The translations under genes were made by a program, and so were the position numbers. Below are positions 1 through 64,000 of a stretch of 64,000 nucleotides of DNA, piece by piece (positions within the stretch are counted from its first letter, which is position 1; every line of letters begins with the position of its first letter). This DNA comes from an uncultured Magnetococcales bacterium. Lineage in GTDB: Bacteria > Pseudomonadota > Alphaproteobacteria > UBA2136. The stretch lies in NCBI GenBank assembly GCA_963974105.1, contig CAXBBG010000001.1:706793-770792 (forward strand), written 5' to 3'. Below the pieces are notes generated by a model. That model saw only the letters and a list, made by a program, of their open reading frames with translations, had not been told where the DNA came from and did not search any database.

Positions 1-281
1 TACGTGGCGGGCTTGAAAAGGATTCGCTAGATACCACACTTGCTAGTACGGGAACATTAAGTGATGTTGAAAACTTGCTCGACTCAGAACTTGTTACACG
101 TACTGAAGATGAAGATTTAGAAAAGCTGTGGTTTGAGGTTTATAACGACCTTGAAAGAAGCAATGCGCTTAAAAAGCAAAAACATGAAAATGTACTTGCT
201 GCTGATGTATTCGACGCCAAAACAGGGCAAGATGCATGGGAGCGAATGAAAACTGCACATGGCAAACGTGCAAATAAGTAA
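1..281 (+). CDS. 3' end of a CDS that begins upstream of the window; possibly DNA primase given the usual dnaG-rpoD synteny
   Basis: The frame of ORF 75..281 stays open back to position 3 with no stop, so the gene starts upstream of the window. It ends 50 nt before rpoD. Calling it dnaG is inference from synteny only. Confidence 0.4.
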   Translation, partial: RGGLEKDSLDTTLASTGTLSDVENLLDSELVTRTEDEDLEKLWFEVYNDLERSNALKKQKHENVLAADVFDAKTGQDAWERMKTAHGKRANK

Positions 282-350
282 AAAAACAGTTTAGTTTAGT
301 AAATTTTGCAAACTAAAAAATATTAATGTTGAATGACGAGGATAATATAT

Positions 351-2348
351 ATGAGCGACGTAACGTCCCAAACAGTTGTAGAAAACCAAGCTGGAACAAC
401 AGAAGGTGTTTCTAAAAACGTGGTTAATCGTTTTGAAGGAACTTCAGTAGACTCTGATGATGAGGTTTTTGAAGATGATATGTCTGACGATAGCGGTGAT
501 GATGTAACTGACGCTGTTGGAAAACCTGTTTTGTCAACACGTTCTGAAGAAGATGATGATTCTTCATCTTCTTCTTCAAGTGATGTTTTAGGATCTCACC
601 CAGAATTTTTTGGGGCATCTGATGCTAAACCTGCTAAAAAGAAAACAGCTTCTGACGAATATGGTCGCACAGATGACCCTGTACGTATGTACTTGCGTGA
701 AATGGGTAACGTTGAGCTTTTAACACGTGAACAAGAAGTTCTTATCGCGAAGCGTATTGAGTCTGGTAAAGACGTTATGAATGCGGCTCTTTACTCAACA
801 TCATACACTTACGAAACAATTTTAGCTGTATGGGCTGACATTGAATCTGGTGAAAAATCACTCCGTGAATTGATTGACCTGAACATCGCAATGGGTGGGC
901 CAACTGAAGACGAACTTGTTGAAGTTGAAAATGAAGATGAAGATGCTGACGGTGAAACTGTTGAAGCTAAATCTGATAAAGAAGAAGTGAAAACAGAAAC
1001 TTCGACTGAAAATGAAGAAGTAAAAGCTGATGGTGAAAACGCAGAAGCAAAAGCTGCTGGCGAATCTGAAGAAGAGGAAGAGGAAGAAGAAGAGGACGAA
1101 CACTTCTCACTTGCTGAAATGGAAGAATTGTTAATGCCACGCATGACAGAAATCTTCACAGCTATTGCTGCTTCTTACAAAGAACTTAAAGCTGTACGTG
1201 TTAAATTGACTGAAAAATCAGACAAGCGCAACCTAGCTAAAGAAGAATCTATTGTTGAAACGTTGCTTGACTTGATGAAAGAAGTACCTCTTTCAAATGC
1301 AAGTGGTGAGAGACTTGTAAGCAAGTTTTACGATATTTCTCGTAACTTGACAAAAATCGAAGGCTCTCTAATGCGTCAAGCTGTGGCTTGTGGTGTTGAC
1401 CGTAAAGAGTACTTGAAAGCATACATCGGTAACGAAGGTAGTCCAACTTGGGTTGAAGGCGTTAAGTCTAAGGCCGCTGCTTGGGATACATTTAAAACTG
1501 AATACGCTGGCGATATTGTTATGACAGCGTCATCTATCAGTGAAAACGTTTCAGAAGTATTTTTAGATGTTGAAGGCTTTAAAAGAATTGTAGCCCGCTT
1601 GCGTAAAGGTGAACGTGAAGCTTCTATTGCTAAAAAAGAAATGGTTGAAGCAAACTTGCGTTTGGTTATTTCTATCGCGAAGAAATACGTGAACCGTGGA
1701 TTGCAATTCCTTGATTTGATTCAAGAAGGTAACATTGGTTTGATGAAAGCTGTGGATAAATTTGAATACCGTCGTGGTTATAAGTTCTCTACATATGCTA
1801 CATGGTGGATTCGTCAGGCGATTACACGTTCAATTGCTGACCAGGCGCGTACAATTCGTATTCCTGTTCACATGATTGAAACAATCAACAAAATGGCGCG
1901 TACACAACGTACAATGATGAACGAACTTGGTCGCGAGCCAACCGTTGAAGAGCTTTCAGAAGTGCTTCAAATGCCGGTTGAGAAGGTGCGTAAAGTTCAG
2001 AAGATTGCTAAAGAGCCGATTTCTCTTGAAACACCAGTAGGTGATGAAGACGATTCGAACCTTGGTGACTTCATTGAGGATACAAACGCTGTATTGCCAA
2101 TTGATGCTGCTATGCAAAAGAACTTGCGTGATTCAACAACGAAAACGCTTGCAACGTTAACACCACGTGAAGAACGTGTGCTACGTATGCGTTTTGGTAT
2201 TGGTATGTCTTCTGACCACACATTGGAAGAAGTTGGACAGCAGTTTAACGTAACGCGTGAACGTATTCGTCAAATTGAAGCGAAAGCTTTGAAGAAACTA
2301 CGTCACCCAACACGTGCACGTGTTCTAAAAACATACACAGAGAACTAA
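351..2348 (+). CDS. rpoD: RNA polymerase primary sigma factor sigma-70 (RpoD) with a long acidic poly-Glu insert
   Basis: Regions 2-4 of sigma-70 are unmistakable ([27 protein letters not shown]; region 4.2 [39 protein letters not shown]). I chose ATG 351 (GAGGA RBS 8 nt upstream) over the track's 333, which has no RBS. Confidence 0.95.
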
Positions 2349-2362
2349 AAATCTTTGTAAAA

Positions 2363-2388
2363 AAGGCACCCTGCGGGGTGCTTTTTTT
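2363..2388 (+). terminator. Rho-independent terminator after rpoD
   Basis: GGCACCC-TGC-GGGGTGC hairpin followed by a T7 run. Confidence 0.6.
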
Positions 2389-2475
2389 ATGTTTTACACC
2401 ATTGGCTTGTTTGTTTTGTTACGTATTTTAAAATAAAGTGCTAACGTGTCGTAAATTTAAAGAGATTGAATAAAC

Positions 2476-2685
2476 ATGGATATGAAATTTATATACGGTA
2501 CAGTTTTTGGCTTTGCGATAGCCGCTTTTTATTATACAGGTACGGCGGGTGAAACGTATCGTTCGGTAATGCCTGCAAAAACAGTTGAAGAGCAAGCGAC
2601 CGATGTTTGGGAACAAACGCAAGGGCACAGCAAGGTGCGCCGTGAATTTAATTACATTACGAAAAAAATAGGCCTAGATTTTTAA
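2476..2685 (+). CDS. small hypothetical protein with a hydrophobic N-terminus
   Basis: ORF of 69 aa. It looks more protein-like than the overlapping antisense ORF 2428..2628. No recognisable motif. Confidence 0.3.
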   Translation: MDMKFIYGTVFGFAIAAFYYTGTAGETYRSVMPAKTVEEQATDVWEQTQGHSKVRREFNYITKKIGLDF

Positions 2686-2724
2686 ATCCAACGCTTAAAA
2701 AATACATATAAAGGTAAAAGTACG

Positions 2725-3672
2725 ATGGAAGAAATTACAAAACTACCAATTTTAAAAACGGTTTGGGCTGCCAATCGTGAATTCTTTAAACAGCTTTTTA
2801 ATGTAAAAGTGTTTTTGACATTTTTATTGCCAACTATGCTTATTTTTGGTTTTGAAAATATGTTGTCGGATGTTATTTCACATAGCCCAGAAAATGTAAG
2901 TTTTGCTGTTGATAGTATGTTGGTTTTAGGGTTTAGCATTGAAACTTTGGCTGCTATTTATTTATTATTAGTACTGGTTTATTTGTTTTTACTGCCTGTT
3001 TTAACGCTAAACTGGCACCGTCATATGATTTTAAATTCAGATTTAAAATTAAACCCTATTGGCCGGTTTAAATTATTAGGGCGCTTTGTGCGTAAGGTTG
3101 TTTGGATATGGCTTGTGATGATGTGCCTTGCTATACCCATGGTGTTATTGGGATATGCTTTGTTACTTTCTTACGCCACATTTTTAACTTGGGTGGATAA
3201 TTTATGGATTGCAGCACCCATTTGTTTGCTTGTTGCTGTTGTGATTGCATGGATGTGGGTGAAATTGATTTTAACATGGACGCGTATGACCTTGTTATTA
3301 CCAGCAACTGCTGTAAATGTTCAGTTAAATATTCGTGAGATTATGAGTATTTCTAAACTGTGTGCTGGGCGGTTGTTTGTGACACAATTTTTAGCTGTAG
3401 TGGCGCCATTATTATTGATTGTTGCCGTGGTTTCCTTGTTTATTTGGGGGTTAAGTGGTGTAGAGTTTTTAGAGCCGTCGACCTTTATGTTTGTGACTCT
3501 TGTTTTTCTGGGTGGATTAGTGAGCGTGTTCTTTACTGTTGTGCCTATTGGTGTTCTTTCTATCTTTTACATGCATTATATTGTGCCTCAATTGCCTAAA
3601 ATTGAAAAAATGCGTGCTGAAAAAGAAGCTTTAGACGCAATTGAACAAGAAGGGCAGACCCCATCTGAATAA
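2725..3672 (+). CDS. polytopic membrane protein, function unknown
   Basis: 315-aa ORF with many hydrophobic segments. AAAGG RBS lies upstream of the ATG. A terminator follows. Confidence 0.55.
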   Translation: MEEITKLPILKTVWAANREFFKQLFNVKVFLTFLLPTMLIFGFENMLSDVISHSPENVSFAVDSMLVLGFSIETLAAIYLLLVLVYLFLLPVLTLNWHRHMILNSDLKLNPIGRFKLLGRFVRKVVWIWLVMMCLAIPMVLLGYALLLSYATFLTWVDNLWIAAPICLLVAVVIAWMWVKLILTWTRMTLLLPATAVNVQLNIREIMSISKLCAGRLFVTQFLAVVAPLLLIVAVVSLFIWGLSGVEFLEPSTFMFVTLVFLGGLVSVFFTVVPIGVLSIFYMHYIVPQLPKIEKMRAEKEALDAIEQEGQTPSE

Positions 3673-3701
3673 TATCGTTTGTATGATGTTACCGAAATCA
3701 G

Positions 3702-3730
3702 CGCCTTGACTTCTGTCAGGGCGTTTTTTG
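3702..3730 (+). terminator. Rho-independent terminator
   Basis: CGCCTTGAC..GTCAGGGCG hairpin followed by TTTTTTG. Confidence 0.5.
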
Positions 3731-3825
3731 TTGGCAAAGTGTATTTTTTACAAGTTAAAGTTATATTTGAATGTGTGAGACAACTTAAAAAGTGTTTTTC
3801 AGGTAAAGCAATGAAGAGGTGAAAA

Positions 3826-4140
3826 ATGTTAGCAACATTTGCAAATAAATTACAAGAGAAAAAAGTGCCGACCAGCAATGTACCGTTGGTCTATTATACT
3901 CATAATTTTCGCTGCCCTGTTGATGTATGGTTTGAACGTAGTTACAAAAATAAATTTGGGTGGGTTGTGCAATTTAAGGCTAAAAGCAACCGTGTTTTGG
4001 AAGAGTTTAGAGGTGATATTTTTAAACAAGCTATTCATTATATTGAAAGGCGTACAAAACGCCCAGTAACGGAAGTTTCATTTGATGAAATATTGGAATT
4101 GGCTGAGGCGCTTGAAATAAAAAAAGTAACACTCCATTAA
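3826..4140 (+). CDS. hypothetical protein
   Basis: 104-aa ORF with a strong RBS (AAGAGGTGAAAAATG). Confidence 0.5.
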   Translation: MLATFANKLQEKKVPTSNVPLVYYTHNFRCPVDVWFERSYKNKFGWVVQFKAKSNRVLEEFRGDIFKQAIHYIERRTKRPVTEVSFDEILELAEALEIKKVTLH

Positions 4141-4164
4141 AGGTAGGCAAAAGGGATATATAGT

Positions 4165-4563
4165 ATGAATATTAAGTCAGTGCTTGAAGGTAGAAAAAGA
4201 CAAGTATCCAGCATACGGTTATTTGACAAGGTTGACGATACAATAAGGTTCTTCAGCAATACAAATTGCAAAGCAGCAGTTGTTTTAGACGATAAGCAGT
4301 CGCTTTGTGGTATTGTTACAGAACACGATTTGGTGCATTGTTTGGGGGAGCGGGGAAATGCTGCAGCCGATGATACCATTGACGATATTATGTCTCTTGA
4401 CTTGGTTGTTTGCACACCTGAAACAGCGATAAGAGAAGCTATTAAACTTATGTCACAGCATAAAATCCATCACTTACCTGTTGTGAGTGAAGCAGGGCAC
4501 TTGGTTGGCTTTGTGGATATGATGGAAGTAATGGTTAAATACATTGATAGTATGCCAGACTAA
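4165..4563 (+). CDS. CBS-domain pair protein
   Basis: Two CBS-like halves (…AVVLDDKQSLCGIVTEHDLV… and …HKIHHLPVVSEAGHLVGFVDMMEV). Confidence 0.7.
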   Translation: MNIKSVLEGRKRQVSSIRLFDKVDDTIRFFSNTNCKAAVVLDDKQSLCGIVTEHDLVHCLGERGNAAADDTIDDIMSLDLVVCTPETAIREAIKLMSQHKIHHLPVVSEAGHLVGFVDMMEVMVKYIDSMPD

Positions 4564-4597
4564 TATGAATTTTAACTGCTACTAAAACGTCTAATAA

Positions 4598-5563
4598 TTA
4601 TATTATAGCGCTGATATCATCAATTTGAATGCCAAGTTCAATATATAAGTCTGCTTTGCCGTATTGGTAATGTGCATAAGTGTGCTCTCCTATGGTTGTG
4701 TTTTCTTGGATGTTTGCCTTGCTGAGATTTTCAATATGTACGCTGTCACCTATATTACCGTTTACAAAAATTGAATCGGTATCACTTAATTTTACAACAT
4801 CTTTTAGGTCTAAATAAACTTCTTCATTGTTGTCATTATCCATGTCAATTTGTTCTATCCTTTTAAAGGATTTAGTGTTTATGTGAATGACTTCTTGGGG
4901 TTCTATGATGATGGTATCATTACCTCTTCCGCCTTGAATTAGTGTATCTTGTGCGTCAACAATTAGAGTATCATCACCATTTCCGCCTCTCAGCTGGTCT
5001 GCCCCGTCATTGCCACGTAATGTATCGTCACCTTTTCTACCGTATATCTTGTCGTCGCCAGCACCACCTTCTAAGTTATCATTAAATTTGTTTGAACCTT
5101 TAATGACTTGGTTGGTGACAGGAGCTGTTTCCTCTTCTTCTGGCTGAGGAGTAATTATTTCATCTATGGAAGGTATTGACGGCGTCAATGATTCAACCTC
5201 TTGGGTTGGGTTCATAAACCTATCTGCATTTTCCTCAATGTGTGGAAAAATACTTTCTGAAGGCTCGATAAGGTTATGGCTTTTATGGCTGTAATGGGTT
5301 TGCACAGAGGATAAGAGGTTATGAAGAGGCATAACTGACTCTTGTGTGTTGTAGATTGCTGAACCTATATGTGTTGTCAGGGTGTGTATAGGGTATGCTG
5401 GTCCAGCAGAGGGCTCTACTTGCCATAGGGTGTTTGAATTTTCCCACTGTGCAAACTCTTGTGACGTGTTTACGTTTTGTTGTAATTCTTCTGTGTTCTC
5501 GTCAACTTTTTCTAAAATTTCTAGTGTTTCAACTTTGTTAAGTTCTGCTTTTTGATTTGTCAT
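4598..5563 (-). CDS. RTX-type calcium-binding repeat protein, putative T1SS substrate
   Basis: Tandem GGxGxDxUx nonapeptides (GGAGDDKIYGRKGDDTLRGNDGADQLRGGNGDDTLIV…GGRGNDTIII). The N-terminus is acidic and Gln-rich. There is no N-terminal signal peptide. Confidence 0.65.
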   Translation of the reverse strand: MTNQKAELNKVETLEILEKVDENTEELQQNVNTSQEFAQWENSNTLWQVEPSAGPAYPIHTLTTHIGSAIYNTQESVMPLHNLLSSVQTHYSHKSHNLIEPSESIFPHIEENADRFMNPTQEVESLTPSIPSIDEIITPQPEEEETAPVTNQVIKGSNKFNDNLEGGAGDDKIYGRKGDDTLRGNDGADQLRGGNGDDTLIVDAQDTLIQGGRGNDTIIIEPQEVIHINTKSFKRIEQIDMDNDNNEEVYLDLKDVVKLSDTDSIFVNGNIGDSVHIENLSKANIQENTTIGEHTYAHYQYGKADLYIELGIQIDDISAII

Positions 5564-5751
5564 TGTAATTTTCTCCCTATTTATCGTTACATGCTAAGAT
5601 GCAAACTTTATGCCATGTTGTATACATGTTTGTTTTTAGGGAGAGAAGGGGAGAGGTGGAAGGGTGCCTTTATAAGAAATTCACCTTAGCTAGCAGTGTA
5701 AACAGAGCTTCGTAGTTGAGTAAGAAGCTCCACCTACTTTGACGGGTTTAA

Positions 5752-7455
5752 TTACCGTTCCTTATCTTCATACATGCCGTTATCAGCTATTTGTAGAAGG
5801 TCTTTTGCTGTTGTGGCGTCTGTAGGGAAGGTTGCTGTACCAATACTTACACCAATAGCTATATCTGTATCTACGATATTTGTTTTAAATGGCTTATTGA
5901 TGGCGGCCTTGATTTTATCTATGTAGAAGTTAGCTTTGTCTTTATCACATTTTATCAACACAACAAATTCGTCTCCGCCAATACGGGCAATTGTTGATGC
6001 TTTAGGAAGTGTAGCTGTTAAGCGGGTTGCCACTTCTTTTAATATTGCATCACCAGCTTCATGACCGTAAGTGTCATTTACAGGTTTAAATTTATTCAGA
6101 TCAAGGAAGAAGACTGTGAATTTAGCCTTGGATACTGTACCAGCTTTAAGGGCCGCCATGAAGGCTGTGCGGTTATCTAAGCCTGTTAATGCATCACTCA
6201 GGGCAACGTTCTGCCTAAACCTTCTTGAAACTTCTTGCGATATTTCTGAAACAAAAGCATCTCGACCTTTACCATCACGGATAACTTCTATTGCAGCTTC
6301 TGGAACATCTAAAAGTTCTGCAGCTGTTTTGACGCAGCCTTTGCAGTGTTCGATTGAGGCGATGACTGTTTCATAGTCGTCCATTCCGTGAGATACTTGG
6401 CGAATGGTTATATCCTCTTTTTGGATAGACATGGCACGTTTAATGTCATCCCAAAGTGAGCCTGTTCTTTCTTTCTTGACGGCGGTTCGTACGCGTAAAA
6501 AAACAGAAAGAGCAGATCCGAATGTAATAATAAAACATGCAATAAGGAGTTGATACCCACGTTCACCTTCAAACACACTTTCATTCTTAGAAAAAGCAGA
6601 TGTGAAGGATAAGAGCCATTCGGCAGCTAATGTTAATAAGGGTACAAATGCCATTAAAGCAATAATGTTATCCGACTTAATTTTATAACTCGCAGACCAA
6701 AAGAAATATCTATAAATAGATGATAGAAAAACGCCATACAAAAGACCTAACCAAATACTAGAAGGGTGCGCGTAGCGTGCAATGTCTGGGAAAAATGCTA
6801 AATACTCTGATTGCGGTAATACATATTGTTTGAATATTGAACCTATAATGGCAAATAGTAAAAACATCATACTTGTAATAAAGGAGACAAATCCAACAAC
6901 GCGCGCTTTATCACGCATATTACCACTTTCTTGAGCTTGTTCGGACTGTTTATGTGTTTCTGCAAAGATAACTTCTCCAGCCTGTACAATACCAGTTGCT
7001 AACGCTAAATAAAATATAACCCAAATAACGTCTCTGTCTTGAAGTGAGAAAAGGTAAGCTAGCCCAATACCTACAAAAACAAGCCCTATCAAGTCAGTTT
7101 TAGGTTGGGCGCGTTTAAAGAAGAATAAGGATGCAAGAAATGAAACAGGGATAGCAAATCTACCAAACAAGCTCATTTCTGTTGCGCTTACATAGCGCGT
7201 TAAGTAAACATCTAAAACAAATATGCCGATGGATGCAATGCCATAAAACCAAGTTGATGGGTTTTTTAATGTGTTTCCAACCAGTTTGCCTGGGCCAGCA
7301 AAAATTGATAATACAAGAGAGGCTGATACAATCGATATAGCTGCAAAAACAACAGCTTCTATATCAAAGTTCATAGAAGCAAAGCGAATGAGTATATTAA
7401 AGCAACTTGCTAGAATAACAAGTGTAAATGCTTGTAAAATTCCGGTTAAATACAT
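5752..7455 (-). CDS. membrane-anchored diguanylate cyclase (multi-TM N-terminus plus GGDEF domain), paralog 1
   Basis: The C-terminal GGDEF domain carries an intact RxGGDEF motif (ARIGGDEFVVLI) and DLNKFKPVNDTYGH. The N-terminal ~330 aa are hydrophobic. Confidence 0.85.
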   Translation of the reverse strand: MYLTGILQAFTLVILASCFNILIRFASMNFDIEAVVFAAISIVSASLVLSIFAGPGKLVGNTLKNPSTWFYGIASIGIFVLDVYLTRYVSATEMSLFGRFAIPVSFLASLFFFKRAQPKTDLIGLVFVGIGLAYLFSLQDRDVIWVIFYLALATGIVQAGEVIFAETHKQSEQAQESGNMRDKARVVGFVSFITSMMFLLFAIIGSIFKQYVLPQSEYLAFFPDIARYAHPSSIWLGLLYGVFLSSIYRYFFWSASYKIKSDNIIALMAFVPLLTLAAEWLLSFTSAFSKNESVFEGERGYQLLIACFIITFGSALSVFLRVRTAVKKERTGSLWDDIKRAMSIQKEDITIRQVSHGMDDYETVIASIEHCKGCVKTAAELLDVPEAAIEVIRDGKGRDAFVSEISQEVSRRFRQNVALSDALTGLDNRTAFMAALKAGTVSKAKFTVFFLDLNKFKPVNDTYGHEAGDAILKEVATRLTATLPKASTIARIGGDEFVVLIKCDKDKANFYIDKIKAAINKPFKTNIVDTDIAIGVSIGTATFPTDATTAKDLLQIADNGMYEDKER

Positions 7456-7664
7456 TAGCTAACCTTCCCTGTAAAAATGGCGAGCATGATAAAGACAGCT
7501 AAAACACCAACCATAAGTGCAATAGAAGAAGCCCAAGCGTAAATATCTGCCTGTGTGGCAGAGGAGATGATAAGCATGTCTTCACGGCGTTCATTTACAG
7601 TACGACGTTTAGGCTTATTTTTCCTACGTGCCGAGGAGGGGGTTGTTTGTTTTGTTTTTGTCAT
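7455..7664 (-). CDS. small basic N-terminus plus single-TM peptide, partner of DGC paralog 1
   Basis: The start was moved to the ATG that matches the paralog (MTKTKQTTPSSARRKNKPKRR…). The stop overlaps the DGC start, so the two genes are coupled. The paralog sits at 17338..17529. Confidence 0.5.
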   Translation of the reverse strand: MTKTKQTTPSSARRKNKPKRRTVNERREDMLIISSATQADIYAWASSIALMVGVLAVFIMLAIFTGKVS

Positions 7665-7760
7665 TGTTTGCCCTGATATTTGATTTACCATTTATAGTGT
7701 AAGTGTTTAGGTATAAAAATACAATCACAGCTTAACCTCGTTTACATATAAAAATATTGT

Positions 7761-8660
7761 TTATCGGTTTAAAACATCCAATAATAAAATTATCCCGATG
7801 GATATAATGGTCAGTGCGCCAAATAACTCTAGGAGGATATACCAAAAAGACGTGTTACTTTCTTTTGTGAGGCGGTCGATAACTTTTTTCTTGCCATAAA
7901 TGCAAATGGTACCAATGGAAATCATTGTAATGGCCATGCCAAGGGCGATGAATGAAACCATAAAAAGACCAAGCCAAAGCACGTCATATGCCATGGCATA
8001 AACAAGAATCAGTAAGGAACCTGTGCAAGGTACGGCGCCCACAGCCCATGATAAAATTGTTTCCTTTTTACTTTTGTGATGGTGCTGGCTGTTACAATGG
8101 CTGCAACTGTTCGCATGTTTGTCATTTTTTATCCATTGACGCATAGCTTGATAAAACATAAATAAACCGATAAAGCTAATGATGCTATAGCTCAATACTT
8201 TTGCCCAAAATACTTGTTGCTCTGGGTTTGTTAAAACATTTTTAAGGGTTAAATTTGCAATTAACACAATTAAAATGGCGCCGCCTACATGGCTTAAAGC
8301 TACTTGAACACCTACCCAAATACCACGTGAAATATGTGCGCCATTGGTTAAAAAATAACTGGCAACAACCATTTTTCCGTGCCCTGGGCCAAGAGTGTGG
8401 ATTATGCCATAAAGAAAAGCAGCAGCAGCGCTGGCAAAAACAACAGCCCATGAAGGGTTATCCTTTAACACCTTCATGCGTTTTGGTATTTCTCGGTTAA
8501 TAACAATGCTCCACTTGGTAATTTGTTTTTGCACAGAAGTGAAAATGGTATGAGACGAATTTGCTTGAATTTGTGTTTCGCTTGCATGCATAGAAGGCAA
8601 CGCATAGCTTTGCGAAATAGCTATAGCAAGTACAAAAATTAAGGTGGCGATCAATTTCAT
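7761..8660 (-). CDS. RcnA/COG2215-family nickel/cobalt transporter-like membrane protein
   Basis: The motifs HTLGPGHGK and GAVPCTGS parallel E. coli RcnA's HGLEPGHSK and GGLIPCPAA. A His/Cys-rich loop is present (CSHCNSQHHHKSK). Confidence 0.7.
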   Translation of the reverse strand: MKLIATLIFVLAIAISQSYALPSMHASETQIQANSSHTIFTSVQKQITKWSIVINREIPKRMKVLKDNPSWAVVFASAAAAFLYGIIHTLGPGHGKMVVASYFLTNGAHISRGIWVGVQVALSHVGGAILIVLIANLTLKNVLTNPEQQVFWAKVLSYSIISFIGLFMFYQAMRQWIKNDKHANSCSHCNSQHHHKSKKETILSWAVGAVPCTGSLLILVYAMAYDVLWLGLFMVSFIALGMAITMISIGTICIYGKKKVIDRLTKESNTSFWYILLELFGALTIISIGIILLLDVLNR

Positions 8661-9254
8661 TTAAGCTCCTGCGCAGTTGATTTTATATGTTTCAGGGTTA
8701 ACTAAACCACCATAGATCGAAATATTTTTATTTTCTTCTAATTCATATTTGCAAATGGCATGTTGAGGTAAGGTTAAGTCGTAACTTTGTTCAAAAGAAA
8801 TATAAAATTCTGGATCAAAAAAGCCAATATCATGTGTTCCGTTTATAGGTGCAGGTTGGTCGAGTATGATTGAAAATTGATAGTGTAATGTTTCGTCTTC
8901 AGCCATCCAAATTGTGGGGTTTTGGAATTTAAACGTGTGTGTTTTTCCGTTAAAACGCAAATATATAAATGGAAATAAAGATTCTGGATTTTCTTTGAAA
9001 ACAGTTTGAATTGCATATTCGGTTTCAGACTTTTCTAATTTCATGTTTTTGTTGAGGTCGGCGTCTTGTAAAAAAGCGACGCTGTATAATTCGTCAAATT
9101 TCCACAACACCTTTAAGCCTGTTATTTGGTTAGAATCTGTTAAAATTTCGACGTCGGTGTAAGCCCAAATATGTGGGTGTGCCTGCGCTACCTGCGCCGA
9201 AAATGTAAAAAGAAATAGAAATAGAAATTGTGTCGTTATTGACATGACGCGCAT
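8661..9254 (-). CDS. DUF1007-family periplasmic protein, the usual partner of COG2215 transporters
   Basis: A signal peptide is followed by an HPHIW motif at the mature N-terminus. It sits immediately upstream of and abuts the RcnA-like gene. Confidence 0.65.
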   Translation of the reverse strand: MRVMSITTQFLFLFLFTFSAQVAQAHPHIWAYTDVEILTDSNQITGLKVLWKFDELYSVAFLQDADLNKNMKLEKSETEYAIQTVFKENPESLFPFIYLRFNGKTHTFKFQNPTIWMAEDETLHYQFSIILDQPAPINGTHDIGFFDPEFYISFEQSYDLTLPQHAICKYELEENKNISIYGGLVNPETYKINCAGA

Positions 9255-9679
9255 AGCCCTAAAACTTCAATATTTGTTTCTAATGGTTTGAAATTTGATT
9301 TTTTAGCCGAGTTTTCAATGATGGAAGCTTGCTCCGAAAAATCAATTTCTTTAATTTCATGACAATTTGTACAAATTAAAAACTCAGAAATATGAGCTTC
9401 TTTGTGGGCATGGGTACAGGCAATATAAGCATTAATGCTGGAAATATGATGCGCTAAACCAATTTCTGTTAAAAATTCTAACGCACGGTAAGTAATGGGC
9501 GGTTGTTTATTTTCAATAAATTGCATAAGTTCTTTTGCTGTTAAGGCTTTGTGCGACGAAATAAGTGCCTCAAAAACTTGGCGACGGCTTTCTGTAAAGC
9601 GGTGGCTGTGCTTTTCACATAACATTTCTGCTGTTTGAACAGCTTCTATTTCACATTGGTGATGTTGTTGGCAACCCAT
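9236..9679 (-). CDS. Fur-family metalloregulator, Zur-like
   Basis: Fur fold with HxH and CxxC…CxxC elements (CTNCHEIKEIDF). I placed the start at MGCQQHH, where GGAGG sits 5 nt upstream, rather than at the track's longer N-terminus. The gene overlaps the DUF1007 gene start, so they form an operon. Confidence 0.8.
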   Translation of the reverse strand: MGCQQHHQCEIEAVQTAEMLCEKHSHRFTESRRQVFEALISSHKALTAKELMQFIENKQPPITYRALEFLTEIGLAHHISSINAYIACTHAHKEAHISEFLICTNCHEIKEIDFSEQASIIENSAKKSNFKPLETNIEVLGLCASCQ

Positions 9680-9712
9680 AAAAACTCCTCCATATTTCAT
9701 TTGACATCGTAG

Positions 9713-9750
9713 TGTTAATCTGTAACAAATGCAAATGTTAATTTTTAACA
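9713..9750. promoter_or_regulatory. two tandem Zur-box-like palindromes in the divergent promoter region
   Basis: TGTTAATCTGTAACA at 9713-9727 and a perfect 6-3-6 palindrome TGTTAATTTTTAACA at 9736-9750. Both lie between the fur-family gene and the divergent His-rich gene. Confidence 0.4.
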
Positions 9751-9793
9751 GAAACACCTCAATTTTTTACCCTTATTATTTAAGGAGCTCTTT

Positions 9794-10438
9794 ATGAAAA
9801 TAACTCAAATAACACCCGATGGCGTTATTTTATCCACTTTAGCGACTGAAGCATTTCAGAAAATGCGTCAACTGGAAAATAAAAACGACCCCAATCGAAG
9901 AAGTGACTTGTATGGCCCTTATGAAGCTGTATGGCTTGAACGTACTGGAAAATTGCCACCTGAATATTTTGAAAAGGATGACCCCAATCCGTGGAAACTG
10001 CTTGCTGATGAAGCACGCCGTAACATTTTATGGCAAGCGCTTTCGGGTTGCTTGGACATTAATACGCAGTGGGCGCTTGTGTATATTCAGTTGGTTATGG
10101 ATAAAGCTTTGAATGATGATGATTTTGCAAAAGAACTTGCACAGGTGAATAAGCAGTTTTTGCATAGCTTAGATCACATGCATGCAGGGCACAACACACA
10201 GAATCATATGAAGCATCACATTGGTCACATTGACTGCCCCGGCTGCTCTGCAACGGCCGCATTATTGATGATTGATCCTCAAATTCGTGCCCGTTTTGAA
10301 AAAGAGCTTAAAAATTTAAGTAAACTTTCCCCAAGCGATCGTATGGATATTTTAAAGCAAGAAGGTTTAGATAAATATTTAAACAGCACCATACAAAATG
10401 AAAAAAACGGCAAAATTATTTTGCCTGATAGCGTGTAA
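9794..10438 (+). CDS. His-rich putative metal-binding protein
   Basis: Sits divergent from the Zur-like operon. Contains the cluster HMHAGHNTQNHMKHHIGHIDCPGC. No signal peptide. Confidence 0.55.
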   Translation: MKITQITPDGVILSTLATEAFQKMRQLENKNDPNRRSDLYGPYEAVWLERTGKLPPEYFEKDDPNPWKLLADEARRNILWQALSGCLDINTQWALVYIQLVMDKALNDDDFAKELAQVNKQFLHSLDHMHAGHNTQNHMKHHIGHIDCPGCSATAALLMIDPQIRARFEKELKNLSKLSPSDRMDILKQEGLDKYLNSTIQNEKNGKIILPDSV

Positions 10439-10450
10439 TATATTTAAGAA

Positions 10451-10476
10451 GCCCTCAAAAATGAGGGCTTTTTTTA
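10451..10476 (+). terminator. Rho-independent terminator
   Basis: GCCCTCA-AAAA-TGAGGGC hairpin followed by a T7 run. Confidence 0.6.
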
Positions 10477-10492
10477 TGACCTATGGACGAAT

Positions 10493-10507
10493 TGTTAAAT
10501 TTTAACA
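10493..10507. promoter_or_regulatory. Zur-box-like perfect palindrome upstream of the 10571 cluster
   Basis: TGTTAAATTTTAACA, 6-3-6, about 64 nt upstream of the ATG at 10571. It has the same architecture as the boxes at 9713-9750. Confidence 0.4.
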
Positions 10508-10570
10508 TTTACAAATGAATGCGACTTGTTTATATTTTTATTAAATTTAAAATGAAAAGGGTTATCTATT

Positions 10571-11536
10571 ATGCGTGTGGCATTTGTTGCAAAAGGTGGA
10601 AGTGGTAAAACAACGGTGTCATCTCTTTTTGTGCGCTATGCTTTAAGTCAAGGCAAGCAAGTTACAGCAATTGACGGTGATATGAACCAACACTTAAGCA
10701 CAGCATTAGGTTTAAATTTAGATGCTTTGAAAATAAAAGATTTAGGTAACAATGAAGCGCGTTTGCGTGAACTTTTAGGTTCTAATCATGCTTATATTGA
10801 AGATATTAAACAAATGATAGAGTCTACACCTGCAGGTGAAGGGTCTCACTTGTTTACAAGTAATAGCTCAAGCCCTGTTTGGGACGAATTTTCTTACAAG
10901 CAAGAAAACTTACGCTTTTTAACCGCAGGTGCCTTTAAAAATGAAAACATGGCTGAAACTTGTTACCACACATACACAGGCGCTGTAACGATGTTTCTAA
11001 ACCACTTTATTGATCGAAAAGATGAATTGGTTGTGGTGGATATGACGGCAGGTTCTGACCCCTATACATCTGGTATGTTTAGCCGTTTTGATGCTGTTGT
11101 TTTAGTGCTTGAGCCAACATTAAAGTCTATGGCTGTTTATGATCAATGTATGCAATATGGTAAAGACTACGACATTCCGCTTTACGTTGTGGCGAATAAA
11201 ATTGAAGACAATTCTGACCTTGAATTTATAAAAGAAAAAGTAGGGGGTGACCTCATTGCATATATGGTTTCTTCTACCTTTATCCGTCAGCAAGAGCGAG
11301 GTGTGTGGCAAGATATTGATTGCTTAGAAATAGAAAATTTAAAGGCATTACACATAGTGCTTGAAAAAGTGATGGCAACACCAAAAGATTGGGATAAGTA
11401 TCAAAAATTTGGTGAAAAATTCCACCAAATTAAAGCAGAAGGTTGGGGCAATGCAATATATGGTGGAGATCTTATGAAACAAGTTGACCCAAATTTCTCG
11501 TATGCAAAAATAGCTAAAAGTATGGAGGCTTTATAA
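10571..11536 (+). CDS. MinD/ParA-superfamily P-loop ATPase, CooC-like candidate metallochaperone or maturation ATPase
   Basis: Deviant Walker A (KGGSGKTT) at the N-terminus. A DMTAGSD motif resembles the CooC D-x-AG-E motif. Confidence 0.6.
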   Translation: MRVAFVAKGGSGKTTVSSLFVRYALSQGKQVTAIDGDMNQHLSTALGLNLDALKIKDLGNNEARLRELLGSNHAYIEDIKQMIESTPAGEGSHLFTSNSSSPVWDEFSYKQENLRFLTAGAFKNENMAETCYHTYTGAVTMFLNHFIDRKDELVVVDMTAGSDPYTSGMFSRFDAVVLVLEPTLKSMAVYDQCMQYGKDYDIPLYVVANKIEDNSDLEFIKEKVGGDLIAYMVSSTFIRQQERGVWQDIDCLEIENLKALHIVLEKVMATPKDWDKYQKFGEKFHQIKAEGWGNAIYGGDLMKQVDPNFSYAKIAKSMEAL

Positions 11537-13002
11537 TGCTAGCGCACTCGGCAGAAAAGTCTCATCACAATGTGCCTACTTTAACGGCCAAGCAAAGTTT
11601 ACTTGTGCAGTCTTTGTTGCAGCATAAAAATGAACTTTTGCAAGCTATCCAAGTTTTACCAGAAGGGCATGTGCATGTGGTGCTACCACAGCAAATGAAA
11701 CAAAATATCTCTTGGATGCGCCAAGTATTTGGTGCATATGATATTGAGCCGCGTATATTTGTTTCTCACAAACCCAGTAAATCAAACGTGCTCATTAAAC
11801 AAGCCCGTGCTGAAAATACAGGATTAGATGTATCATCTAAAAATGAACTTATTTCTGCGCTTAAAAATGGTTTTTCTGGTCAAAAAATTTGCTGCACAGG
11901 TAGTAAAAACGAAGAATACCTTTCACTTTCCATTCAACAGGGCTGTTTGCATAGTTTAGATTCAATTGAAGAATTGGAACGATATATTGACTTGTGCAAA
12001 CAAATTGCGCCACATGAGCAACACAAAATTCTTTTGCGCATTAACAGTGCTGATGCGCCTTATGGTGGAAAAATGTCTCGCTTTGGTATTCCTGTAAATA
12101 ATTTAGAAACCTGCTTTAATTTACTGAAAGAGAACTCTAATGTGTACTTAGAGGGTTTTCATATGCATTCAGGTGAAAGCTCGGGTGAAATGCGTGCTCA
12201 GGAAGTAACTTTAATACTGCATTATATGCAAAGGGCGCATGCTCTTGGTTTTACACCTCATACTGTGAATATAGGCGGCGGGTTTCCACGTACTTTTTAT
12301 GAATCAAAGAGCGAGACAGAAGCTTTTACAGACTCTTTGATTCAATCATTGTCTACGAAAAAAGATATAACTTGGCGTGGGTATAGTTATGGGTTGTCAC
12401 TGACAGACAAAGGTGCTGTAGTCGGCAGAGCGGGGTTGGAAAGTCTGTTTAAATGTGATGACTTTGAATGCACCTTAAGGCAAATGCTTGATGCTGATTC
12501 TATCAATGCGTCAGTGCATAAAGTTATGGGGGAGTGTGGTTTTGATTTTATGATAGAGCCCGGGGTAAATGCTTATGACGCTTGTGGTGTAACTCTTTTT
12601 AAAGTGGTTGAAGTTCAAGATAAAAATAATCAAACATTAACGGTTTTAGACGGCAATAAGTATAACGTACAATTTGACCAAATTGAATATATGGCCGACC
12701 CAGTTTTGATTTCGGAAGATGAAATTGACAAGAAAAATGAAAGTTTTTCAACCTATCTTGTGGGGAATTTGTGTGCAGAATTTGATGTTATGGTGAAGCG
12801 TAAAGTTGTTTTAAATGGCAAGCCTAAGGCAGGTGATTATTTATGTTTTATGAATACAGCAGGTTATACAGCAGACTTTAACGAAACGTCTGTACATCAA
12901 CACCCAATAGGTCAAAAAATTGTGGCATTAAAAAAAGAAAACGGCTGGAAGTTTATGAGCGAAGACCGTTTTAACCCTTATGATCTTATAGAAAGGTTGT
13001 GA
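11536..13002 (+). CDS. type III PLP-dependent decarboxylase (Orn/DAP/Arg decarboxylase family)
   Basis: TIM-barrel N-domain with a conserved Lys region. The C-terminal beta-domain carries GNLCAEFDVM…MNTAGYTADFN, comparable to the GPxCESxD…AGAY motifs of that family. Confidence 0.65.
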   Translation: MLAHSAEKSHHNVPTLTAKQSLLVQSLLQHKNELLQAIQVLPEGHVHVVLPQQMKQNISWMRQVFGAYDIEPRIFVSHKPSKSNVLIKQARAENTGLDVSSKNELISALKNGFSGQKICCTGSKNEEYLSLSIQQGCLHSLDSIEELERYIDLCKQIAPHEQHKILLRINSADAPYGGKMSRFGIPVNNLETCFNLLKENSNVYLEGFHMHSGESSGEMRAQEVTLILHYMQRAHALGFTPHTVNIGGGFPRTFYESKSETEAFTDSLIQSLSTKKDITWRGYSYGLSLTDKGAVVGRAGLESLFKCDDFECTLRQMLDADSINASVHKVMGECGFDFMIEPGVNAYDACGVTLFKVVEVQDKNNQTLTVLDGNKYNVQFDQIEYMADPVLISEDEIDKKNESFSTYLVGNLCAEFDVMVKRKVVLNGKPKAGDYLCFMNTAGYTADFNETSVHQHPIGQKIVALKKENGWKFMSEDRFNPYDLIERL

Positions 13003-13006
13003 AAAA

Positions 13007-14323
13007 ATGATTTATAATTCTGTTATAGATATGATTGGTCAAACACCTATGTTAAAAATTCCAGCTGAGGTTCATGGATTAAAAAATATTGACGTGTACG
13101 CTAAGCTTGAATATATGAACCCTTATGGGTCGGTAAAAGACCGTATAGCTTACGGTTTGATGAAAGACCATATAGAAGAAATGAAACTAACAGGCAAAAA
13201 ACCTGTGATTGTTTCCAATGCAAACACTGCAAAAGCTGTGAGTTGTTTAAGCCATTATGTTGGTTTACAGCCTTACATTGTGAGCAATAAAATGCCTTAT
13301 AAAGAAGTACGGAATCAGCTTAAATTTCTAGGTGCTGAAATAGAAGAGTTACCAGCTTTAACGCAGTGCCCCAACCCTTTTGACCCAAATGATATGATTC
13401 AATATGCAGAGCGCATGGTTTCACAAAACCCAGAAAAATTTCATTTAATAGATCAGTTTGGTGACCTAAATAACCCTCAAATTCATTTTGAAACGACAGG
13501 TAAAGAAATTTACGAGGACTTAGGCGATGTCGATTATTTTTTTGCTGTTCTTGGTACCTCGGGCACAACGTTAGGTGTCGGGAATTATCTACGTGAACAG
13601 AACCCAAATACCAAAGTATTTGGTGTCATTACTGAAACAGGTCATAGTGCACCAGGGGGAAGATCGAAGAGTGAAATGTGGGAAGTGGGTATTTTTAATC
13701 CAGCCCATTATGACGAAATTATAGCGGGTACCAACCAGCAAGCAACGTTGGGTATGCGCGAACTTAACATGAAATGTGGGGTTATGTGTGGGCCAACAGG
13801 TGGGCTTGGTTATCATCGTATGCTTGAAAAATTGCGTGAAATTGACCCATCACTTGAAGGTGAAAAACGTTCTAAGGCTGTGTTTATCGCCTGTGACCGT
13901 ATGGAGCCTTATATGGATTACGTACAAAAAGCTTGCCCCGAATTTTTTGAAGAAAAACCAATCGAAAAATTACGTGTACAAACGCTGTCCATGCTTAAAG
14001 TGCAATATGCACCAAGTATAGATGCTCAAGGTTTGATGGATATGCTAAAAAGCGATAAACAACCACTCATTATTGATACACGCGGTGCTTTTGCTTACTC
14101 GATTAGTCATATTGAAGGTTCCATTAACATTCAGGACACATTTTTAGAGCAAATGCTAGACAATGGTAAGCCATTCCCTGAAGATCAGGTGATTGTTTTT
14201 GCCTGTATGAGGGGAGATGTTTCTACACGTTTTGCTGCTTTTGCTAAAGAGCTTGGTTACGAAGCTTACTCTTTAAGTTGTGGCGTGGGTGCTTTTGTTC
14301 ATCTGTGTCAGACAAAAACATAG
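13007..14323 (+). CDS. fold-type II PLP enzyme (CysK/SbnA-like) fused to a C-terminal rhodanese domain
   Basis: A PLP-lysine motif SVKDRIA lies near the N-terminus. The C-terminal ~100 aa form a rhodanese fold with active-site Cys (IVFACMRGDVS). Confidence 0.7.
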   Translation: MIYNSVIDMIGQTPMLKIPAEVHGLKNIDVYAKLEYMNPYGSVKDRIAYGLMKDHIEEMKLTGKKPVIVSNANTAKAVSCLSHYVGLQPYIVSNKMPYKEVRNQLKFLGAEIEELPALTQCPNPFDPNDMIQYAERMVSQNPEKFHLIDQFGDLNNPQIHFETTGKEIYEDLGDVDYFFAVLGTSGTTLGVGNYLREQNPNTKVFGVITETGHSAPGGRSKSEMWEVGIFNPAHYDEIIAGTNQQATLGMRELNMKCGVMCGPTGGLGYHRMLEKLREIDPSLEGEKRSKAVFIACDRMEPYMDYVQKACPEFFEEKPIEKLRVQTLSMLKVQYAPSIDAQGLMDMLKSDKQPLIIDTRGAFAYSISHIEGSINIQDTFLEQMLDNGKPFPEDQVIVFACMRGDVSTRFAAFAKELGYEAYSLSCGVGAFVHLCQTKT

Positions 14324-14433
14324 TGACTTAAATTATTTTTTTCTTGTGGGATATAGTGCATTTTGATACTAGTTATTTACTAAATTTCTTTATTTAGAAA
14401 CCATCTTTATCTTTTTCTTTCGAGGAACTTCCT

Positions 14434-15459
14434 ATGTGCGAAAAACACACAACGGGTGTTGGCCCGTATGCAACTCAAATGGGGTTTGACCAAAGTGCGA
14501 TTGATGCTTTGAAAAAACCATTCTTTAACACAGCGGGCGCATGCGCCTATTTTGATCTCGGAACAATTCCTAAAGACATTGCCCGTTGGGTTATACAAAT
14601 TGAAGTCTCTAAATTTGCATGCTATGTGCAAAATGCTCAAGGTGAAAAATCACCTATTCAAATTGAAGAAAATGGTACATCTAAAACTATTCAGCTTGCT
14701 ATGCCTGAAAACGGTGTAGATGCATGGATACATGATACATTACGCGACTACTTACATCTGCAATATGCGCCGTTAGGTGTTATTGCACCTTATTTTAACT
14801 TCGGTTTTCGTTTGTTTAATGAAGACGATAAACGTCATGGTTCTGTGCAGGTATTTGCTTTTGCGCATGCTGAATTGGTGACGCAATACGGTACTAACAG
14901 TCAAGGTTATCCAAATGTCCCTTGGACAGAAAAAGGCGGGTGCTGTGTGAATAAAGGTGTGGAAAAGTTAATGCCGTTTATGCAAAGCTTATCGGCTGAT
15001 AAACTGCGCCAATTGCCACAAAAACTATCGGGATCTATCTTGTATCGTTTCATGCCTATGGACGAAAGTATTGTAAATATATCAGCGTCTGCAAAGGCTG
15101 AAAATTGCATTACGCATTTGATTAAAGACGATGGTTCAAAAGTTGAAATAACAATGAAAAATGATGACGATAAAGACATATCTATTTCTCTTATGCATCC
15201 CATGTCTTGTTATGTTCATCCGCATATTCGTCAAATGTTACAGGTGTCTGATAAACCTTCATCTGCGCTTTTTAGAGAAACGTACGTGTGGGGTTTTGTA
15301 AATCATGACACACTTAAAGGTATGGTTTTTATGTGCTTAGCGCCTGAAAGAAATATACAGCCGGCAGCAGGTGATATGGAAGAATATATCCCTGAACCGC
15401 TTTTAATAGCAACGAATGGGCAGTTAGCAAAAAAACGCTGCCCTGCTTGTAAAAGCTAA
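14434..15459 (+). CDS. Cys-rich hypothetical protein
   Basis: 341 aa with no motif I recognise. It contains GGCCVNKG and a C-terminal CPACKS. It is the last gene of the cluster. Confidence 0.5.
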   Translation: MCEKHTTGVGPYATQMGFDQSAIDALKKPFFNTAGACAYFDLGTIPKDIARWVIQIEVSKFACYVQNAQGEKSPIQIEENGTSKTIQLAMPENGVDAWIHDTLRDYLHLQYAPLGVIAPYFNFGFRLFNEDDKRHGSVQVFAFAHAELVTQYGTNSQGYPNVPWTEKGGCCVNKGVEKLMPFMQSLSADKLRQLPQKLSGSILYRFMPMDESIVNISASAKAENCITHLIKDDGSKVEITMKNDDDKDISISLMHPMSCYVHPHIRQMLQVSDKPSSALFRETYVWGFVNHDTLKGMVFMCLAPERNIQPAAGDMEEYIPEPLLIATNGQLAKKRCPACKS

Positions 15460-15470
15460 TAACGAAAAAA

Positions 15471-15495
15471 AACCTCCGTAAGGAGGTTTTTTTTG
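15471..15495 (+). terminator. Rho-independent terminator
   Basis: CCTCC-GTAA-GGAGG hairpin followed by a T8 run. Confidence 0.6.
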
Positions 15496-15612
15496 GATAA
15501 AAATGTGGGTGAATGACTGTACCACAAGCTTAGAGGAACGGCAGGTATTCAAGAGCGGTAAACGGTAGTAACTTTGCTGTATTGAATGCGGCCATGAAAT
15601 TATGCTAAGAAC

Positions 15613-17325
15613 TCATGAACTGTCCTTGTCTTCATACATATTCCCATCTGCGATTTTTAAAAGGTTTTTAGCTGTGGTGGCATCTGTTGGGTAGGTTGCT
15701 GTGCCAATGCTTACACCAATAGATATATCTGTGTCTACTGCACTTATTTTAAATGGTTTATCTATGGCTGTATTGATTTTATCTATGTATAGGTTAGCCT
15801 TTTCTTCGTCACACTTTATCAGCACAACAAATTCATCGCCGCCAATACGGGCAATAGTTGCTGTGTTAGGCAGCGTAGCTGTTAAGCGGTTTGCCACTTC
15901 TTTTAATATTTCATCACCTGCTTCATGACCGTAAGTATCATTCACAGGTTTGAACTTATCTAAATCAAGGAGAAATGTTGTGAATTTTGTTGCTTGTTTA
16001 CTTAATGATTTTATTTCTGCCATAAGTGAAGGCCTGTTATTTAAACCTGTTAAAGCATCACAGCTTGAAATATTACGTCTAAAACTTCTTGCCATTTCCT
16101 GTGAAGCATCCGCTGTTAGCGCTAAAGACCCTTTTGCTTCATAAAGTACAGTAATGGCATTTTTTGATATGCCAAGTAATTCTGATGCTTTTTCTTTGTC
16201 ATCTTCAGTATATTCTAACGTAGTTTGGATAATTTCATAATCATCCATAGCATTAGATACTTGCTGAATATTTGATTCTCCTCGCTTTACGGTGAGTGAT
16301 TTTTTAATAGTTTTTTTGAATGATTTAAAGTTTGTGATTTTTACGTTTTTTGTCAGCCTTAAATAAGCAGAATACCAAGCACCAGCTGCCATAATGAAAG
16401 TTAAGGCGAATAAGTAGATGCCTCTACTGCCATCGAATGTCATTTGGTTTGATTTGAATAATGGGTGGAAGGAAAGAAGCCACTCACAAGCAAGTGTTGT
16501 CAGGGGAATAATAGCAAGTACAGTTAGGACGTTTTCGGTCTTTATTTTATAGGTAGATGACCATTGGAAATAACGTGTAAACGGCGACAGGCATAGCCCA
16601 AAAATAAAGCCAGCCCAAATTGTTGGTGCATGTGTAAATTTTGATATTTCGGGTATGAATGAAAGTTGCTGCTTTAGTTCGGGTGTTAGCATATTCATTT
16701 TTATAAAACTTAAGCCAAGTGCAAGAATAAAGAATATCATGCTTGTAATAAAAGTTACAAAGCCAACGACACGTGCTCTGTCGCGTAAGTTCCCGGTTTG
16801 TTGGGCATTGACGGATTGCTTGTGTGTTTCTGAAAGCATAAAAACAACAGCCTGTAAAATGGCTGACAAAACACCTAAAATTAACACAGGCTTTAATGTT
16901 TCAATAGGCTGAAGGAATAAAACTCCTGTAAGTCCAACACACAAAGCAGCCACATTGAATAGGTCTGTTTTAACAGGTTTTCTGCTTAATAAAAGAAAGG
17001 CTAAAATAATAGAAACAGGTACAGCTATTCGGCTTAATACACTTAATTCTGTACCAGAAATATATTTAACGAGATAAATATCGACGGTGAATGTGCCCAC
17101 TAAAATGAAACCATAAAACCAAGTGGCAGGTGTTTTTAGAGTATCACTGACAAAGCGACCTGGGCCTGCAAAAATAGACAGTGTGAGCGCCGTCGCAATA
17201 AGATATGTGCAAGCAAATACGATAGGTTCAATATCAAACAATAAAGAGTTTACGCGAATGTAAACATTAAATAATGTTGTGATAACAACAATACCAAAGG
17301 CTTGAAGGACGCCAGTTAAGTACAT
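15613..17325 (-). CDS. membrane-anchored diguanylate cyclase (GGDEF), paralog 2
   Basis: Same architecture as 5752..7455, with colinear similarity along the whole length (ARIGGDEFVVLIKCD, DLDKFKPVNDTYGHEAGD). Confidence 0.85.
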   Translation of the reverse strand: MYLTGVLQAFGIVVITTLFNVYIRVNSLLFDIEPIVFACTYLIATALTLSIFAGPGRFVSDTLKTPATWFYGFILVGTFTVDIYLVKYISGTELSVLSRIAVPVSIILAFLLLSRKPVKTDLFNVAALCVGLTGVLFLQPIETLKPVLILGVLSAILQAVVFMLSETHKQSVNAQQTGNLRDRARVVGFVTFITSMIFFILALGLSFIKMNMLTPELKQQLSFIPEISKFTHAPTIWAGFIFGLCLSPFTRYFQWSSTYKIKTENVLTVLAIIPLTTLACEWLLSFHPLFKSNQMTFDGSRGIYLFALTFIMAAGAWYSAYLRLTKNVKITNFKSFKKTIKKSLTVKRGESNIQQVSNAMDDYEIIQTTLEYTEDDKEKASELLGISKNAITVLYEAKGSLALTADASQEMARSFRRNISSCDALTGLNNRPSLMAEIKSLSKQATKFTTFLLDLDKFKPVNDTYGHEAGDEILKEVANRLTATLPNTATIARIGGDEFVVLIKCDEEKANLYIDKINTAIDKPFKISAVDTDISIGVSIGTATYPTDATTAKNLLKIADGNMYEDKDSS

Positions 17326-17337
17326 GAATTTATCCCT

Positions 17338-17529
17338 TTATATATTCGATAGAATGATAAGTGTTGTTAAAACTGCGACCATAAAGGCAATAGATATAGC
17401 CCAAATGTAAATGTCACTTTGGCTTGCAGAGGAAATAATAAGCATATCCTCACGGCGTTCGTTTATAGGACGTCGGGTAGGTTTGTTTTTCCTACGCGCA
17501 GAGGTAGCTGTTTGTTTTGTTTTTGTCAT
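17338..17529 (-). CDS. small basic single-TM peptide, partner of DGC paralog 2
   Basis: Begins MTKTKQTATSARRKNKPTRRPINERREDMLIISS…, paralogous to 7455..7664. The 5' leader is also conserved between the two. Confidence 0.5.
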   Translation of the reverse strand: MTKTKQTATSARRKNKPTRRPINERREDMLIISSASQSDIYIWAISIAFMVAVLTTLIILSNI

Positions 17530-17675
17530 GATTTGCCCTGATTTTTATTCATCTATATAGTGTAGGTGTTTACAGAGCAGAATTCAATTGATGTTATAGA
17601 TTATTGTTTGATATTTATAGCTTATTACAGAGGCATGTCGCCTAAATTGCACTTTTATAGAAAAGGTTGTGTTTT

Positions 17676-17712
17676 ACGCATAAAAAAACAGCCTGAAGGC
17701 TGTTTTTAAAAA
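17676..17712. terminator. bidirectional hairpin terminator, repeated element copy 1
   Basis: AAAAAAACAGCC-TGAA-GGCTGTTTTT. It terminates the oprM-macB-macA operon. A near-identical copy lies at 41955-41992. Confidence 0.5.
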
Positions 17713-17734
17713 TTTCCTGCTGGATAAGCGTGCT

Positions 17735-19099
17735 CTAAATTTTCCAGCTTCCCCCCATGGCTTTAAAAAGGTCTACAGATGAGGTTAATTTAGAAAGGCG
17801 GGCTTCGGCATAGTTATCTTCTGCAGATAATAGAGATATTTGTGTGTCTAGCAGCGTTGAGAAATCGATTGAACCCGCATCATAAAGTTCTTTAGATAAA
17901 GTGTAAGCACGCAATGATTCTTCCATGGCTGTTTGTAAAAACTCTTCTCGTTCTTGTGCAGATTTGACAGCCGCTAACGCATTCTCTACATCTTGAAAGG
18001 CTGAGTAAACGATTCCTCTATAGTTTTCAATCAATTCTAATTCTTTTGCTGTTGCTTGATCTAATTTACCGTTAAGCTGCCCGCCATTAAAAATAGGTGC
18101 GGTAATATTAGCTGCCAATGTTAAAACATTAGTGCTTAGTGTAGAAAAACTTGCAGCCGAAAATATGTCATCTACTCCAAGGGATATGGAGGGATATAAT
18201 GCTGACCGAGCAACACCAACATTGGCGTTGGCCGCTTTTAAATTAGCTTCGGCAGCTTTAATGTCGGGCCTACGTTTAAGTAAGTCTGACGGTTGAACAA
18301 CAGGAATGTTAGGTATGTTAATGGCAGTTAATTCTTTTTTATGCACATTAAAACCCTGTGGAGCTTTGCCTAACAAAATAGCTAAAGCATTTTTAGTGTT
18401 AATCCTTAATTCGACAATTTTTGAACGGGCAGCTTGGGCGTTTGCTACCAATGTTTTTTGTTGTGCTAATTCTAAATAAGAATCGACACCTTCATCTACA
18501 CGTACCTGTATAATATTTAAAACGTCGAGGCGGCTTAATAAATTTTTATCAGCAATTTCAATCCTTTCATTTAAATTTAACAGTGTGAAATAGTTGTAAG
18601 CAACATCGCCCATAATAACCAATTTAAGCGCTTCTTGTGCGTAGACGCTCGAAAGTAAATTGGCTTGGGCAGCGTTTTTCACCTCTTTATTTCCACCAAA
18701 TAAATCCAATTCGTAAGAAGCGCTTAAACCCGCACTTAAACGTTCATTTGTAAAGCTATCACCGTTATTTGAATTTGTTGAGGCTTGAGATATACCTGCA
18801 TTTATATCTAATGTTGGCCATAAATTACCACCTGCTAGTTTTACAGCCGCGCGTGACTGTGCAACAACTTGCATACCAGCCGTTATATCGGTGTTTTTTA
18901 ACAATGCTTGCTCTATTAATTCATTCAGCGTTGTGTCACCAAAGGTTTCCCACCATGATTGATCAGCGTATGCACCATGCTCTACATTAGAACCTTCCCA
19001 CGTTTTTGGTGTTTCAAAAGATGGTTCTATATAATTTGTTGATAAACTACACGCACTAAGCGTTAAAAAAGTTAAGGTGTTTATTAATATTTTTTCCAT
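17735..19099 (-). CDS. outer-membrane efflux lipoprotein (NodT/OprM/TolC family)
   Basis: Lipoprotein signal (LTLSACS). Two-repeat TolC-like architecture. It is the last gene of the macAB operon. Confidence 0.85.
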   Translation of the reverse strand: MEKILINTLTFLTLSACSLSTNYIEPSFETPKTWEGSNVEHGAYADQSWWETFGDTTLNELIEQALLKNTDITAGMQVVAQSRAAVKLAGGNLWPTLDINAGISQASTNSNNGDSFTNERLSAGLSASYELDLFGGNKEVKNAAQANLLSSVYAQEALKLVIMGDVAYNYFTLLNLNERIEIADKNLLSRLDVLNIIQVRVDEGVDSYLELAQQKTLVANAQAARSKIVELRINTKNALAILLGKAPQGFNVHKKELTAINIPNIPVVQPSDLLKRRPDIKAAEANLKAANANVGVARSALYPSISLGVDDIFSAASFSTLSTNVLTLAANITAPIFNGGQLNGKLDQATAKELELIENYRGIVYSAFQDVENALAAVKSAQEREEFLQTAMEESLRAYTLSKELYDAGSIDFSTLLDTQISLLSAEDNYAEARLSKLTSSVDLFKAMGGSWKI

Positions 19100-19109
19100 A
19101 AAAATTTCC

Positions 19110-21068
19110 TTATTCTGAACTTAATGCAACAACAGGGTCAAGGTGTGCTGCTTTTTTTGCAGGCAAGTAGCCAAATAAAATACCAGTACTAACAGCGCAT
19201 GTAAAAGCAAGCACGGCAGGCATAACTGAGAACATAATATCAACGCCGAAAAGAGATAAAATGTAAGATGAACAGAAACCTAAAACAACACCAATAATAC
19301 CGCCAATTGTACAAACCACAGAAGCTTCTATATTAAATTGCATCATAATGTCACGCCTGCGGGCACCCGTGGCCATGCGTACACCAATTTCTCGAGTACG
19401 TTCCACCACACTTACCAGCATAATGTTCATAACACCAATACCGCCAACCAATAATGATATGGCTGCCACTGCACCTAATAAAATTGTTAACGTGTCTTGT
19501 GTGGCGGTTGCCATTTCTAAAAATGATGCCGAATTTCTAACTCTAAAATCTATCGTTTGGTGACGATTTAATAAAAGTTCATTAATGTCATTTTCTGTTT
19601 GGGTGATTTTACTAACATCGTCAACTTTAATAGTAATACCATTTAAGTAATTTGACCCAAACAAGCGCCCCATACTTGTTGTGTAAGGCACCCATACGTT
19701 ATCATCTTGGTCGTTACCACCCTGGTCACTACCTTTTGTTTCCATAACACCAATAATTTCAAAAGGAATGTTTCCCAGTAAAATAAACTTACCTATAGGA
19801 TTTTGCTTTTCTGAAAAGAAAATATTTGTAACTGTTGTACCTAAAACAGCAACAGAAGCATAGGAATTCACATCTGATTCTGTAAAGAATGTGCCTTGCT
19901 TAAGCGCCCAGTCACGTGCTTGTGGATAACCTTCACCAACACCCTCAATGCTGCTGGAATAGTCAATGTTACCCATGCGCAAAGTTTTAGAACCACTGCG
20001 CTGAGGCACTACAACGCTAATGTTACTAATTTCATTTTTAATTGCTTTAGCATCGGCAGGCACCATGGTGGCTATATTGGAAGACCTTATGCCAGGCGCA
20101 CCAGGTCTAATACTTAAAATATTTGTACCCATAGAACTTATTTGGTCTAGCACATTTTGCTTGCTACCATTACCAACCGCTAGCATTGTAATAACAGCCG
20201 CAACGCCAATAATAATGCCAAGCAAAGTTAAAGCTGTGCGGAATAGGTTTACACGAAGCGCGCTTATAGCTGTTTTTACGGCTTCACTTACTTCAGCTAC
20301 AAGGTTTTCGGATCGGTCAATTTTTGATGATAATTTTTTGTGTGCGTTAGCAATGGCTATGCCTTCTCTGTCAATACCATTATCAGATTCAACTTTTCCG
20401 TCAAGAATGCGGATCATACGGCGTGCATGTTTTGCTACGTCTTCCTCGTGCGTAATTAATATAACAGTACGCCCTTGTTGGTTTAAGTCCTTCAAAAGTG
20501 CCATTACATCACCACTGCTTTGACTATCAAGTGCGCCTGTAGGTTCGTCGGCTAAAATAACAGGAGGGTCGTTAACAAGAGCACGGGCAATGGCAACCCT
20601 TTGCTGCTGACCGCCTGAAAGTTCAGAAGGTATATGATGTCCACGTGCGCCTAAACCAAGGTCGTTCAGTAATTTTTTAGCGCGCAATTCGCGTTCAGGT
20701 GCTGATAAACCTGCATAAATAGCTGGAATTTTAATATTGTCTTCAGCGCTTACTGTATTAAGTAAATTATAGCGCTGGAAGATAAATCCAAATGTATCAC
20801 GGCGCAAAGCTGCTAATTCATCGGCATCTAATGATGCGACATTGCGCCCCTGCACTGTATAAATACCGCCTGTAGAACGATCTAAACATCCTAAAATGTT
20901 CATTAAAGTGGATTTACCTGATCCAGATTGCCCCATAATGGCAACAAACTCACCTGGGTAAATTTCTATATTGACTTCATCAAGCGCCTTAACGACAACA
21001 TCACCTGTTTTGTAATAACGTGAAACATTATCAATTTTTATAAGTGGGGCATTGTTTTCTTTTGTCAT
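19110..21068 (-). CDS. macB: MacB-type ABC transporter, fused ATPase and FtsX-like permease
   Basis: Walker A (GQSGSGKST), ABC signature (LSGGQQQRVAIARAL), Walker B (ILADEPTGALD), then a permease domain with four TM helices. Confidence 0.9.
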   Translation of the reverse strand: MTKENNAPLIKIDNVSRYYKTGDVVVKALDEVNIEIYPGEFVAIMGQSGSGKSTLMNILGCLDRSTGGIYTVQGRNVASLDADELAALRRDTFGFIFQRYNLLNTVSAEDNIKIPAIYAGLSAPERELRAKKLLNDLGLGARGHHIPSELSGGQQQRVAIARALVNDPPVILADEPTGALDSQSSGDVMALLKDLNQQGRTVILITHEEDVAKHARRMIRILDGKVESDNGIDREGIAIANAHKKLSSKIDRSENLVAEVSEAVKTAISALRVNLFRTALTLLGIIIGVAAVITMLAVGNGSKQNVLDQISSMGTNILSIRPGAPGIRSSNIATMVPADAKAIKNEISNISVVVPQRSGSKTLRMGNIDYSSSIEGVGEGYPQARDWALKQGTFFTESDVNSYASVAVLGTTVTNIFFSEKQNPIGKFILLGNIPFEIIGVMETKGSDQGGNDQDDNVWVPYTTSMGRLFGSNYLNGITIKVDDVSKITQTENDINELLLNRHQTIDFRVRNSASFLEMATATQDTLTILLGAVAAISLLVGGIGVMNIMLVSVVERTREIGVRMATGARRRDIMMQFNIEASVVCTIGGIIGVVLGFCSSYILSLFGVDIMFSVMPAVLAFTCAVSTGILFGYLPAKKAAHLDPVVALSSE

Positions 21069-22255
21069 TAGATACGCCCCGCTGCACGATTACTAGGGCC
21101 TTGACGTGGTTTTTCTGCTGTGTTCTTTTGATTAGTCCTGGAGGGCGCTGTTATAATTTTTTCACCCACTGTTAACCCGCTTGAAATTGCAGCATGTGTA
21201 CGGTCGGTAGTGCTTACAATAACCACACGTGATGTTGGAACACCTTCTGCTTCAACTTTTATATAGTAGGCTTTTCCTTCAGCTGTGTCTTTTTCGAACG
21301 CACGGTGTTTTAACACGCTAATAGGAATAACAGGCACATTTTTTGCACTTGATAATACAAAAAACATTTGTGTTGTCATGCCACTCATTAAAACACCATC
21401 GGCGTTATCAACATCAACCATAACATTGTATAAAACAACATCATTTACAATCATAGGTGTGGGCTCAATTTGACGTATAACGCCATGCCACTTACGCTCT
21501 CCTGAGCCTAAAGTGCTAAAATAAACGTTGATATCTCTTTTTAATTTCATAATGTCGGCTTCGGCAACTTCTGCTACCACGGTCATGGTATTTAAACTAG
21601 CAACTTGCACAATAGTTGGGGTTGTTTGCGATGCGTTGATGGTTTGCCCTTCTTGCACTTCCTGAGAAACCACTGTGCCGTCCATAGAGCTATAAATCTT
21701 TGTAAATTTTAAATTTGTTTTAGCAAGGTCTAGGGTTGACTGTGCTTCTTCAATTTGCGCTTTAACACCTAAAAGCTGTGCTTTTGCAATATCTAAAGCG
21801 TTTTCAGAGTCTTGGAAAGTTTCCTTGCTTACAGCTTGAGATTTATACAAACGTACATTGCGATCATATTTTTGTTGAGCTTGCTTTAGATAGGCACTTT
21901 TTTCTGATTTTTGAGCTTGTAAATTCTTAAACTGAGCCTCTTTCGTTAAAACACTGGCTTCATAAATATCAGGTTCTATTTCTGCAATCAAATCACCTTT
22001 TTTTATCTGGTCACCGATTTTAACATGCATTTTTAAAATTTTACCTGAAACTTGCGCCCCTATATCTACATAATTTTTAGGTTCTAAAGTGCCCTGTGAG
22101 GTAACAACAGACTCCAGATCTCCTATTTCAACAGTGATAATATTATTGGATTGATTTGCAATAGATGTATTATACCCAGTATAAATTTGAGATGCTAATA
22201 CCAGCAATAAAATTGCAAGAGATGTTGTTATGACATTTTTTTTATTCAGCTTCAT
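21068..22255 (-). CDS. macA: MacA/HlyD-family periplasmic membrane fusion protein
   Basis: N-terminal TM helix, coiled-coil hairpin region and lipoyl/beta-barrel domains. Its stop overlaps the macB start. Confidence 0.85.
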   Translation of the reverse strand: MKLNKKNVITTSLAILLLVLASQIYTGYNTSIANQSNNIITVEIGDLESVVTSQGTLEPKNYVDIGAQVSGKILKMHVKIGDQIKKGDLIAEIEPDIYEASVLTKEAQFKNLQAQKSEKSAYLKQAQQKYDRNVRLYKSQAVSKETFQDSENALDIAKAQLLGVKAQIEEAQSTLDLAKTNLKFTKIYSSMDGTVVSQEVQEGQTINASQTTPTIVQVASLNTMTVVAEVAEADIMKLKRDINVYFSTLGSGERKWHGVIRQIEPTPMIVNDVVLYNVMVDVDNADGVLMSGMTTQMFFVLSSAKNVPVIPISVLKHRAFEKDTAEGKAYYIKVEAEGVPTSRVVIVSTTDRTHAAISSGLTVGEKIITAPSRTNQKNTAEKPRQGPSNRAAGRI

Positions 22256-22488
22256 ACTGGATTCCTTTTTGAGATGTATAATAATGATACGATGGTTAAA
22301 GACAAAATCCTTCTTTTTTTAACTATAAAAGATTTATTTATTTTTTTACTCAATGTAAAGGAGAGGGATACCGGTAGCGTGAAGGTTGAATTTGTCACTC
22401 AAGGACATGACATTGTTAAATTGGCAGGGCTTGTTTGGGTGACTTTCTGAAATGAAAACTATAAAAATACGATTTATATTTCAGTCTG

Positions 22489-22830
22489 TTAATTTTTATT
22501 TATATGATTTGCCCCCCAGTCGCGCATTGAAACCATGATAGGCTCTAATGAACGTCCGTAAGTTGTAAGTGAATATTCTACACGCGGTGGCACTTCAGCA
22601 TAAACTTTTCTGATGACAATTTTGTCGTCTTCTAATTCACGTAGCTGCTGCGTTAACATGCGTTGTGTTACAGTTTCAATTTCACGCTTAAGTTCACCAA
22701 ATCTTAAAAATTCATTTTGCAATAATTTAAAAATTATTATGGGCTTCCATCGGCCTCCAATAACAGAAAGTGTAGCGCCAACAGCGCATCCATAAGGGCC
22801 ACCACAATTTTTTTTGTCGCTTTTATCCAT
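22489..22830 (-). CDS. HxlR-family transcriptional regulator
   Basis: The N-terminal C-G-x-G region and winged HTH (ATLSVIGGRWKPIIIFKL…FGELKREI…TQRMLTQQLRELE) are typical of HxlR/YodB. Confidence 0.8.
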   Translation of the reverse strand: MDKSDKKNCGGPYGCAVGATLSVIGGRWKPIIIFKLLQNEFLRFGELKREIETVTQRMLTQQLRELEDDKIVIRKVYAEVPPRVEYSLTTYGRSLEPIMVSMRDWGANHINKN

Positions 22831-22952
22831 TGTAAATCCTTAATAGTTACTTTTTTGTGCGTATAGTACAAAAGTGTGCGTACTTGCTAATATATACATC
22901 TTAGGTATAATTTAAATCATAAAGTTTGTCTAGATATAGAAAGAATATTTTT

Positions 22953-23765
22953 TTGAAAAAACATTTACCATTAATAATAGTTTCGTTGTTGTTTTCAGGT
23001 GTTGCTTTGACAGCTGAATCAAAAACCGTGCCATTTAATGACATAACATGGGGGCATTTAAACCCTTTGCGTGGAAGTGCAAGCCCCGATGCGGCTGATT
23101 TGTGGGGCGACCGTACAAGCGCTAGCCCAACAGGCTTTATTGTGAAGTTTAAAGATGGGTTTTCTAGTCCGCCACATATCCACAATGTAAGTTACCGCGG
23201 TATCGTTATTAGCGGCAGTGTTCATAATGATGACCCTGCTGCAAAATCTATGTGGTTAACGCCAGGCTCATTCTGGACTCAGCCTGCTGGAGAAGCTCAT
23301 ATTACGGCTGCAGAAGGCGAAAGTAATATTGCTTATATTGAAATTGATAGTGGGCCTTACTTGGTTCAGCCAGAAAGCGAAGCTTTCGATAATGGCGAAC
23401 GACCTGTCAATATTGAAGGTTCAAATTTGGTTTGGCTAGATGCGGCTGATATTAAATGGGTGGGTGAAAACACTCATGTAAAGCGTGCATTTCTTTGGGG
23501 CAATACGCAACAAGGAAGTCTAAACGGCAGTTTAATTAAATTGCCTGCAAACTTTAATGGGAAAATTACCAGTGAAGGTGACACATTTCATGCTGTTGTT
23601 GTTGCAGGGGAAGTGCAATATTCAAAAGCAGGGAGTACGCAGCTATTAGACGCTGGAAGCTATTTTGGTTCAAGTGAAAATAAATCATATAGCCTTAATA
23701 CAACTGATGAATCTACCTTATACATACGAACTAACGGCAAATTTAATATTAATAAACAAATTTAA
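22953..23765 (+). CDS. secreted cupin-like protein
   Basis: Signal peptide [21 protein letters not shown] starting from TTG at 22953. A His-containing cupin-like segment follows ([18 protein letters not shown]). Confidence 0.45.
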
Positions 23766-23772
23766 AAGGAAT

Positions 23773-24066
23773 ATGATGGAAAAGCTTACTATTATTGCTA
23801 ACATTAAGGCTAAAGAAGGTAAAACAAGCCTTGTGAAAGCAGAACTTGAAAAGTTAATTGATGTGACCCGTGCTGAGAAAGGGTGCATTACTTATGACCT
23901 TCACCAAGATAACGAAAACCCAGCTCATTTTGTCTTTTATGAAAATTGGGAAAGTCGTGAACTATGGCAGATACATATGAACAACCAACATTTAAAAGAT
24001 TATATGAACGCAACACAAGATGCGGTTGAAGAATTTACATTAAACGAAATGAAACAGATAGGATAG
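23773..24066 (+). CDS. ABM-family (YgiN-like) quinol monooxygenase
   Basis: About 97 aa with a ferredoxin-like ABM fold (KLTIIANIKAKEGK…FVFYENWESRELWQIHMNNQHLKDY). The start was moved to the ATG just after the upstream stop. Confidence 0.7.
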   Translation: MMEKLTIIANIKAKEGKTSLVKAELEKLIDVTRAEKGCITYDLHQDNENPAHFVFYENWESRELWQIHMNNQHLKDYMNATQDAVEEFTLNEMKQIG

Positions 24067-24069
24067 AAA

Positions 24070-24732
24070 ATGGAACACGATATTATACATTATGCTAAAA
24101 CACGCCACACCGTGAAAGCTTATGACCCCAATAAAAAAATTTCAGATGAAAATATAGAGAAAATAAAAGAACTTTTACGCTTTAGTGCGTCAAGTACAAA
24201 CGCACAGCCATGGCACTTCGTCCTTGCTTCAAGTGATGCAGCCAAAGCACGTATAGCAAAGGCTAACGAAAGCATGTTCCCATTTAACAACCCGTCTATT
24301 TTAGCTTCATCTCATGTTGTTATTTTTTGTAGCCGACTGACAATAGAAGACGATTTTTTGTCAAAAGTATTGGAGCAAGAAGATGCTGATAACCGCTACC
24401 CATCTAAAGAACATAAAGAGCAAATGGATGCTGCTCGTAAATTTTTCATTAACATCCATAAACATGACTATAAAGACGTTCAGCATTGGATGGATAAGCA
24501 GGTTTATTTGAACATTGGTGCATTTTTGTTAGGTATTTCAACTTTAGGAATTGACGCAACCCCTATGGAAGGTATTGACATTAAATCGATCGATGCAGAA
24601 TTTGGCTTGCGTGAAAAAGGCTATACAAGCCTTGTTGCTGTCACTTTAGGTTATCACGATGAAGAGAAAGATTTTAACGCAAACTTGCCTAAATCTCGTC
24701 TGCCTTATTCTGAAATATTAACCGAAATATAG
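24070..24732 (+). CDS. oxygen-insensitive NAD(P)H nitroreductase (NfsB-like)
   Basis: MEHDIIHYAKTRHTVKAYD…RFSASSTNAQPWHFV is characteristic of the NfsB/FRase I family. Confidence 0.85.
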   Translation: MEHDIIHYAKTRHTVKAYDPNKKISDENIEKIKELLRFSASSTNAQPWHFVLASSDAAKARIAKANESMFPFNNPSILASSHVVIFCSRLTIEDDFLSKVLEQEDADNRYPSKEHKEQMDAARKFFINIHKHDYKDVQHWMDKQVYLNIGAFLLGISTLGIDATPMEGIDIKSIDAEFGLREKGYTSLVAVTLGYHDEEKDFNANLPKSRLPYSEILTEI

Positions 24733-24787
24733 CATAGAATTACCTTAAAGACTGAGGAAGGTTTTTTAAGGAGCTTTTTGTAAAACT

Positions 24788-24828
24788 TATAGTGCGGTGA
24801 TTTGTTAGAACAGTCACCGCACTATACA
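24788..24828. terminator. bidirectional terminator between convergent genes
   Basis: Inverted repeat of 13 bp, TAGTGCGGTGA…TCACCGCACTA, flanked by A and T runs. Confidence 0.55.
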
Positions 24829-24855
24829 TTTTTAATACTATTTCTATTTGGGTTG

Positions 24856-25890
24856 TTACTTAAAATGGTGTTTTGTTTTATTTGCTATTGCGACAAGTGA
24901 TAACATAACAGGCACTTCAACTAAAACGCCCACTACGGTTGCTAAAGCTGCACCTGAATGTAATCCAAATAAACTAATTGCAACAGCGACAGCAAGCTCG
25001 AAAAAATTAGATGTGCCAATAAGAGCTGCAGGTGCGGCGGTTGTGAACGGTACACGCCATATATAGGCCCAAAAATATGTAATAAAAAAAATGCCATAGC
25101 TTTGAATAATTAAAGGGACAGCAATAAGCGCAATAACAAGAGGGTTGTTTAAAATAGTTTGTGCCTGAAAAGCAAATAGTAAAACAACAGTCGCTAAAAG
25201 CCCTATAATAGAAAAAGGTTTTAAATTTGCAGTAAAGCGTTCTATGTGCACATGATTATTGTTTTTGTTTAAATATCTACGTGTTATGTACCCAGCAGTT
25301 AGTGGTATTAAAACATATAAAACAGTAGAAAGAAGTAGTGTTTCCCAAGGTACGATAATGTTTGTCATATCAAGCAAAAAGGCTGCGATAGGTGCGAATG
25401 CAAAAATCATGATAATATCGTTGATAGATACCTGTACAAGAGTATAATTTGCGTCTCCACGTACTAACTGGCTCCAAACAAAAACCATGGCTGTGCAGGG
25501 CGCAACACCTAATAATATAACGCCAGCTATATATTCTTTAGCTGTTTCAGGTGAAATAAGTCCAGAGAATATATGCTCAAAAAATAATATTCCTAATGCT
25601 GCCATTGTAAAAGGTTTGACTAGCCAGTTTATAACAAGAGTGATACACAATCCTTTCGGTTTTTTACCAACATCTTTAATGCTAGAAAAGTCTATATTAA
25701 CCATCATAGGGTAAATCATTATCCAAATAAATATTGCAATAACAAGATTAACGCTAGCATATTCAACTTCTGCAATGGCTTGAAATATAGAGGGCGTTGC
25801 CACTCCAAGCCCGATACCTAAAACAATGCAAAATGAAACCCAGAGTGAAAGGTATTTTTCAAAAATACCAAGAGGTGATGTTTTTTCCAT
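24856..25890 (-). CDS. acr3: ACR3-family arsenite efflux permease
   Basis: [18 protein letters not shown]… with ten TM helices is typical of Acr3. I placed the start at MEK, where GGAAG sits upstream, rather than at the track's earlier Met. Confidence 0.85.
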
Positions 25891-25912
25891 AATATAAAAC
25901 TTCCAATGTTTG

Positions 25913-26644
25913 TTATTTTTGTGTACCAGCGTTTGCAATAGTGGCTATTTCTTTTGCTGTTTTTTCGCAACGTTCCGAGTAACGGTTTACAAGGTTTTGA
26001 GCCTGTGGGCGTAGTAAAATTGTAAAGCGCATAAGCTCCTCCATAACATCTACAATTCGTGCGTAATAATTAGAAGGTAACATACGCCCATCATCGTCAA
26101 ATTCTTTGTATGCCATTGCGACACTTGATTGATTTGGTATGGTAAACATACGCATCCAGCGCCCTAAAATACGCAATGTGTTAATGGTATTGAATGATTG
26201 AGACCCACCACTCACTTGCATAACAGCTAAGGTTTTTCCTTGTGTTGGGCGCACGCCACCCATATTTAAAGGTAAGTGGTCTATTTGTGTTTTCATGATA
26301 CCTGTGACGGTGCCATGACGTTCTGGACTGCACCATACTTGACCTTCTGACCATATGGAAAGTTCTCTAAGGTTTTTTACAGCAGGGTGTTCGCTATCAT
26401 TTTTATCATTGGGAAGTGGAAGGTCGGTTGGGTTGAAAATACGAACTTCTGCCCCAAGGTATGTTAAAATACGTGCAGCTTCTTCAACTGCAAGGCGTGA
26501 ATAAGAGCGTTCACGCAAGGATCCGTAAAGCATTAATATACGCGGAGGGTGGCCTTCAAAATTCATTCTTTGTAACTGCGAAGTATTCAAAGCGGGCATA
26601 TTGTTTATATCGGTTACATTGTGTAGGTATGGGTTCATAGGCAC
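25913..26644 (-). CDS. arsH: ArsH NADPH-dependent FMN reductase
   Basis: Flavodoxin-like NADPH:FMN reductase of ArsH length and pattern ([18 protein letters not shown]…). Confidence 0.85.
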
Positions 26645-26946
26645 TTCCCTTCTGCATTATTTTGCTTACTACAACAGTTTTCTTTTAAATAGTGGATAAG
26701 GTTTTCGATGGATTGGATGTTGGCTGTATAAATAATGGAGCGACCTTTTTTTTGTGATGTAATAAGCCCTGCTTGAGATAGGTGTGTTAAATGAAAAGAA
26801 AGGCTGTTATGCGGCATGTTTAAGGTTTTGCTTATTGTGCCGGCTGCTGTGCCTGTGTGTCCATATTCAACCAATATTTTAAACACCTTAAGGCGTGTTT
26901 CTTGAGAAAGTGCTGTAAAAGCCTCTGTTGCATTTTTTATATCCAT
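26635..26946 (-). CDS. arsR: ArsR/SmtB-family metalloregulator
   Basis: Winged HTH ([13 protein letters not shown]…[29 protein letters not shown]). It overlaps the arsH start. Confidence 0.8.
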
Positions 26947-26992
26947 ATGTCCATTGTAGTCGACATTTGTTATATGTCAATGGCTATGGACA
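26947..26992. promoter_or_regulatory. palindromic candidate ArsR operator
   Basis: ATGTCCAT…ATGGACAT inverted repeat with nested GTCGACAT/ATGTCAAT half-sites, immediately upstream of arsR. Confidence 0.3.
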
Positions 26993-27279
26993 TATAATCG
27001 CTTTACTCCCTTAAAGAGCCCTCAGGGATTTTGGATGCCATAAAGCAGTGTAATATTGCATTTGACCTAAAGTTTTTTATGAGATTTTACCCATAAACCG
27101 CCAACAACCCTATCTATTATTAGGTATATTTCACTGAAATGTGCTCAAAATACATCATAAATATATATACTTATACAGGCAGATCAGAATTTATTTGCTA
27201 TAATATATAACAACTCCTTAAATACCTATATTATAAATATATACTGAATATACTGATTAATTTATGGGGGTTTTTACAC

Positions 27280-28980
27280 GTGATAAATGGTTTTAGGGGG
27301 AGTGTATTTAAAGCAACGTCTTTTGTTGTTTTATTTGCCTGCATAAACCTAGTTATTATATCTGCATTTGCAGCACCTCAGCTTCCAGGCTCTGCTGATG
27401 TAAACCGTGTGAAACCGCTACCCGAAATAAAAATTGAGAAACAAAAGCCCGCAGAAATAAAAATTCCTAAAGAATCTAGTTTTGTTAAAATACCCGAATC
27501 TGCTAAAGCCGTTAGATTCGTATTAAATGATATTTTACTAACAAATGCACATGTTTTTAGCGAAAATGAGCTCGATGACATCTACAGGCCATTTTTGGGT
27601 AAAGAAGTAACTTTAGATTATATTTGGCAATTTGCTGGGCAAATAACCGAACGCTATCGCCAGAAAGGTTTTTTCTTGTCACGCGCCTATGTGCCTTTGC
27701 AAGAAATTAATAATGGTGTGGTAAGTATTAACATTGTAGAAGGTTATATTTCTGATATTGAAATGACAGGTGACAGTGTTGATAGTAAAATTATTAAAAA
27801 TACTTTAGCTAAACTAAAGGCTGAAAAGCCACTTAATTCTAAGGTTTTAGAATCTACCATCCTTAGGCTTAATGAATTGCCTGAACTTACATTTAAGGGT
27901 TACCTTGAACCTGCCGCAGGTAAAACAGATCAGTCGGTTAAACTTACTTTAAACGTCACACGTGAAAAAAGTGAAACGTTTATGCAGGTTAGTAACTATG
28001 GTTCACTTTACTTAGGGCCATGGCAAGCAATGATAAGTAACAATTCAAATCTTATTGAACATCAAAATACATCGCTCACGCTATTAAGCAGCATCCCAGC
28101 TAAAGAACTGAAATATGTTTCTTTAGCACAAACAATACCGCTTAATGACAAATATGACTTCCAAATAAACACTGCCTATGCGACATCAAGCCCTGGTGAA
28201 GAATTAGAAGTTAATGATATCATAAACACCTCAACATCAATTGGGTTTAGCTTCATTTATAAGCCTATTAGACAACGACAAAAGAACTTAACATTGTCGA
28301 TTGAATTTGACTACAAAGACACAAATGGTGACATTTTACAAAACACCCCCTTAACGAAAGATAACATGCGTGCAATAAGGGTTCATGCAAACTTTGATAC
28401 AAATGACCGCTTTAATGGCTATAACTATATTGACCTAGGCTACAACCAAGGTATTGACGTCTTAGGTGCAAGTAACAAGGGTGACTTAAACTTATCGCGT
28501 GCTGAAGCAGAGCCTAACTTTAGTAGCGTTACTGTTCGTTACATTCGCCAACAATGGTTAAGCACGAATTGGCTTACTCTTGCTGGGGTAAGCGGTCAGT
28601 GGGCATCGGGTCCACTATTTTCTTCAGAAGAATTTGGATATGGTGGGCAGTCATTTGGTCGTGCGTATGATTCATCAGAAATTACGGGTGACCATGGCCT
28701 TGCTGGTATGGTTGAATTGAGATACTTTGGTCTTAAACCGTGGAAGGGTATCCAAACAAAGCCATTTGCTTTCTACGATCTTGGTAAAATATGGAATGAA
28801 GACAAAGATAGTAACAGTATTACCGCTTCATCAGCAGGATTTGGCTTCCATAGTGAACACAAGTCAAATACCAGCGCAAGCTTTACCATGGCATGGCCTT
28901 TAACCAAAAAAATTGATAACCCTATTTACGGAAACAACAAATCACCAAGGGCAATGCTACAAATAAGTTATAAACTGTAA
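27280..28980 (+). CDS. TpsB (ShlB/FhaC-family) two-partner secretion outer-membrane transporter
   Basis: POTRA region (…LNDILLTNAHVFSENELDDIYRPFLGK…INIVEGYISDIEMTGD) followed by a C-terminal beta-barrel ending in …QISYKL. Starts with GTG. Confidence 0.8.
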   Translation: MINGFRGSVFKATSFVVLFACINLVIISAFAAPQLPGSADVNRVKPLPEIKIEKQKPAEIKIPKESSFVKIPESAKAVRFVLNDILLTNAHVFSENELDDIYRPFLGKEVTLDYIWQFAGQITERYRQKGFFLSRAYVPLQEINNGVVSINIVEGYISDIEMTGDSVDSKIIKNTLAKLKAEKPLNSKVLESTILRLNELPELTFKGYLEPAAGKTDQSVKLTLNVTREKSETFMQVSNYGSLYLGPWQAMISNNSNLIEHQNTSLTLLSSIPAKELKYVSLAQTIPLNDKYDFQINTAYATSSPGEELEVNDIINTSTSIGFSFIYKPIRQRQKNLTLSIEFDYKDTNGDILQNTPLTKDNMRAIRVHANFDTNDRFNGYNYIDLGYNQGIDVLGASNKGDLNLSRAEAEPNFSSVTVRYIRQQWLSTNWLTLAGVSGQWASGPLFSSEEFGYGGQSFGRAYDSSEITGDHGLAGMVELRYFGLKPWKGIQTKPFAFYDLGKIWNEDKDSNSITASSAGFGFHSEHKSNTSASFTMAWPLTKKIDNPIYGNNKSPRAMLQISYKL

Positions 28981-29046
28981 CAATTTACAGAAACATAAGA
29001 GTCAGAAACAAAAAAGATAAATTATTAAAGGTAATTATAAGTATAT

Positions 29047-32000
29047 ATGTTTGAAAACAAGATGTTAGGGGTGTATTTTCTATGTGGCGTTAGCATGCTA
29101 GCGCTTTCACCTATGTCTTCTGTTTATGCCAACCCAGCAGGTGGTGTTATTTCGGGTGGTGCTGCCACTATAACATCCAATGCAAATAAACTAGATATTC
29201 ACCAACAAACAAACCGAGCTGTCATTGACTGGCGCAGCTTTGATATTGACGTTGGTGAACATACAGAATTTCACCAACCTTCTTCAAGTGCCATTGCTTT
29301 AAACCGTGTGAACAGTGTTGACCCTTCCCAAATAATGGGTAAATTAAGTGCCAATGGTAATGTTGTTCTCATCAACCCAAATGGTTTGTTTTTTGGCGCA
29401 AGTTCACGTATTGACGTAAACGGCCTACTTGCAACTACTGTTGATATTGATACAGACGACTTTATGAATGGGAGCATGCATTTTAACAAGCCAGGTAAAT
29501 CTGGTGCTGGCATTATAAACCAAGGGCTTATTACAGCAAAAGAAGCTGGGTTAGTCGGTCTCGTTGCGCCAAATGTTATAAATAGCGGTATTATAGAAGC
29601 GAAGTACGGGCAGGTACATCTTTCATCAGCTGATAGTATGGTTGTGGATTTTTATGGAGACGGTTTATATCAACTTAAAGTAAGCGACGCAGTTAAATCG
29701 CAAATTGTTCAAAATACAGGTACGCTTATTTCTGAAGGCGGCGTTATTGCTATCACCGCAGCTTCAGGTAAGGACATTGTTAATAGCCTTATCCACATTG
29801 AAGGTGAAGTTTTAGCGCCAACCATTACTCAAAAAGAAGGTCGTATTATTATTGCGGCGGCAGGTTCTAACGCTGTAGAAGGTAACATAACTGCAAGCAA
29901 AGGTGTTAAAAACGGTAAGTCTACCGTTGTTTTATCAAAAGCTTACATAGACGCTTCTGGAGATGAAACAGGCGAAAAAGGTGGTGTGGTGGAAATTACA
30001 GCCGACCAAATATTTTTAACAGATAATTCAGTTCTTAATACAAACGGGCATTCAGTTGAAAATTATAACGAAGCCGCTATAGGAACAGCTACAATGACTG
30101 CAAGCAAAGAAGTGCGCAGTGCCGATGAATTTCTAGCCCATGAAAACCGTGTGGGAGGTAGCATTAAAATAGGTGGCGACTATCTTGGTAAAGGTGACAC
30201 AGCAGCGGCTGAATATGTCTATGTTTCACATGACAGTTACATTATTAATGATACCATTCAAAGTGGTGACGCTGGGCGCACAATTGTTTGGGCCGATAAC
30301 ACCACTGAATTTAGCGGTAACGTCTTTGCCCGTGGTGGTTTAAAAGGAGGTCACGGTGGTTTCCTTGAAACTTCTGGTAAAATCAATTTACTGGCAGGGG
30401 GCTATGCTGACCTTCAGGCAAAAAGTGGATTTAAACAAGGTACATATTTATTAGACCCTTCCGTTATTAATATTTACGGTAACATTGACTCAGCTTTTAC
30501 AACTTCAAACCTTATTAACCACTGGGACTTTGAAGAGGGTTCAGGCGCAACAGTAACTGATCAAATAGGCAGCGATGACGGCGCAATAACGGGTGCCGTA
30601 TATAATGCCGACACACCAAGTATCCTTATGCCAACAAGTAATGACTACAGTCTAGATTTTTCAAATGACACCGTGAATTTTGGTGACATTAACGCCATAG
30701 AACTAGCACCTGTAACTGTTTCATTCTGGGCAAAATCAGACACAACAAATGCAGACCAAGGATTCTTATACAAAGGGATTCATAGTACAAACCAACCACT
30801 GCTTATCTGGCGTGATAATGCTGTAGGTTCTGGTCAACAAGCTGGTAACAGTAATGCCATTTCAGTGCTTGTTTATGACGGCGCAACTCAGGATTGGGTT
30901 TCGACACCAACAAATAGCTTTAATGACACAGACTGGCACCATGTAGCTGCAACACTTGACCCTGTAACAAACAACCAAATAGAAATATTTATTGATGGTG
31001 TCTCAATGCAAACAGGTGCAATGGCAAGCAATGGTATTAGAGCTAACGCAAATAACTTAACAATGGGTAAAGCAACGTCAGGCGGTACAGGTTTAACAGG
31101 TCACATGGACGATATGCGTATTTACAATACAGTACTTGATGCTAAAAACATTGAAGAATTAAGCGGTAATGCCTTTACGGTAAAAGGTTTAGAGCTGATG
31201 TCGCAAACAGCAGATATTATCCTGCAAGCTGATAATACTATCAACCTTGACTTTGACGGCGAGCAATTAGACCTAGCCAATGATAAGAGTATTACCTTGC
31301 AAACAATAAATGGCAACATTACAGACAATTCAGCTGGCACTATACGCACCAATAGAACGGGTGCGGGTGGTAACATCACAATGACTGCTGGTGGTTCTGG
31401 TAGCATTAACCTTGATACGACTAACTTAGAAGCATTAAGTGGCGGTGTTGTTAATCTTTCTGCTGGTGGTAATGTTAACCTTAAGCAAGTAAGCGCTTTA
31501 AACCTTAATAGCGTAACAGGTAATACTGTAACCATACAAACGACAGGTTCAACTGCCGATATAACGCTTAATAATACAATTACAGCTAGCAATAGTGGTA
31601 ACGCCATAATTATGGCTTCAGGTGATGATTTTATTAACAATGTCGGTGCAACTGTATTGAATACGACTGACATGAATGGTAGATGGTTGGTTTATAGCGA
31701 GACACCAACGGCTAATACTCGTAACAGCTTATTACCAGACTCAAGTGACTATGGTTTTACCTATGCGACACTTGCACCAGGGGCTGTTACGGCAGGTAAC
31801 CACTTTATCTATTCAAACGCGACTAGGCCAACCCTTACATATACTGTAAATGATAGTAGCCTCGAATATGGAGATACCTATGGTGGCTCATCAATAAGTT
31901 CTGTTTCTGGTCTATTAACAGGTGATACATTGGCGAACATTGGCTTAACAGGCTCGAACTTTTTCACAACCACCTATACAGCAGGTGATAATGCCGGCGT

Positions 32001-32619
32001 CCATTCAAATGTATTAACATCAACAGCTGGCACATTGGCGAACCAACTTGGTTACTCATATGCCTTCAATGCTGGCGACTTAACAGTTAACAAAGCCGAC
32101 TTAACAGTAACACTTATTGACAATGCACCAACAAAGGTAGAGGGCAATGTCAATCCAATTTTTGACCTTTCGTATACAGGCTTCAAGCTTGCTGACAACG
32201 CATCAGTTGTTGATACAATTAATGTGACAACACTGGCCGATACATCAAGCGGTGCGGGGGTATACAATATTGATATTGCAGGTAGTGATAACAACTACAA
32301 CCTACTTATAACAAATCCATCAGGTAAATTAACTGTCACCGCCAAGCCTGCAAGTAGTATACCTACGAAAGCTCAGATTTCAGCAAAACCTACAATAAGC
32401 GTTATTAATACCGCTACCAATAAGTCTATAAACAACTCAAATATAAACGTTCAATACAACGGTGCTAATAATTTATATGAAGAGGCAACTATTCTTGATG
32501 GGCTTATAAACATACATCCACGTGTTGCAGCCTTGTTCAAATTAAAGGGAGCAGACACACAAGTGACAACTGGTGACAGTAGGTGGAAACGTGACACCGT
32601 ATTACGTGGGCTTGAATAA
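29047..32619 (+). CDS. TpsA exoprotein with an N-terminal TPS domain, an internal LamG-like domain and a C-terminal MBG-like repeat
   Basis: TPS domain (NPAGGVISGGAATIT…IDWRSFDIDVGEHTEF…ANGNVVLINPNGLFFG). LamG-like segment (DWHHVAATLD…IFIDGVSMQTG…DDMRIYNTVL). MBG-like segment (YGDTYGG…GDLTVNKADLTVT). Confidence 0.85.
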   Translation: MFENKMLGVYFLCGVSMLALSPMSSVYANPAGGVISGGAATITSNANKLDIHQQTNRAVIDWRSFDIDVGEHTEFHQPSSSAIALNRVNSVDPSQIMGKLSANGNVVLINPNGLFFGASSRIDVNGLLATTVDIDTDDFMNGSMHFNKPGKSGAGIINQGLITAKEAGLVGLVAPNVINSGIIEAKYGQVHLSSADSMVVDFYGDGLYQLKVSDAVKSQIVQNTGTLISEGGVIAITAASGKDIVNSLIHIEGEVLAPTITQKEGRIIIAAAGSNAVEGNITASKGVKNGKSTVVLSKAYIDASGDETGEKGGVVEITADQIFLTDNSVLNTNGHSVENYNEAAIGTATMTASKEVRSADEFLAHENRVGGSIKIGGDYLGKGDTAAAEYVYVSHDSYIINDTIQSGDAGRTIVWADNTTEFSGNVFARGGLKGGHGGFLETSGKINLLAGGYADLQAKSGFKQGTYLLDPSVINIYGNIDSAFTTSNLINHWDFEEGSGATVTDQIGSDDGAITGAVYNADTPSILMPTSNDYSLDFSNDTVNFGDINAIELAPVTVSFWAKSDTTNADQGFLYKGIHSTNQPLLIWRDNAVGSGQQAGNSNAISVLVYDGATQDWVSTPTNSFNDTDWHHVAATLDPVTNNQIEIFIDGVSMQTGAMASNGIRANANNLTMGKATSGGTGLTGHMDDMRIYNTVLDAKNIEELSGNAFTVKGLELMSQTADIILQADNTINLDFDGEQLDLANDKSITLQTINGNITDNSAGTIRTNRTGAGGNITMTAGGSGSINLDTTNLEALSGGVVNLSAGGNVNLKQVSALNLNSVTGNTVTIQTTGSTADITLNNTITASNSGNAIIMASGDDFINNVGATVLNTTDMNGRWLVYSETPTANTRNSLLPDSSDYGFTYATLAPGAVTAGNHFIYSNATRPTLTYTVNDSSLEYGDTYGGSSISSVSGLLTGDTLANIGLTGSNFFTTTYTAGDNAGVHSNVLTSTAGTLANQLGYSYAFNAGDLTVNKADLTVTLIDNAPTKVEGNVNPIFDLSYTGFKLADNASVVDTINVTTLADTSSGAGVYNIDIAGSDNNYNLLITNPSGKLTVTAKPASSIPTKAQISAKPTISVINTATNKSINNSNINVQYNGANNLYEEATILDGLINIHPRVAALFKLKGADTQVTTGDSRWKRDTVLRGLE

Positions 32620-32801
32620 CTTTCAAAGTCAATTTCAACAAATATATACCCTGCCTCCTTATTCTGAGACCAAAAAAGAAATTAGTCTTTTGAGGCTGAA
32701 GATCAGAAGGGTGATTATTAATATAATTCCAAATGACTTTGGGTTGAAATTCACACCATAAAACCCCATAAAATTATAACACTAAAATTAAAGGCGCTAA
32801 G

Positions 32802-33206
32802 ATGGCGGCAAGACCTATGGTTAAGCCGCTTGCTAAAGTGACGAAGGGTGTGCGTGTAAAAGTTACTACAGTAAAACGTAATAAGTTGGTTGACTCTGTT
32901 AAGTTTGAGCCTAAGCAAATTCAAGCTAAATATAAACATAGCTCTAAAGCTTATGGTTTGGAAGGCAATTATAATAAAGCTAACGCTGCCAAGTTTGAAT
33001 CCTCTATTAAAAGTCATATGAAGAACCTTGATACAAAGGTTATAAAAGGCACGTATCTTAAAAAACCTGCAAAACACTTTTGCAATAAGGAAACAAATGT
33101 TAATGCTGTGACGAAAGAAGGTAAGTTTGTGACTACAAATAAACCTACTGAAAAACAAGTGATGCATTTATTAAAAAGTGGAAATTTAGGTGGAGGTTCA
33201 AATTGA
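32802..33206 (+). CDS. small lysine-rich basic hypothetical protein, candidate toxin
   Basis: 134 aa and very K-rich. RBS AAAGG upstream. Its stop overlaps the next ORF's start by 4 nt (ATGA). Confidence 0.4.
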   Translation: MAARPMVKPLAKVTKGVRVKVTTVKRNKLVDSVKFEPKQIQAKYKHSSKAYGLEGNYNKANAAKFESSIKSHMKNLDTKVIKGTYLKKPAKHFCNKETNVNAVTKEGKFVTTNKPTEKQVMHLLKSGNLGGGSN

Positions 33207-33517
33207 TGGATAAAAAAGCTCTTGAGTTGATATATTTGATAGAGGAAACTCTCACTGGGAAAATGAGACCTAATGACCTTCATGATAAGTTTTGGTCAGA
33301 TTTTTGGCCTAATACTAAAAATGATTGGCCAAACAAATCCTCGGAGGAAATTCAACAGCTAATAGCGTTAGATATTTTTGACGCCTTTGAGTGCTTTGAT
33401 GGTGAACATGCTATAACTGAAGCCAATGATGTACCATATGAACTAACAGAGGATGAATTCCTGAAAAAATGTAAAGAATTCCTGCCTAAGTTAAAAAAAG
33501 CCGTTAAGAAAATATGA
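33203..33517 (+). CDS. small acidic hypothetical protein, candidate immunity partner
   Basis: 104 aa and rich in D/E/W. Translationally coupled to 32802..33206. A terminator follows. Confidence 0.45.
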   Translation: MMDKKALELIYLIEETLTGKMRPNDLHDKFWSDFWPNTKNDWPNKSSEEIQQLIALDIFDAFECFDGEHAITEANDVPYELTEDEFLKKCKEFLPKLKKAVKKI

Positions 33518-33527
33518 CGAACTAAAA

Positions 33528-33552
33528 GCACCTCTTCGGAGGTGTTTTTTTT
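33528..33552 (+). terminator. Rho-independent terminator
   Basis: GCACCTC-TTCG-GAGGTGT hairpin followed by a T8 run. Confidence 0.55.
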
Positions 33553-33676
33553 ACTAAATTTTGGCAACACACAGTTAATAATTTGTTTCAACTCCTGTCT
33601 AAGTGGAGCCTTGATTATGAAAACCCGATTAACAGAACACCGCCTATGCGAAGTAAGTAGGTTTTTTTGTGTGAAT

Positions 33677-34930
33677 TTACCTCACCACCAGCAACTCATC
33701 CCAACAACTGGTATAAGCAGGGCTTTGGTGCTGGCACAGGTTGCGCCATTTGCCGTTGGGGTTGGAAATGCCGAAGCGTAAGGTGTGTTTACCCATGGCG
33801 CTGTTAAGTTTGTCGATAGCGCCCATTAAGCTTTCACTGCGCTTGTTATCAACCACGCTGAATAAACTTGGCTGGTGCGTGCCTTGCTCTTGAATGCCGT
33901 GGAGGCATATGCCCGCTTTTTTGAACTCTACACCCGCTTTGAATATCTCATTGATGCCCTTTATGGCGGCTTTGGTTAGCACGGCGGTGTCACTTGTTGG
34001 GTCATCTAGGGTGATAACTGTAGAGTTTGCGTAATATTCACCTTTAAAGGGGCTAGAGCCTGCGTAAACTGTTATCATGCGTGCTTCTGTGCTTTCGCCC
34101 CGAAGTTTTTCTGCGCCTATGGCGGTGAATGTGCCAACGGCTTCTTTCAGGGTTTTAATATCGCTTACTGGGTTACCAAAAGAACGAGAGCTGATAATCT
34201 GTTTACGGTGTTCTGGCTCTTCACCAAAACTGTAGCAAGGCGTACCTTGTAACTCTAAAACCGTTTTTTCCGATACCACGCTTGTAATGTCACGCACTTG
34301 GGCAGGGTTGCACTGTGATAACTTCCACGCCGTGTTTAGTCCTAAACCTGTAAACTTTTCATTTAAGCACCTGCCAACACCCCACACGTCACCCACATCC
34401 ATACGCTGAAGGACAGAGCGCCTTGCTTGCAAGCTATCCATCAAATAGACACCTTCGGCTTGTTCGTATTTCTTCGCTATATTTGAAGATGCCTTGGCGA
34501 GCGTTTTCGTTGGTGCAATACCGATAGATACAGGAATACCCGTCCATTGTTCAACTTGTTTTCTTATACGCTGACAAAGTGGTTTTAGTTCATGTTCTGG
34601 AATGCCAGAAAGGTCTAGAAAAGCTTCATCCACTGAGTAAACCTCAATAGCAGGGGCCATGTCACGCAAAACGCTCATCACACGACGGCTCATCTCCCCA
34701 TAAAAGGATAAATTACCGCTGATACATTCGACATTATGTTCCGCCACCAGCTTTTTCATTTTAAAAACAGGCGCACCCATTTTAATGCCCAGCGCTTTCG
34801 CTTCGTTAGAGCGAGCCACAGCACAACCATCATTCGATGACAGCACAATAACAGGGCGGTTATTCAGGCTTGGCCTAAACACCCGCTCACAGGATACAAA
34901 AAAATTGTTACAGTCGACTAAGGCGTACAT
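33677..34930 (-). CDS. umuC: Y-family translesion DNA polymerase UmuC
   Basis: The N-terminus MYALVDCNNFFVSCERVFRP…VVLSSNDGCAVARSNEAKALGIKMG is colinear with E. coli UmuC (MFALCDVNAFYASCETVFRP…). Full length, 417 aa. Confidence 0.9.
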   Translation of the reverse strand: MYALVDCNNFFVSCERVFRPSLNNRPVIVLSSNDGCAVARSNEAKALGIKMGAPVFKMKKLVAEHNVECISGNLSFYGEMSRRVMSVLRDMAPAIEVYSVDEAFLDLSGIPEHELKPLCQRIRKQVEQWTGIPVSIGIAPTKTLAKASSNIAKKYEQAEGVYLMDSLQARRSVLQRMDVGDVWGVGRCLNEKFTGLGLNTAWKLSQCNPAQVRDITSVVSEKTVLELQGTPCYSFGEEPEHRKQIISSRSFGNPVSDIKTLKEAVGTFTAIGAEKLRGESTEARMITVYAGSSPFKGEYYANSTVITLDDPTSDTAVLTKAAIKGINEIFKAGVEFKKAGICLHGIQEQGTHQPSLFSVVDNKRSESLMGAIDKLNSAMGKHTLRFGISNPNGKWRNLCQHQSPAYTSCWDELLVVR

Positions 34931-35670
34931 GGATATATTATAATAGGCTTACTATCACTCAATGGAAATGCTGTTACAAAAACTTCTGGAAAGTCAGATA
35001 GGTCCTTCAAGTGTTCTTGTATTAAAGATGAAATTTCATGATCATCTATGCACAGTTTTATTACACCCATAGCATTGTCGTTACAATAAACAATGAGCCT
35101 CACATCATCAGGGTAACCTTTAGCTGATTTCTTTTTATAAGCGCCTTTAAATCGTTGAAAGGCCATATCATCCAAGTCATAATTTGAATTTGCTATGTGT
35201 GCATGTTCCCACGATGATTCTAACTCCAAACTCACACGCTTAAAGTGCTTGATAGACCCTGTACATGAAACATGCCTATGCAATGAAAACTTAAGCATTC
35301 TGAGTCTCGCATCTGTTCCATCAACAGTGCTCACTATTTGATAACCTTTGCCACCAATGTAAATATCAGCTCCATTTTCATCATTTTGATTGATTTGAAA
35401 AATAGCATATTGCTTTTCTAAAGCAATAGAATAGACAGCCTCAAGTTCCTCAAACCATTGCTCTCTTTTGCTAAAATCCCCTGACTGGAAGTATTCATGA
35501 CGTCTATAGGCACTTTCAAACACAGAATTGCGTATTTCATAACCTTTCATCAAGAATTCACACAAATCTTTACCAGTGAACTTTTTCAGCAAATTCTCTT
35601 CGGAAAAATGCTTTTCTAAATCATCAAAAGTGAACACGAGCCTAAACCCCTTTAATAATATTAGTGACAA
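34918..35670 (-). CDS. hypothetical protein encoded between umuD and umuC
   Basis: 250-aa ORF on the same strand. It overlaps the umuD stop by ~29 nt using a TTG start, and overlaps the umuC start by 13 nt. An internal ATG (M41) is an alternative start. No motif I recognise. Confidence 0.55.
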   Translation of the reverse strand: MSLILLKGFRLVFTFDDLEKHFSEENLLKKFTGKDLCEFLMKGYEIRNSVFESAYRRHEYFQSGDFSKREQWFEELEAVYSIALEKQYAIFQINQNDENGADIYIGGKGYQIVSTVDGTDARLRMLKFSLHRHVSCTGSIKHFKRVSLELESSWEHAHIANSNYDLDDMAFQRFKGAYKKKSAKGYPDDVRLIVYCNDNAMGVIKLCIDDHEISSLIQEHLKDLSDFPEVFVTAFPLSDSKPIIIYPCTP

Positions 35671-36199
35671 CGCCCCACATGCCTAGCTCTTCACCTTCGG
35701 TAAGTTCTATGTTGGGAATGTCGTCATTTTCTGCTATGAGCGTTACACGGCCACCGAAACGCTCATAGCGCTTAACTGTTAGGTCCCCATCAACGACAGC
35801 TATGATGATTTTGCCGTTTTTAACTTCTAAGCTTCTATCAACAATTAACAGGTCACCATCGTCGATACCCGCGTTAATCATCGACTTACCACTTGCGCGC
35901 ACGAAGAACGTCGCCGCAGGGTGCTTTATGAGGTGTTCGTTGAGGTCGAGTTTTCTGTCCACATGGTCACTCACCCCGAAAGGTGTACCTGCTGAAACCG
36001 TTCCCTGCATTAAAGGAATATTATAATCAGCCTTACCCGCAAGGAATGACTTTACATCATCCACCTTATGTTCAGGCACGCGCATAACCTTGGTTGCACT
36101 ACCGTACTGCCCCGTCCCCTTCGGGCGACCTGCACCCATTCTTTTTCCACCGTGATTTTTCATAACTTGATTATTGTTACATTTAATTGAAATTATCAA
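35642..36199 (-). CDS. umuD: UmuD-like S24 peptidase with an N-terminal basic AT-hook-like extension
   Basis: The C-terminal domain is colinear with E. coli UmuD ([40 protein letters not shown] vs [40 protein letters not shown]), with the Ser and Lys catalytic dyad present. The N-terminus carries [14 protein letters not shown]. Confidence 0.85.
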   Translation of the reverse strand: [185 protein letters not shown]

Positions 36200-36711
36200 G
36201 ATAATTTTTATTAAGTGCGTAAATTAATATTGAATATATTCCCAGAAGCTTATATTTCTAGTAAATTTTATTAAAAAATTTGCAACTGTAGTGAAGGGCT
36301 ACAATGTATATGATCAACAAATACAAATAGATGTACTATTTTTTAAATAGAACACTACCATGAAAAACGAGGCGTATAACAACAGGGCTGAACAGCATGC
36401 TATATCCATTCAAGAAGTGCTCGTAAAACCATTTATTTTTGAATATAGGGAAATTATCATTGGCGCATCTGTCAGTATTACGTTGATGATAACTTATTTT
36501 GCTGTGTAGTTGTAGTTAGTTTAAATGAGAGTATAATACTTTATATATTAAATATTATGTATTACATGATAAGGCATTGTATCTTGTTAAAAGTGGTGGC
36601 CGTTAGGATGCATTTATCATGGCTGGTATATGGTCGAAATATAAGGTAACTTTCTTTAAAGCAGGAGGGTTGATAAAATTTTGAATTAATTAAAAGGATG
36701 CATGAAATTGT

Positions 36712-38385
36712 ATGTCACACTTTACGCCTAAATTATGGACTTTCATAAAAAACGGATATTCAAAAGAACTGTTACGTGCCGATGGTATTGCGGGGTTAAC
36801 TGTTGCTATTATTGCACTTCCATTGGCAATGGCCATTGCTATTGCCAGTGGTACTTCACCTGAAAAGGGTTTGATTACAGCTGTTATCGGTGGTTTCTTT
36901 ATATCTACTTTTGGTGGGTCGAGGTTTCAGATTGGTGGGCCTACAGGAGCGTTTATTGTTGTCGTTTATAATGTCATATTAAATCATGGATATGATGGGC
37001 TGATTCTTGCCACTTTAATTGCAGGTTTTATATTGTTAATTGCAGGCTATAGTAAGCTTGGTCAGGTTATTAAATATGTGCCTTATTGTGTTATTACAGG
37101 TTTTACTGCAGGGATAGCTGTTATCATTGCATCCTCCCAGGTAAAAGATTTTTTAGGGTTACACCTTGAAGAGGCGCCCGTTAATTTTATTCTTAGATGG
37201 CAGGCATATTTTATGTCGTGGGATACGCTTAATATAAGTGCTTTTTTCGTCGGAATAGCAGCCTTGCTTGTTATCATTGTATTGAAAAAATTTAAGCCTA
37301 AAATGCCTGGCTATTTAATTGCTATTATTATTTGCAGTTTGCTTGTTTCTCTGTTCCAGATTCCTGTTGAGACAATAGGAACAACGTTTCCTGAAATGTC
37401 TACAGGTTTATCAATGCCGCCCTTACCTGTATGGAACTTTGAGAAGATATTAAGTATTATACCCTCTGCCTTTACAATTGCTTTTTTGGCTGGGATAGAA
37501 TCGCTTCTATCTGCTGTAGTGGCTGATGGGATGGTGGGTACTAAGCACCGCCCAAATCAGGAACTTGTAGGGCAGGGTGTTGCTAATATTGCATCGTCAT
37601 TATTTGGTGGAATACCTGTTACGGGCGCAATTGCACGTACAGCAACAAATATTAAAGCGGGTGGGAAAACACCAATGGCGGGTATATTTCATGCCTTCTT
37701 TGTACTTTTGTTTGTGTTGTTTGCGATAAATGTTATGGCCTATATTCCGATGGCAGCCTTGGCGGCTATATTATTTGTTGTAGCATGGAGCATGAGTGAG
37801 GTGCACCACTTTACACATATTTTACGTTTACCAAGCTCTAGCCGAATTGTTATGCTGCTGACTTTTTTCTTAACTATTTTTGTAGATTTAACAGTCGCCA
37901 TTGGCGTTGGTGTTACGTTTGCTTCTCTCTTGTTTATGAAAAATATGACTCAGCTGGTTGATATTAAATCTGAAGGTCGCCGTGGGGAAAACACGTCTGA
38001 AAGTCAACTTTCAGGTGATTCGTTGGGAAATGATGCCCTCCTTGACGATGTCGAGGTTTTTCGTATTATGGGGCCATTGTTCTTCGGTGTTGCAGGTGAC
38101 TTTTTGGATATGCTTAAATCTATAGGCGAAGATCCTAAGGTGTTTATTTTACGGTTACGTTTGGTTCCTTATTTAGATGCAACGGGTACCTTGGCTATAG
38201 AAAATATTGTTAAACACTGCCACGAAAAAAATATATTTGTTATTTTAAGTGGTGTGCAAGAACAGCCTAAAAAAATGTTAGAAAAGACAGGGGTTATTAT
38301 CACTTCTAATCAGGTGTTTTATAGTCCTAACTATAAAGCGTCCTTAAAATTAGCTAAGAATTTAATGACCAAGGATTATAATTGA
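36712..38385 (+). CDS. SulP-family anion (sulfate) permease with a C-terminal STAS domain
   Basis: Polytopic SulP core followed by a STAS-like C-terminal ~130 aa. Confidence 0.85.
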   Translation: MSHFTPKLWTFIKNGYSKELLRADGIAGLTVAIIALPLAMAIAIASGTSPEKGLITAVIGGFFISTFGGSRFQIGGPTGAFIVVVYNVILNHGYDGLILATLIAGFILLIAGYSKLGQVIKYVPYCVITGFTAGIAVIIASSQVKDFLGLHLEEAPVNFILRWQAYFMSWDTLNISAFFVGIAALLVIIVLKKFKPKMPGYLIAIIICSLLVSLFQIPVETIGTTFPEMSTGLSMPPLPVWNFEKILSIIPSAFTIAFLAGIESLLSAVVADGMVGTKHRPNQELVGQGVANIASSLFGGIPVTGAIARTATNIKAGGKTPMAGIFHAFFVLLFVLFAINVMAYIPMAALAAILFVVAWSMSEVHHFTHILRLPSSSRIVMLLTFFLTIFVDLTVAIGVGVTFASLLFMKNMTQLVDIKSEGRRGENTSESQLSGDSLGNDALLDDVEVFRIMGPLFFGVAGDFLDMLKSIGEDPKVFILRLRLVPYLDATGTLAIENIVKHCHEKNIFVILSGVQEQPKKMLEKTGVIITSNQVFYSPNYKASLKLAKNLMTKDYN

Positions 38386-38420
38386 TTTGTTTTTAGGACT
38401 GCGCCTACCTAACCCTCTGA

Positions 38421-38528
38421 TTACATGTAAGCTTCTCTAAGCTCTTTTACGGCAAAGTGTTCGCTGTTATTGGCAATATTAGGAATAGGAAATTCGGCTG
38501 GGTTAAAAATTCTACACAAAACAATCTG
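38421..38528 (-). pseudogene. arsH gene fragment, internal ~35 codons
   Basis: The minus-strand translation QIVLCRIFNPAEFPIPNIANNSEHFAVKELREAYM* aligns to ArsH residues …[31 protein letters not shown]… encoded at 25913..26644. About 60% identity by eye. DNA similarity is also visible. Confidence 0.6.
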
Positions 38529-38591
38529 TTTAATTAATTTACAATAATTTAATGTAGATATATTATATAAAGAAAAGAAGGTTATAAATTT

Positions 38592-39989
38592 ATGTTTCTT
38601 GAATGGCTCGATCCTGTATTGCTTGCACGCATTCAGTTTGCATTTACAATTTCATTTCACATTATTTTCCCAGCGTTTACTATAGGCCTTGCAAGTTGGC
38701 TTGCTGTGGTTGAATATTGTTACCTTAAAACAGGTAATAAAGCTTACGAGCAAATCTATAAAATGTGGGTTAAAATTTTCTCTGTTTGCTTTGGTTTAGG
38801 TGTTGTGTCAGGCGTGGTTATGAGTTACCAATTCGGTACAAACTGGTCTCTTTTTAGCGATAAAGTTGGAAACGTTATTGGCCCTTTATTAGGCTATGAA
38901 GTTCTCACAGCCTTCTTTCTTGAAGCTTCATTCTTAGGTATTATGCTTTTTGGTTGGGGACGTGTTAGCAAAAAAATGCATTTTGTATCTACCTGTATTG
39001 TCGCAATCGGCACGCTTATTTCTGCCTTTTGGATAATATCGGCTAATAGCTGGATGCAAACCCCTCAAGGTTTTGAATGGGGTCCTGACGGTCTGATGTA
39101 CCCAACAAACTGGATTGAAATTATTTTTAACCCTTCCTTTGTTCCAAGGCTATTTCATATGATTACAGCAGCCTATCTTACAACTGCCTTTGTTGTTGGC
39201 GGTGTTTCTTCTTACTACTTATGGAAGAAAATACATACACAACACGCTCGAATTATGCTTTTTATGGCTATGCTGATGGCTATATTTATAGCACCTCTTC
39301 AATTATTTATAGGGCATGAGCACGGCGCCAATACAATGGAGCATCAACCTATAAAAGTAGCAGCTATGGAGGGTAATTGGGAGCGTGGTACAAATAAACC
39401 TCTTTACTTGTTTGGATTACCTAACCAAACAGCTGAAACAACTGATTACGGCATAACTATTCCAAATGGTGCTAGCTGGGTACTAACAGGAAAACCTGAT
39501 GGGGAGATTCCTGGTCTAAAAGATGTATCTGCAGATAAAAGACCGCCAGTCGCAGTTGTTTTTTGGAGCTTTCGCATTATGGTTGGGCTAGGTTTTGCTA
39601 TGATTTTTACAGGTGTTGTCGCTGTTATTTTACTGTGGCGAAAAACGATATTCACTGATAAATGCTTCCATTTATGGTGTATGGCTATGACACCGAGCGG
39701 CTTTATAGCTGTTCTTGCAGGTTGGTTTGTAACAGAGGTGGGCAGGCAGCCTTACACCGTTTATGGTGTATTAAGAACCAGTAATAGCGTTTCACCTGTT
39801 ATTGCTGAACAAGTGTTCTTGTCATTAATTGCCTTCATTATCGTTTACACAGTGTTATTTGGTGCAGGCGTTTACTACATTTCAAAATTGATTGCTAAAG
39901 GCCCTGTAGTTGCTAAGGATGAAGGGATTTATCACGATCATTCTATCGAAGCTGCCTTAACTAAAAAACTTACAGAGAAAGATGACTAA
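38592..39989 (+). CDS. cydA: cytochrome bd ubiquinol oxidase subunit I
   Basis: MFLEWLDPVLLARIQFAFTISFHIIFPAFTIGLASWL… is the canonical CydA N-terminus. Short Q-loop type. Confidence 0.9.
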   Translation: MFLEWLDPVLLARIQFAFTISFHIIFPAFTIGLASWLAVVEYCYLKTGNKAYEQIYKMWVKIFSVCFGLGVVSGVVMSYQFGTNWSLFSDKVGNVIGPLLGYEVLTAFFLEASFLGIMLFGWGRVSKKMHFVSTCIVAIGTLISAFWIISANSWMQTPQGFEWGPDGLMYPTNWIEIIFNPSFVPRLFHMITAAYLTTAFVVGGVSSYYLWKKIHTQHARIMLFMAMLMAIFIAPLQLFIGHEHGANTMEHQPIKVAAMEGNWERGTNKPLYLFGLPNQTAETTDYGITIPNGASWVLTGKPDGEIPGLKDVSADKRPPVAVVFWSFRIMVGLGFAMIFTGVVAVILLWRKTIFTDKCFHLWCMAMTPSGFIAVLAGWFVTEVGRQPYTVYGVLRTSNSVSPVIAEQVFLSLIAFIIVYTVLFGAGVYYISKLIAKGPVVAKDEGIYHDHSIEAALTKKLTEKDD

Positions 39990-39991
39990 AC

Positions 39992-41014
39992 ATGTTTGAT
40001 TTTGCATCTTATATTGACCTGCCGCTTGTATGGTTTGGACTCATTTCAACTGCGGTATTTCTATATGTACTTTTAGACGGCTTTGATCTAGGGTGTGGTA
40101 TTCTTTTCCCATTTGCACCATCTGATAAATGCCGTAATAAAATAATGAACTCCATTGCACCTTTTTGGGATGGTAACGAAACTTGGCTTGTACTAGGAGG
40201 TGGAGGGTTGTTCGCAGCATTCCCATTGGCATATTCAATTATTATGCCGGCTCTTTACTTGCCAATCATCTTAATGCTTTTAGGGCTTATTTTTCGTGGA
40301 GTTGCTTTTGAATTTCGCTTTAAATCGCACAGTGAAAAAGAACAAAAAATTTGGGACACAGCCTTTCATGGTGGTTCCCTTCTTGCTGCATTAATGCAAG
40401 GGATTGTATTAGGGAATATTATTCAAGGTATTGAAGTGACGGAACGAAGTTTTTCTGGTGGCCCTTTAGATTGGGCTAATGGATTTGCATTTTTCACAGG
40501 TATTTCTCTTGTCTTTGGTTATGCGCTTATTGGTGCTGCATGGATGGTTATGAAAACCAATGGACAGACACAGGTATGGGCACGTAAAACAGGGCGTTAT
40601 GTTCTTGTTTTTGTTTTGCTAGCACTTATAATTGTTAGTGTTTCGATGCCTTTTATCGATGAAAGAATTTGGAATATATGGTTCACTACACCAAACATTT
40701 ATTACTTATTTCCATTGCCTTTAACCACTATGTTTTTAATTTATTTGCTAAGGAAAGACTTTGGAACAGACCGTGAAATCCGCCCTTTCTTGCTTAGTAT
40801 AACTATCTTTTTACTTGGGTTTATAGGGTTGGGTATTAGCCTATTCCCTTGGTTGGTACCATTTGAATTTACTATATGGGAAGCTGCCGCGGCAAGCACA
40901 TCACAATCTCTACTACTTGTAGGGACTGTTATCTTTTTACCAATCATTCTCACTTACACAGCTTATAGCTATTATATATTTAGAGGGAAAAGTGGTGACA
41001 AGCCAATGTATTAA
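39992..41014 (+). CDS. cydB: cytochrome bd ubiquinol oxidase subunit II
   Basis: Membrane protein immediately downstream of cydA with a CydB-like pattern (LDGFDLGCGILFPF…WDGNETWLVLGGG). Confidence 0.9.
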   Translation: MFDFASYIDLPLVWFGLISTAVFLYVLLDGFDLGCGILFPFAPSDKCRNKIMNSIAPFWDGNETWLVLGGGGLFAAFPLAYSIIMPALYLPIILMLLGLIFRGVAFEFRFKSHSEKEQKIWDTAFHGGSLLAALMQGIVLGNIIQGIEVTERSFSGGPLDWANGFAFFTGISLVFGYALIGAAWMVMKTNGQTQVWARKTGRYVLVFVLLALIIVSVSMPFIDERIWNIWFTTPNIYYLFPLPLTTMFLIYLLRKDFGTDREIRPFLLSITIFLLGFIGLGISLFPWLVPFEFTIWEAAAASTSQSLLLVGTVIFLPIILTYTAYSYYIFRGKSGDKPMY

Positions 41015-41141
41015 AAAGATTTTATCTCAGCTTAATAAGTCTCAAAAACAGTGGCTATGGTTCATAGCCCTGTGGTGCAGTGGTGCACTAGCCATGACAG
41101 TACTTTCATACGTCATCCGCCTAATTATGAATATAAAATAA
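40992..41141 (+). CDS. putative CydX-like small membrane subunit
   Basis: 49-codon ORF starting at GTG, with AGAGGG 4 nt upstream. It overlaps the last 23 nt of cydB. The hydrophobic core QKQWLWFIALWCSGALAMTVLSYVIRLIM resembles CydX (MWYFAWILGTLLACSFGV…). The start is uncertain. Confidence 0.3.
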   Translation: MVTSQCIKKILSQLNKSQKQWLWFIALWCSGALAMTVLSYVIRLIMNIK

Positions 41142-41212
41142 TTTAAGCGAAGACAGATAGCTCTATTTAAATGAGCCTTTTATTATACAATGCATTTGTG
41201 CAGATATATCAT

Positions 41213-41340
41213 TTAGTTTGGCACAGCCAACTCATTGCATTTTCCTGTAGGGTTTGAAATGCTGTAACGAATTGTGCTTTTACCCATAGCGCTGTAAAAG
41301 CTGTCAAACACAACTTTACTAAATGGTTGCATGGCCTGGC
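41213..41340 (-). pseudogene. umuC 3'-terminal gene fragment, ~40 codons
   Basis: The minus-strand translation MQPFSKVVFDSFYSAMGKSTIRYSISNPTGKCNELAVPN* aligns to the UmuC C-terminus IDKLNSAMGKHTLRFGISNPNGKWRNLCQHQ encoded at 33677..33800. Nucleotide similarity is also visible. Confidence 0.6.
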
Positions 41341-41484
41341 ATAGTGAATTGTCATTGTTTTTGCGTTATTATGAAGGTGTCTTAATTTGTAATGATTATC
41401 AATTGATTTTAAGTAGGGTGCAGGGTAAATTAGTCTTAATAATTATAGAGGGTTAGTGGTGCTGGCTTGTTTAAGGGGAAGAAG

Positions 41485-41823
41485 ATGAAAAATATAATAT
41501 TGGTAATTTTAATGTTTTTAACAACAGCATGTAATGCAAAAAGCGATGAATCTAGGTTTGAGGATTACAAAAATCAAGAAGAATTTGAGGCAAAAATAAA
41601 AGAAATGTTTCCTATCGGTGGTGATTTTGAGGATTTGAAAGGGCAGGTTTCTGAGGTACAGTGGGCAGAGAGTACACATGAGAAAAATTTATATGGCTTT
41701 ATTCATTCCAAAGGTGCTTGGTGGCCATTTTCTGCTCATTATTGGGTTGTGGGTATATCTATTGACCCAAAATCTAAGAAAATTTTAAAAGTTTCAGCAC
41801 AAAATTCAATAACACATTTATAA
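41485..41823 (+). CDS. small lipoprotein
   Basis: MKNIILVILMFLTTAC lipobox signal. GGGGAAG RBS upstream. The start was moved to the second Met. Confidence 0.5.
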   Translation: MKNIILVILMFLTTACNAKSDESRFEDYKNQEEFEAKIKEMFPIGGDFEDLKGQVSEVQWAESTHEKNLYGFIHSKGAWWPFSAHYWVVGISIDPKSKKILKVSAQNSITHL

Positions 41824-41954
41824 CGAAAAAGGTATAAAGGCAATGGCAAAAATTGCAGTTTGAGAGAAAAGGCGTAAATTCCCTGATAAATAAAAATATC
41901 AACCCACTTTTGTGGTGATTGCATGGCCGGAACGGCGCAGAAAGGCGGGGTTTT

Positions 41955-41992
41955 GCACATAAAAAAACAGCCCGAAGGCTGTTTTTAAGAAT
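41955..41992. terminator. bidirectional hairpin terminator, repeated element copy 2
   Basis: CATAAAAAAACAGCC-CGAA-GGCTGTTTTTAAGAAT matches 17676-17712 at about 35 of 38 positions. It lies between the lipoprotein gene and tRNA-Ala. Confidence 0.45.
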
Positions 41993-41993
41993 C

Positions 41994-42069
41994 TGGTGGA
42001 TCCTAACGGGATCGAACCGTTGACCTCCTGCATGCAAAGCAGGCGCTCTCCCATCTGAGCTAAGGACCC
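41994..42069 (-). tRNA. tRNA-Ala (anticodon UGC)
   Basis: The reverse complement is GGGTCCTTAGCTCAGATGGGAGAGCGCCTGCTTTGCATGCAGGAGGTCAACGGTTCGATCCCGTTAGGATCCACCA. It has the G3:U70 identity pair, a TGC anticodon loop, a T-loop GGTTCGATCC and an encoded CCA. Confidence 0.9.
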
Positions 42070-42202
42070 ATCGCTTAGTTGTTTTATCAACTTAACGAGT
42101 GGTTTATACACCGCCGGTATATTGAAATCAAGTGTTTTATTTAATTAATTTGATTTTTTTTGTAGCTCTTGCCTTGGCGTTTATTTAAAACAATGACTTA
42201 TC

Positions 42203-43039
42203 TTATAATATTTGCCCTAAATAATACCATTCACCGCCAGGTTTTGCTTGAATAGAGGGCATAATAATAACACCATCTATAGGGCTGATGAATTTTTTAT
42301 CACCAAGTTTACCTATAACGTCGCCCTTCTTTAATGTATCCATATTACTCCAAACTTTTACAAACTCCGCACCGTCTTCTTTGATAACAGTTTGTATGTA
42401 TTTGGCGCGTATAGGTTTTGGGAAGGGCTTGATGTCGTGCTTAACCATACCGAATGCTGACAATACATTTAATATGTTTTCATAAGCAACGTGAGGCGCT
42501 TCTGAACTTTTGTGTTGGCCACATTCAAGTGTGGCTGCAGCTGTATCGTGAATTTTGGCGTAACCTGTGGTGGACATTTGAGCCGTTTTTTTATATTTAC
42601 TACCCCAATCTGTGTATATGGTGTTTACGTGTAAGCTTCGTATTAAAGTTTTATTATCGTCTGATGGCATTTCTTCAAAAGTTGAAGGTGTGCTTTTTGA
42701 TGTCATTGAATGGATATCTAGTAAAATATCGCAGTTTTCTATCAGAGGGCAAAGGATATTGGCAATTTTTTGTTCGTTTGTTGTTGGTTTGGAATGCGGC
42801 ATTATACAACGGTTCAGATCTTGATCTATATAGCGTATTTCCGCATTATAAGCGGCTTGATTACAAATAGGAATAAAAGTAACCTGACCTTTCAATAGTT
42901 CAATAGAGCCGTCATTTAAGGCCTTCATGATATTGTTAATCGCAACGGTTCCGCATGTTTCGTTGCCGTGAATAGCGCCAAAAATAAGCACGTGCTTACC
43001 TTTTTTACTTGCTTTGTATGTGTAGTTTTTAATTTCCAT
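42203..43039 (-). CDS. succinylglutamate desuccinylase/aspartoacylase-family zinc hydrolase (AstE/AspA)
   Basis: HGNE zinc-binding motif (LIFGAIHGNETCG) and M14-like fold. Confidence 0.75.
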   Translation of the reverse strand: MEIKNYTYKASKKGKHVLIFGAIHGNETCGTVAINNIMKALNDGSIELLKGQVTFIPICNQAAYNAEIRYIDQDLNRCIMPHSKPTTNEQKIANILCPLIENCDILLDIHSMTSKSTPSTFEEMPSDDNKTLIRSLHVNTIYTDWGSKYKKTAQMSTTGYAKIHDTAAATLECGQHKSSEAPHVAYENILNVLSAFGMVKHDIKPFPKPIRAKYIQTVIKEDGAEFVKVWSNMDTLKKGDVIGKLGDKKFISPIDGVIIMPSIQAKPGGEWYYLGQIL

Positions 43040-43169
43040 ATGTAAAATGGTATAAGGGGTTGCTATGTAAGGTCAATGGAAAAGCTAGGCAGACGGTTTA
43101 TAAAATGTTAACCTACGTGCCATTGTAAACACTATTTATGGTATTAAAGAAACAAATTAAGGAAGCTTT

Positions 43170-44174
43170 ATGGCTTTTTATGACGGATTTTTAAAGGCAG
43201 AGTTGTCAGGTATATATACTATTTCAGATATCTGCCAAGGTATGTCATTTCGTACCTATAAGCGCGTTCATTTAAATGATAACACGACATATGTATTGAT
43301 GATTACGCCAACAGATAAACCTTTAGAAGATGGTCAATCCGCATTAGAAGGGGTTATTCGCCCTTTTATAAAAGTGAACCGTTATCTTGCGGATTTAGGG
43401 GTGCATGTACCTGAAATTAAAGCTGTAGATGAAGCTTTAGGCCTTGTTTTGCTTGAAGACTTTGGTCATGATACGTTTTATGACTTGTATCAAAGCCAGC
43501 CTGTTTCACTGTCTCATTACAAATCTGCTGTAGATATTTTAGTTAAACTATATAATAACACTTCCTTAGAAAATTTGCCAGAGTACGGGGAAAATTTGGC
43601 AACTATCCGCGGTGATTTCTTTTTAGATGACTATTTGCCAGCTCTTAGAGGGGGTGTTGCTTCCACACAGGCAGAATATGAAGAACTACATCGTATATTG
43701 AGTGAAATATATAACACTGTGACACAGGTGTCTTGGGGCACTATATTATGGGATTATCATAGCCCTAATCTTATGCCTACAGGGCAAAAAGGCGATAAAA
43801 TGGTGGGTGTTCTAGATTTTCAGGACGCAAAATACGGACCTCTTTCATATGATTTAGCAAGCCTACTTTACGATGCACGTTTCCCATTCCCTGCAAAGGA
43901 AAGGCAGGTTTTGTTTGATTACTTTGTAGAACAGGCAGGCGTAGATGACATTCAAGCTTTTAAAGATAGTTTTGAAATGGCAGGTCTCCTTAGAAATATA
44001 GGTGTTTTAGGACGCTTTGCACGCAGTGCTTACCGTGATGGCCGCCCTGAGTTTTTAAGTAAAATAGATATTTTGTGGCCTTATATCGATGAAGTATTAG
44101 AAAACCCCGTAGCGCTTGATTTGAAGAGTTTTTTAATGCGCGTGATGCCAAAAGAGCGCTTAATAGCAGTATAG
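43170..44174 (+). CDS. APH-fold phosphotransferase-family kinase
   Basis: The catalytic-loop motif HSPNLM and the DFQDAKYGPLSYDLASLLYD (DxxD) segment are typical of the aminoglycoside/anomeric-sugar kinase superfamily. Confidence 0.7.
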   Translation: MAFYDGFLKAELSGIYTISDICQGMSFRTYKRVHLNDNTTYVLMITPTDKPLEDGQSALEGVIRPFIKVNRYLADLGVHVPEIKAVDEALGLVLLEDFGHDTFYDLYQSQPVSLSHYKSAVDILVKLYNNTSLENLPEYGENLATIRGDFFLDDYLPALRGGVASTQAEYEELHRILSEIYNTVTQVSWGTILWDYHSPNLMPTGQKGDKMVGVLDFQDAKYGPLSYDLASLLYDARFPFPAKERQVLFDYFVEQAGVDDIQAFKDSFEMAGLLRNIGVLGRFARSAYRDGRPEFLSKIDILWPYIDEVLENPVALDLKSFLMRVMPKERLIAV

Positions 44175-44181
44175 GTGTTTT

Positions 44182-44532
44182 ATGACAACTGAAAATAAAT
44201 CTCAATTTTGGATAAAATTTGTTTTATTGTTTGGTTTTTTATTGCAATTTTTTATCGCCTTTTTGTTTTTTTATCTCTCAAAAGGTTTTGACCTGTTCTC
44301 TATTATGGGGACAAATATTAACCTGTTGCTACGCTTGTTATTTAGTTTAATGGTTGCAGCTCCGCTTGGGTTTATGGCCGCCAATCTCATTTTTCATCAT
44401 TTACCATTTGTGCGACAAGAAATGAAAAAAGTGGGTGACTATAAGGCTACTCAAATTATTTTGTTAAAGTTACTTTGTGTCAGCCTTTTTTTTGTTGGGG
44501 TGGTGAGCTTGGCGGCTTATTTCTTTATATAA
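44182..44532 (+). CDS. small membrane protein
   Basis: 116 aa with three or four hydrophobic helices. It follows the kinase directly. Confidence 0.4.
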   Translation: MTTENKSQFWIKFVLLFGFLLQFFIAFLFFYLSKGFDLFSIMGTNINLLLRLLFSLMVAAPLGFMAANLIFHHLPFVRQEMKKVGDYKATQIILLKLLCVSLFFVGVVSLAAYFFI

Positions 44533-44608
44533 ATTTATTAAGCCTTCCACTTTCAGAGTTTATGTTAAAATAATCTAACTTATAATTTTAAATTAAAAGG
44601 TAAGTTTT

Positions 44609-45349
44609 ATGTATTTACGTTTAGCAGAAGATAGGGGCTTTGCCCGTATGCATGACGGTGGCATTGAAAGTTTTCATAGTTTCTCCTTTGGGCACTATTG
44701 GGATAAAAATCATATGGGTTATTCTGCCTTGCGTGTTATTAACGACGATGTTTTTAAGCCTCAGCAAGGGTTTGATACCCATGAACATAGTGATATGGAA
44801 ATATTAACCTATGTAACAAAGGGCGCTTTGACGCATGAAGATACTTTAGGGCATAAAGAGGTTATTCAAGCGGGGCATGTCCAGTTGATGCGTGCAGGAA
44901 CAGGGATTGCGCACAGTGAATTTAATGCCAGTAAAACGGATTCGGTTAAATTATTACAAATTTGGATTAAGCCAAATAAAAAAGGTCTTAAACCTGCATA
45001 TGGAACAATGACGGTACCGCCACATGAAGGGTTAAAACTGATAGCGAATAATCAACCCAATGCGCAGCAACAAGGTCATTTGTATATAGCGCAAGACGCT
45101 CAAATTTTTATAGGGCATGAATCAAGAGACGCTGAAATAGTTTATAATATCGCTAAGGGCAGGCAAATCTATATGCACCTTATCAGAGGTGAATTGTGTT
45201 TGAATGAGGCACATTGGTTAGATGAAGAGGTGTATTTAGCCGCAGGTGACGGTCTTGGCCTTAAAAGTGAACATGACAAATTACATATACATGCCTTAAA
45301 GGGTGTAGAATATATTTTGTTTGACTTACCAGAGGATGTTTCTCTTTAA
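44609..45349 (+). CDS. pirin-family cupin protein
   Basis: Metal-binding His pattern HxH…H…E (GFDTHEHSDMEILTYV…GTGIAHSEFN). Confidence 0.85.
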   Translation: MYLRLAEDRGFARMHDGGIESFHSFSFGHYWDKNHMGYSALRVINDDVFKPQQGFDTHEHSDMEILTYVTKGALTHEDTLGHKEVIQAGHVQLMRAGTGIAHSEFNASKTDSVKLLQIWIKPNKKGLKPAYGTMTVPPHEGLKLIANNQPNAQQQGHLYIAQDAQIFIGHESRDAEIVYNIAKGRQIYMHLIRGELCLNEAHWLDEEVYLAAGDGLGLKSEHDKLHIHALKGVEYILFDLPEDVSL

Positions 45350-45356
45350 ATTACAT

Positions 45357-45725
45357 TTAATTAATGTGTTGTGGGTGGCTTGTGTCAGGCAATGCAGCAC
45401 GGCTTTCAAAGGCTTTGTTGATACGACGCATCGCAAACTCATTGGGGGCTTGACCTCCATCTGGATGGTAAATTTTTGTGAGTAGCTTGCGCACGCGGGC
45501 ACATTCTGCGACACCAGCTGTGGGTGATGTCCCTAGAATTTCCCACCAAATTGCTTCTGTCTTTGTATTTTTAGCGTCAGCCAATTCTTTGTCTTTTTTA
45601 ATATTTATGAAAATACCCATTATGTAAAAAACTGCAAAAATATAAACAGCAAATTGCGCAGGCACAAAAATTACAATGGATATAATCATAATATGGGTCA
45701 AAATAGATTCGAGTCGTGTTTGCAT
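45357..45725 (-). CDS. membrane protein with a C-terminal J-domain-like segment
   Basis: N-terminal TM helices. The C-terminal part carries an HPD motif in J-domain context (VRKLLTKIYHPDGGQ…AMRRINKAFE). Confidence 0.5.
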   Translation of the reverse strand: MQTRLESILTHIMIISIVIFVPAQFAVYIFAVFYIMGIFINIKKDKELADAKNTKTEAIWWEILGTSPTAGVAECARVRKLLTKIYHPDGGQAPNEFAMRRINKAFESRAALPDTSHPQHIN

Positions 45726-45847
45726 TTATGCCAAGCCGTTTATAATTAAAAGATATTCGATTGTAAAAGATTTGCTATTTGTTTGCACTTCAAAACCGTA
45801 AATAGTAATATTTTAGATATATTTAATAATAAAAATAAGGTGGTTTT

Positions 45848-46600
45848 ATGAAGGTTTTAGTACCCATTAAACATGCAGTTGATGCATATGTACGCATTCG
45901 CGTTAAGTCTGATAATACAGGGGTTGATACATCAGGCCTGAAACATTCAATAAATCCATTTTGTGAAATTGCTGTCGAAGAAGCTGTACGTTTAAAAGAA
46001 GCGGGTAGTGTCAGTGAAATTATAACGATAACGATTGGCGGTGATACATCACAAGAATCTCTGCGTAAGTCTCTTGCGATGGGGGCTGACCGATCTATCC
46101 ACATCAAAACGGTAGACGCTGTTGAGCCTTTGGCTATTGCGAAAATTTTAAAAGAAATTGTTAGTAAAGAAAACCCCGACATTGTTATGTTGGGCAAACA
46201 AACTATTGATGGTGATAATAACCAAACAGCTCAAATGTTGGCGGCGCTTTTAAATTGGCCCCAAGCAACATTTGCTTCTAAAATTACAGTGGCAGGTGAA
46301 AATTTGACGGTTGAACGTGAGGTAGATGCAGGGGAAGAAACATTGTCAGTTAAACTACCTGCGGTTGTGAGTGTCGATTTGCGACTAAACGAACCACGTA
46401 ACGTGACTTTACCAAACTTGATGAAGGCTAAACAAAAAACAATTGAAGTCATAGATATTGACAGCCTTGGTGTTAACGTGACTGCGCGCACAAAAACCCT
46501 TAAAGTAATGGAACCTGCAAAGCGTAGTGCAGGCGTTATGGTTTCATCTGTTCAAGAATTGGTTGAAAAATTACGAAACGAAGCAAAGGTAATAAGTTAA
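45848..46600 (+). CDS. etfB: electron transfer flavoprotein beta subunit
   Basis: [23 protein letters not shown]…[16 protein letters not shown] is the canonical EtfB pattern. Confidence 0.9.
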
Positions 46601-47535
46601 TGAGTATTTTAGTAATTGCAGAGCATGATCATAAATGTTTAAGCGTTGGTAGCCTTTGTACGTTAACGGCAGCGCAAGAATTAGGCGGGAGTATTACTGT
46701 TTTAGTGGCAGGCGAAAATGCAGATAGTGCAGCAAAGCATGCAGCAAGTTTGCAAGGTGTTTCTAAAGTCATTTATGTCAATGATGCTTTATATGCTCAT
46801 AGTCTTGCAGAAAATATGGCAAACCTTATTGTGGCTCAATCAAAAGGTATGTCTCACATTTTAGCACCGGCTTCAACATTTGGTAAAAATATTTTGCCGC
46901 GGGTTTCAGCCTTGATGGATGTGCAAATGATAAGTGATATTACTAAAATAATTGATGCGGATACATTTGAACGCCCTATTTATGCAGGCAATGCAATTGC
47001 AACGGTGCAAAGCTTAGATAAAGTGAAGCTGTTAACGGTGCGACCTACCGCTTTTGATAAAGCGCAAACGGCAGGCGCAGAAACGGCAATTGAATCGGGA
47101 GCAAAAGCACAAGGCTTTGCCAAAACAGCTTTTGTTTCGCACAAATTAAGTGACAGTGAAAAGCCACAATTAACAAGCGCAAATGTTGTTGTTTCGGGTG
47201 GTCGTGGCATGAAAGAAGCGGCGAACTTTGCTATGCTTGAAGAGTTAGCGGAAAAACTTGGTGGAGGTGCTATTGGTGCCTCACGTGCGGCGGTTGATGT
47301 GGGCTGGGTACCAAATGACTATCAAGTAGGGCAAACAGGTAAGGTTGTTGCACCTGACTTGTATGTCGCGGTTGGTATTTCTGGCGCTATTCAACACCTT
47401 GCAGGTATGAAAGATTCTAAAGTTATTGTGGCGATTAACAAGGATGAAAATGCGCCTATTTTTGAAGTAGCTTCTTACGGGCTTGTAGCTGATTTATTTG
47501 ATGCGGTACCAGAGCTTATTAAAGAGTTAGGATAA
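46600..47535 (+). CDS. etfA: electron transfer flavoprotein alpha subunit
   Basis: FAD-binding C-domain (…[91 protein letters not shown]). Confidence 0.9.
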
Positions 47536-47536
47536 T

Positions 47537-49165
47537 ATGATGCCAAGAGAGTCTATGCCATTTGACGTTATTGTTGTTGGGGCTGGGCCTGCGGGCTTGT
47601 CTGCGGCTATTCGTTTGAAACAAGTCGCAGCTGAAAAACAAATGGATATTTCTGTTTGTGTTGTTGAAAAAGGTGCTGAAGTAGGTGCTCATTTGCTTTC
47701 TGGCGCTGTTTTTGAACCACGTGCCTTAAACGAACTTCTACCAAATTGGGAAGATTTGGGGGCACCCTTAAAAACTAAAGTGACGGCGGATAAGTTTGCT
47801 TGGATGCGTCATCAAAATGCAATGCATGTTTTGCCTACACCACCACAAATGCATAATGCAGGTAATTACATTATAAGCCTTGGTGAATTGGGTAAATGGC
47901 TTGCTGTACAAGCCGAGTCTTTAGGTGTTGAAATTTATCCAGGTTTTGCGGCTTCAGAAGTTCTATATCATGAAGATGGTAGCGTAAAAGGTGTTGCCAC
48001 GGGTGACATGGGCATTGGTAAAAATGGCGAAAAAACTGATAACTATGTACAAGGTGTAGAATTACATGCCAAACAAACTATTTTTAGTGAAGGTTGTCGA
48101 GGTTCACTCACTAAAACGGTTATAGAAAAATTTAACTTAGATGCAGCAAAAGACCCTCAAACCTATGCCTTAGGCATTAAAGAGGTATGGGAAATTAAAC
48201 CTGAAAATCATAAAGAAGGTACTGTGCTACACACAATTGGTTGGCCTTTGAAAAATGACACTTACGGTGGCTCTTTTGTTTACCATATGGCTGACAATAA
48301 AATATCTGTTGGTTTTGTGGTGGGTCTTGATTACACAAATCCAACGCTTTCTCCATTTGAAGAAATGCAACGATATAAACACCACGCAGAGATTTCATCT
48401 TTATTAGAAGGTGGTAAACGCATTGCTTATGGCGCGCGTACCTTGGTTGAAGGTGGTGTTCAATCTATGCCAAAATTGACATTTCCTGGAGGTATGCTTG
48501 TGGGTGATTGTGCTGGAACATTGAATGTGGCTAAAATAAAGGGTAACCATACAGCGATGAAAAGCGGTATGGTGGCAGCAGACGCTATATTAGAACATTT
48601 TAAAGCTGGCGGCACACATGAAGAAGTAGTGGCATACGAAGTGAATTTTAAAGCTTCTTGGGCTTATAAAGAACTTTATAAAGTGCGCAATATTCGCCCT
48701 GGTTTCCAAAAAGGTCTTATACGTGGTTTATTAAACGCAGCTAAGGAAACTTATGTAGGTTCAAGCGGTACTTTAAGTAACCATGCTGACCATAGCCAAC
48801 TTAAACTATCAAGTGCTGTTAAGGCGATTGTATATCCTAAACCTGATGGTGTGATTAGTTTTGATAGGCTTTCTTCAGTATTTTTGTCGAACACGTTCCA
48901 CGAAGAAAATCAGCCAATTCACTTAAAGCTTAAAGATGAGTCTACAGCTGTTGATGTGAACTATAAAAATTTTGCATCACCTGAAACAAAATATTGTCCA
49001 GCAGGGGTTTATGAAATTTTAGAAGCTGCTGATGGTATTGTAACGCTTCAGATAAATGCCGCTAATTGCTTGCACTGTAAGGCTTGCGATATTAAAGATC
49101 CTAAGCAAAATATCACTTGGACAGTGCCTGAAGGTGGCGGTGGTCCTAATTACGGTACAATGTAA
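47537..49165 (+). CDS. electron-transferring-flavoprotein:ubiquinone oxidoreductase
   Basis: N-terminal FAD fold (DVIVVGAGPAGLSAAIRL). C-terminal 4Fe-4S ferredoxin-like Cys cluster (CPAGVYE…CLHCKACDIKDP). Confidence 0.9.
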   Translation: MMPRESMPFDVIVVGAGPAGLSAAIRLKQVAAEKQMDISVCVVEKGAEVGAHLLSGAVFEPRALNELLPNWEDLGAPLKTKVTADKFAWMRHQNAMHVLPTPPQMHNAGNYIISLGELGKWLAVQAESLGVEIYPGFAASEVLYHEDGSVKGVATGDMGIGKNGEKTDNYVQGVELHAKQTIFSEGCRGSLTKTVIEKFNLDAAKDPQTYALGIKEVWEIKPENHKEGTVLHTIGWPLKNDTYGGSFVYHMADNKISVGFVVGLDYTNPTLSPFEEMQRYKHHAEISSLLEGGKRIAYGARTLVEGGVQSMPKLTFPGGMLVGDCAGTLNVAKIKGNHTAMKSGMVAADAILEHFKAGGTHEEVVAYEVNFKASWAYKELYKVRNIRPGFQKGLIRGLLNAAKETYVGSSGTLSNHADHSQLKLSSAVKAIVYPKPDGVISFDRLSSVFLSNTFHEENQPIHLKLKDESTAVDVNYKNFASPETKYCPAGVYEILEAADGIVTLQINAANCLHCKACDIKDPKQNITWTVPEGGGGPNYGTM

Positions 49166-49173
49166 TAAAAAAA

Positions 49174-49198
49174 GCCTCCAAAATGGAGGCTTTTTTTT
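49174..49198. terminator. bidirectional terminator
   Basis: GCCTCCA-AAA-TGGAGGC hairpin flanked by A7 and T8 runs. It can serve both ETF-QO (+) and the convergent protease gene (-). Confidence 0.6.
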
Positions 49199-49973
49199 AA
49201 TGATAATAACCGTAATGTTTTATCAAAGCATCGATAATAATTTTGCTAGGTGTTACCAAACCATACAAAATTGTTGGATTGTGCGGTATATATTCGCCGT
49301 AAAAATATTGGTCATCTTTTTTATAAAAAGCAAATGGAGACTCTGTAGTTGAAAGTTTTCTGTGTGTAACGCCGAGTACATAACCATCTTGGTCTAAAAC
49401 AGGTGCGCCAGACGTGCCATGGATAATTTCTTTGTTTGCGTCTAATATATAGCCTTGAGTATTGTCTGATAAGTAGTGAGAAACATAACGCATAGTGTGC
49501 GGGCAAAACCCTTCTGTGTTTACAATAACTTTATCAGAGTGGTTCACCGATTTTAATGGTAATTCTTTCATGACAAAATGTTCTGGGCAGTCTTCAATTT
49601 CTAAAATGGCAATATCGGTACAGCCTTGAACGAAACTTAATTGTATGCCATCTATAAAAGTATCCCTTAAGTCCTTTTCGTGGATGCATAAAATGTGTTT
49701 TGCTTTAAGGCTTTGATTGTATGTGTTTTGAACGATGAGCTCATCACCGTATATAAATTCACATGTAGGTTTCCAAAATTTAAAGAAAGAGTTTTTCTTA
49801 GTATGTTGTATAACATGTGCGTTGGTCACAAATAATTTTTTACCGTAAGGGTTTTGAATGGCAAAGCAAGTACCGTAATTACATATGTTATCTTTGAATA
49901 TAATTGAATACAATTTCAAGCTGTTTGAAGGGAGCATGATAATGCCCTCCGTAGAAGCAGAGAATAAGATCAC
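49197..49973 (-). CDS. trypsin-like (S1-fold) serine protease, apparently cytoplasmic
   Basis: Catalytic-triad context: His (FVTNAHVI), Asp (TDIAILEI), Ser (HGTSGAPVLD). No signal peptide. Confidence 0.6.
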   Translation of the reverse strand: MILFSASTEGIIMLPSNSLKLYSIIFKDNICNYGTCFAIQNPYGKKLFVTNAHVIQHTKKNSFFKFWKPTCEFIYGDELIVQNTYNQSLKAKHILCIHEKDLRDTFIDGIQLSFVQGCTDIAILEIEDCPEHFVMKELPLKSVNHSDKVIVNTEGFCPHTMRYVSHYLSDNTQGYILDANKEIIHGTSGAPVLDQDGYVLGVTHRKLSTTESPFAFYKKDDQYFYGEYIPHNPTILYGLVTPSKIIIDALIKHYGYYH

Positions 49974-50057
49974 CTTAATAAAAGGCTGTGTGTAAAAGAT
50001 TTAGATGTTTTGTATGCAGTTAAATTACATAGTATACAGAGCTATGGCAAGAAAAAA

Positions 50058-50080
50058 GCCTCAGGAGAGGCTTTAAAGAA
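50058..50080 (-). terminator. terminator for the exonuclease gene
   Basis: GCCTC-AGGA-GAGGC hairpin with a T run on the minus strand. Confidence 0.4.
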
Positions 50081-50093
50081 TAGGCTGTCTTAT

Positions 50094-50708
50094 TTAAATA
50101 AAGTCAGATAGTGACATTTTTTCAGTTTCGACAAAGTGTCTAAAAGTAAGAAGAATAGATAAACTATCAGCGGTTGCGTCATGAATGTGTCCATCAAACG
50201 GTAATCCAAAAAAATTAGCCAAAGAACCGCTGGTGTTGGCTTTCAGGTCTTCTTCTGACATACCTGCAGTATGTAACATTTTGCGCACGTCACGGCAGAG
50301 TTGCGGGTTTAATGGGGTATCTTGTTGCCATAAAAAGCAACTTAGAGAAATTTCACGTTCATCACCTCCATAGCTGTAGCAAAGGTCTTCACCCACAAAG
50401 TTTTTAATTTCTGAAAGTGCTTCAGGAATTTCTTGAGCATTCTCATCAAGTATATCTTGAGTGATATGGGTGAGGTCTGTGAAATATTTTGTAAGGTCAA
50501 TATTGTTACCAAATACATCGACAGGCTGAAGGAAGATATTGCAACGGTCTACTTCTGGTAAACCTTTTTCTAATTTTACCTTGATAGCACTGAATTGTAT
50601 AAGGTAAGGGGGGTGGTCCTTTAAACCATTCCATCCGCGTGCCATGCACCCTTCGTCGCTCCAATATTCTGCGTCGTAGATGACGATAGTTTCAGGTGTA
50701 TTTTGCAT
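50094..50708 (-). CDS. DEDDh-type 3'-5' exonuclease-like protein
   Basis: Motif I D-x-E (IVIYDAEYW), an internal acidic GGDERE, and motif III H-x4-D (HIHDATADS). Confidence 0.55.
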   Translation of the reverse strand: MQNTPETIVIYDAEYWSDEGCMARGWNGLKDHPPYLIQFSAIKVKLEKGLPEVDRCNIFLQPVDVFGNNIDLTKYFTDLTHITQDILDENAQEIPEALSEIKNFVGEDLCYSYGGDEREISLSCFLWQQDTPLNPQLCRDVRKMLHTAGMSEEDLKANTSGSLANFFGLPFDGHIHDATADSLSILLTFRHFVETEKMSLSDFI

Positions 50709-50764
50709 GTTTTTTCTCGTATGTTTAAAAGGGGAGTATATACTAGATTGTTATTTATTAGGTA

Positions 50765-50792
50765 ATAAAAAAAGCCCCCTTGATGGAGGCTT
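50765..50792 (-). terminator. candidate terminator downstream of the giant gene
   Basis: An imperfect hairpin AGCCTCC…GGGGCT followed by a T run on the minus strand. Confidence 0.35.
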
Positions 50793-50807
50793 TTTAAGTT
50801 GTTTAAA

Positions 50808-53800
50808 TTATTGTCTACATATTTGGAACTTGCTTGTTGCTGGGTTCCAGCGCATACGACCAAGGTCACCCGCACCTGAACAAACTTCAGAACCTGTACC
50901 AGCTACCTTCACACTACCAGACACGTCAAGCGCGCTTTCGGTTACGGCTAGTACTGGCACACCGTCTACGTCTACGTTTACAACACCTGTTCCAGCATCA
51001 ATAATGCTTACGCTTGTGTCCGCCACGGCGATATCTGTTCCGCCACCAACACCTGTTAATCCAGAACCGTCACCCACGAAGGCTGTGGCTGTTACTGTAC
51101 CAGAAACATCAAGCTCTGTTGTTGGTGTTACTTTGCCAATACCAATTTTGTCTGTTGCTAAATCACCGTAAATAGTATTACCAATGTTGAGTTCGTCTGA
51201 TGCTGTTGCACTACTTGCGTCAATACCACTACCAATAAGAATGTTACGTGCACCTGTAGTTGTTGTGAAACCAGACTCATGCCCTATAAATGTGTTGTCA
51301 TCAGCTCCACCTTGTAGTGCAGTACCCGACTGAGAACCTATAGCTGTTAGGCGAGTGTATGCTGCATTACCAAACATACCTTTACCTGCTGAATAACCTA
51401 CAGCTGTATTATCACTTCCTCTGCTCATGGCAAGAGCTTGGTCACCTATAGCTGTATTGTTATGAGATGTTCTGTTTTCACTCAAACTGCTTCGACCAAA
51501 TGCAGCGTTTTGATTACCCGTAGTATTTTTGCTCAATGATAGAGAGCCGTATGCACTGTTCCAGCTACCTGTTGTGTTAGCTAGAAGTGCTTGGTAACCT
51601 GTAGAAGCATTGTAATTACCTGTAGTGTTTGCAACTAACGCACTTCCACCTACAGCTGTATTGGCAAATCCTGTGGTCGTCGCTTTTAATGTTTCGTAAC
51701 CAAGTGCAGTATTTTCGCTGCCGCTTGTGTTTGAGGTTAAAGCATTTTTACCTACTGCTACGTTTTTATTACTTGTTCCGTCGTCATTTACACCTGACCC
51801 ATCACCGAGAAATAGGCTTGACCCATAATAAATAGCGTCAGATAGACCATTAATGTTTGTAGCACCGCCAAGTCCGTCAGAAACACTGATACAGTTTGCG
51901 CCAGTTTCGTCGCAAATATCGGCAACGCTTAGCGTACCTGTTAATGAAACCTGTTCAGACCCACTTGCCATAGAACCTTTAATAAGGTTACCAATGTTGA
52001 TTTGGTCGTCACCTGTAATGCTTGCAAGGGTAACATTACTACCAATAGCAATGTTGTTGCTACCCGTTGTAAGGGTGTTACCTGCATATGCACCGACAAG
52101 TGTGTTACTTGTACCTGTTGTTGCGGCAACACCTGCACGATAACCTAACATTGTATTAAAGTCGGCGCCTGTAGCAACGGCATAACCTGCGCCGTAACCT
52201 AAAGCTGTGCCACCAGTAACGCTATAGTTAATGTTGTTACCACCCATAGCTGAACCACCAATGGCAGTATTGAATAGACCTGTTTGGTTTCTATTTAATG
52301 CTGACTCACCTAGAGCTGTGTTATGTGTACCCGTTGTTAGCGAGTTTGATGAACCATAACCTACAGACGTGTTTTGTTTTGCACCTGTTTGTATAAGGTT
52401 ACCTGAAAGACCACCAACGAATACGTTTTCTTCAATACCTGTCATACCACTTGTACCAACACCAGCTCCGCTACCAATGGCAATGTTGTGGTCACCTGCT
52501 CCTGTTTTGTAGTAAAGTGCGCTTCGCCCAATAGCAACGTTATTACCAGAAGTTGTGTTTGAATAAAGTGCTGTACGCCCTAATGCAACGTTACTGTCAC
52601 CGCTTGTATTACTTGAAAGTGAAAACTTACCAAGAGCTGTGTTATAACCACCTGTTGTATTGGCGAGCATAGATTGGTAACCAATTGCTGTGTTATCAAC
52701 ACCAGAAGTATTTGCAGTTAAGGCATCTTTACCAACGGCTGTGGCAAGGTTTGCACCGTCGTCATTTGCACCCGCACCGTTACCAAGGAACACGCTGGAT
52801 CCATCGTAAATACCGTCACTTAGGTCGTTAATTGATGTAACACCAGAAGCAGCAGTTGAAGCTACCCATTCACCTGCGGCATTGTCCCATGTTAGGTATT
52901 GGCCGTCTGTTGGCGCAAGTGAGCTTGAAACGTCGCTCAGCTCTGTTAAAGCACTTGCAGCGGCTGAAGCATCGGTTGTTTTCCAAGTCGAACCATCACA
53001 AAATTCAAGAGCCGATGAACCAGTGCTGTATCGTATAGCACCTTCATGAAGTCCATCACATGTTTCTCCACCATTTGAAAGCATGATTGAACCAGATACT
53101 TCCAAAGCGGCTGAAGGTGCTACGGTTGTGCCAATGGCCAATGTATTTGTTACAGAAATATCTGCAAATTCAACTGCGCTGTCTTTACGTAAGAATTGTT
53201 CAAGTTGGGCAACTATGCTCCATTCTTGGCTTGAAATAGAAGCGCCATCAATTTTAGCTATTTGGCTTAGCTCGCCAACCTGTAAAATGGTGTTAGAAAC
53301 GTTTTGCACACTTGTTGGTATGTTTGTCACGTCGTACCAGTCGGCAGAGCCGGCGGCTACGCCCGTTAAGCCAGAGCCGTCACCAATGAAGGCAGTGGCA
53401 GTTACTGTGCCAGAAACGTCCAATTCCGTTGTTGGGTTTGTTTTACCAATACCAATTTTGTCTGTTGAAAGGTCACCGTATATGGTGTTACCAATGTTCA
53501 GTTCGTCTGAAGCTGTTGGTGCTGTTGTGTCAACATTTGCACCAATTAAAATGTTACGCGCACCTGTTGTGGTGGCTTGACCAGACTGCATACCAACAAA
53601 TGTGTTAGAGTTACCACCAGTGAGTAAGTTATACCCAGATTGTACACCTACCAATGTGTTATTATCAATATCTGAATTACCTGATGAACCAGCACCTGCT
53701 AGGGCACCAATTGCAATGTTGTTACTACCTATAGTGTTATATCTCAATGCATAATGACCACTGGCATTGTTATTTATACCTGTTGTGTTGTTATACAAAG

Positions 53801-56800
53801 AGGCATAACCACTGGCAGTGTTGTTTATACCTGATGTATTTCTATAAAGAGCAGCTTCACCTAGGGCTGTGTTATAACTTCCCCCTGCGTTGCTGTAAAG
53901 AGATGTATAGCCATACCCAGTGTTTGAGCGACCTGTAGTGTTATTGTACAGAGAATGCGTACCGGTGGCAGTGTTATTAAAACCAGTAGTGTTGCTGTTC
54001 AACGTGTACTGACCTGTAGCCGCATTGTTGTAACCTGTTGTATTGCTAGCCAGCGATGAATGACCAACAGCTGAGTTGTAGAAACCTGTTGTGTTTGCAT
54101 TCATTGAATTTGTACCTACAGCCAGGTTGTGGTTATCAGTACCGTCATCAGCAGCACCTGCGCCATTACCAAGGAATAGGCTTGAATAATCATCTGTGTC
54201 GTATTTAGTGTCGGTTAGGTCATTTAAGCCAATAGTTACAGAAGTGGCGGTTACACCTGTAAGTGCTGAACCATCACCAGCAAAAGCTGTGGCAGTTACT
54301 GTACCAGAAACGTCCAATTCCGTTGTTGGGCTTGTTTTACCAATACCAATTTTGTCTGTTGAAAGGTCACCGTATATGGTGTTACCAATGTTCAGTTCGT
54401 CTGAAGCTGTTGGTGCTGTTGTGTCAACATTTGCACCAATTAAAATGTTACGTGCACCAGTTGTTACATTGTCACCTGCCGTGTAGCCTAGGAAAGTGTT
54501 GTTATCTGCCCCAGTTTTTACATCCTGTCCACTTTGGTAACCTATGAATGTGTTGTTTGAAATATTACTTAAACCAGAATCACCTACACCAGCACCATAA
54601 CCGATAGCTGTATTTGAATTACCTGTTTCATTATATCTAAGGGCAAGCATACCCAATGAAGTATTGGTGGTACCGCTTACGTTGCTTGACTGGTTTAAAC
54701 GGCCAATCGCTGTATTGTAAGAACCTGTTGTGGCATTTCCTAAGGACAGAGAACCGAAGGCGGTGTTTTCACTACCTGTTGCATAACGTAAAGAACGGTG
54801 CCCAACAGCTGTGCTATTTGTAGATGTAGTATTTGTTGTAAGAGCTTGATAACCCATAGCAACGTTTGCACCACCCGTTGTGTTTGAGTAAAGTGCACTA
54901 TAACCTATACCAATGTTTTGGTTAGATGTGCCGTCATCAAACTCACCTGCATTGTTACCTAAAAATAGGCTAGATGCATCGTCTGAATCGTGTTTAGCGT
55001 CGCTTAAGTCGTTAATGCCAATAGACATTGAACTTGCGTCAAGGTTTGTAAGGCCAGAACCGTCACCCACAAAAGCTGTGGCAGTTACTGTGGTAGAAAC
55101 GTCCAGTGATCCGTCAATTTCGGTATCACCATTTGCAACGTTAATACGCACAACGCCAGTAGCAGCTGACGCTGAGTCATTACCAAAGCGCATCAAGTTG
55201 TCACCTGGTTTGCCAAATATACGCTTAGAACCGTTAAATTCTACAAAGGCTTGTGATGTACCTCTTGAAGTTACGTAAACACCTGCTGGGCCTGCTGAAG
55301 CTGAAGGTCTGTCAATTGTTAAGTATGGTGAACCTGAACTGTGAATGTGTAAAGTTGTAGAAGGTTCACTTGTGCCTACACCCACCATTTTGGTAGTAAG
55401 GTCACCATAAATGGTATTACCAATGTTGAGTTCGTCAGAAGCTGTTGGTGCTGTTGTGTCAACATTTGAGCCAATTAAAATGTTACGTGCACCAGTTGTG
55501 GTTATGTCACCAGCCTTGTAGCCGAGGAAAGTGTTGTTATCTGCACCTGTTCGTATCAGCGCGCCACTATCGAAACCAACGATAACGTTATTACTAACGT
55601 TTGATGCACCTGAAGCTCCTTCAGCAGAACCAGCACCTAAAATAAGGTTTTCACTACCTGTTTCATTATTTAATAATGAGCGGTCACCGATAGCTAAGTT
55701 ATAATTACCAGTGCTGTTATTGGTTGCGGTTTGTGCACCAATGGCTAAGTTATTTCCACCAGTGCCGTTATTCATCATAGCCTGATGACCAATAGCCATG
55801 TTACTATCACCCGAGTTACCACGAAGTGTTAAATGACCAAGGGCAATGTTACCTGCATTTGTTGTATTATCTTCAAGTGCAAGAAAACCAATTGCAAGGT
55901 TAGAGCTACCCGTTGTTGTGTTTGTGAGGGCATTTCTACCAAAACCATAGTTTTTGTTATCGGTACCGTCATCAGCAGCACCTGCGCCATTACCAAGGAA
56001 TAGGCTCGAATAATCGTCTGTATCATGCTTAGCGTCGCTTAAGTCGTTAATGCCAATAGACATAGCGCTTGCGTCAAGGTTTGTAAGGCCAGAACCGTCA
56101 CCAGTAAAGGTTGTTGCGCTAATGTTACCTGTTGCGGCCATGCCGCCCCCAGCAAAGATAACGCCGTCAATTGTTTGTGTACCACTTACATTTAATGCAC
56201 CTGCAATGGTAAGTGTACCGCCAATAAACCCGTCACCAGAAGCATTTAAAATGTTAAGGTCAGTTGTACCTGCAACAGTTAAGTCGTCTGTAATAGAAAC
56301 ATCGGCCACAGTTAAGTGGTCGGCAATGGTTGCGTCACCTGTTGATGTGAGGCTTGTACCAGAAATAGATGCGCCTGTAATATTTGCAAAAGTGACGCTG
56401 TCAGTTGTGGCAACGCCTTGATCCATAGCGCCAAGGTAACCAAATTGTGTGTTAGAAATGGTTACGGCGTTAATGTTTTGTAATTGAGTTAGCTCGGCTG
56501 TGGTAAGTTCAGTATTTGAAATGGCTGAAATGCCTGTTGGCATATTTGAAATGCTGTACCAATCGGCACTTGAAGCAGTGACACCAGTTAAGCCTGAGCC
56601 GTCACCAATAAAAGCTGTGGCTGAAACTGTACCTGAAACGTCAAGTGCTGCTGCACCATTTACGCTTAGGTTGCCGTCACAAATAATGTCAGTTCCGTCT
56701 GTATAACAGAGGTCGTTGACTGTCAATGTTCCTACTGTTCCAATGTTACCCCAAGTACTGGCCATTGCCGTACCTGCCGAAAGTACAGTAACCAACGTTG

Positions 56801-56822
56801 CTCTAAATATAAGTTTTACCAC
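50808..56822 (-). CDS. giant (~2004 aa) secreted repetitive fibre/adhesin-like protein with phage-tail-fibre-like periodic repeats
   Basis: One uninterrupted ORF. I placed the start at GTG 56822 (AAGGG RBS, signal peptide MVKLIFRATLVTVLSAGTAMA). It is dominated by ~14-15-residue N/T/G/A-rich periods (NTAIGYQALxSNTTGxxN). At least six conserved junction modules recur: ELNIGNTIYGDLSTDKIGIGKTxPTTELDVSGTVTATAFxGDGSGLTGV. Confidence 0.8.
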   Translation of the reverse strand: MVKLIFRATLVTVLSAGTAMASTWGNIGTVGTLTVNDLCYTDGTDIICDGNLSVNGAAALDVSGTVSATAFIGDGSGLTGVTASSADWYSISNMPTGISAISNTELTTAELTQLQNINAVTISNTQFGYLGAMDQGVATTDSVTFANITGASISGTSLTSTGDATIADHLTVADVSITDDLTVAGTTDLNILNASGDGFIGGTLTIAGALNVSGTQTIDGVIFAGGGMAATGNISATTFTGDGSGLTNLDASAMSIGINDLSDAKHDTDDYSSLFLGNGAGAADDGTDNKNYGFGRNALTNTTTGSSNLAIGFLALEDNTTNAGNIALGHLTLRGNSGDSNMAIGHQAMMNNGTGGNNLAIGAQTATNNSTGNYNLAIGDRSLLNNETGSENLILGAGSAEGASGASNVSNNVIVGFDSGALIRTGADNNTFLGYKAGDITTTGARNILIGSNVDTTAPTASDELNIGNTIYGDLTTKMVGVGTSEPSTTLHIHSSGSPYLTIDRPSASAGPAGVYVTSRGTSQAFVEFNGSKRIFGKPGDNLMRFGNDSASAATGVVRINVANGDTEIDGSLDVSTTVTATAFVGDGSGLTNLDASSMSIGINDLSDAKHDSDDASSLFLGNNAGEFDDGTSNQNIGIGYSALYSNTTGGANVAMGYQALTTNTTSTNSTAVGHRSLRYATGSENTAFGSLSLGNATTGSYNTAIGRLNQSSNVSGTTNTSLGMLALRYNETGNSNTAIGYGAGVGDSGLSNISNNTFIGYQSGQDVKTGADNNTFLGYTAGDNVTTGARNILIGANVDTTAPTASDELNIGNTIYGDLSTDKIGIGKTSPTTELDVSGTVTATAFAGDGSALTGVTATSVTIGLNDLTDTKYDTDDYSSLFLGNGAGAADDGTDNHNLAVGTNSMNANTTGFYNSAVGHSSLASNTTGYNNAATGQYTLNSNTTGFNNTATGTHSLYNNTTGRSNTGYGYTSLYSNAGGSYNTALGEAALYRNTSGINNTASGYASLYNNTTGINNNASGHYALRYNTIGSNNIAIGALAGAGSSGNSDIDNNTLVGVQSGYNLLTGGNSNTFVGMQSGQATTTGARNILIGANVDTTAPTASDELNIGNTIYGDLSTDKIGIGKTNPTTELDVSGTVTATAFIGDGSGLTGVAAGSADWYDVTNIPTSVQNVSNTILQVGELSQIAKIDGASISSQEWSIVAQLEQFLRKDSAVEFADISVTNTLAIGTTVAPSAALEVSGSIMLSNGGETCDGLHEGAIRYSTGSSALEFCDGSTWKTTDASAAASALTELSDVSSSLAPTDGQYLTWDNAAGEWVASTAASGVTSINDLSDGIYDGSSVFLGNGAGANDDGANLATAVGKDALTANTSGVDNTAIGYQSMLANTTGGYNTALGKFSLSSNTSGDSNVALGRTALYSNTTSGNNVAIGRSALYYKTGAGDHNIAIGSGAGVGTSGMTGIEENVFVGGLSGNLIQTGAKQNTSVGYGSSNSLTTGTHNTALGESALNRNQTGLFNTAIGGSAMGGNNINYSVTGGTALGYGAGYAVATGADFNTMLGYRAGVAATTGTSNTLVGAYAGNTLTTGSNNIAIGSNVTLASITGDDQINIGNLIKGSMASGSEQVSLTGTLSVADICDETGANCISVSDGLGGATNINGLSDAIYYGSSLFLGDGSGVNDDGTSNKNVAVGKNALTSNTSGSENTALGYETLKATTTGFANTAVGGSALVANTTGNYNASTGYQALLANTTGSWNSAYGSLSLSKNTTGNQNAAFGRSSLSENRTSHNNTAIGDQALAMSRGSDNTAVGYSAGKGMFGNAAYTRLTAIGSQSGTALQGGADDNTFIGHESGFTTTTGARNILIGSGIDASSATASDELNIGNTIYGDLATDKIGIGKVTPTTELDVSGTVTATAFVGDGSGLTGVGGGTDIAVADTSVSIIDAGTGVVNVDVDGVPVLAVTESALDVSGSVKVAGTGSEVCSGAGDLGRMRWNPATSKFQICRQ
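53397..53560. repeat. intragenic near-identical DNA repeat, copy A
   Basis: About 163 bp nearly identical to 54292-54454, encoding the junction module. Diverged copies lie at ~51060-51170 and 55401-55497. Confidence 0.6.
54292..54454. repeat. intragenic near-identical DNA repeat, copy B
   Basis: Matches 53397-53560 with only a few mismatches or indels. Confidence 0.6.
55401..55497. repeat. intragenic repeat, shorter copy C
   Basis: GTCACCATAAATGGTATTACCAATGTTGAGTTCGTC…CCAATTAAAATGTTACGTGCACC shares roughly 90% identity with the corresponding parts of copies A and B. Confidence 0.5.
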
Positions 56823-57002
56823 TTTGTTACCCTTAATATAATAATCATACACACAATATAGCTCGCTATCATACAAGCATACAAACTTATAGGTGTGGAT
56901 GATAATAAAAAAATGACATAAGGCAATGCGTTGTAGATATATAATGTTGGGATGTGACAAAAACTCCCATATTGCTTATGGTAAGCTTATTTATTACATT
57001 TC

Positions 57003-58445
57003 TTAAGCAGTTGCAGCTTGTTCAGAATTTGTCTTATCATTATATTCTTTTAGTTTATTACGAAGTGTGCGAATGGAAATTCCTAAAATGCCAGCGGCAT
57101 GTGTGCGGTTACCTTTGCAATAGTTGAGCGTTGATAGTATGAGCTCTTGTTCCATTTCTTGAACGGTACGACCAACCATATCTGCAGCACTTGGCTCTGT
57201 TCCACCAATACCTTTTTCAAAACCGCCAGACGCATTGGCGTATGCACCTGCGGCAGCAGAGCTAAGCGCGCGCTTTTTGCTGTCGTCAGTAGGGACAGGG
57301 GCTTGGTTTATGGTTGATGCCATATTTTGACTCATAGGAGATATAGTAATGTGTTCAGGACACATTATGTTGTCGTCTCCCATCATTAAAACAGCACGGT
57401 GAACTGTGTTTTCAAGTTCACGTACGTTCCCTTTCCAATAACAGCTTATAAGCTTTTGTTGGGATTCGTCATTGATGGTTATGTTGGTTAAGCCATTTTG
57501 TTCGCCATAAATTTTTGCAAAATATTCAGCCAGAGGAATAATATCACCTGGTCGATCACGCAAGGAAGGTATGTCAAGCATGACAACGTTTAATCTAAAG
57601 TAAAGGTCTTCTCTAAAATTACCTTTTGCAACCTCTTCTTCGAGATTGCGGTTTGTTGTTGCAATGAGCCTAATGTCGACAGGGACTGATTTAGTTGAGC
57701 CTACAGGGTCAATAACACGTTCTTGAATGGCACGTAATAGCTTGGCTTGCAAAAGGACATCCATTTCGCTAATTTCGTCCAAAAGGAGAGTGCCACCATC
57801 AGCCTGTTGAAATTTACCCATTCGGCTGTTGATAGCGCCACTAAAAGCACCTTTTTCGTGGCCAAATAATTCACTTTCAATCAGTGTTTCTGGTATGGCA
57901 GCGCAGTTTAAGCTAACAAATGGTTTGTCTTTGCGTGGGCTGTTGTTATGAATGAAATTTGAAAATACTTCTTTACCTGTCCCACTTTCACCACGTAATA
58001 AAATAGTAGCATTTGAAGATGCAAATTTTTTGGATAAATCAAGAAGGCTTATCGTTGCAGGGTCGCCGTGAACAGGGCCTTTAGTTGTTTTAGATGGCTT
58101 AACGCGTTCAATAAGGGTTTGTGCTAAGTCACCTTCTAAAGGTGTTGACAGGTATTCAATTGCACCAAGGCGTATAGCTTTAACAGCATTTTGAACAGGT
58201 TGAGAAGGCCCAGTTACAACGGTTGGTACATTTATTTTATTTTCATTTAACTTGGTAAAATAAGACGGTAATTCAGAGTTGACGTCTAAAAATACCATAT
58301 CTATTTTTTTTTCACATAAGACTTTAATAGCCATTTCAATATCTGTTGCTTGAATGGTGTTGACGTCTTGTTCTTTTGCGATTTTAGTGAGAGATGATGC
58401 AGCATCTTTTAAAGCGCCAATGAGCAGAATATTTGCTTGCGTCAT
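57003..58445 (-). CDS. flbD: sigma-54-dependent transcriptional activator, FlbD/FleR-like
   Basis: Receiver-like N-domain. AAA+ sigma-54 interaction domain (GESGTGKE…GAFSGA GAFTGA-loop…LLLDEISE). C-terminal Fis-type HTH. Sits at the end of the flagellar operon. Confidence 0.85.
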   Translation of the reverse strand: MTQANILLIGALKDAASSLTKIAKEQDVNTIQATDIEMAIKVLCEKKIDMVFLDVNSELPSYFTKLNENKINVPTVVTGPSQPVQNAVKAIRLGAIEYLSTPLEGDLAQTLIERVKPSKTTKGPVHGDPATISLLDLSKKFASSNATILLRGESGTGKEVFSNFIHNNSPRKDKPFVSLNCAAIPETLIESELFGHEKGAFSGAINSRMGKFQQADGGTLLLDEISEMDVLLQAKLLRAIQERVIDPVGSTKSVPVDIRLIATTNRNLEEEVAKGNFREDLYFRLNVVMLDIPSLRDRPGDIIPLAEYFAKIYGEQNGLTNITINDESQQKLISCYWKGNVRELENTVHRAVLMMGDDNIMCPEHITISPMSQNMASTINQAPVPTDDSKKRALSSAAAGAYANASGGFEKGIGGTEPSAADMVGRTVQEMEQELILSTLNYCKGNRTHAAGILGISIRTLRNKLKEYNDKTNSEQAATA

Positions 58446-58481
58446 CTTGTCATCTCTCCTTTGTGATTGAATTAATTTTAA

Positions 58482-59240
58482 TTAGTCAAACATGCTAATG
58501 CGTTTGCTTGGTGGCAAAATAGTGTTAAGCACTAATTCAAGCTGTCGTGGGTTTTCTTGGCGTACGACACTCAGCACAGAAGACGTGTAAATTTTACGAA
58601 TTTGAGCTTCATTACGGCTATTTAATTCTAATTTTGCGGCAAGCGGGTTGAAGACCATGTTGGCCATTACAGCACCATACATTGTCGTAAGTAGGGCAAT
58701 CGCCATCGCAGGGCCGATAGAGCTTGGGTCGTCGAGTGATCCGAGCATGATAACCAAACCAATTAAAGTACCAACTAAGCCCATTGCAGGAGCGATTTCA
58801 GCACTCTTTTTAAGGACAAGGGCGCCGCTCATGTGGCGTTCTAGCATGCCCGCTGTGTCAGATTTCATGATATTTTCAATAACTTCAGGGTTTGTTCCGT
58901 CGACAGCTAACCCAAATGCTTGTTTTAAAAATTCGTTTGGAATTTGGTCAATATCACCTTGAATGGCTAAAATGCCGTTTGCACGGGCTTTTTGTGCGAG
59001 CTCGATCATGTTTTTAGCTTCATCATCTGCAGCAGGTAGTTTAAATAATACAGTTTTAAGCATAATACCCTGAGCTTTAATGATATCGCTTAAGCTAAAG
59101 CAGACTGTAGTAATAGAAAAGGTGCCGCCAATAACAATAAGAATAGATGGTGGGTCAATAAAGCTTGGCATGTTACTACCAATACCACCTGCTACAAAAC
59201 CAAATCCAAGGAGTAAACCAAGAAGAGTTGCAATATCCAT
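58482..59240 (-). CDS. motA: flagellar stator protein MotA/PomA
   Basis: Four-TM MotA/TolQ/ExbB fold with a conserved C-terminal half (…AIALLTTMYGAVMANMVFNPLA…). Confidence 0.85.
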   Translation of the reverse strand: MDIATLLGLLLGFGFVAGGIGSNMPSFIDPPSILIVIGGTFSITTVCFSLSDIIKAQGIMLKTVLFKLPAADDEAKNMIELAQKARANGILAIQGDIDQIPNEFLKQAFGLAVDGTNPEVIENIMKSDTAGMLERHMSGALVLKKSAEIAPAMGLVGTLIGLVIMLGSLDDPSSIGPAMAIALLTTMYGAVMANMVFNPLAAKLELNSRNEAQIRKIYTSSVLSVVRQENPRQLELVLNTILPPSKRISMFD

Positions 59241-59280
59241 TATTGAGTCACTTTTTTATTATTAACGGTTATTTGTATTA

Positions 59281-59607
59281 TTAACGAGATTTAACAATCT
59301 CAGTCATCGTAATCCCAAGCTTATCTTCAACAATAACAACTTCGCCACGTGCGACAAGGCGGTCATTCACGAATATATCAACAGCTTCGCCAACTTTGCG
59401 GTCCAGTTCAACAACGGCACCACGACCTAGTTTTAAAAGTTGGTGGATTTGCAGGTTACATGTACCAAGGACAGCTGAAACTTTCACAGGTATATCGTAA
59501 ACAGCTTCAAGCCCTGCGTCAGGTTCATCGGCAGTAGCCGCCTCTTTTGGCGCAGCTTCTGATGGTGTAACGCCCTCTAGTTCGTCTAGCTCTAGTTCAT
59601 CGCTCAT
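59281..59607 (-). CDS. fliN: flagellar motor switch protein FliN
   Basis: SpoA domain (IPVKVSAVLGTCNLQIHQLLKLGRGAVVELDRKVGEAVDIFVNDRLVARGEVVIV). Confidence 0.85.
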   Translation of the reverse strand: MSDELELDELEGVTPSEAAPKEAATADEPDAGLEAVYDIPVKVSAVLGTCNLQIHQLLKLGRGAVVELDRKVGEAVDIFVNDRLVARGEVVIVEDKLGITMTEIVKSR

Positions 59608-59692
59608 GAGTTGTCTTTTCCAATAATTTTTATTTGTGCCTTTATTTTAAGCAATGCATTAAGTATGCCATAAACTTTTTCAAAAGAAAATA

Positions 59693-60631
59693 TTAGCCGA
59701 TATCGTTATCATCTTTTTTATGGTCTCTTGTGACATCTTCGCTGCTCTCGTCTAAAATATCTTCTTCGATTTTAGTTTGGTTGCCCTGTTCAGCAGTTCC
59801 TGGTTTTTCTGTGTCAGTTGCTAAAGTCTCGTTTTCAGAGTTATTTTCATCTGCTGATAACGCTTCTTTTCTAGGGCTGACTTCAGGGTCGACCTCTTTT
59901 TCTTCGTCAGCCTTTATGAATTCAAAATCGATATCTTCAGGCTTAATGCTACGCGCAGCTGCGTTTATGGCTTTATCTATTTCACGCGCTATGTTTGAAA
60001 TTCTACCGTCAACACCAGAATTATCCCAGCTTACAATGCAGTCACCTGCGTGTAATTCAGCGTCTTCTTTTAAAGTAACGCTTAAACCTTTAATTAAGTC
60101 TTTGCCATTTTCTTCCAGGTAAAAACGATCACTTGGCGATAACTGAACACAAAGTTTCGCATCTTGAGGCGATTTTTCCAATGCTTGTTTAAGCATAAAA
60201 CTTAAAATTTCTTCACTATAATTTTCTGACGCATGTCCGATAACTGATTTTATAATTTCACGTGTGAAATTTAAAGACGAACTTTGCATCAATGCCATTT
60301 GTTCTTTTATAATTGCCGGTATATCATCCAACTTAGCTTGCATTTGACCTAAATGTTCAGCGAATTCAGCTTTGTAAGTGGTAGCTGCTTCTTCTTTTCC
60401 GGCTATAATGCCCTTTGCGTAAGCCGCTTCTTCAGCTTTTGTCACATCTTCTTCTGTAATTTTAGGAAGCGCTGCAATACGCGCAAGTTCAGCTTCTTCA
60501 GCCTCTTTTTTTTCTAATGCCTCTTTGGCTTTCTGTGCTTCAATGAGTAGCTGTTTTTTACGCTCTAAAGCCAATTCAGCGAAATCAGTTTTATACAGAA
60601 GCTCTGTAAATGTTTTAGATGAAGTCGTCAT
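59693..60631 (-). CDS. FliH/FlbE-like flagellar assembly protein with an extended acidic C-terminal tail
   Basis: Sits between fliG and fliN. Coiled-coil N-terminus and FliH-like C-domain (…AGDCIVSWDNSGVDGRISNI…). The start was moved to MTTSSK (AAGGTGG RBS). It still overlaps fliG's 3' end by 17 nt. Confidence 0.6.
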   Translation of the reverse strand: MTTSSKTFTELLYKTDFAELALERKKQLLIEAQKAKEALEKKEAEEAELARIAALPKITEEDVTKAEEAAYAKGIIAGKEEAATTYKAEFAEHLGQMQAKLDDIPAIIKEQMALMQSSSLNFTREIIKSVIGHASENYSEEILSFMLKQALEKSPQDAKLCVQLSPSDRFYLEENGKDLIKGLSVTLKEDAELHAGDCIVSWDNSGVDGRISNIAREIDKAINAAARSIKPEDIDFEFIKADEEKEVDPEVSPRKEALSADENNSENETLATDTEKPGTAEQGNQTKIEEDILDESSEDVTRDHKKDDNDIG

Positions 60632-61646
60632 CGCCACCTTCTTCCAGCATTGAAATTTGACCTGTATCAGCCAAACGTTTCGCAACTTCTACAATAGCGT
60701 TTTGTGCTTCATCTACATCTTTAACACGTATAGGTCCCATGGCATCCATATCTTCTTTAAGGATTTTAGAAGCACGTTCAGACATATTACGTAGGAACAT
60801 ATCCACAAGTGCATCGTCAGCGCCTTTAAGGGCGATAGGTAGATGGTCTTTCTCAATTTCACGAAGAATTGTTTGGATACCTTTGTCATCTGTTTTCTTG
60901 ATGTCTTCAAATGTAAACATAAGAGAGCGAATGCGTTCAGCGTCATCATGGCTGCGTTTGTCGAGTAGATCCATGAATTTCTGCTCACTTGCACGGTCAA
61001 AGTTGTTGAAGATCTCGGCCATAAGTTCGTGGCTGTCTCGTTTTTGTTTAGCTGCCAAGTTGCGCATAAATTCATTTTTAAGTGAATCTTCAACACTTTC
61101 AATAACCTCGCGTGATACGTTATCCATAATAAGAATACGCTCAATAACTTCGAGTGCTAAATCCTCTGGCAATGCAGCAAGAACGCGAGAGGCGTGCCCT
61201 GGCTTAATACGACTTATAATAACAGCAACAGTTTGAGGGTATTCATTCTTTAAGTAGTTGGCGAGAATGTCTTCGCTGACATTTGCCAGTTTTTCCCACA
61301 TGGTACGACCCGCAGGCCCACGCATTTCATCCATAAGGTCATGCACACGGCTTTCGTCCATAAAGCTTTTAAGGTAACGCTCTGTTGCACCCCAACCACC
61401 AATCAAGCCTGTTGAACCACTACCAATAGCATCTGTGAATTCATTTAAAACAGCTTCTACTTCGCTGCTGTTTACTTGACCTAAATTTGCCATTTCGCGT
61501 GAAATGTCACGGATCTCAAAGTCATCCATACCGCTAAAGATAGTTGTTGCGTTTTCCTCTCCAATGGAAAGCATAAGAATGGCAGCATTTCTTGCACCCT
61601 GTTCTCTTGGTGTACGTCCGCCGTTGCGTTTGTTTATACTCGCCAT
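60615..61646 (-). CDS. fliG: flagellar motor switch protein FliG
   Basis: The middle and C-terminal FliG domains are colinear with known FliG. Confidence 0.9.
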   Translation of the reverse strand: MASINKRNGGRTPREQGARNAAILMLSIGEENATTIFSGMDDFEIRDISREMANLGQVNSSEVEAVLNEFTDAIGSGSTGLIGGWGATERYLKSFMDESRVHDLMDEMRGPAGRTMWEKLANVSEDILANYLKNEYPQTVAVIISRIKPGHASRVLAALPEDLALEVIERILIMDNVSREVIESVEDSLKNEFMRNLAAKQKRDSHELMAEIFNNFDRASEQKFMDLLDKRSHDDAERIRSLMFTFEDIKKTDDKGIQTILREIEKDHLPIALKGADDALVDMFLRNMSERASKILKEDMDAMGPIRVKDVDEAQNAIVEVAKRLADTGQISMLEEGGDDDFI

Positions 61647-61648
61647 CT

Positions 61649-63313
61649 TTAATTACCTTCCTCACCTGTCATCCATCCGCGGATAACGTTAATACTTTCT
61701 TCTGGGTTTTCGCTTACAATCTTCATAACGCGTTTCACGCTAGACTCGCGCACTTTACCTTCAACGCTTTGCAGGTCAATCATAGAACCTTCTTCGCCGA
61801 TTTCATTTTGAGGTAGATCAAGAGGTGTGCCATCTGGTGCGGTTGGTACACCGTTCACCATAATTGCAGGGGTTCCAGGCCCTCCAGCGCCACCAGCACC
61901 TACACCTGCGCCTGCAGTGCCGCTGTTTATAGCATTGTCAACTTCAGACGAAGGTTGAGGTAAAGTTGCTTTTAAAATTGGCTTGATAATCATAAATATA
62001 AGTAAAAATATACCAATACCAATAAGGGCATATTCTGCAATCATGAAGTAATCTTCTTTAGAGAACATTGGTTCTTCGAAGACTTCTTCTTCGACCTGTG
62101 CAAATGGCATATCGATTATTTCTACTTGGTCACCACGCTCATCATTAAAGGCAATACCTGTTTTTACAAGGGTTGTTAGCTTTTCAAGTTCTTTTGTATC
62201 ATAAGGTACATACTTTTGAACGCCATCTTCATTAGAGTAATTACCTTCCACTAACACAGCTACGCTTAGGCGTTTAATAGCCCCGCCAGATTTAATATGC
62301 TTGCGGACTGTTTTTGAAATTTCGTAGTTAATCGTTTCTTCAGCTGTGGTGCGGTCTTCACTACTTCCTGCAGCACTGCCACCCACTTCTTGTCCTGGAA
62401 TGTTCGCACTTGCACCAGCGGCTTGATTTGGTGATGTTTGTTTAGCTGTTAAACGGTCTTCACTGCGTTGTTCACTGCGTACAACTTGTCTTTCAGGATC
62501 AAATATTTCTGACTCTTCTTCAACGCTGTCAAAGTCTACTGCAGCGGTTACTTTAACGTTAGCTTTATTAGGCCCTACAACTTTTTCAAGCATACGCTTA
62601 ATGCTGAATTCATATTCAGACTCAATTTGTCGCTGCACTTTTTGGTGCATGTTCATGACATTTGTTTGAGACTTGTTACCAGAAGAAAGCATGTTGCCAC
62701 GGTTATCCACAACGGTGACGTTGTCAGGTGTTAAGCCTGGAACAGCAGCAGACGTTAGATGTGTAATGCTTTGCACCTGTTCGTCTGTGAGTATGCGGTT
62801 GCCTAGATTTAAGATAACAGAAGCTGTTGGCTCAACACGTTCACGTGAAAATAGTTTCTTTTTAGGCATAACAAGGTGCACACGGCTTGAATTCACAGAG
62901 GGTAGGGACGTAATAGTGCGTGCAAGCTCTCCCTCAAGGGCGCGACGTGCATTGATATTTTGAACCAATGAAGTTGTACCAAATGAAGACTGTTTGTCGA
63001 AAAGTTCATAACCGCTAGAGCTAGAACCTACAATACCTTCGCCTGCAATTTTTAAACGTAATTCAGAAATTTTTGCTTTAGAAACATAAACACCGCCCGC
63101 TTTTACTTGATAATTAACGCCTAAGCCTTCTAGCTTTTCGACAATTTTTGCCGATTCTCTTTCGTCAAGCCCGCCATACATAAGGCCATAGTCAGGCGCG
63201 TTTGCACGCATGGCCACTATAGAAAGGATGCCAATCAACATAAAGGTTGCAACAACAAGCATGGCAATGCGCGCGGCACCCATGCGTCGAAGAATTGTTA
63301 AAATATTTTCCAA
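61649..63313 (-). CDS. fliF: flagellar MS-ring protein FliF
   Basis: N-terminal TM helix, RBM domains (…VHLVMPKKKLFSRERVEPTASVILNL…) and a C-terminal TM helix. 554 aa. Confidence 0.9.
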   Translation of the reverse strand: MENILTILRRMGAARIAMLVVATFMLIGILSIVAMRANAPDYGLMYGGLDERESAKIVEKLEGLGVNYQVKAGGVYVSKAKISELRLKIAGEGIVGSSSSGYELFDKQSSFGTTSLVQNINARRALEGELARTITSLPSVNSSRVHLVMPKKKLFSRERVEPTASVILNLGNRILTDEQVQSITHLTSAAVPGLTPDNVTVVDNRGNMLSSGNKSQTNVMNMHQKVQRQIESEYEFSIKRMLEKVVGPNKANVKVTAAVDFDSVEEESEIFDPERQVVRSEQRSEDRLTAKQTSPNQAAGASANIPGQEVGGSAAGSSEDRTTAEETINYEISKTVRKHIKSGGAIKRLSVAVLVEGNYSNEDGVQKYVPYDTKELEKLTTLVKTGIAFNDERGDQVEIIDMPFAQVEEEVFEEPMFSKEDYFMIAEYALIGIGIFLLIFMIIKPILKATLPQPSSEVDNAINSGTAGAGVGAGGAGGPGTPAIMVNGVPTAPDGTPLDLPQNEIGEEGSMIDLQSVEGKVRESSVKRVMKIVSENPEESINVIRGWMTGEEGN

Positions 63314-63602
63314 ATCTTTGTGCTTTCGAGGTCGTTTTATTATTGTTTACGGTTCTGTTATACTTTTAATAAATATATCTATACGCATTACATGTTAGCA
63401 CAAACTATGCCTAAAAATATCAAGGCGTCTATAAAAGTTGTGTTTTTTCTGCATAGTTTGTGGGGGCAGGCGTTGTAAAAAAACAAGGGCGCAAAAGTAA
63501 GGTGTCAGCTATTGTCAGTTTTTATTTTATATCCTAACCTATAATATAGTTGAGTTCTTGCTGCTTATAAATTTACTAATTTGGAGTATTTATAAGAAAG
63601 GA

Positions 63603-63640
63603 GTGGACTTGGGGCGAATCTATGCCCATAATATAGATTG
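63603..63640 (+). promoter_or_regulatory. weak sigma-54-like -24/-12 element upstream of the flagellin gene
   Basis: TGGGGCGAATCTATGCC has GG-N10-GC spacing (compare TGGCACG-N4-TTGC). It lies ~55 nt upstream of the flagellin ATG, and an FlbD-type activator is encoded nearby. Confidence 0.25.
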
Positions 63641-63694
63641 GGTAGACAAGTAGTCTGCCGAATATAAATATAAATCCATGTAGGAGATAATAAT

Positions 63695-64000
63695 ATGCCT
63701 ATTACAATTAACACAAACATTTCTGCGATGATTTCTCAACGAAACCTCGCGGCTTCTTCTAACCGTAGTGCTTCATCACTTGCTAAACTTAGTTCTGGTT
63801 CTCGTGTTCCAACAGCTAAGGAAGATGCTGCCTCACTAGCGGTTGGTACTGGTTTGAAAATTGACGTAACAGCCCTTAAAGCTGCTCAAGTTAACGCTCA
63901 ACAAGCTACATCTGTACTACAAATTGCCGATGGTGCTTTTGGTCAGATTGGTGACATTCTTAACCGAATGAAATCTCTAGCTACAACAGCTCAATCAGAA
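63695..64000 (+). CDS. flagellin, N-terminal part (truncated by the window end)
   Basis: MPITINTNISAMISQRNLAASSNRSASSLAKLSSGSRV…AQVNAQQATSVLQIADGAFGQIGDILNRMKSLATTAQ is the conserved flagellin D0/D1 N-terminus. AGGAG RBS upstream. Confidence 0.9.
   Translation, partial: MPITINTNISAMISQRNLAASSNRSASSLAKLSSGSRVPTAKEDAASLAVGTGLKIDVTALKAAQVNAQQATSVLQIADGAFGQIGDILNRMKSLATTAQSE

Follow-up and report, generated by a model that had tools for sequence, protein, structure and literature searches.

Comparison of related loci indicates that the operon described here represents a rare, mobile form of the umuDC operon, in which the two genes for the subunits of Pol V bracket a slot that has been filled with at least four unrelated genes. 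Gene X, which occupies this slot in the 64-kb stretch of DNA analyzed here (the window), would be the current occupant of a fixed cargo position, i.e. an autonomous, damage-induced cargo or effector gene rather than a subunit of Pol V, a reading to which we assign a probability of about one half. The first-pass annotation of this DNA had reported a same-strand gene of no known family between a umuD-like gene and a full-length umuC, and this gene has turned out to be real, as witnessed by its open reading frame, the domains encoded by its neighbors, its homologs and its dN/dS ratio. The variable slot, its defence-island setting and the nuclease-like fold predicted for X are new beyond that annotation. 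A literature search for a gene located between umuD and umuC found none.

Layout of the umuD-X-umuC operon

The three genes are tightly packed on the minus strand in the order umuD-like, X, umuC, and the uninterrupted reading frame of X lies between the gene for an S24-peptidase UmuD-like protein and that for a 417-aa Y-family polymerase. The features of the region are as follows:

36170-36199, minus strand: putative sigma-70-type promoter of the cassette (TTGATA, 18-nt spacer, AATAAT; 10/12 positions), the best promoter-like match in the region
36166-36181, minus strand: invariant 16-mer TGTAACAATAATCAAG, candidate operator, which overlaps the -10 hexamer and ends 2 nt before the umuD ATG
35642-36163, minus strand: UmuD-like gene, 173 aa (Pfam PF00717, NCBIfam PRK10276)
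35647-35653, minus strand: Shine-Dalgarno-like AAAGGGG within the last codons of umuD
34918-35637, minus strand: gene X, 239 aa, GTG start, cargo of the slot (N-terminal helical domain and predicted PD-(D/E)xK-like core)
34918-34930, minus strand: 13-nt overlap of the end of X with the umuC start, ATGTACGCCTTAG, as seen in the sequence itself
33677-34930, minus strand: umuC, 417 aa, Y-family polymerase (IMS, IMS_C and DUF4113 domains)
33529-33544, minus strand: intrinsic-terminator-like hairpin CACCTC-CGAA-GAGGTG followed by a T run, between umuC and a convergent toxin/immunity pair

The sole good promoter-like site (36199-36170) is located upstream of umuD, and the sole terminator-like hairpin of the region 33400-36450 (33544-33529) downstream of umuC. 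One promoter-like and one terminator-like site thus bracket three genes, which therefore appear to constitute one transcription unit, in agreement with the co-transcription proposed at first pass. Rfam and tRNA scans of the operon returned no matches. A colicin-D-like module found at 32802-33517 is separate and unrelated to X.

The start of X had originally been placed at TTG 35670, which gives a protein of 250 aa, but this codon is only the mechanical limit of the reading frame. The GTG at 35637, which gives 239 aa, is supported both by the Tara gene call (P0001) and by the 83%-identical homolog, and the 52%-identical homolog starts four residues further in. With the start so corrected, X begins 4 nt after the umuD stop codon (TAG, 35644-35642), and of the two overlaps claimed earlier only the one with the umuC start survives. 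umuC lacks a Shine-Dalgarno sequence of its own and is therefore probably translated by termination-reinitiation, and in all cassettes X or the other cargo gene either overlaps umuC or is separated from it by no more than 9 nt. On the other side of the slot, AARGGGGTTTAR at the end of umuD is kept in 5/5 cassettes, with the start codons of different cargo genes located 1-6 nt past the stop codon; the 3' end of umuD is a built-in ribosome-binding site for whichever gene fills the slot.

Homology between the cassettes begins at the -35 hexamer, which is conserved in 5/5 cassettes with known upstream DNA, and stops at the umuC stop codon. The flanks beyond are unrelated, and neither terminal repeats nor att-like sites were detected where the cassettes end. 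The 16-mer TGTAACAATAATCAAG is identical in five cassettes that are otherwise saturated at synonymous sites, occurs as an exact copy only once in the window, and may serve as an operator, even though the search for a clear palindrome revealed nothing beyond a weak TTGA...TCAA symmetry. The 35 matches of the 16-mer in IMG/VR, none of them followed by a umuD N-terminus, were treated as chance. As umuD too has no Shine-Dalgarno sequence ahead of it, its mRNA is probably leaderless.

The product of the upstream gene falls into the UmuD family (Pfam PF00717, E 1e-29; NCBIfam PRK10276, 139.7 bits versus a cut-off of 110). Its UmuD/LexA-type self-cleaving domain is preceded by a basic N-terminal extension of 45 residues (MKNHGGKRMGAGRPKG...), which is short and Gly/Arg-rich and in which no DNA-binding domain was recognized; a 73-aa phage ORF opens with the same arm, and its remainder matches RHH_3 only weakly (E 0.16). 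The identity to E. coli UmuD is 43%. Ala58-Gly59, Ser93 and Lys130 align with Cys24-Gly25, Ser60 and Lys97 of the E. coli protein, i.e. the cleavage site (Cys/Ala-Gly) and the Ser/Lys catalytic dyad are, by this alignment, both in place. The downstream gene, in turn, appears to encode a divergent UmuC-type polymerase: the UmuC model PRK03609 aligns over its full length with 396.2 bits (E 1.7e-118), which is under the curated NCBIfam cut-off of 431 and far better than the score of any Pol IV model. The protein combines the Y-family domains IMS, IMS_C and DUF4113 with intact catalytic acidic residues (Asp6 and the DE of SVDEAFLD) and a clamp-binding-like motif (QPSLF at 353), the set of features by which we recognized a UmuC.

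In these respects the two frame genes are similar to the canonical umuDC, mucAB, rumAB and impCAB operons, which are often found on mobile elements: there too the S24 UmuD-like protein is self-cleaving, with the cleavage site and Ser/Lys dyad, and UmuC combines catalytic acidic residues with a clamp-binding-like motif. The clade studied here differs from them in the 45-residue basic extension of UmuD, in the cassette-specific invariant promoter/operator and in the middle gene. In the canonical operons the two genes abut or overlap, and impC is located upstream in impCAB, not between the other two genes.

A slot with exchangeable genes

To delineate the clade we used the cassettes whose umuC is at least 70% identical to that of the window, which comprise five full cassettes and one partial. 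The slot is filled in all six of them, i.e. no empty slot was seen, and its content can be divided into four types without any pairwise similarity: the X family of 239 aa (the window, L001-L009 and L010), a cargo of 309 aa (L018-L020), a cargo of 180 aa (L021), and a fourth cargo of at least 131 aa (L022/L023). P0011/L066 was rejected as an additional cassette, being the L018 cassette on a short contig with a diverging end. The cargo genes all have 33-36% GC, whereas umuD and umuC have 46-48% GC and keep their exact lengths (522 and 1254 nt) and their atypical GC content in all hosts. For the 309-aa protein matches were found to phrog_7611 (E 6e-14) and to hypothetical genes carried by conjugative plasmids, and one cargo protein has a predicted C-terminal transmembrane helix. 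All four types are single genes, unlike two-gene type II toxin-antitoxin modules, and comparison of the cargo with known toxin and antitoxin families gave no match. In four outgroup operons (L016, L063, L064 and L065), including that of a Legionella plasmid with the closest plasmid umuD (56% identity), umuD and umuC are directly adjacent without a slot gene, which bears out the earlier statement that the two genes normally adjoin. The survey of related umuDC loci suggested at first pass thus revealed X in some of them and unrelated genes in the same slot of sister cassettes.

The type of cargo does not follow the relationships of the frame genes. The umuC of the window shares 83% identity with its counterpart in the 309-aa type and 79% with that in the 180-aa type of cassette, and just 74% and 71% with those of the other X cassettes, and umuD of L001, which carries X, is closest to umuD of L021, which carries the 180-aa gene (92%). 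Neither the umuD nor the umuC tree groups the cassettes by cargo, and the cargo must therefore have been exchanged by recombination, which proceeded through the conserved arms. Between the window and L001, dS is 0.36 for X as opposed to 1.43 for umuD and 1.69 for umuC; the identity rises from about position 35776 (in the 3' end of umuD) and stays high through X into the 5' end of umuC, and synonymous-codon identity among all cassettes is raised in both arms beside the slot. Recent insertion of X as a foreign gene into a native operon was rejected, as it is X that has a host-like GC3 (0.30), and umuD and umuC that are atypical (0.47-0.48).

These results bear directly on the proposal that X and the other middle genes are an accessory or regulatory part of this clade's Pol V, with coupling fixing their ratio to UmuD and UmuC; examples of such roles include DNA-end processing at lesions, polymerase loading, or modulation of UmuD cleavage. 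The tight coupling on both sides, with a umuC that has no Shine-Dalgarno sequence of its own and hence depends on translation of the middle gene, would agree with it, and the nuclease-like fold predicted for X would suit DNA processing. That every cassette of the clade has an occupied slot can be explained equally well by a need for the middle gene, and hence some functional tie to Pol V, and by cargo. We nevertheless regard an accessory role as improbable, given that four unrelated proteins occupy the slot, including the one with the predicted transmembrane helix, that the cargo type is discordant with the polymerase phylogeny, that X-like and 309-like genes exist away from umuDC, and that neither the canonical Pol V operons nor the four outgroups need such a gene. 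Of the functional options listed at first pass, an accessory factor of translesion synthesis and a regulator of UmuD processing are therefore disfavored, as the middle genes are interchangeable, and an unrelated cargo gene on a damage-inducible operon is favored, on the grounds of the four unrelated slot genes, their discordance with the phylogeny, and an X homolog found outside umuDC.

Defence hotspots with conserved flanks are known from P2/P4 prophages and from genes embedded in type I restriction-modification loci, e.g. prrC. Similarly to P2/P4-type hotspots, the slot has conserved flanks that bracket unrelated, AT-rich, poorly annotated genes replaced by recombination, in a neighborhood rich in restriction and defence genes. 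It is unusual in that it interrupts an operon, with a subunit gene of the same enzyme on either side, has neither promoter nor terminator of its own, and keeps translational coupling on both sides. Another partial parallel is provided by dinB-yafN-yafO-yafP of E. coli, a Pol IV operon under SOS control in which a toxin-antitoxin module is optional (PMC3105422). It is also a damage-inducible operon of a Y-family polymerase, and its autonomous YafNO module, located between two conserved genes with overlapping or fused junctions, is carried by some strains and precisely lacking in others. In E. coli, however, the cargo follows the polymerase gene, varies by presence and absence and not by replacement with unrelated genes, and includes an antitoxin, whereas the slot described here separates the two Pol V subunit genes and is always filled, with four unrelated single genes and no visible antitoxin.

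Family and predicted fold of X

The homologs of X have 83%, 52% and 31% identity, and the entire family amounts to just four 90%-identity protein clusters found among 5.8 billion proteins. No further relatives were detected by single-sequence and profile searches of that word-indexed set of 5.8e9 proteins, nor in an exhaustive search of a 1.8e9 representative set, GTDB genomes, JGI metagenomes and IMG/VR. The dN/dS ratio of X versus the 83%-identical homolog is 0.24, indicative of purifying selection, and the chance of a stop-free run of 239 codons in DNA of 36% GC, estimated from base composition, is about 3e-8; the possibility that X is a pseudogene or a chance ORF is ruled out by purifying selection and conservation. 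The homolog with 31% identity (P0004) follows a GGDEF gene, outside any umuDC operon and with no umuD.

Comparison of X and its three homologs with Pfam, NCBIfam, PADLOC, PHROGs and PDB sequences yielded nothing credible at E up to 10, and weak matches of X to YciH, HPF and KilA-N were dropped, as they were inconsistent between family members. Thus, the earlier remark that the protein matches nothing nameable holds for sequence profiles and gives way at the level of structure prediction. A first AF2 model with X of the window as the target was too poor to rely on alone (pLDDT 38.5), and a model of an X homolog, obtained with medium confidence, exhibits a PD-(D/E)xK nuclease-like core with a CDI tRNase toxin as the best structural match. 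Among the BFVD viral structures no match was found. From this model X is probably nuclease-shaped.

We searched the family for the PD-(D/E)xK signature, i.e. Glu/Asp on helix 1, Asp at the start of strand 2, and (D/E)-x-K on strand 3. Glu64, Asp91 and Gln100 are invariant and located in the expected elements, while the position of the canonical (D/E)xK lysine is occupied by Val102 in 4/4 members (Gln100-Ile-Val102); a lysine is found 2-3 residues ahead of Gln100, and His131-x-Lys133 is invariant. Apart from this signature, X shows one mark of the PD-(D/E)xK nuclease superfamily, and it has no match to a sequence profile of a described family within it. Catalytic substitutions of this sort are tolerated in the PD-(D/E)xK family (PMC9086364). 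Devoid of the canonical lysine, X may be inactive or work differently.

Among the PD-(D/E)xK CDI toxins, CdiA-CT 1026b (PDB 4G6V) and E479 (5J4A) are both tRNases (PMC9086364). X differs from them in that it would be a free-standing cytoplasmic protein with an additional N-terminal helical domain instead of the tip of a secreted CdiA, and it exhibits no adjacent immunity gene, no detectable sequence similarity and a different motif (Glu64...Asp91...Gln100-x-Val102). With neither a carrier domain nor a small downstream partner gene, it does not qualify as a CDI or polymorphic toxin.

A nuclease-like protein encoded between two conserved genes also calls to mind the seg and mob genes of phages, which home between conserved genes. 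By this comparison X would be a selfish, free-standing gene of the homing-endonuclease type, which cuts empty or differently filled umuD/umuC junctions and is copied into them by repair. Such an origin seems unlikely to us: no nuclease features were seen in the other occupants of the slot, one of which seems to be anchored in the membrane, the clade yielded no empty target site, and X matches no Pfam, NCBIfam, PADLOC or PHROGs model, those of the known homing-endonuclease families included. Moreover, the canonical catalytic lysine is absent, P0004, located after a GGDEF gene, is not in a comparable junction of conserved genes, and ordinary homologous recombination accounts for the mosaic equally well.

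Genomic setting and possible function

Analysis of the genomic neighborhood revealed that in four of the six contexts the cassette is located beside type I restriction-modification genes, PD-T7-3 or PDC-S02: L018 has PD-T7-3 (E 1e-136) and HsdR directly upstream, L010 a type I hsdMSR system, L021 PDC-S02 (E 4e-146) and methyltransferase fragments, and L022 a type I methyltransferase. The window and L001 cassettes, both with X, have no recognizable defence or restriction-modification neighbors. In PADLOC-DB 2.0.0 neither X, umuD nor umuC has a match at E up to 1, and the other cargo genes have none below E 0.001; the neighboring genes alone match.

If X is damage-induced cargo, as we prefer to think, the cassette could work as follows. 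The UmuD-like protein, with its basic arm, Ala-Gly site and Ser/Lys dyad, may, like UmuDAb or LexA, act as a repressor at the invariant operator of the promoter and cleave itself on RecA-ssDNA filaments, so that DNA damage or phage attack would be required for expression of the whole operon. X would then act alone on DNA or tRNA as a damage-triggered effector, and the outcome might be growth arrest, abortive infection or an attack on foreign nucleic acid. A precedent for the first step is UmuDAb of Acinetobacter, a UmuD homolog that functions as a LexA-like repressor (PMC4807011, PMC11332147). It is likewise a member of the UmuD family with an extra N-terminal region, in its case one without which error-prone polymerase genes are not repressed, and undergoes self-cleavage upon DNA damage; by analogy it may serve as a model for self-regulation of the cassette. 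UmuDAb is, however, larger and uses the co-repressor DdrR, and the repressor role of the UmuD-like protein here remains putative. Several points count against the cargo reading: a toxin-like effector normally has an immunity or antitoxin partner, and none is present; Val102 replaces the canonical lysine; the window and L001 lack defence neighbors; and the sample is small.

The presence of restriction and defence genes directly beside four of the six cassettes could also mean that the three genes form one anti-phage or abortive-infection system, in which the UmuD-like protein senses RecA filaments, the middle effector is variable and the polymerase is an obligatory part. Defence systems with swappable effectors are usually built in this way, as a conserved frame around a variable middle module, and the constant lengths and atypical GC of the frame genes in all hosts are consistent with this reading. 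We consider this doubtful, since UmuD and UmuC keep every hallmark of a working Pol V and match no PADLOC model, a literature search found no defence system that uses a Y-family polymerase, and the shared location in islands could also reflect mere transport by mobile elements, among which umuDC homologs are common. More speculatively, umuD-[variable gene]-umuC might be an unrecognized modular immune or stress module, with the polymerase as a working part and the slot as an effector socket. A UmuD/LexA hybrid that senses RecA filaments would derepress the operon and license the Y-family polymerase, which would work together with an interchangeable effector (the nuclease-like X, the membrane-anchored 309-aa protein, or others); for example, invading DNA could be marked or mutated while the effector halts the cell.

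The same neighborhood can be read in terms of restriction alleviation. Hiom and Sedgwick in 1992 reportedly found umuDC to be involved in UV-induced alleviation of EcoK restriction, and the middle genes might accordingly be damage-induced restriction-alleviation or anti-restriction factors that guard the host chromosome during repair. The type I restriction-modification genes that adjoin four of the six cassettes would agree with this, as would the finding that umuDC homologs bound anti-defence islands on conjugative plasmids (bioRxiv 10.1101/2023.02.15.528439). We attach very little weight to such a function, because the window and L001 cassettes, both with X, have no restriction-modification neighbor, the predicted fold of X resembles nucleases and not DNA-mimic or Ral-type anti-restriction proteins, and a search of the available literature for umuDC in restriction alleviation found nothing.

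The cargo slot bears on the question of why mobile elements so often carry umuDC homologs. In this clade the Pol V operon appears to be used as a chassis, with its own promoter, a possible operator, a ribosome-binding site in the end of umuD and an exchangeable slot in which coupling is kept. If the operon is induced by RecA, as the features of UmuD suggest, it would be a natural plug-in that expresses its cargo only upon DNA damage or phage attack. The analysis also yielded four unannotated protein families, among them X, a putative nuclease with four known clusters, and it connects defence islands with translesion synthesis and the SOS response in a testable way, within a cassette of 2.7 kb.

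Organization of the umuD-X-umuC operon

The minus strand of the window carries a three-gene operon, in which the slot between a UmuD-like gene and umuC is occupied by the gene X:

36199-36170, minus strand: promoter-like site 5' of umuD, the sole good one in the region
35642-36163, minus strand: UmuD-like gene (Pfam Peptidase_S24, E 1e-29; NCBIfam PRK10276, 139.7 bits against a cut-off of 110)
33677-34930, minus strand: umuC, 417 aa (IMS, IMS_C and DUF4113 domains; UmuC model, E 2e-118)
33544-33529, minus strand: terminator-like hairpin 3' of umuC, the sole one in the region

This confirms the first-pass annotation, which had reported an ORF of no familiar kind between the two genes. Its proposed extent (34918-35670, 250 aa, overlapping both the umuD stop and the umuC start) has to be revised, as TTG 35670 was a mechanical choice of start, whereas both the gene call from Tara and the homologue at 83% identity begin at the equivalent of GTG 35637, giving 239 aa; the 52%-identical homologue begins four residues further downstream. 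With GTG 35637 as the start, 4 nt separate the umuD stop codon from X, so the overlap on this side falls away, while that between the end of X and the umuC ATG (13 nt) stands. The final umuD codons contain a Shine-Dalgarno-like AAAGGGG before the X start. The UmuD-like protein retains the hallmarks of UmuD (Ala58-Gly59, Ser93 and Lys130 align with Cys24-Gly25, Ser60 and Lys97 of the E. coli protein). In UmuC, Asp6, the catalytic motif SVDEAFLD and a clamp-binding-like motif, QPSLF, are all in place.

A variable slot between umuD and umuC

Searching with the window UmuC, we find a compact clade of clusters that are 70-100% identical to it; beyond this clade, identity does not exceed 48%. Our sample of this small, rare clade comprises five full umuD-cargo-umuC cassettes and one partial cassette, and the key result is that the slot is variable. 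In the contigs L018-L020 (umuC 83% identical to that of the window) the cargo is a 309-aa gene, in L021 (79% by direct alignment, 80% by BLASTP) a 180-aa gene, and in L022 and L023 (70%) a fourth gene, of which the contig covers the final 131 codons, umuD lying beyond the contig end and hence out of view. We found no pairwise similarity among the four cargo types. The frame around them is precise: umuD is 522 nt and umuC 1254 nt throughout, the cargo starts 1-6 nt past the conserved umuD end ...AARGGGGTTTAR, and its end overlaps, or stops at most 9 nt from, the conserved umuC start ATGTACGCC. Paralogous cassettes with different cargo coexist within one genome: two MAGs of one sister species, GCA_002687415.1 (L002 and L020) and GCA_002420405.1 (L005 and L019), each possess two cassettes on different contigs, one with X and the other with the 309-aa cargo. 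In all four outgroup operons, i.e. one from a Legionella plasmid (long UmuD 56% identical) and three metagenomic ones (umuC 45-48% identical), umuD directly abuts umuC. A same-strand RelB/ParE-YafQ toxin-antitoxin pair lies 3' of one outgroup umuDC (L064:4861-5393; umuC 45% identical), a further example of a Pol V operon accompanied by toxin cargo.

Cargo type is discordant with the polymerase phylogeny. The window UmuC is nearest to those of the 309-aa (83%) and 180-aa (79%) cassettes, and shows lower identity, 74% and 71%, to those of the other two X cassettes; among the latter, L010 has a UmuC nearest to that of L023 with the fourth cargo (83%), and L001 a UmuD nearest to that of L021 with the 180-aa cargo (92%). 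Between the window and L001, dS is 0.36 for X as against 1.43 for umuD and 1.69 for umuC, and nucleotide identity rises from ~75% to 85-95% through the umuD 3' end, X and the umuC 5' end, then drops to ~60% over the 3' half of that gene. Over all cassettes, synonymous-codon identity is 0.61-0.70 (umuD codons 151-174) and 0.72 (umuC codons 1-30) in the arms flanking the slot, and for the most part 0.24-0.6 further inside both genes; it is also unusually high, 0.67-0.82, in the first 40 umuD codons. Homology between cassettes spans the -35 hexamer to the umuC stop codon, and no terminal repeats were found at cassette ends. These patterns indicate that cargo has been exchanged between cassettes. 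We disfavour the view of X as an accessory Pol V subunit, which would agree with the finding of zero empty slots in the clade, because the slot holds four unrelated proteins whose distribution departs from the polymerase tree.

The GC content of the cargo genes is 33-36%, against 46-48% for umuD and umuC. In the window, GC3 is 0.47-0.48 in umuD (35642-36163) and umuC (33677-34930) and 0.30 in X, which is host-like (host mean 0.30, sd 0.025, from 28 other window ORFs). This contrast is present in all six cassettes despite saturated synonymous sites; umuD and umuC resist amelioration.

The X family and its predicted fold

X is a real, rare gene. As the first reading had it, the protein matches nothing that can be named: Pfam, NCBIfam, PADLOC, PHROGs and PDB sequences were all blank. 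Among 5.8 billion clustered proteins, single-sequence and then profile searches recovered four clusters in all, HMMER run exhaustively over 1.8 billion representatives likewise gave four, and no new relatives came from GTDB genomes, JGI metagenomes or IMG/VR. One cluster is the window protein itself; the other three are P0002 (83% identical, found in Tara and MAG assemblies that carry the label Magnetococcales or Proteobacteria UBA2136), P0003 (52%) and P0004 (31%). For the window versus L001, dN/dS of X is 0.24, and 47 alignment columns are invariant in all four members, including the polar or charged Glu64, Asp91 and Gln100. P0002 (L001-L009) and P0003 (L010) occupy the same slot as in the window, with a UmuD-like gene of 173 aa before them and a umuC of 417 aa after them, in wholly different genomic surroundings. 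P0004 (L011, L012) has a GGDEF gene instead of umuD upstream, and no umuC start in the 30 nt left before the contig end; since it lies outside the umuD context, the X family is not intrinsically tied to Pol V. The last 118 residues encoded by the GGDEF gene directly before P0004 (L011:2-358) are 55% identical to those of the GGDEF gene that immediately precedes the L001 cassette (L001:7568-9235), with the same end point, which may be a trace of the source from which X was captured, or a coincidence.

An AF2 model with the window X as target was poor (pLDDT 38.5), and one with the 52% homologue reached pLDDT 69 and pTM 0.72, with 76-95 for the N-terminal helices and three-stranded core and lower values past residue 100. 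The fold is predicted to run helix, strand, strand, strand, helix, strand. Of the invariant residues, Glu64 falls on helix 1, Asp91 opens strand 2 and Gln100 belongs to strand 3; Val102 takes the position of the canonical PD-(D/E)xK lysine. We rate assignment to the PD-(D/E)xK fold at somewhat better than even odds, and X is probably a new family within that superfamily. For CDI members of the superfamily, substitution of the acidic residue by Ser or Asp and of Lys by His is documented as tolerated (PMC9086364), and by analogy X could be catalytically active despite Val102. Both this fold and the young X tract would suit a selfish gene of the homing-endonuclease type, an explanation we hold improbable, as the other cargo types do not fit it and no empty targets were found in the clade.

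Genomic neighbourhoods and proposed mode of action

Several cassettes neighbour defence genes. In L018, PD-T7-3 (PADLOC E 1e-136; L018:3192-4487) lies directly 5' of umuD and is itself preceded by a type I HsdR; a whole type I hsdM-hsdS-hsdR system lies 5' of the L010 cassette; downstream of that in L021 we found type I methyltransferase and specificity-subunit fragments, the candidate defence gene PDC-S02 (8184-9128, E 4e-146, ~1.7 kb 3' of umuC) and a GIY-YIG/Schlafen-helicase gene; and L022 has a type I methyltransferase downstream. The PD-T7-3 and PDC-S02 homologues are full-length, on marine MAG or metagenome contigs. No recognisable defence genes were found around the window and L001 cassettes. 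The latter has a GGDEF gene and two-component system genes at its flanks, the former SulP and cytochrome bd genes on one side and, on the other, a convergent orphan toxin with a putative immunity gene:

32802-33517, plus strand: colicin-D-like toxin and ORF pair, downstream (3') of the TpsB/TpsA two-partner secretion pair (27280-32619)

The toxin is a stand-alone 134-aa colicin-D-like tRNase domain (PF11429, E 1.6e-12), and the 104-aa ORF that overlaps it by 4 nt, without a family match, is likely its immunity gene; together they look like an orphan CDI-type toxin/immunity module, sharing the terminator hairpin with the umuD-X-umuC operon.

Cargo genes other than X also have relatives outside umuDC. 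The 309-aa cargo matches phrog_7611 (E 6e-14) and has relatives among hypothetical genes on conjugative plasmids, in Klebsiella adjoining a restriction endonuclease and close to a Shedu-family gene; for the 180-aa cargo there is a marginal plasmid match alone. The neighbourhoods of the cassettes would fit a three-gene defence system in which umuD and umuC accompany a swappable effector and the polymerase would take part, a reading to which we give little credence. The type I neighbours suggest another, still less likely role for the slot genes, as anti-restriction or restriction-alleviation cargo.

A Gly/Arg-rich arm of 45 residues forms the N-terminus of the UmuD-like protein (residues 1-45, window 36029-36163), and the 16-mer TGTAACAATAATCAAG, which occurs once in the window and overlaps the -10 hexamer, is invariant among cassettes. 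Repression by UmuDAb requires its N-terminal domain (PMC4807011); by analogy, the UmuD-like protein may hold its own promoter repressed until it cleaves itself in response to RecA filaments. In all five full cassettes (window 36161-36199, minus strand) the umuD ATG lies 6 nt past the -10 hexamer and lacks a Shine-Dalgarno sequence, so that umuD mRNA is probably leaderless. We infer that X would be made on derepression only and would act autonomously, as a nuclease-type effector against DNA or tRNA, with umuC, which lacks a Shine-Dalgarno sequence, translated through reinitiation following the cargo. A 73-aa ORF from an IMG/VR viral contig (L062:5001-5222) shares the arm, MKNHGGKRxGAGRPK, as its N-terminus; the remainder of this ORF has a weak ribbon-helix-helix likeness (RHH_3, E 0.16). 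The arm is also found in long UmuD proteins of Legionella, Acinetobacter and Synechococcus plasmids, the last with toxin-antitoxin genes, not umuC, following.

Our literature search turned up neither a description of a gene lodged between umuD and umuC nor any link of UmuC to anti-phage defence; umuDC homologues flank anti-defence islands on plasmids (bioRxiv 10.1101/2023.02.15.528439). The closest documented analogue of the cassette is the E. coli dinB operon, where about half of the strains carry the YafNO toxin-antitoxin module between dinB and yafP, and from the others it is precisely absent (PMC3105422). SOS-type polymerase operons with embedded cargo are thus known already; a variable, translationally coupled slot between the two Pol V genes is not.

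Follow-up and report, generated by a model that had tools for sequence, protein, structure and literature searches.

Remnants of arsH and umuC in the spacers flanking the cydAB operon of an alphaproteobacterial genome

The cytochrome bd oxidase operon located at 38592..41141 on the plus strand of the window, i.e. of the whole 64-kb stretch of DNA analysed, is intact. It is made up of cydA (38592-39989; PF01654, E 8e-169, profile positions 1-418), cydB (39992-41014; PF02322, E 3e-97, profile positions 1-302) and a 49-aa ORF (40992-41141), which had been described as CydX-like in an earlier note on this DNA and was instead found to encode a DUF2474-type protein, kept after cydB in 27 other loci. 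Homologues sharing 75-77% identity can be aligned starting from residues 1-6. The operon is preceded by an intact gene for a SulP/DauA-type anion transporter (sulP, 36712..38385, plus strand) and followed by a gene encoding a putative lipoprotein of 118 aa without family assignment (41467..41823, plus strand), by a conserved non-coding block (41836..41993) and by tRNA-Ala(UGC), which is located at 41994..42069 on the minus strand and adjoins an AstE-like gene, an arrangement found in every syntenic relative.

Two further groups of genes are found upstream. The first is an ars cluster, composed of a gene for an ACR3-type pump (acr3, 24856-25938), of arsH (25913..26644, minus strand), whose product is recognised by Pfam and by TIGR02690 (E 2e-113), and of arsR (26635-26946). 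The nearest homologue of this ArsH (P0010, 78% identity) is encoded in an arsR-arsH-arsC context with unrelated surroundings, not syntenic with the window. The second group is formed by umuD (35642-36199), an unknown ORF (34918-35670) and umuC (33677..34930, minus strand), whose product matches the Pfam families IMS, IMS_C and DUF4113 and the NCBIfam UmuC model (1.7e-118). No relative of the local UmuC exceeding 49% identity was detected among 1.84 billion representatives, and the best identity against plasmids, 44%, does not indicate a donor. The ORF interposed between umuD and umuC produced nothing meaningful in Pfam, PADLOC and NCBIfam, and one weak match in PHROGs (E 0.004), to a family without assigned function; its single-sequence AlphaFold2 model has a pLDDT of 35.7.

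Both spacers directly flanking the cydA-cydB unit contain sequences related to these genes, which confirms the bracketing arrangement described in the earlier note. Within the 206-nt spacer running from the sulP stop (38385) to the cydA start (38592), an internal fragment of arsH, 115 nt in size, is found on the minus strand at 38396..38510, at a distance of 10 nt from the sulP stop codon. It corresponds to nt 205-320 of the intact gene, i.e. to ArsH residues ~68-107, with a DNA identity of 74.1% over 116 columns. The translation of its minus strand between 38421 and 38528, RIFNPAEFPIPNIANNSEHFAVKELREAYM*, is the one originally quoted, at the quoted distance of ~12 kb from intact arsH, and the peptide encoded by the relic is identical to the intact local ArsH at 21/34 residues. 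The frame is interrupted by an in-frame stop, resulting from a TGG to TAA change at 38421-38423, and is also broken by a 1-nt deletion; identity at the DNA level runs past the stop codon and across the frameshift, with mismatches distributed as 11/6/12 over the three codon positions. A promoter-like site for cydA, at 38538-38566, is located outside the relic.

The ArsH proteins encoded in ars operons are NADPH-dependent FMN reductases (PDB 2fzv, 2q62; TIGR02690; PF03358 FMN_red), and the part aligned to the relic includes their conserved RIF(N/D)P...HPAVKELRE..WSEG segment. The sole PDB match of the unmodified 36-aa peptide is ArsH 2fzv (E 0.006, or 7.6e-6 when stops are read as W), and the sole NCBIfam match is TIGR02690 ArsH (E 0.022, profile positions 60-87). 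When 120 ArsH sequences were compared with the relic, the window's own ArsH ranked first, with the 21 identical residues reported above against 19 for the next best; at the DNA level, the relic resembles the arsH of the window, whereas the nearest foreign arsH shows no similarity. In contrast to a functional ArsH, a full-length frame of ~240 aa is absent, the relic being truncated at both ends by the sulP and cydA flanks: with ~38 of ~240 codons left, and these disrupted by a stop and a frameshift, it has lost the capacity to encode an enzyme.

The second relic is contained in the 325-nt spacer that separates the stop of the DUF2474 gene (41141) from the lipoprotein gene, whose start is at 41467. 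It is located at 41228..41308 on the minus strand and spans ~27 codons of the C-terminal region of umuC, corresponding to UmuC residues 372-398. At the DNA level, 41238-41298 matches umuC nt 1124-1184 with 75.4% identity over 61 nt, and mismatches are distributed as 4/3/8 over codon positions. The peptide SAMGKSTIRYSISNPTGK is encoded within a minus-strand ORF of 39 aa (41213-41332), provided with a start codon. The peptide and the distance of ~7.5 kb from intact umuC had been correctly given in the earlier note; the range assigned to the fragment there, 41213-41340, gives the wrong frame when translated as such, being 8 nt too long, and is correct in other respects.

Identity of the peptide to the local UmuC extends to 15/26 residues, while the same residues match those of 150 UmuC representatives at 8/26 positions at most (mean 4.3), and the motif SAMGK.T.R..ISNP.GK is found, among the 150 family representatives, only in the UmuC of the window. 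No match to the relic was obtained in Pfam, NCBIfam and PDB, Pfam being equally negative for the arsH fragment; a profile built on 150 other UmuC C-termini did not detect it (E 3.2), and a search for homologous proteins, using a 45-aa fragment, gave no candidates. In relation to UmuC, the Y-family protein that forms the catalytic subunit of DNA polymerase V (PF00817, PF11799, PF13438 DUF4113), the relic aligns inside the DUF4113 domain of the local protein, but retains only ~27/417 codons, and its similarity is specific to the local UmuC lineage and invisible to family profiles. The relic is short and is recognised only through one pairwise match, that with the window's own UmuC; evidence independent of the window's own genes was obtained for the arsH relic only.

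Both fragments were recovered when the window was compared with itself. In a tblastn search of the window with its own proteins, ArsH residues 67/68-101 align to 38412-38516 (E 6e-8 and 1e-8) and UmuC residues 372/373-398 to 41228-41308 (E 4e-4 and 2.5e-4), while comparison of the entire window against itself by blastn yielded E-values of 1e-12 for the arsH relic and 5.5e-4 for the umuC relic. Statistical significance was evaluated by producing 1500 dinucleotide shuffles of each spacer: the observed Smith-Waterman scores were never reached for either of them, and the corresponding Gumbel p values are 1.6e-13 (arsH) and 5.6e-8 (umuC). Protein-to-DNA and DNA-to-DNA comparisons over the whole window revealed that these are the only such relics in 64 kb, both found within 3 kb. 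Neither belongs to an intact gene read in a different frame: both are intergenic, lying between sulP and cydA and between the DUF2474 and lipoprotein genes, respectively.

The similarities might in principle be due to chance, or the ORFs of 32 aa (38421-38519, within the arsH relic) and 39 aa might encode functional small proteins, given that both fragments lie in short ORFs with start codons and that the umuC one is missed by Pfam, PDB and the family profile. The shuffle statistics reported above, the continuation of DNA identity beyond the stop codon and across the frameshift, and the lack of a Shine-Dalgarno-like sequence, on reading the region upstream of the 39-aa ORF, make this extremely improbable; in addition, two independent relics, adjacent to each other and matching in order and orientation, are very unlikely to occur by chance. 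As judged from the sequence, the two elements are real, dead pseudogene fragments, paralogous to the intact local genes, and both spacers should be annotated as such rather than as small ORFs.

Comparison with the sets described above (ArsH, n=120; UmuC, n=150) indicates that both relics are closest to the intact local copies. The pair also keeps the strand and the order of the intact arsH/umuC pair, and DNA divergence from the respective intact copy is ~25% for each relic. Because of this agreement in relatedness, strand, order and divergence, a second segment, containing arsH and umuC genes from the lineage of the intact copies, is concluded to have existed at this position and to have been eroded; in the most probable reading, it was produced by a segmental duplication within this lineage and decayed by mutation and deletion. 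Both relics would derive from one event, and the copy would have originated within the genome itself, without a second import. Mutation would have come first, with the stop and the frameshift in the second arsH; deletions would then have removed nearly all of the segment, leaving ~115 nt of one gene and 60-80 nt of the other. The remnants would have survived because they form spacers between genes still under selection, and they account for most of the sulP/cydA and DUF2474/lipoprotein spacers; beyond serving as spacer DNA, they presumably do nothing. The spread of mismatches over codon positions is what is expected under relaxed constraint.

The duplication is supported to a lesser extent than initially suggested. 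The earlier note had envisaged an entire island, including ars, tps and umuDC, of which one copy was eroded; the results support this for a segment bearing arsH and umuC, while duplication of the whole island is unsupported, because tblastn detected no relics of acr3, arsR, tpsB, tpsA, umuD and the inserted ORF, nor of any other gene of the window, either near cydAB or elsewhere in the window. Moreover, intact arsH and umuC are separated by 7.4 kb and the two relics by 2.8 kb, and the former pair encloses tpsBA while the latter encloses cydAB, a difference that calls for one or more additional insertions or replacements.

Base composition was evaluated for the genes of the region. The GC3 of umuD and umuC is 0.46-0.47 (0.47 for umuC), compared with 0.26-0.37 for every other gene tabulated, and the compositional edges are sharp and coincide with gene borders. 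The ars, tps, sulP and cydAB genes do not stand out from the remainder of the window in composition. The hypothesis of one island of foreign composition, comprising ars, tps and umuDC, was considered and rejected, as only umuD and umuC deviate; for the same reason, the three gene sets did not form a single unit of recent acquisition. Compared with the intact copy, the umuC relic is shifted towards AT (9 substitutions versus 2), while no asymmetry is observed for arsH (13 versus 12).

These data bear on a possible, though rather unlikely, sequence of events in which the relics are the older residents and the intact copies, at least of umuD and umuC, were imported later from a related donor, the old copies thus becoming dispensable and decaying. 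The foreign-looking GC3 of intact umuD and umuC and the AT-shift of the umuC relic fit such a later import equally well; relatives carry unrelated, partly mobile DNA at the locus, and a published survey (PMC522871) reports that failed horizontal transfers seem to be the source of a large fraction of prokaryotic pseudogenes. On the other hand, the lack of asymmetry for arsH and the native-looking composition of the intact ars genes do not suggest an import, and the same rare UmuC lineage, without relatives above the 49% identity found in the representative library, would be needed as donor twice. In addition, by a rough estimate, a divergence of ~25% would correspond to too little time for full amelioration, so that the observed composition would also be compatible with duplication.

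In order to evaluate the genomic context of the operon elsewhere, CydA was searched against genome and metagenome contigs. This resulted in 160 cydA-containing loci, the best being 75-77% identical; none of them is syntenic with the window, and in none is arsH or sulP found beside cydAB. The nearest loci have unrelated neighbours and the position of the operon is not conserved; at one distant locus (L104), umuDC is found 5.5 kb from cydA. Such variation in position, the occurrence of umuDC at L104 and the closeness of the relics to the cydA-cydB-DUF2474 unit, whose ends are 81 nt and 86-96 nt away from them, would agree with the arrival of cydAB as a fragment of ~2.9 kb, from a donor in which it lay between arsH and umuC, the relics being imported already truncated. 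This is considered very improbable, in view of the lack of arsH beside cydAB in all 160 loci (0/160), of the closer similarity of the relics to the recipient's own genes and of the native-like composition of cydAB. Duplication within the lineage, followed by decay, remains the preferred reading.

Synteny with related genomes was examined starting from the tRNA gene. Five loci (L086, L168, L169, L173 and L177) have the ETF, pirin, APH and AstE genes in common with the window, plus tRNA-Ala where the contig reaches it; beyond the tRNA-Ala region, their DNA differs or the contig ends. The conserved non-coding block of ~160 nt, directly 3' of tRNA-Ala and including a terminator hairpin at 41963-41986, is common to the distant relatives L169 and L173, and is ~75% identical in relatives whose AstE proteins are only 41-42% identical. 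The block is directly followed by unrelated DNA, and in L173 the synteny break is occupied by a helicase and a large serine recombinase. The comparison shows that the conserved backbone ends at ~41836, ~160 nt past the tRNA and not at the tRNA itself, the lipoprotein gene being the last of the non-syntenic region. Since relatives differ completely there, one of them with a serine recombinase, the locus beyond tRNA-Ala and the adjoining ~160 nt is variable. The interpretation given in the earlier note is supported as regards the synteny break and the variability, but not as regards a single ars-tps-umuDC island.

The block matches no Rfam family, and RNAalifold, run on three sequences, provided no covariation support beyond the terminator hairpin. 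It is conceivable, although doubtful, that the ~150 nt at 41836-41960 are an undescribed small RNA gene or a recombinase attachment site, at which mobile elements of this alphaproteobacterial clade would preferentially integrate; in that case, the DNA containing the relics would represent the remains of successive elements landed there.

Att-like direct repeats of the tRNA-Ala 3' end, a check proposed in the earlier note, were looked for. The body of the tRNA is not repeated in the window, where it has only chance matches of 10-11 nt; a 64-nt direct repeat, however, is located at 17662..17725 on the plus strand, with 83% identity to 41941-42001 (E 1.7e-10). It is composed of ~20 nt from the start of the conserved block, of the hairpin and of 8 nt belonging to the tRNA-Ala 3' end. 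The hairpin copy at 17.7 kb carries window-specific sequence, differing from that of L169 and L173. The repeat sits just downstream of the stop codon of a nodT-like gene, for which it could serve as a terminator, and a second pair of similar terminators is present in the window (49162-49195 and 50762-50795). The 17.7-kb terminator copy and a GGDEF gene pair are other lineage-specific direct duplications observed nearby, in favour of a duplication within this lineage also for the relics.

The two copies of the repeat might be read as the att sites of a 24.3-kb element (17726 to ~41993) inserted at tRNA-Ala, with relics and intact copies both carried as cargo. Only genes of accessory type lie between the repeats and synteny with relatives stops near the tRNA; however, the portion of the conserved block at 41836-41940, common to L169 and L173, has stayed on the island side, while integration would require it to have been moved past the distal repeat. 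An island inserted at the tRNA, as suggested in the earlier note, is disfavoured because the native downstream DNA is still attached to tRNA-Ala. Furthermore, no integrase or recombinase was found between 17 and 42 kb among the scanned ORFs of at least 100 aa, intergenic peptides being inspected by eye, in agreement with the statement of that note that no integrase or transposase survives; together with the unrepeated tRNA body and the presence of a similar terminator pair elsewhere, this makes such an element improbable.

Under the preferred reading of a duplicated and decayed arsH-umuC segment, as well as under the alternative of later import, the history of the region includes duplication or re-acquisition, followed by deletion, which implies that the functional ars and umuDC genes had redundant partners. 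The relics themselves result from gene decay of an ordinary kind, in a chromosomal region that is variable, and reveal no new mechanism. The backbone border at ~41836 may be of help in the study of this variable locus in a poorly sampled, low-GC alphaproteobacterial lineage.

Genomic islands linked to tRNA genes, including those formed by tandem accretion, provide a first term of comparison, being variable accessory regions starting close to a tRNA gene. As in these systems, an accessory region is found near the tRNA and relatives carry different DNA there, including the serine-recombinase element of L173; unlike them, the window has no integrase among the scanned ORFs, the tRNA body is not repeated, synteny is lost ~160 nt past the tRNA, where a conserved non-coding block ends, and composition is native except for umuDC. 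The relics themselves resemble decaying pseudogenes retained as intergenic spacers in bacteria subject to deletional bias, a situation described for Buchnera (PMC3164680); deletional bias and the dynamics of pseudogene loss are treated in PMC2817411 and PMC2916853, respectively. In both settings the gaps between intact genes are occupied by short, frame-disrupted remnants of recognisable genes, with mismatches over all codon positions, and only fragments bounded by functional genes survive. In the window, however, intact paralogues of the lost genes are present at a distance of a few kb, so that function is not lost, and accessory genes abound in the region, unlike in a minimal symbiont genome.

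In plus-strand order, the locus starts with genes for an ACR3 pump, arsH and arsR (24856-26946, all minus strand; arsH at 25913-26644), followed by tpsB (27280-28980), tpsA (29047-32619), a colicin-D-domain ORF with a small ORF (32802-33517), and umuC, an unknown 250-aa ORF and umuD (33677-36199, all minus strand; umuC at 33677-34930). A sulP/dauA-like transporter gene (36712-38385) is separated by an arsH-like fragment from cydA, cydB and a 49-aa DUF2474-type ORF (38592-41141), and these by a umuC-like fragment from a lipoprotein gene of 118 aa (41467-41823), tRNA-Ala (41994-42069, minus strand) and an AstE-like deacylase gene (42203-43039, minus strand). The small ORF 3' of cydB, whose position is kept in 27 other cydAB loci, had been read as CydX-like in an earlier note, but gives a weak match to DUF2474, not CydX. 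Within the region 27280-33517, TpsB carries POTRA and ShlB domains and TpsA (1190 aa) TPS and laminin-G-like domains; 3' of the pair, a separate 134-aa ORF carries a domain of colicin D, a tRNase toxin, and the 104-aa ORF beside it may encode the cognate immunity protein.

Both fragments are probably true pseudogene remnants, one of a second arsH and one of a second umuC, which belonged to the lineages of the intact copies and have been worn down to spacers. In a tblastn search of the window proteins against the window, ArsH residues 67/68-101 aligned to 38412-38516 (E 6e-8 without and 1e-8 with composition correction) and UmuC residues 372/373-398 to 41228-41308 (E 4e-4 and 2.5e-4); the two fragments that the earlier note had expected from the window's own ArsH and UmuC were recovered, with no other relic of such kind. 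By DNA self-comparison of the whole window, arsH nt 205-320 match 38396-38510 with 74.1% identity (E 1e-12), and umuC nt 1124-1184 match 41238-41298 with 75.4% (E 5.5e-4). Similarity by chance is excluded, since none of 1500 dinucleotide-preserving shuffles came near the observed score for either spacer (Gumbel p 1.6e-13 for arsH and 5.6e-8 for umuC). No intact gene in any other frame runs across either relic.

The arsH relic (38396-38510, minus strand) lies 10 nt from the sulP stop and 81 nt from the cydA start, and the promoter-like site of cydA (38538-38566) falls outside it. On the minus strand, 38421-38528 translates to QIVLCRIFNPAEFPIPNIANNSEHFAVKELREAYM*, the ArsH-like peptide being present as originally quoted. 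An in-frame TAA replaces a Trp conserved in ArsH, a 1-nt deletion is found further along the alignment, and mismatches fall on all codon positions in both the arsH relic (11/6/12) and the umuC relic (4/3/8); these are marks of pseudogenes. Among 177,635 PDB sequences, the unmodified 36-residue peptide matches 2fzv (ArsH, Shigella) only, with E 0.006; when stops are read as Trp, the value becomes 7.6e-6 and 2q62 is matched as well. TIGR02690 ArsH is the sole NCBIfam match (E 0.022).

The umuC relic (41228-41308, minus strand) lies within a 325-nt spacer 3' of the DUF2474 ORF, where the minus-strand ORF 41213-41332 translates to MQPFSKVVFDSFYSAMGKSTIRYSISNPTGKCNELAVPN; the peptide previously reported is there, while the length of the range assigned to it, 41213-41340, puts it out of frame. 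The fragment has no match in Pfam, NCBIfam or PDB, nor a significant one to a profile of C-termini from 150 other UmuC representatives (E 3.2). It is putatively identified from its pairwise match to the UmuC of the window, a protein that is itself rather isolated: the closest match of that UmuC among 1.84 billion representatives searched is 49% identical.

Among the intact gene's best 120 ArsH homologues, the window's ArsH is nearest to the arsH relic (21 of 34 residues; next best 19, mean 16). The relic is similar in DNA to the window's arsH, and DNA similarity to the nearest foreign arsH (locus L082) was not detectable. For the umuC relic, 15 of 26 residues agree with the local UmuC, compared with no more than 8 (mean 4.3) in the 150 representatives, and the motif ISNP.GK occurs in the local UmuC only. 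The relic pair matches the intact pair in order, strand and DNA divergence. Three observations speak for segmental duplication within this genome as the origin of the second copy: each relic has its closest match in the local copy, this lineage of UmuC is a rare one, and other direct duplications are found nearby. One of these is a pair of GGDEF genes (5752-7455 and 15613-17325), with 50% amino-acid identity and 70-78% DNA identity in parts. With their upstream DNA, which is partly conserved, these diguanylate cyclase paralogues span 5752-7709 and 15613-17572, in direct orientation and about 9.9 kb apart.

The second copy may instead have come through a second import, a reading to which the foreign composition of umuDC lends weight. 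GC3 is 0.26-0.37 in all tabulated genes but umuC (0.47) and umuD (0.46), the highest in the window, and the intact umuDC looks imported. The tightly packed ORF between the two (34918-35670, minus strand, 239-250 aa) is native-like in GC3 (0.31), and composition changes at the gene borders; the ORF has no meaningful match in Pfam, NCBIfam, PHROGs or PADLOC, and its single-sequence AlphaFold2 model is unusable (pLDDT 35.7). Compared with intact umuC, its relic is AT-shifted (9 sites against 2), and the arsH pair is symmetric (13 against 12). Since only umuD and umuC deviate, ars, tps and umuDC do not form one compositional unit; in addition, the protein-versus-window search detected no remnant of acr3, arsR, tpsBA, umuD or the inserted ORF alongside the relics. 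Neither result supports the duplicated ars/tps/umuDC island formerly proposed as one unit.

All window proteins looked up fall in clusters of 1-2 members at 90% identity, from a contig of 871 kb, and the source lineage is thinly sampled. A 5.8-kb metagenome contig (L081) is nearly identical to the window; syntenic contigs were reached through homologues of the AstE-like protein. L086, a contig labelled Alphaproteobacteria MAG, has the entire right flank in common with the window (giant ORF-ETF-pirin-APH-AstE-tRNA-Ala; identity about 80% for ETF, 71% for APH and 57% for AstE) and stops 2 nt past the tRNA (L086 10970-11047); contigs L170, L174 and L177 break within or just before it. In L086 (7637-8355), pirin, which the window has as an intact gene (44609-45349), is broken up into several short ORFs; this suggests gene decay there. 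The giant 2050-aa ORF (50808-56960, minus strand), with extensive internal DNA repeats of up to 91% identity over 219 nt, has no Pfam match; its L086 counterpart, 38% identical over 741 aligned residues, has a weak YadA_head match. In contig L168, a 23S rRNA gene comes about 350 nt beyond APH-AstE-tRNA (region 2279-2841); no rRNA gene is present in the window, and either this link is absent there or L168 is arranged differently or reflects an assembly path through a repeated tRNA.

Two relatives, with AstE proteins 41-42% identical to that of the window, extend past the tRNA. In L169, the matching flank and tRNA-Ala are followed by a terminator, a conserved non-coding stretch of ~150-170 nt and two 240-aa ORFs, one with an Exo_endo_phos match; in L173, by the conserved stretch, a helicase and a large serine recombinase. 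This stretch of ~150 nt (window 41836-41993, L169 9027-9198, L173 4029-4205) shows about 75-79% column identity to the window, and unrelated DNA starts right past it in all three. The conserved backbone thus ends at ~41836, not at the tRNA, and DNA left of this point is lineage-specific throughout. The block has no Rfam family and no covariation support from the three sequences; it may, with low probability, encode a small RNA or act as an attachment site for a recombinase, which would make the locus an integration hot spot. Directly after it, L173 4327-6855 encodes an AAA_30/SLFN-type helicase and a large serine recombinase (Resolvase and Recombinase domains), and looks like a mobile element at a position variable in the window.

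A classical tRNA-linked island is a less likely source of the relics. The earlier note proposed a check for att-like direct repeats of the tRNA-Ala 3' end. The tRNA body has no repeat within the window; 8 nt of its 3' end belong to a 64-nt direct repeat (17662-17725 and 41941-42001; 83% identity, E 1.7e-10, copies 24.3 kb apart), which also includes the conserved block's first ~20 nt and the terminator hairpin. As L169 and L173 have other hairpin sequences, the copy at 17.7 kb originated in the window's lineage; and as the native downstream block is still joined to the tRNA, the pair is unlike attL/attR of a tRNA-inserted element. The repeat could be a duplication scar or reflect terminator reuse. 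A second near-identical terminator hairpin pair with flanks (49162-49195 and 50762-50795; 88% identity over 34 nt) indicates that similar terminators recur in this genome.

Import of the relics as ends of a cydAB fragment is likewise less likely. Elsewhere, the neighbours of the nearest cydAB loci (75-77% identity) are unrelated and include no arsH, umuC or sulP; the exception is one distant locus, where umuDC lies 5.5 kb off. The second arsH and umuC were probably eroded until only spacers between still-needed genes were left. The persistence of gene remnants as intergenic spacers under deletional bias is well described (PMC3164680, PMC2817411, PMC2916853 and PMC522871), and the arsH and umuC relics are a further instance of this known phenomenon, unsurprising to a specialist.

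What the first reader, a model, noticed from the sequence alone, without database searches (positions are those of the whole stretch)
50808..56822. Giant secreted repetitive fibre-like protein with near-identical internal DNA repeats, directly downstream of flbD
One 6-kb ORF encodes a signal-peptide-bearing protein built from ~14-15-residue N/T/G/A-rich periods (a beta-helix or tail-fibre-like flavour, NTAxGxxALxxNTTG). It is punctuated at least six times by a highly conserved ~45-aa junction (ELNIGNTIYGDLSTDKIGIGKTxPTTELDVSGTVTATAFxGDGSGLTGV) and by LSDAKHD(T/S)DDYSSLFLGNGAG modules. It ends in a Cys-containing C-terminus (…EVCSGAGDLGRMRWNPATSKFQICRQ). At the DNA level three or more junction-encoding segments of ~100-165 bp are near-identical (53397-53560, 54292-54454, 55401-55497). 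Those are substrates for slipped or homologous recombination, so the gene could change length or phase. It sits immediately 3' of the flagellar activator flbD on the same strand with no obvious terminator between them, so co-expression with late flagellar genes is possible. I cannot place it in a named adhesin or S-layer family.
Basis: seen in the sequence. Interest (0 to 1): 0.65.

Follow-up and report, generated by a model that had tools for sequence, protein, structure and literature searches.

The report
Giant phage-tail-fibre-like surface fibre gene
This 6-kb gene of an uncultured marine alphaproteobacterium most likely encodes a very long, exported, phage-tail-fibre-like surface fibre built from swappable modules, of a kind known from predatory bacteria and phages; related strains have gained or lost whole modules by recombination at its repeated junctions.

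Summary
One intact ORF (window 50808-56822, minus strand, 2004 aa) lies 180 nt downstream of an FlbD-like sigma-54 activator. It has a signal-peptide-like N-terminus and five beta-roll "head" modules built from 17-residue repeats (not 14-15). Conserved junctions (IGIGKTxPTTELDVSGTVTATAFxGDGSxLT) separate the modules. Two junction-coding stretches are 159/161 nt identical.

The heads resemble phage and giant-virus tail-fibre modules strongly and trimeric-autotransporter heads weakly. The junction matches the capping-loop motif of Bdellovibrio MAT fibres. There is no YadA anchor and no S74 chaperone domain.

Five loci (four from other assemblies) carry a fibre gene in the same slot (flbD, fibre, ETF-QO). 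All share the N-terminal ~80 aa and the C-terminal ~75 aa. Their interiors are completely different, and lengths are 878-2004 aa. Two ~95%-identical alleles differ by exactly one 227-codon module, with the breakpoint inside a junction repeat. So length variation by in-frame recombination happens in nature. On/off phase switching by these repeats is not expected.

No sigma-54 promoter precedes the gene. A conserved one lies upstream of fliN, in the same gene string.

Verdict: a new variant of a known kind, a cellular tail-fibre-like (MAT-like) adhesin. Surface location, trimer state, ligand and any link to the flagellum remain inferred.

The parts
50808..56822 (-). Fibre gene, 2004 aa plus stop codon; GTG start at 56822
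   Evidence: Intact ORF. RBS AAGGG 7 nt upstream of the GTG. 100% match to Tara protein P0001.
56760..56822 (-). Signal-peptide-like N-terminus (aa 1-21, MVKLIFRATLVTVLSAGTAMA|S)
   Evidence: In an alignment with four orthologues or paralogues, this stretch is variable in sequence but always hydrophobic and ends in AxA. An invariant mature N-terminus follows directly. Hydropathy was checked. No dedicated predictor was available.
56586..56759 (-). Conserved N-terminal domain (aa 22-79): WxNIGTVGT..LCYTDGTDIICD..VSGTVSATAFxGDGSxLT, with a Cys39/Cys48 pair
   Evidence: 64-70% identical in P0004, P0034, P0029 and P0023, although the interiors differ. Also found in metagenome loci L015-L019.
56061..56585 (-). 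N-proximal shaft region (aa 80-254) with a SADWYxIxNxP tail-fibre-type motif
   Evidence: 60% identical to a region of paralogue P0020, which sits on an 871,083-bp contig, the same length as the contig carrying this gene, so probably the same genome. Only 39% identical to the positional orthologue P0004. A second copy of the motif lies at aa 1150-1215.
55398..56060 (-). Head module H1 (aa 255-475): INDLSDAKHD..LFLGNGAG cap, 17-aa repeats, DELNIGNTIYGDL end
   Evidence: Module alignment A1; period 17.
55026..55397 (-). Insert domain (aa 476-599) that splits the first junction between its VGVGTSEPSTTL and DVSTTVTATAFVGDGSGLT halves
   Evidence: Read directly from the sequence. No Pfam hit.
54243..55025 (-). 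Head module H2 plus junction (aa 600-860)
53343..54236 (-). Head module H3 plus junction (aa 863-1160); this is the module whose structure was modelled
   Evidence: AF2 with a 25-row alignment gives pLDDT 88 and pTM 0.85, with one short strand per 17 aa. Foldseek searches are.
52842..53342 (-). Middle non-repeat region (aa 1161-1327) with a Cys1255/Cys1275 motif (GGETCDGLHEGAIRYSTGSSALEFCDGSTW) and LTWDNAAGEW
   Evidence: Resembles the C-terminal cap. No Pfam hit.
51873..52841 (-). Head module H4 (aa 1328-1650). It ends in a divergent junction (DQINIGNLIKG) with a Cys1637/1644 pair and no GDGS motif
51033..51863 (-). Head module H5 plus junction (aa 1654-1930)
50811..51050 (-). Conserved C-terminal domain (aa 1925-2004) ending ..VKVAGTGSEVCSGAGDLGRMRWNPATSKFQICRQ, with a Cys1981/2002 pair
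   Evidence: 73% identical in P0004 and 63% in P0034. The last ~45 aa match 419 representative clusters. In 108 of the 140 whose match reaches the end of the profile, the match lies at the extreme C-terminus. The AF2 monomer model is unusable (pLDDT 61).
54292..54454 (.). Junction-coding DNA repeat, copy B
   Evidence: 159/161 identical to 53397-53560, with a 121-nt exact run.
53397..53560 (.). Junction-coding DNA repeat, copy A (894 nt = 298 codons from copy B)
55401..55497 (.). Junction-coding DNA repeat, copy C (92% identical to A and B)
56823..57002 (-). flbD-fibre intergenic region with blocks conserved across four loci: TGTCATTTTTWTATTWT, CATAAR, TRTATRCTKGTA, ATTGTGTGTA, and the RBS TTAAGGGTA
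   Evidence: Alignment of window, L002, L012 and L018. No sigma-54 match. No consensus RNA structure. Only a weak hairpin at 56878-56861.
57003..58445 (-). FlbD-like sigma-54 activator gene, directly upstream on the same strand
   Evidence: 76-80% identical in L002 and L018; the L012 gene has the same length and domain content.
59655..59670 (-). Conserved sigma-54-type -24/-12 motif (TGGCATACTTAATGCA) between fliH and fliN. This is the nearest candidate sigma-54 promoter upstream of the fliN, motA-like, flbD, fibre gene string
   Evidence: Same position and same core in all five loci. It is the only match to TGG[CT]A[CT]N5[TA]TGC[ATC] in each locus.

Best explanation
The gene encodes a Sec-exported, probably trimeric, cell-surface fibre of the phage-tail-fibre-like kind. 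Bdellovibrio MAT fibres and the many giant proteins annotated 'tail fiber domain-containing' belong to the same kind.

Proposed architecture. After signal-peptide cleavage, a small conserved N-terminal domain would hold the fibre on the cell. Five beta-roll heads made of 17-residue turns follow. Short hairpin or capping-loop junctions (IGIGxxxPxxxLxVSGTVxATAFxGDGSxLT) link the heads into a long shaft. The shaft ends in a small, conserved, disulfide-bonded C-terminal cap.

Proposed function. The fibre most likely mediates adhesion to another surface, such as other cells, particles or a host.

Evolution. The interior is remodelled quickly, because the near-identical junction-coding DNA allows in-frame gene conversion and whole-module gain or loss.

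Shown here: the ORF, the module anatomy, homology to phage fibres, a confident beta-roll model, conserved ends with mosaic interiors, a natural one-module indel, and conserved position after flbD.

Inferred, not shown: export across the outer membrane, trimer state, surface display, adhesive function and ligand.
For: - Phage fibre homology. PHROG 6002 and 23837 (virion structural) and 4636 (tail spike) match at E 1e-80 to 1e-95 in 7-10 stretches each.
- Cellular relatives. 163 giant cellular homologues were found. Many carry Peptidase_S74, YadA_head or Chlorovirus glycoprotein repeat domains, and some are named 'tail fiber domain-containing protein'.
- Structure. The AF2 head model has pLDDT 88. 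In BFVD it gives 71 viral matches at E <= 1e-3, with TM up to 0.73, mostly S74-bearing fibres. tblastn finds 35-44% identity to annotated tail fibres of Pelagibacter and Roseobacter phages.
- Junction motif. It matches Bdellovibrio MAT fibre structures locally, at rmsd 0.7-1.5 A and probability 0.93-0.99. A sequence profile hits Bd3182 at E 0.009. The MAT paper defines the same motif, V-G-G/N-pi-x-x-P-x-x-x-L (PMC10769870).
- Export. The N-terminus behaves like a signal peptide across five family members. Four spaced Cys pairs and a composition of about 59% G/T/A/S/N fit an extracytoplasmic protein.
- Chromosomal setting. The gene is flanked by flagellar and ETF genes, with no phage genes. Five distinct loci share the same slot.
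- Ends versus interior. Ends are 63-73% identical. Interiors are 38-46% identical or of a different module type. Flanking genes are 80-94% identical.
- Recombination. Exact intragenic repeats of 121 nt (window) and 106 and 71 nt (L002) compare with at most 20 nt between orthologues. A 681-nt one-module indel separates two 95%-identical alleles, with its breakpoint in a ~51-nt junction repeat.
Against: - There is no experimental evidence on expression, localisation or binding.
- Pfam and NCBIfam recognise nothing in this protein.
- PDB fold matches to whole adhesin heads are weak (E 0.03, TM about 0.3).
- The C-terminal domain could not be modelled.
- No outer-membrane secretion or anchoring partner was identified nearby.
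- The MAT N-terminal domain could not be compared.
- The organism's lifestyle is unknown. It is an uncultured alphaproteobacterium and MAG labels disagree.
- The signal peptide was judged by eye and by alignment, not with a dedicated predictor.
Confidence: 0.72

Rival explanations
1. The fibre belongs to the flagellar regulon. It would be transcribed with fliN, the motA-like gene and flbD from the conserved sigma-54-type promoter, or from its own flagellum-coupled promoter. It would act at the flagellar pole or on the flagellum, for example as a polar adhesin of the motile cell. This refines the best explanation rather than excluding it.
For: The same-strand position directly after flbD is kept in five distinct loci, although the fibre interior has been completely remodelled. 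Gaps are short (83-180 nt) and lack a convincing terminator. A TGGCAT-N5-ATGCA motif upstream of fliN is conserved in all five loci. One Bdellovibrio MAT fibre (Bd1334) localises at the flagellar pole (PMC10769870).
Against: The whole neighbourhood is syntenic, including ETF-QO, ETF alpha and beta, pirin and APH. Linkage may therefore reflect general synteny rather than co-regulation. The flbD-fibre gap has conserved blocks of its own, which suggests a separate promoter or control element. No sigma-54 site lies in the gap. Family members with the same N-terminus sit at a non-flagellar locus next to ribF-ileS-lspA. More distant homologues have unrelated neighbours.
Confidence: 0.15
2. It is a structural tail fibre of a prophage, a tailocin or a gene transfer agent, encoded away from the main cluster and assembled into particles in the cytoplasm.
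For: The shaft modules are homologous to phage tail fibres and tail spikes. Some alphaproteobacterial gene transfer agents encode fibre genes outside the main cluster (general knowledge, not tested here).
Against: The Sec-type signal peptide is conserved as a feature in all family members. That is incompatible with cytoplasmic virion assembly. No phage genes lie within the locus, and the flanks are housekeeping and flagellar genes. The chromosomal slot is stable in five loci. IMG/VR contigs hold only 29-36% identical relatives. At 2004 aa with five heads it is far larger than the matched phage fibres.
Confidence: 0.04
3. It is a trimeric autotransporter adhesin (type Vc secretion).
For: The best whole-module PDB fold matches are TAA heads: BpaC, CbpF, UspA1 and EibD. 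Orthologues carry weak YadA_head Pfam hits. It has an N-terminal signal peptide.
Against: There is no YadA_anchor or any beta-barrel translocator domain at the C-terminus. The C-terminus is a Cys-bonded cap ending in CRQ, not an aromatic-terminated barrel strand. No coiled-coil stalk was seen. The fold matches are weak (E 0.03, TM 0.3).
Confidence: 0.02
4. It is a non-adhesive surface coat or shield, for example an S-layer-like or antigenically variable cover against grazers or phages. Module turnover would then serve immune or phage evasion rather than ligand recognition.
For: The interiors diverge rapidly between conserved ends, and module number varies from 878 to 2004 aa. The C-terminal tip is conserved rather than diversified. 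That differs from the receptor-binding tips of MAT fibres.
Against: There is no match to S-layer families or to defence models. The closest characterised relatives (phage fibres, MAT fibres, TAA heads) are all adhesins.
Confidence: 0.06
5. The repeats or the ORF are an assembly artefact: a collapsed or chimeric repeat region in a short-read metagenome assembly.
For: The source is a metagenome assembly. A 121-nt exact repeat spaced 894 nt apart could mislead short-read assemblers, so the copy number of H3-like modules is not secure.
Against: The ORF stays open for 6 kb in a 43% GC gene. The two near-identical tracts differ at 2 positions and flank modules that are only 61% identical. Independent assemblies of orthologues show the same architecture and their own long internal repeats. 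The same protein is recorded by two sources.
Confidence: 0.03

Closest known systems
Bdellovibrio bacteriovorus MAT (mosaic adhesive trimer) fibres, non-S74 subgroup (Caulton et al. 2024, PMC10769870)
   Same: Both have a signal peptide, a long phage-tail-fibre-like shaft, and the capping-loop motif [VI]-G-x-G/N-x-x-(x)-P-x-x-x-L. That motif matches Bd2133, Bd2439, Bd3182 and Bd1334 structures locally and Bd3182 by sequence profile. Both belong to multi-paralogue families with a shared N-terminus and mosaic remainder. Paralogues in related genomes end in S74 domains.
   Different: The N-terminal conserved domain here is about 60 aa with a Cys pair. In MATs it is about 130 aa and beta-rich. Homology between the two was not testable. 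This shaft is a string of five TAA-like beta-roll heads of 17-aa turns, not an intertwined beta-prism or beta-helix. The C-terminal tip is conserved among orthologues here, whereas MAT tips are the diversified part. The protein is twice the typical MAT length. The organism is an uncultured marine alphaproteobacterium of unknown lifestyle.
Phage and giant-virus tail fibres or tail spikes with a C-terminal Peptidase_S74 intramolecular chaperone (PF13884)
   Same: The head modules and the FxGDGSxLT / IGIGxxxP junctions are homologous (PHROG 4636, 6002 and 23837; BFVD matches; Pelagibacter and Roseobacter phage tail fibres).
   Different: This protein has no S74 domain. It has a Sec signal peptide. 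It is chromosomal and stably placed among cellular genes. It has five heads in tandem.
Trimeric autotransporter adhesin heads (YadA-like left-handed beta-roll; BpaC, CbpF, UspA1, EibD)
   Same: Both have a single-chain beta-roll built from short Gly/Asn/Ala-rich repeats. TAA heads are the best whole-module PDB fold matches. Orthologues at the same locus carry classical YadA_head repeats.
   Different: The period here is 17 residues. By general knowledge, not tested here, YadA-type heads have about 14. The match is weak (E 0.03, TM about 0.3). There is no neck/coiled-coil stalk architecture and no YadA_anchor barrel, so the secretion route must differ.
NCBI 'tail fiber domain-containing protein' of cellular genomes (e.g. 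Limnobacter P0019 and P0024; Alphaproteobacteria and Patescibacteria MAG proteins)
   Same: These are giant (1100-3500 aa) cellular proteins built from the same repeats. They were retrieved as homologues at E 1e-55 to 1e-139.
   Different: Those proteins are named for their S74-type 'tail fiber' domain, which is absent here. Identity is only 32-48% over parts. None has been characterised.

Membership tests
Trimeric autotransporter adhesin (type Vc) | C-terminal YadA_anchor beta-barrel translocator domain | tested here: not met
   Pfam scans of the whole protein and of the last 90 aa, at E up to 10, found no anchor. The C-terminus is a Cys-bonded cap ending ..FQICRQ.
Trimeric autotransporter adhesin (type Vc) | YadA-like head repeats (PF05658) / left-handed beta-roll | tested here: inconclusive
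   PF05658 was not detected in this protein and is only weak or faint in orthologues. The AF2 model has TAA heads as best PDB matches, but only at E 0.03 and TM 0.3. The period is 17 aa.
Trimeric autotransporter adhesin (type Vc) | N-terminal signal peptide | tested here: met
   A hydrophobic N-terminus ending in AMA|S, variable in sequence but conserved in character across five family members. No dedicated predictor was available.
MAT fibre superfamily (Bdellovibrio) | Capping-loop motif V-G-G/N-pi-x-x-P-x-x-x-L within a beta-helical fibre | tested here: met
   [IV]G[IV]G..P...L occurs 4 times. Foldseek gives local matches to 8ond, 8onf, 8onc and 8oml at rmsd 0.7-1.5 A and probability 0.93-0.99. 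A profile hit to 8ojn/8onb/8onc at E 0.009 aligns exactly this motif. The motif definition is from PMC10769870.
MAT fibre superfamily (Bdellovibrio) | Conserved ~130-aa beta-rich N-terminal domain directly after the signal peptide | not testable with these tools
   No Bdellovibrio N-terminal domain sequence or structure was available; PDB entries cover only C-terminal parts. This family has its own conserved ~60-aa N-terminal domain, which is shorter.
MAT fibre superfamily (Bdellovibrio) | Trimeric fibre displayed on the cell surface | not testable with these tools
   Only monomer prediction was possible. Localisation needs experiments.
MAT fibre superfamily (Bdellovibrio) | Several paralogues per genome: one end conserved, the other end a diversified adhesive tip or an S74 domain | tested here: inconclusive
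   Paralogues exist: P0020, on a contig of the same length as this gene's and so probably in the same genome, and tandem S74-ended genes in L013, L014, L016 and L017. At the flbD locus, however, both ends are conserved and the interior varies.
Phage tail fibre / tail spike with S74 intramolecular chaperone | C-terminal Peptidase_S74 domain with an SDxxxK catalytic motif | tested here: not met
   PF13884 is absent. The internal LSDAKHD motifs do not fit SDxxxK, and Ser is replaced by Thr in H3. Many homologues and paralogues do carry PF13884.
Phage tail fibre / tail spike with S74 intramolecular chaperone | Shaft or head modules homologous to virion fibre proteins | tested here: met
   PHROG 6002, 23837 and 4636; BFVD matches; tblastn hits to annotated tail fibres.
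Phage tail fibre / tail spike with S74 intramolecular chaperone | Encoded within a phage or prophage structural gene cluster | tested here: not met
   The neighbours are flagellar, ETF, RNase_T-like and peptidase genes. Five loci share this slot.
Chlorovirus glycoprotein repeat (PF06598) | Pfam match above the gathering threshold | tested here: not met
   The best match is E 0.028 at 15 bits, against a cutoff of 27. It lies on the FxGDGSxLT motif at aa 71-84.

The most novel reading that the evidence does not exclude
A phage-derived fibre has been wired into the flagellar gene hierarchy of this alphaproteobacterial lineage. It would be transcribed with fliN, the motA-like gene and flbD from a conserved sigma-54 promoter and displayed at the flagellar pole, or on the flagellum, of the motile cell. 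Motility and fibre-mediated capture of a target (prey, host or particle) would then be one co-regulated programme. The conserved Cys-bonded C-terminal cap, present in 419 protein clusters, would be a so-far unnamed tip or sorting module.
Probability: 0.12. Interest if true: 0.65.

Novelty: new variant of a known kind. Interest (0 to 1): 0.4.

Why it matters
Giant cellular proteins resembling phage tail fibres are very common in metagenomes and almost entirely uncharacterised. The only studied examples are the MAT fibres that Bdellovibrio uses to recognise prey.

This locus offers three things:
- A clean natural series. The chromosomal slot, the N-terminus and the C-terminus stay the same, while the interior ranges from 878 to 2004 aa. 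One pair of alleles differs by exactly one module. Together these show how such fibres are rebuilt by recombination at conserved junctions.
- A defined, widespread but unnamed C-terminal cap.
- A testable link to the flagellar operon.

The value lies in annotation and in understanding surface-protein evolution. No new principle is revealed.

Tried and rejected
- Pfam and NCBIfam on the whole protein and on six sub-regions gave nothing significant. The only hits were DUF1720 at E 0.01-0.02 (composition-driven) and Chlorovi_GP_rpt below threshold.
- PDB sequence searches found nothing with the single protein or the 5-row module profile. The C-terminal profile gave only a chance SOD hit.
- The AF2 model of the C-terminal 130 aa had pLDDT 61 and pTM 0.21. 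It was not used for fold search.
- Tandem Repeats Finder found no DNA-level tandem array and no simple-sequence tract of the kind that drives phase variation.
- A sigma-54 scan of the flbD-fibre gap found no site. Window-wide counts equal chance.
- RNAalifold on the gap found no consensus structure. Rfam found nothing in 49000-58600.
- PADLOC found no defence model for the fibre or for the RNase_T-like gene. The trypsin-like protein matches only the protease part of RT-protease models.
- Exact look-ups of P0001, P0121 and P0020 contigs were not on record.
- The FlbD scan of GTDB genomes found only one true relative.
- The RpoD search did not give a reliable taxon.
- The IMG/VR scan found no close viral copy.
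- The trimeric autotransporter, prophage and artefact readings were considered and rejected (see rival explanations).

Full report

Yes. The minus strand carries one uninterrupted ORF from 56960 to 50808. The identical protein is in the Tara gene catalogue (P0001). A longer start variant, P0121, is recorded on an 871-kb NCBI/ENA contig.

About 59% of the residues are G, T, A, S or N, and there are four spaced Cys pairs. FxGDGSxLT occurs six times. The cap motif (I/L)N(D/G)L(S/T)D...(L/V)FLG(N/D) occurs five times, and (D/Q)(E/Q)(L/I)NIGN also five times. The complete ~45-aa junction is intact three times. One more copy is split by a ~100-aa insert.

The repeat period is 17 residues, not 14-15.

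At the DNA level, 53397-53560 and 54292-54454 are 159/161 identical with a 121-nt exact run. The third copy is 92% identical. Identity drops sharply outside the tract. Orthologous genes share at most 20-nt exact matches.

The upstream gene (57003-58445) is an FlbD-like sigma-54 activator. Upstream of it, in order, lie a motA/exbB-like gene, fliN, fliH, fliG and fliF.

**2. Anatomy**

- Residues 1-21 look like a signal peptide. In an alignment with four family members, this stretch is variable but hydrophobic and ends in AxA. An invariant mature N-terminus follows: WxNIGTVGT..LCYTDGTDIICD..VSGTVSATAFxGDGSxLT.
- Five head modules follow: H1 255-475, H2 600-820, H3 863-1118, H4 1328-1618 and H5 1654-1888. 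They align with each other at 42-62% identity.
- Each head has a cap, then 8-13 turns of NTAxGxxALxxNTTGxx, then TGARNILIG...DELNIGNTIYGDL.
- Each head is followed by the junction IGIGKTxPTTELDVSGTVTATAFxGDGSxLT.
- Non-repeat regions lie at aa 80-254, 476-599 and 1161-1327.
- The last 80 residues form a separate conserved domain. It ends in a Cys-x20-Cys cap, ...GTGSEVC...DLGRMRWNPATSKFQICRQ.

**3. What the modules are**

Pfam, NCBIfam and PDB sequence searches are silent. PHROGs, however, gives three strong multi-stretch matches to virion structural and tail-spike families, at E 1e-80 to 1e-95.

An AF2 model of H3 plus its junction, built on a 25-row alignment, is confident (pLDDT 88, pTM 0.85). 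It shows one short strand per 17 residues, the pattern expected of a beta-roll.

- Against the PDB, the best whole-module matches are heads of trimeric autotransporters (BpaC, CbpF, UspA1, EibD). These are weak, at E 0.03 and TM about 0.3.
- The junction part superposes at 0.7-1.5 A on Bdellovibrio MAT fibres Bd2133, Bd2439, Bd3182 and Bd1334.
- A sequence profile of the module hits Bd3182 at E 0.009 on exactly that motif. The MAT paper describes the motif as a capping loop, V-G-G/N-pi-x-x-P-x-x-x-L (PMC10769870).
- Against predicted viral structures there are 71 matches at E <= 1e-3 with TM up to 0.73. Many are S74-bearing fibres of tailed phages and giant viruses.
- tblastn finds annotated tail fibres of Pelagibacter and Roseobacter phages at 35-44% identity.

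This protein has no S74 domain and no YadA anchor.

**4. Relatives and genomic context**

There are 163 giant homologues in cellular genomes and MAGs. Many carry S74, YadA_head or Chlorovirus-repeat domains.

Five distinct loci share the order fliF, fliG, fliH, fliN, motA-like, flbD, fibre, (RNase_T-like), ETF-QO:
- the window (2004 aa);
- L002, MAG JBLILN01 (1783 aa);
- L012, a Tara scaffold (1105 aa);
- L018, CEPV01012338 (1082 aa);
- L020, with the same allele also in L021 and L022 (894 aa as called, 878 aa from the start aligned with L012).

Between the window and L002, flanking proteins are 80-94% identical. The fibre's first 85 aa are 69% identical and its last 75 aa 73%. The rest is 38-46% identical or not alignable. 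L002 and L012 even use a different, classical YadA-type head in places.

Members with the same N-terminus but an S74 C-terminus sit in tandem next to ribF-ileS-lspA in related genomes. More distant homologues have unrelated neighbours. No phage genes lie nearby, and IMG/VR holds only 29-36% identical relatives.

The last ~45 residues match 419 representative clusters. In 108 of the 140 listed proteins whose match reaches the end of the profile, the match lies at the very C-terminus, typically ending CRP or CRQ. The module has no Pfam or PDB counterpart.

**5. Recombination**

Both the window gene and the L002 gene contain long exact internal repeats: 121 nt in the window, and 106 and 71 nt in L002. 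The junction sequences are homogenised within each gene but differ between genes. That is the signature of intragenic gene conversion.

The clearest evidence comes from L012 and L020:
- Their flanks are 95-96% identical in DNA, and their fibre genes 93-95%.
- They differ by one clean 681-nt (227-codon) indel.
- The indel removes or adds exactly one 17-aa-type head.
- The two alignment blocks overlap by ~51 nt, which places the breakpoint inside the junction repeat.

All repeat spacings in the window gene are multiples of three. Such events change length in frame and do not switch the gene off. No simple-sequence tracts were found.

**6. Regulation**

The 180-nt gap after flbD has no sigma-54 site and no convincing terminator. 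It does hold blocks conserved in four loci, plus a conserved RBS. No consensus RNA structure was found.

A TGGCAT-N5-ATGCA motif lies between fliH and fliN (window 59655-59670). It is conserved in position and core in all five loci, and it is the only such match in each locus.

Read-through from this promoter into the fibre gene is possible but unproven. Because the whole neighbourhood is syntenic, linkage alone is weak evidence for co-regulation.

**7. Interpretation**

The best-supported reading is a Sec-exported, probably trimeric, surface fibre of the phage-tail-fibre-like (MAT-like) kind. Its conserved ends would serve attachment and tip functions. Its interior is rebuilt by recombination at the junction repeats.

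It fails the defining tests for a trimeric autotransporter (no anchor) and for an S74 phage fibre (no S74 domain, signal peptide present, not in a phage cluster). MAT membership is met for the capping-loop motif and untestable for the N-terminal domain.

Trimer state, outer-membrane passage, surface display, ligand and any flagellar coupling are inferences. The host is an uncultured marine alphaproteobacterium whose MAG labels disagree, so lifestyle gives no help.

**8. Verdict**

The gene is a new variant of a known but poorly studied kind. Interest is moderate.

Noticed in passing
window 59655-59670 (-), and the same position in L002, L012, L018, L020: A sigma-54-type -24/-12 motif (TGGCAT-N5-ATGCA) lies in the fliH-fliN intergenic region and is perfectly conserved in place in all five loci. 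It suggests an internal sigma-54 promoter for fliN, the motA-like gene and flbD. In that case the FlbD-like activator might regulate its own gene.
   Followed up: partly
window 58482-59240 (-): A MotA/ExbB-family gene (252 aa) sits between fliN and flbD inside the fliF-type operon. It is 84-94% identical in relatives, making it the best-conserved gene of the cluster. From memory, not tested here, the Caulobacter fliF operon has no such gene.
   Followed up: no
window 5600-5615 (-), upstream of ORF 4598-5563 (-): The best sigma-54 consensus match in the window (TGGCATAAAGTTTGCA, 1 mismatch) lies 37 nt upstream of an RTX calcium-binding-repeat protein gene. It may be another sigma-54-dependent secreted protein.
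   Followed up: no
window 27280-28980 (+) and 29047-32619 (+): A two-partner secretion pair: a ShlB/FhaC-type transporter and a 1190-aa TpsA with TPS and LamG-like domains. This is a second large secreted-protein system in the window.
   Followed up: no
window 49197-49973 (-) and 50094-50708 (-): The trypsin-like peptidase gene has no match in L002 or L018 and no counterpart among the called genes of L012 or L020. The RNase_T-like exonuclease gene is present only in the window and L002. Both look like lineage-specific insertions between the fibre gene and ETF-QO.
   Followed up: partly
L013 3352-16511, L014 864-5988, L016, L017: In related genomes, two or three fibre genes with the same N-terminal domain but S74 C-termini lie in tandem next to ribF-ileS-lspA. 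In L014 a prepilin-type N_methyl (pseudopilin-like) gene follows at 5623-5988. This may hint at the export or display route.
   Followed up: no
C-terminal ~45 aa of the fibre (window 50811-50945) and proteins P0242-P0383: An unnamed Cys-x(~20)-Cys C-terminal cap (..VSGTxKVAGTGxExC....GxMRFN....Q.CRP/Q) occurs in 419 representative protein clusters of 58 to over 5000 aa, mostly at the extreme C-terminus. It has no Pfam or PDB counterpart.
   Followed up: partly
L012 about 7960-7985 and L018 about 9955-9980 (flbD-fibre gap): A small hairpin reads ATGCTG-GTAA-CAGCAT in L012 and ATACTG-GTAA-CAGTAT in L018, which is one compensatory double change. It lies just upstream of ATTGTGTGTA and the RBS. 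The window has only a weaker, different hairpin at 56878-56861, and no consensus structure emerged across the four loci.
   Followed up: partly
P0020 (on a contig of the same length, 871,083 bp, as the one carrying this gene; not in the window): This 1310-aa paralogue shares a 175-aa shaft segment at 60% identity with the window fibre. That is higher than the 39% shared with the positional orthologue P0004, which suggests exchange between paralogues. Its N-terminal half carries about nine Cys-pair repeats of a different type.
   Followed up: no
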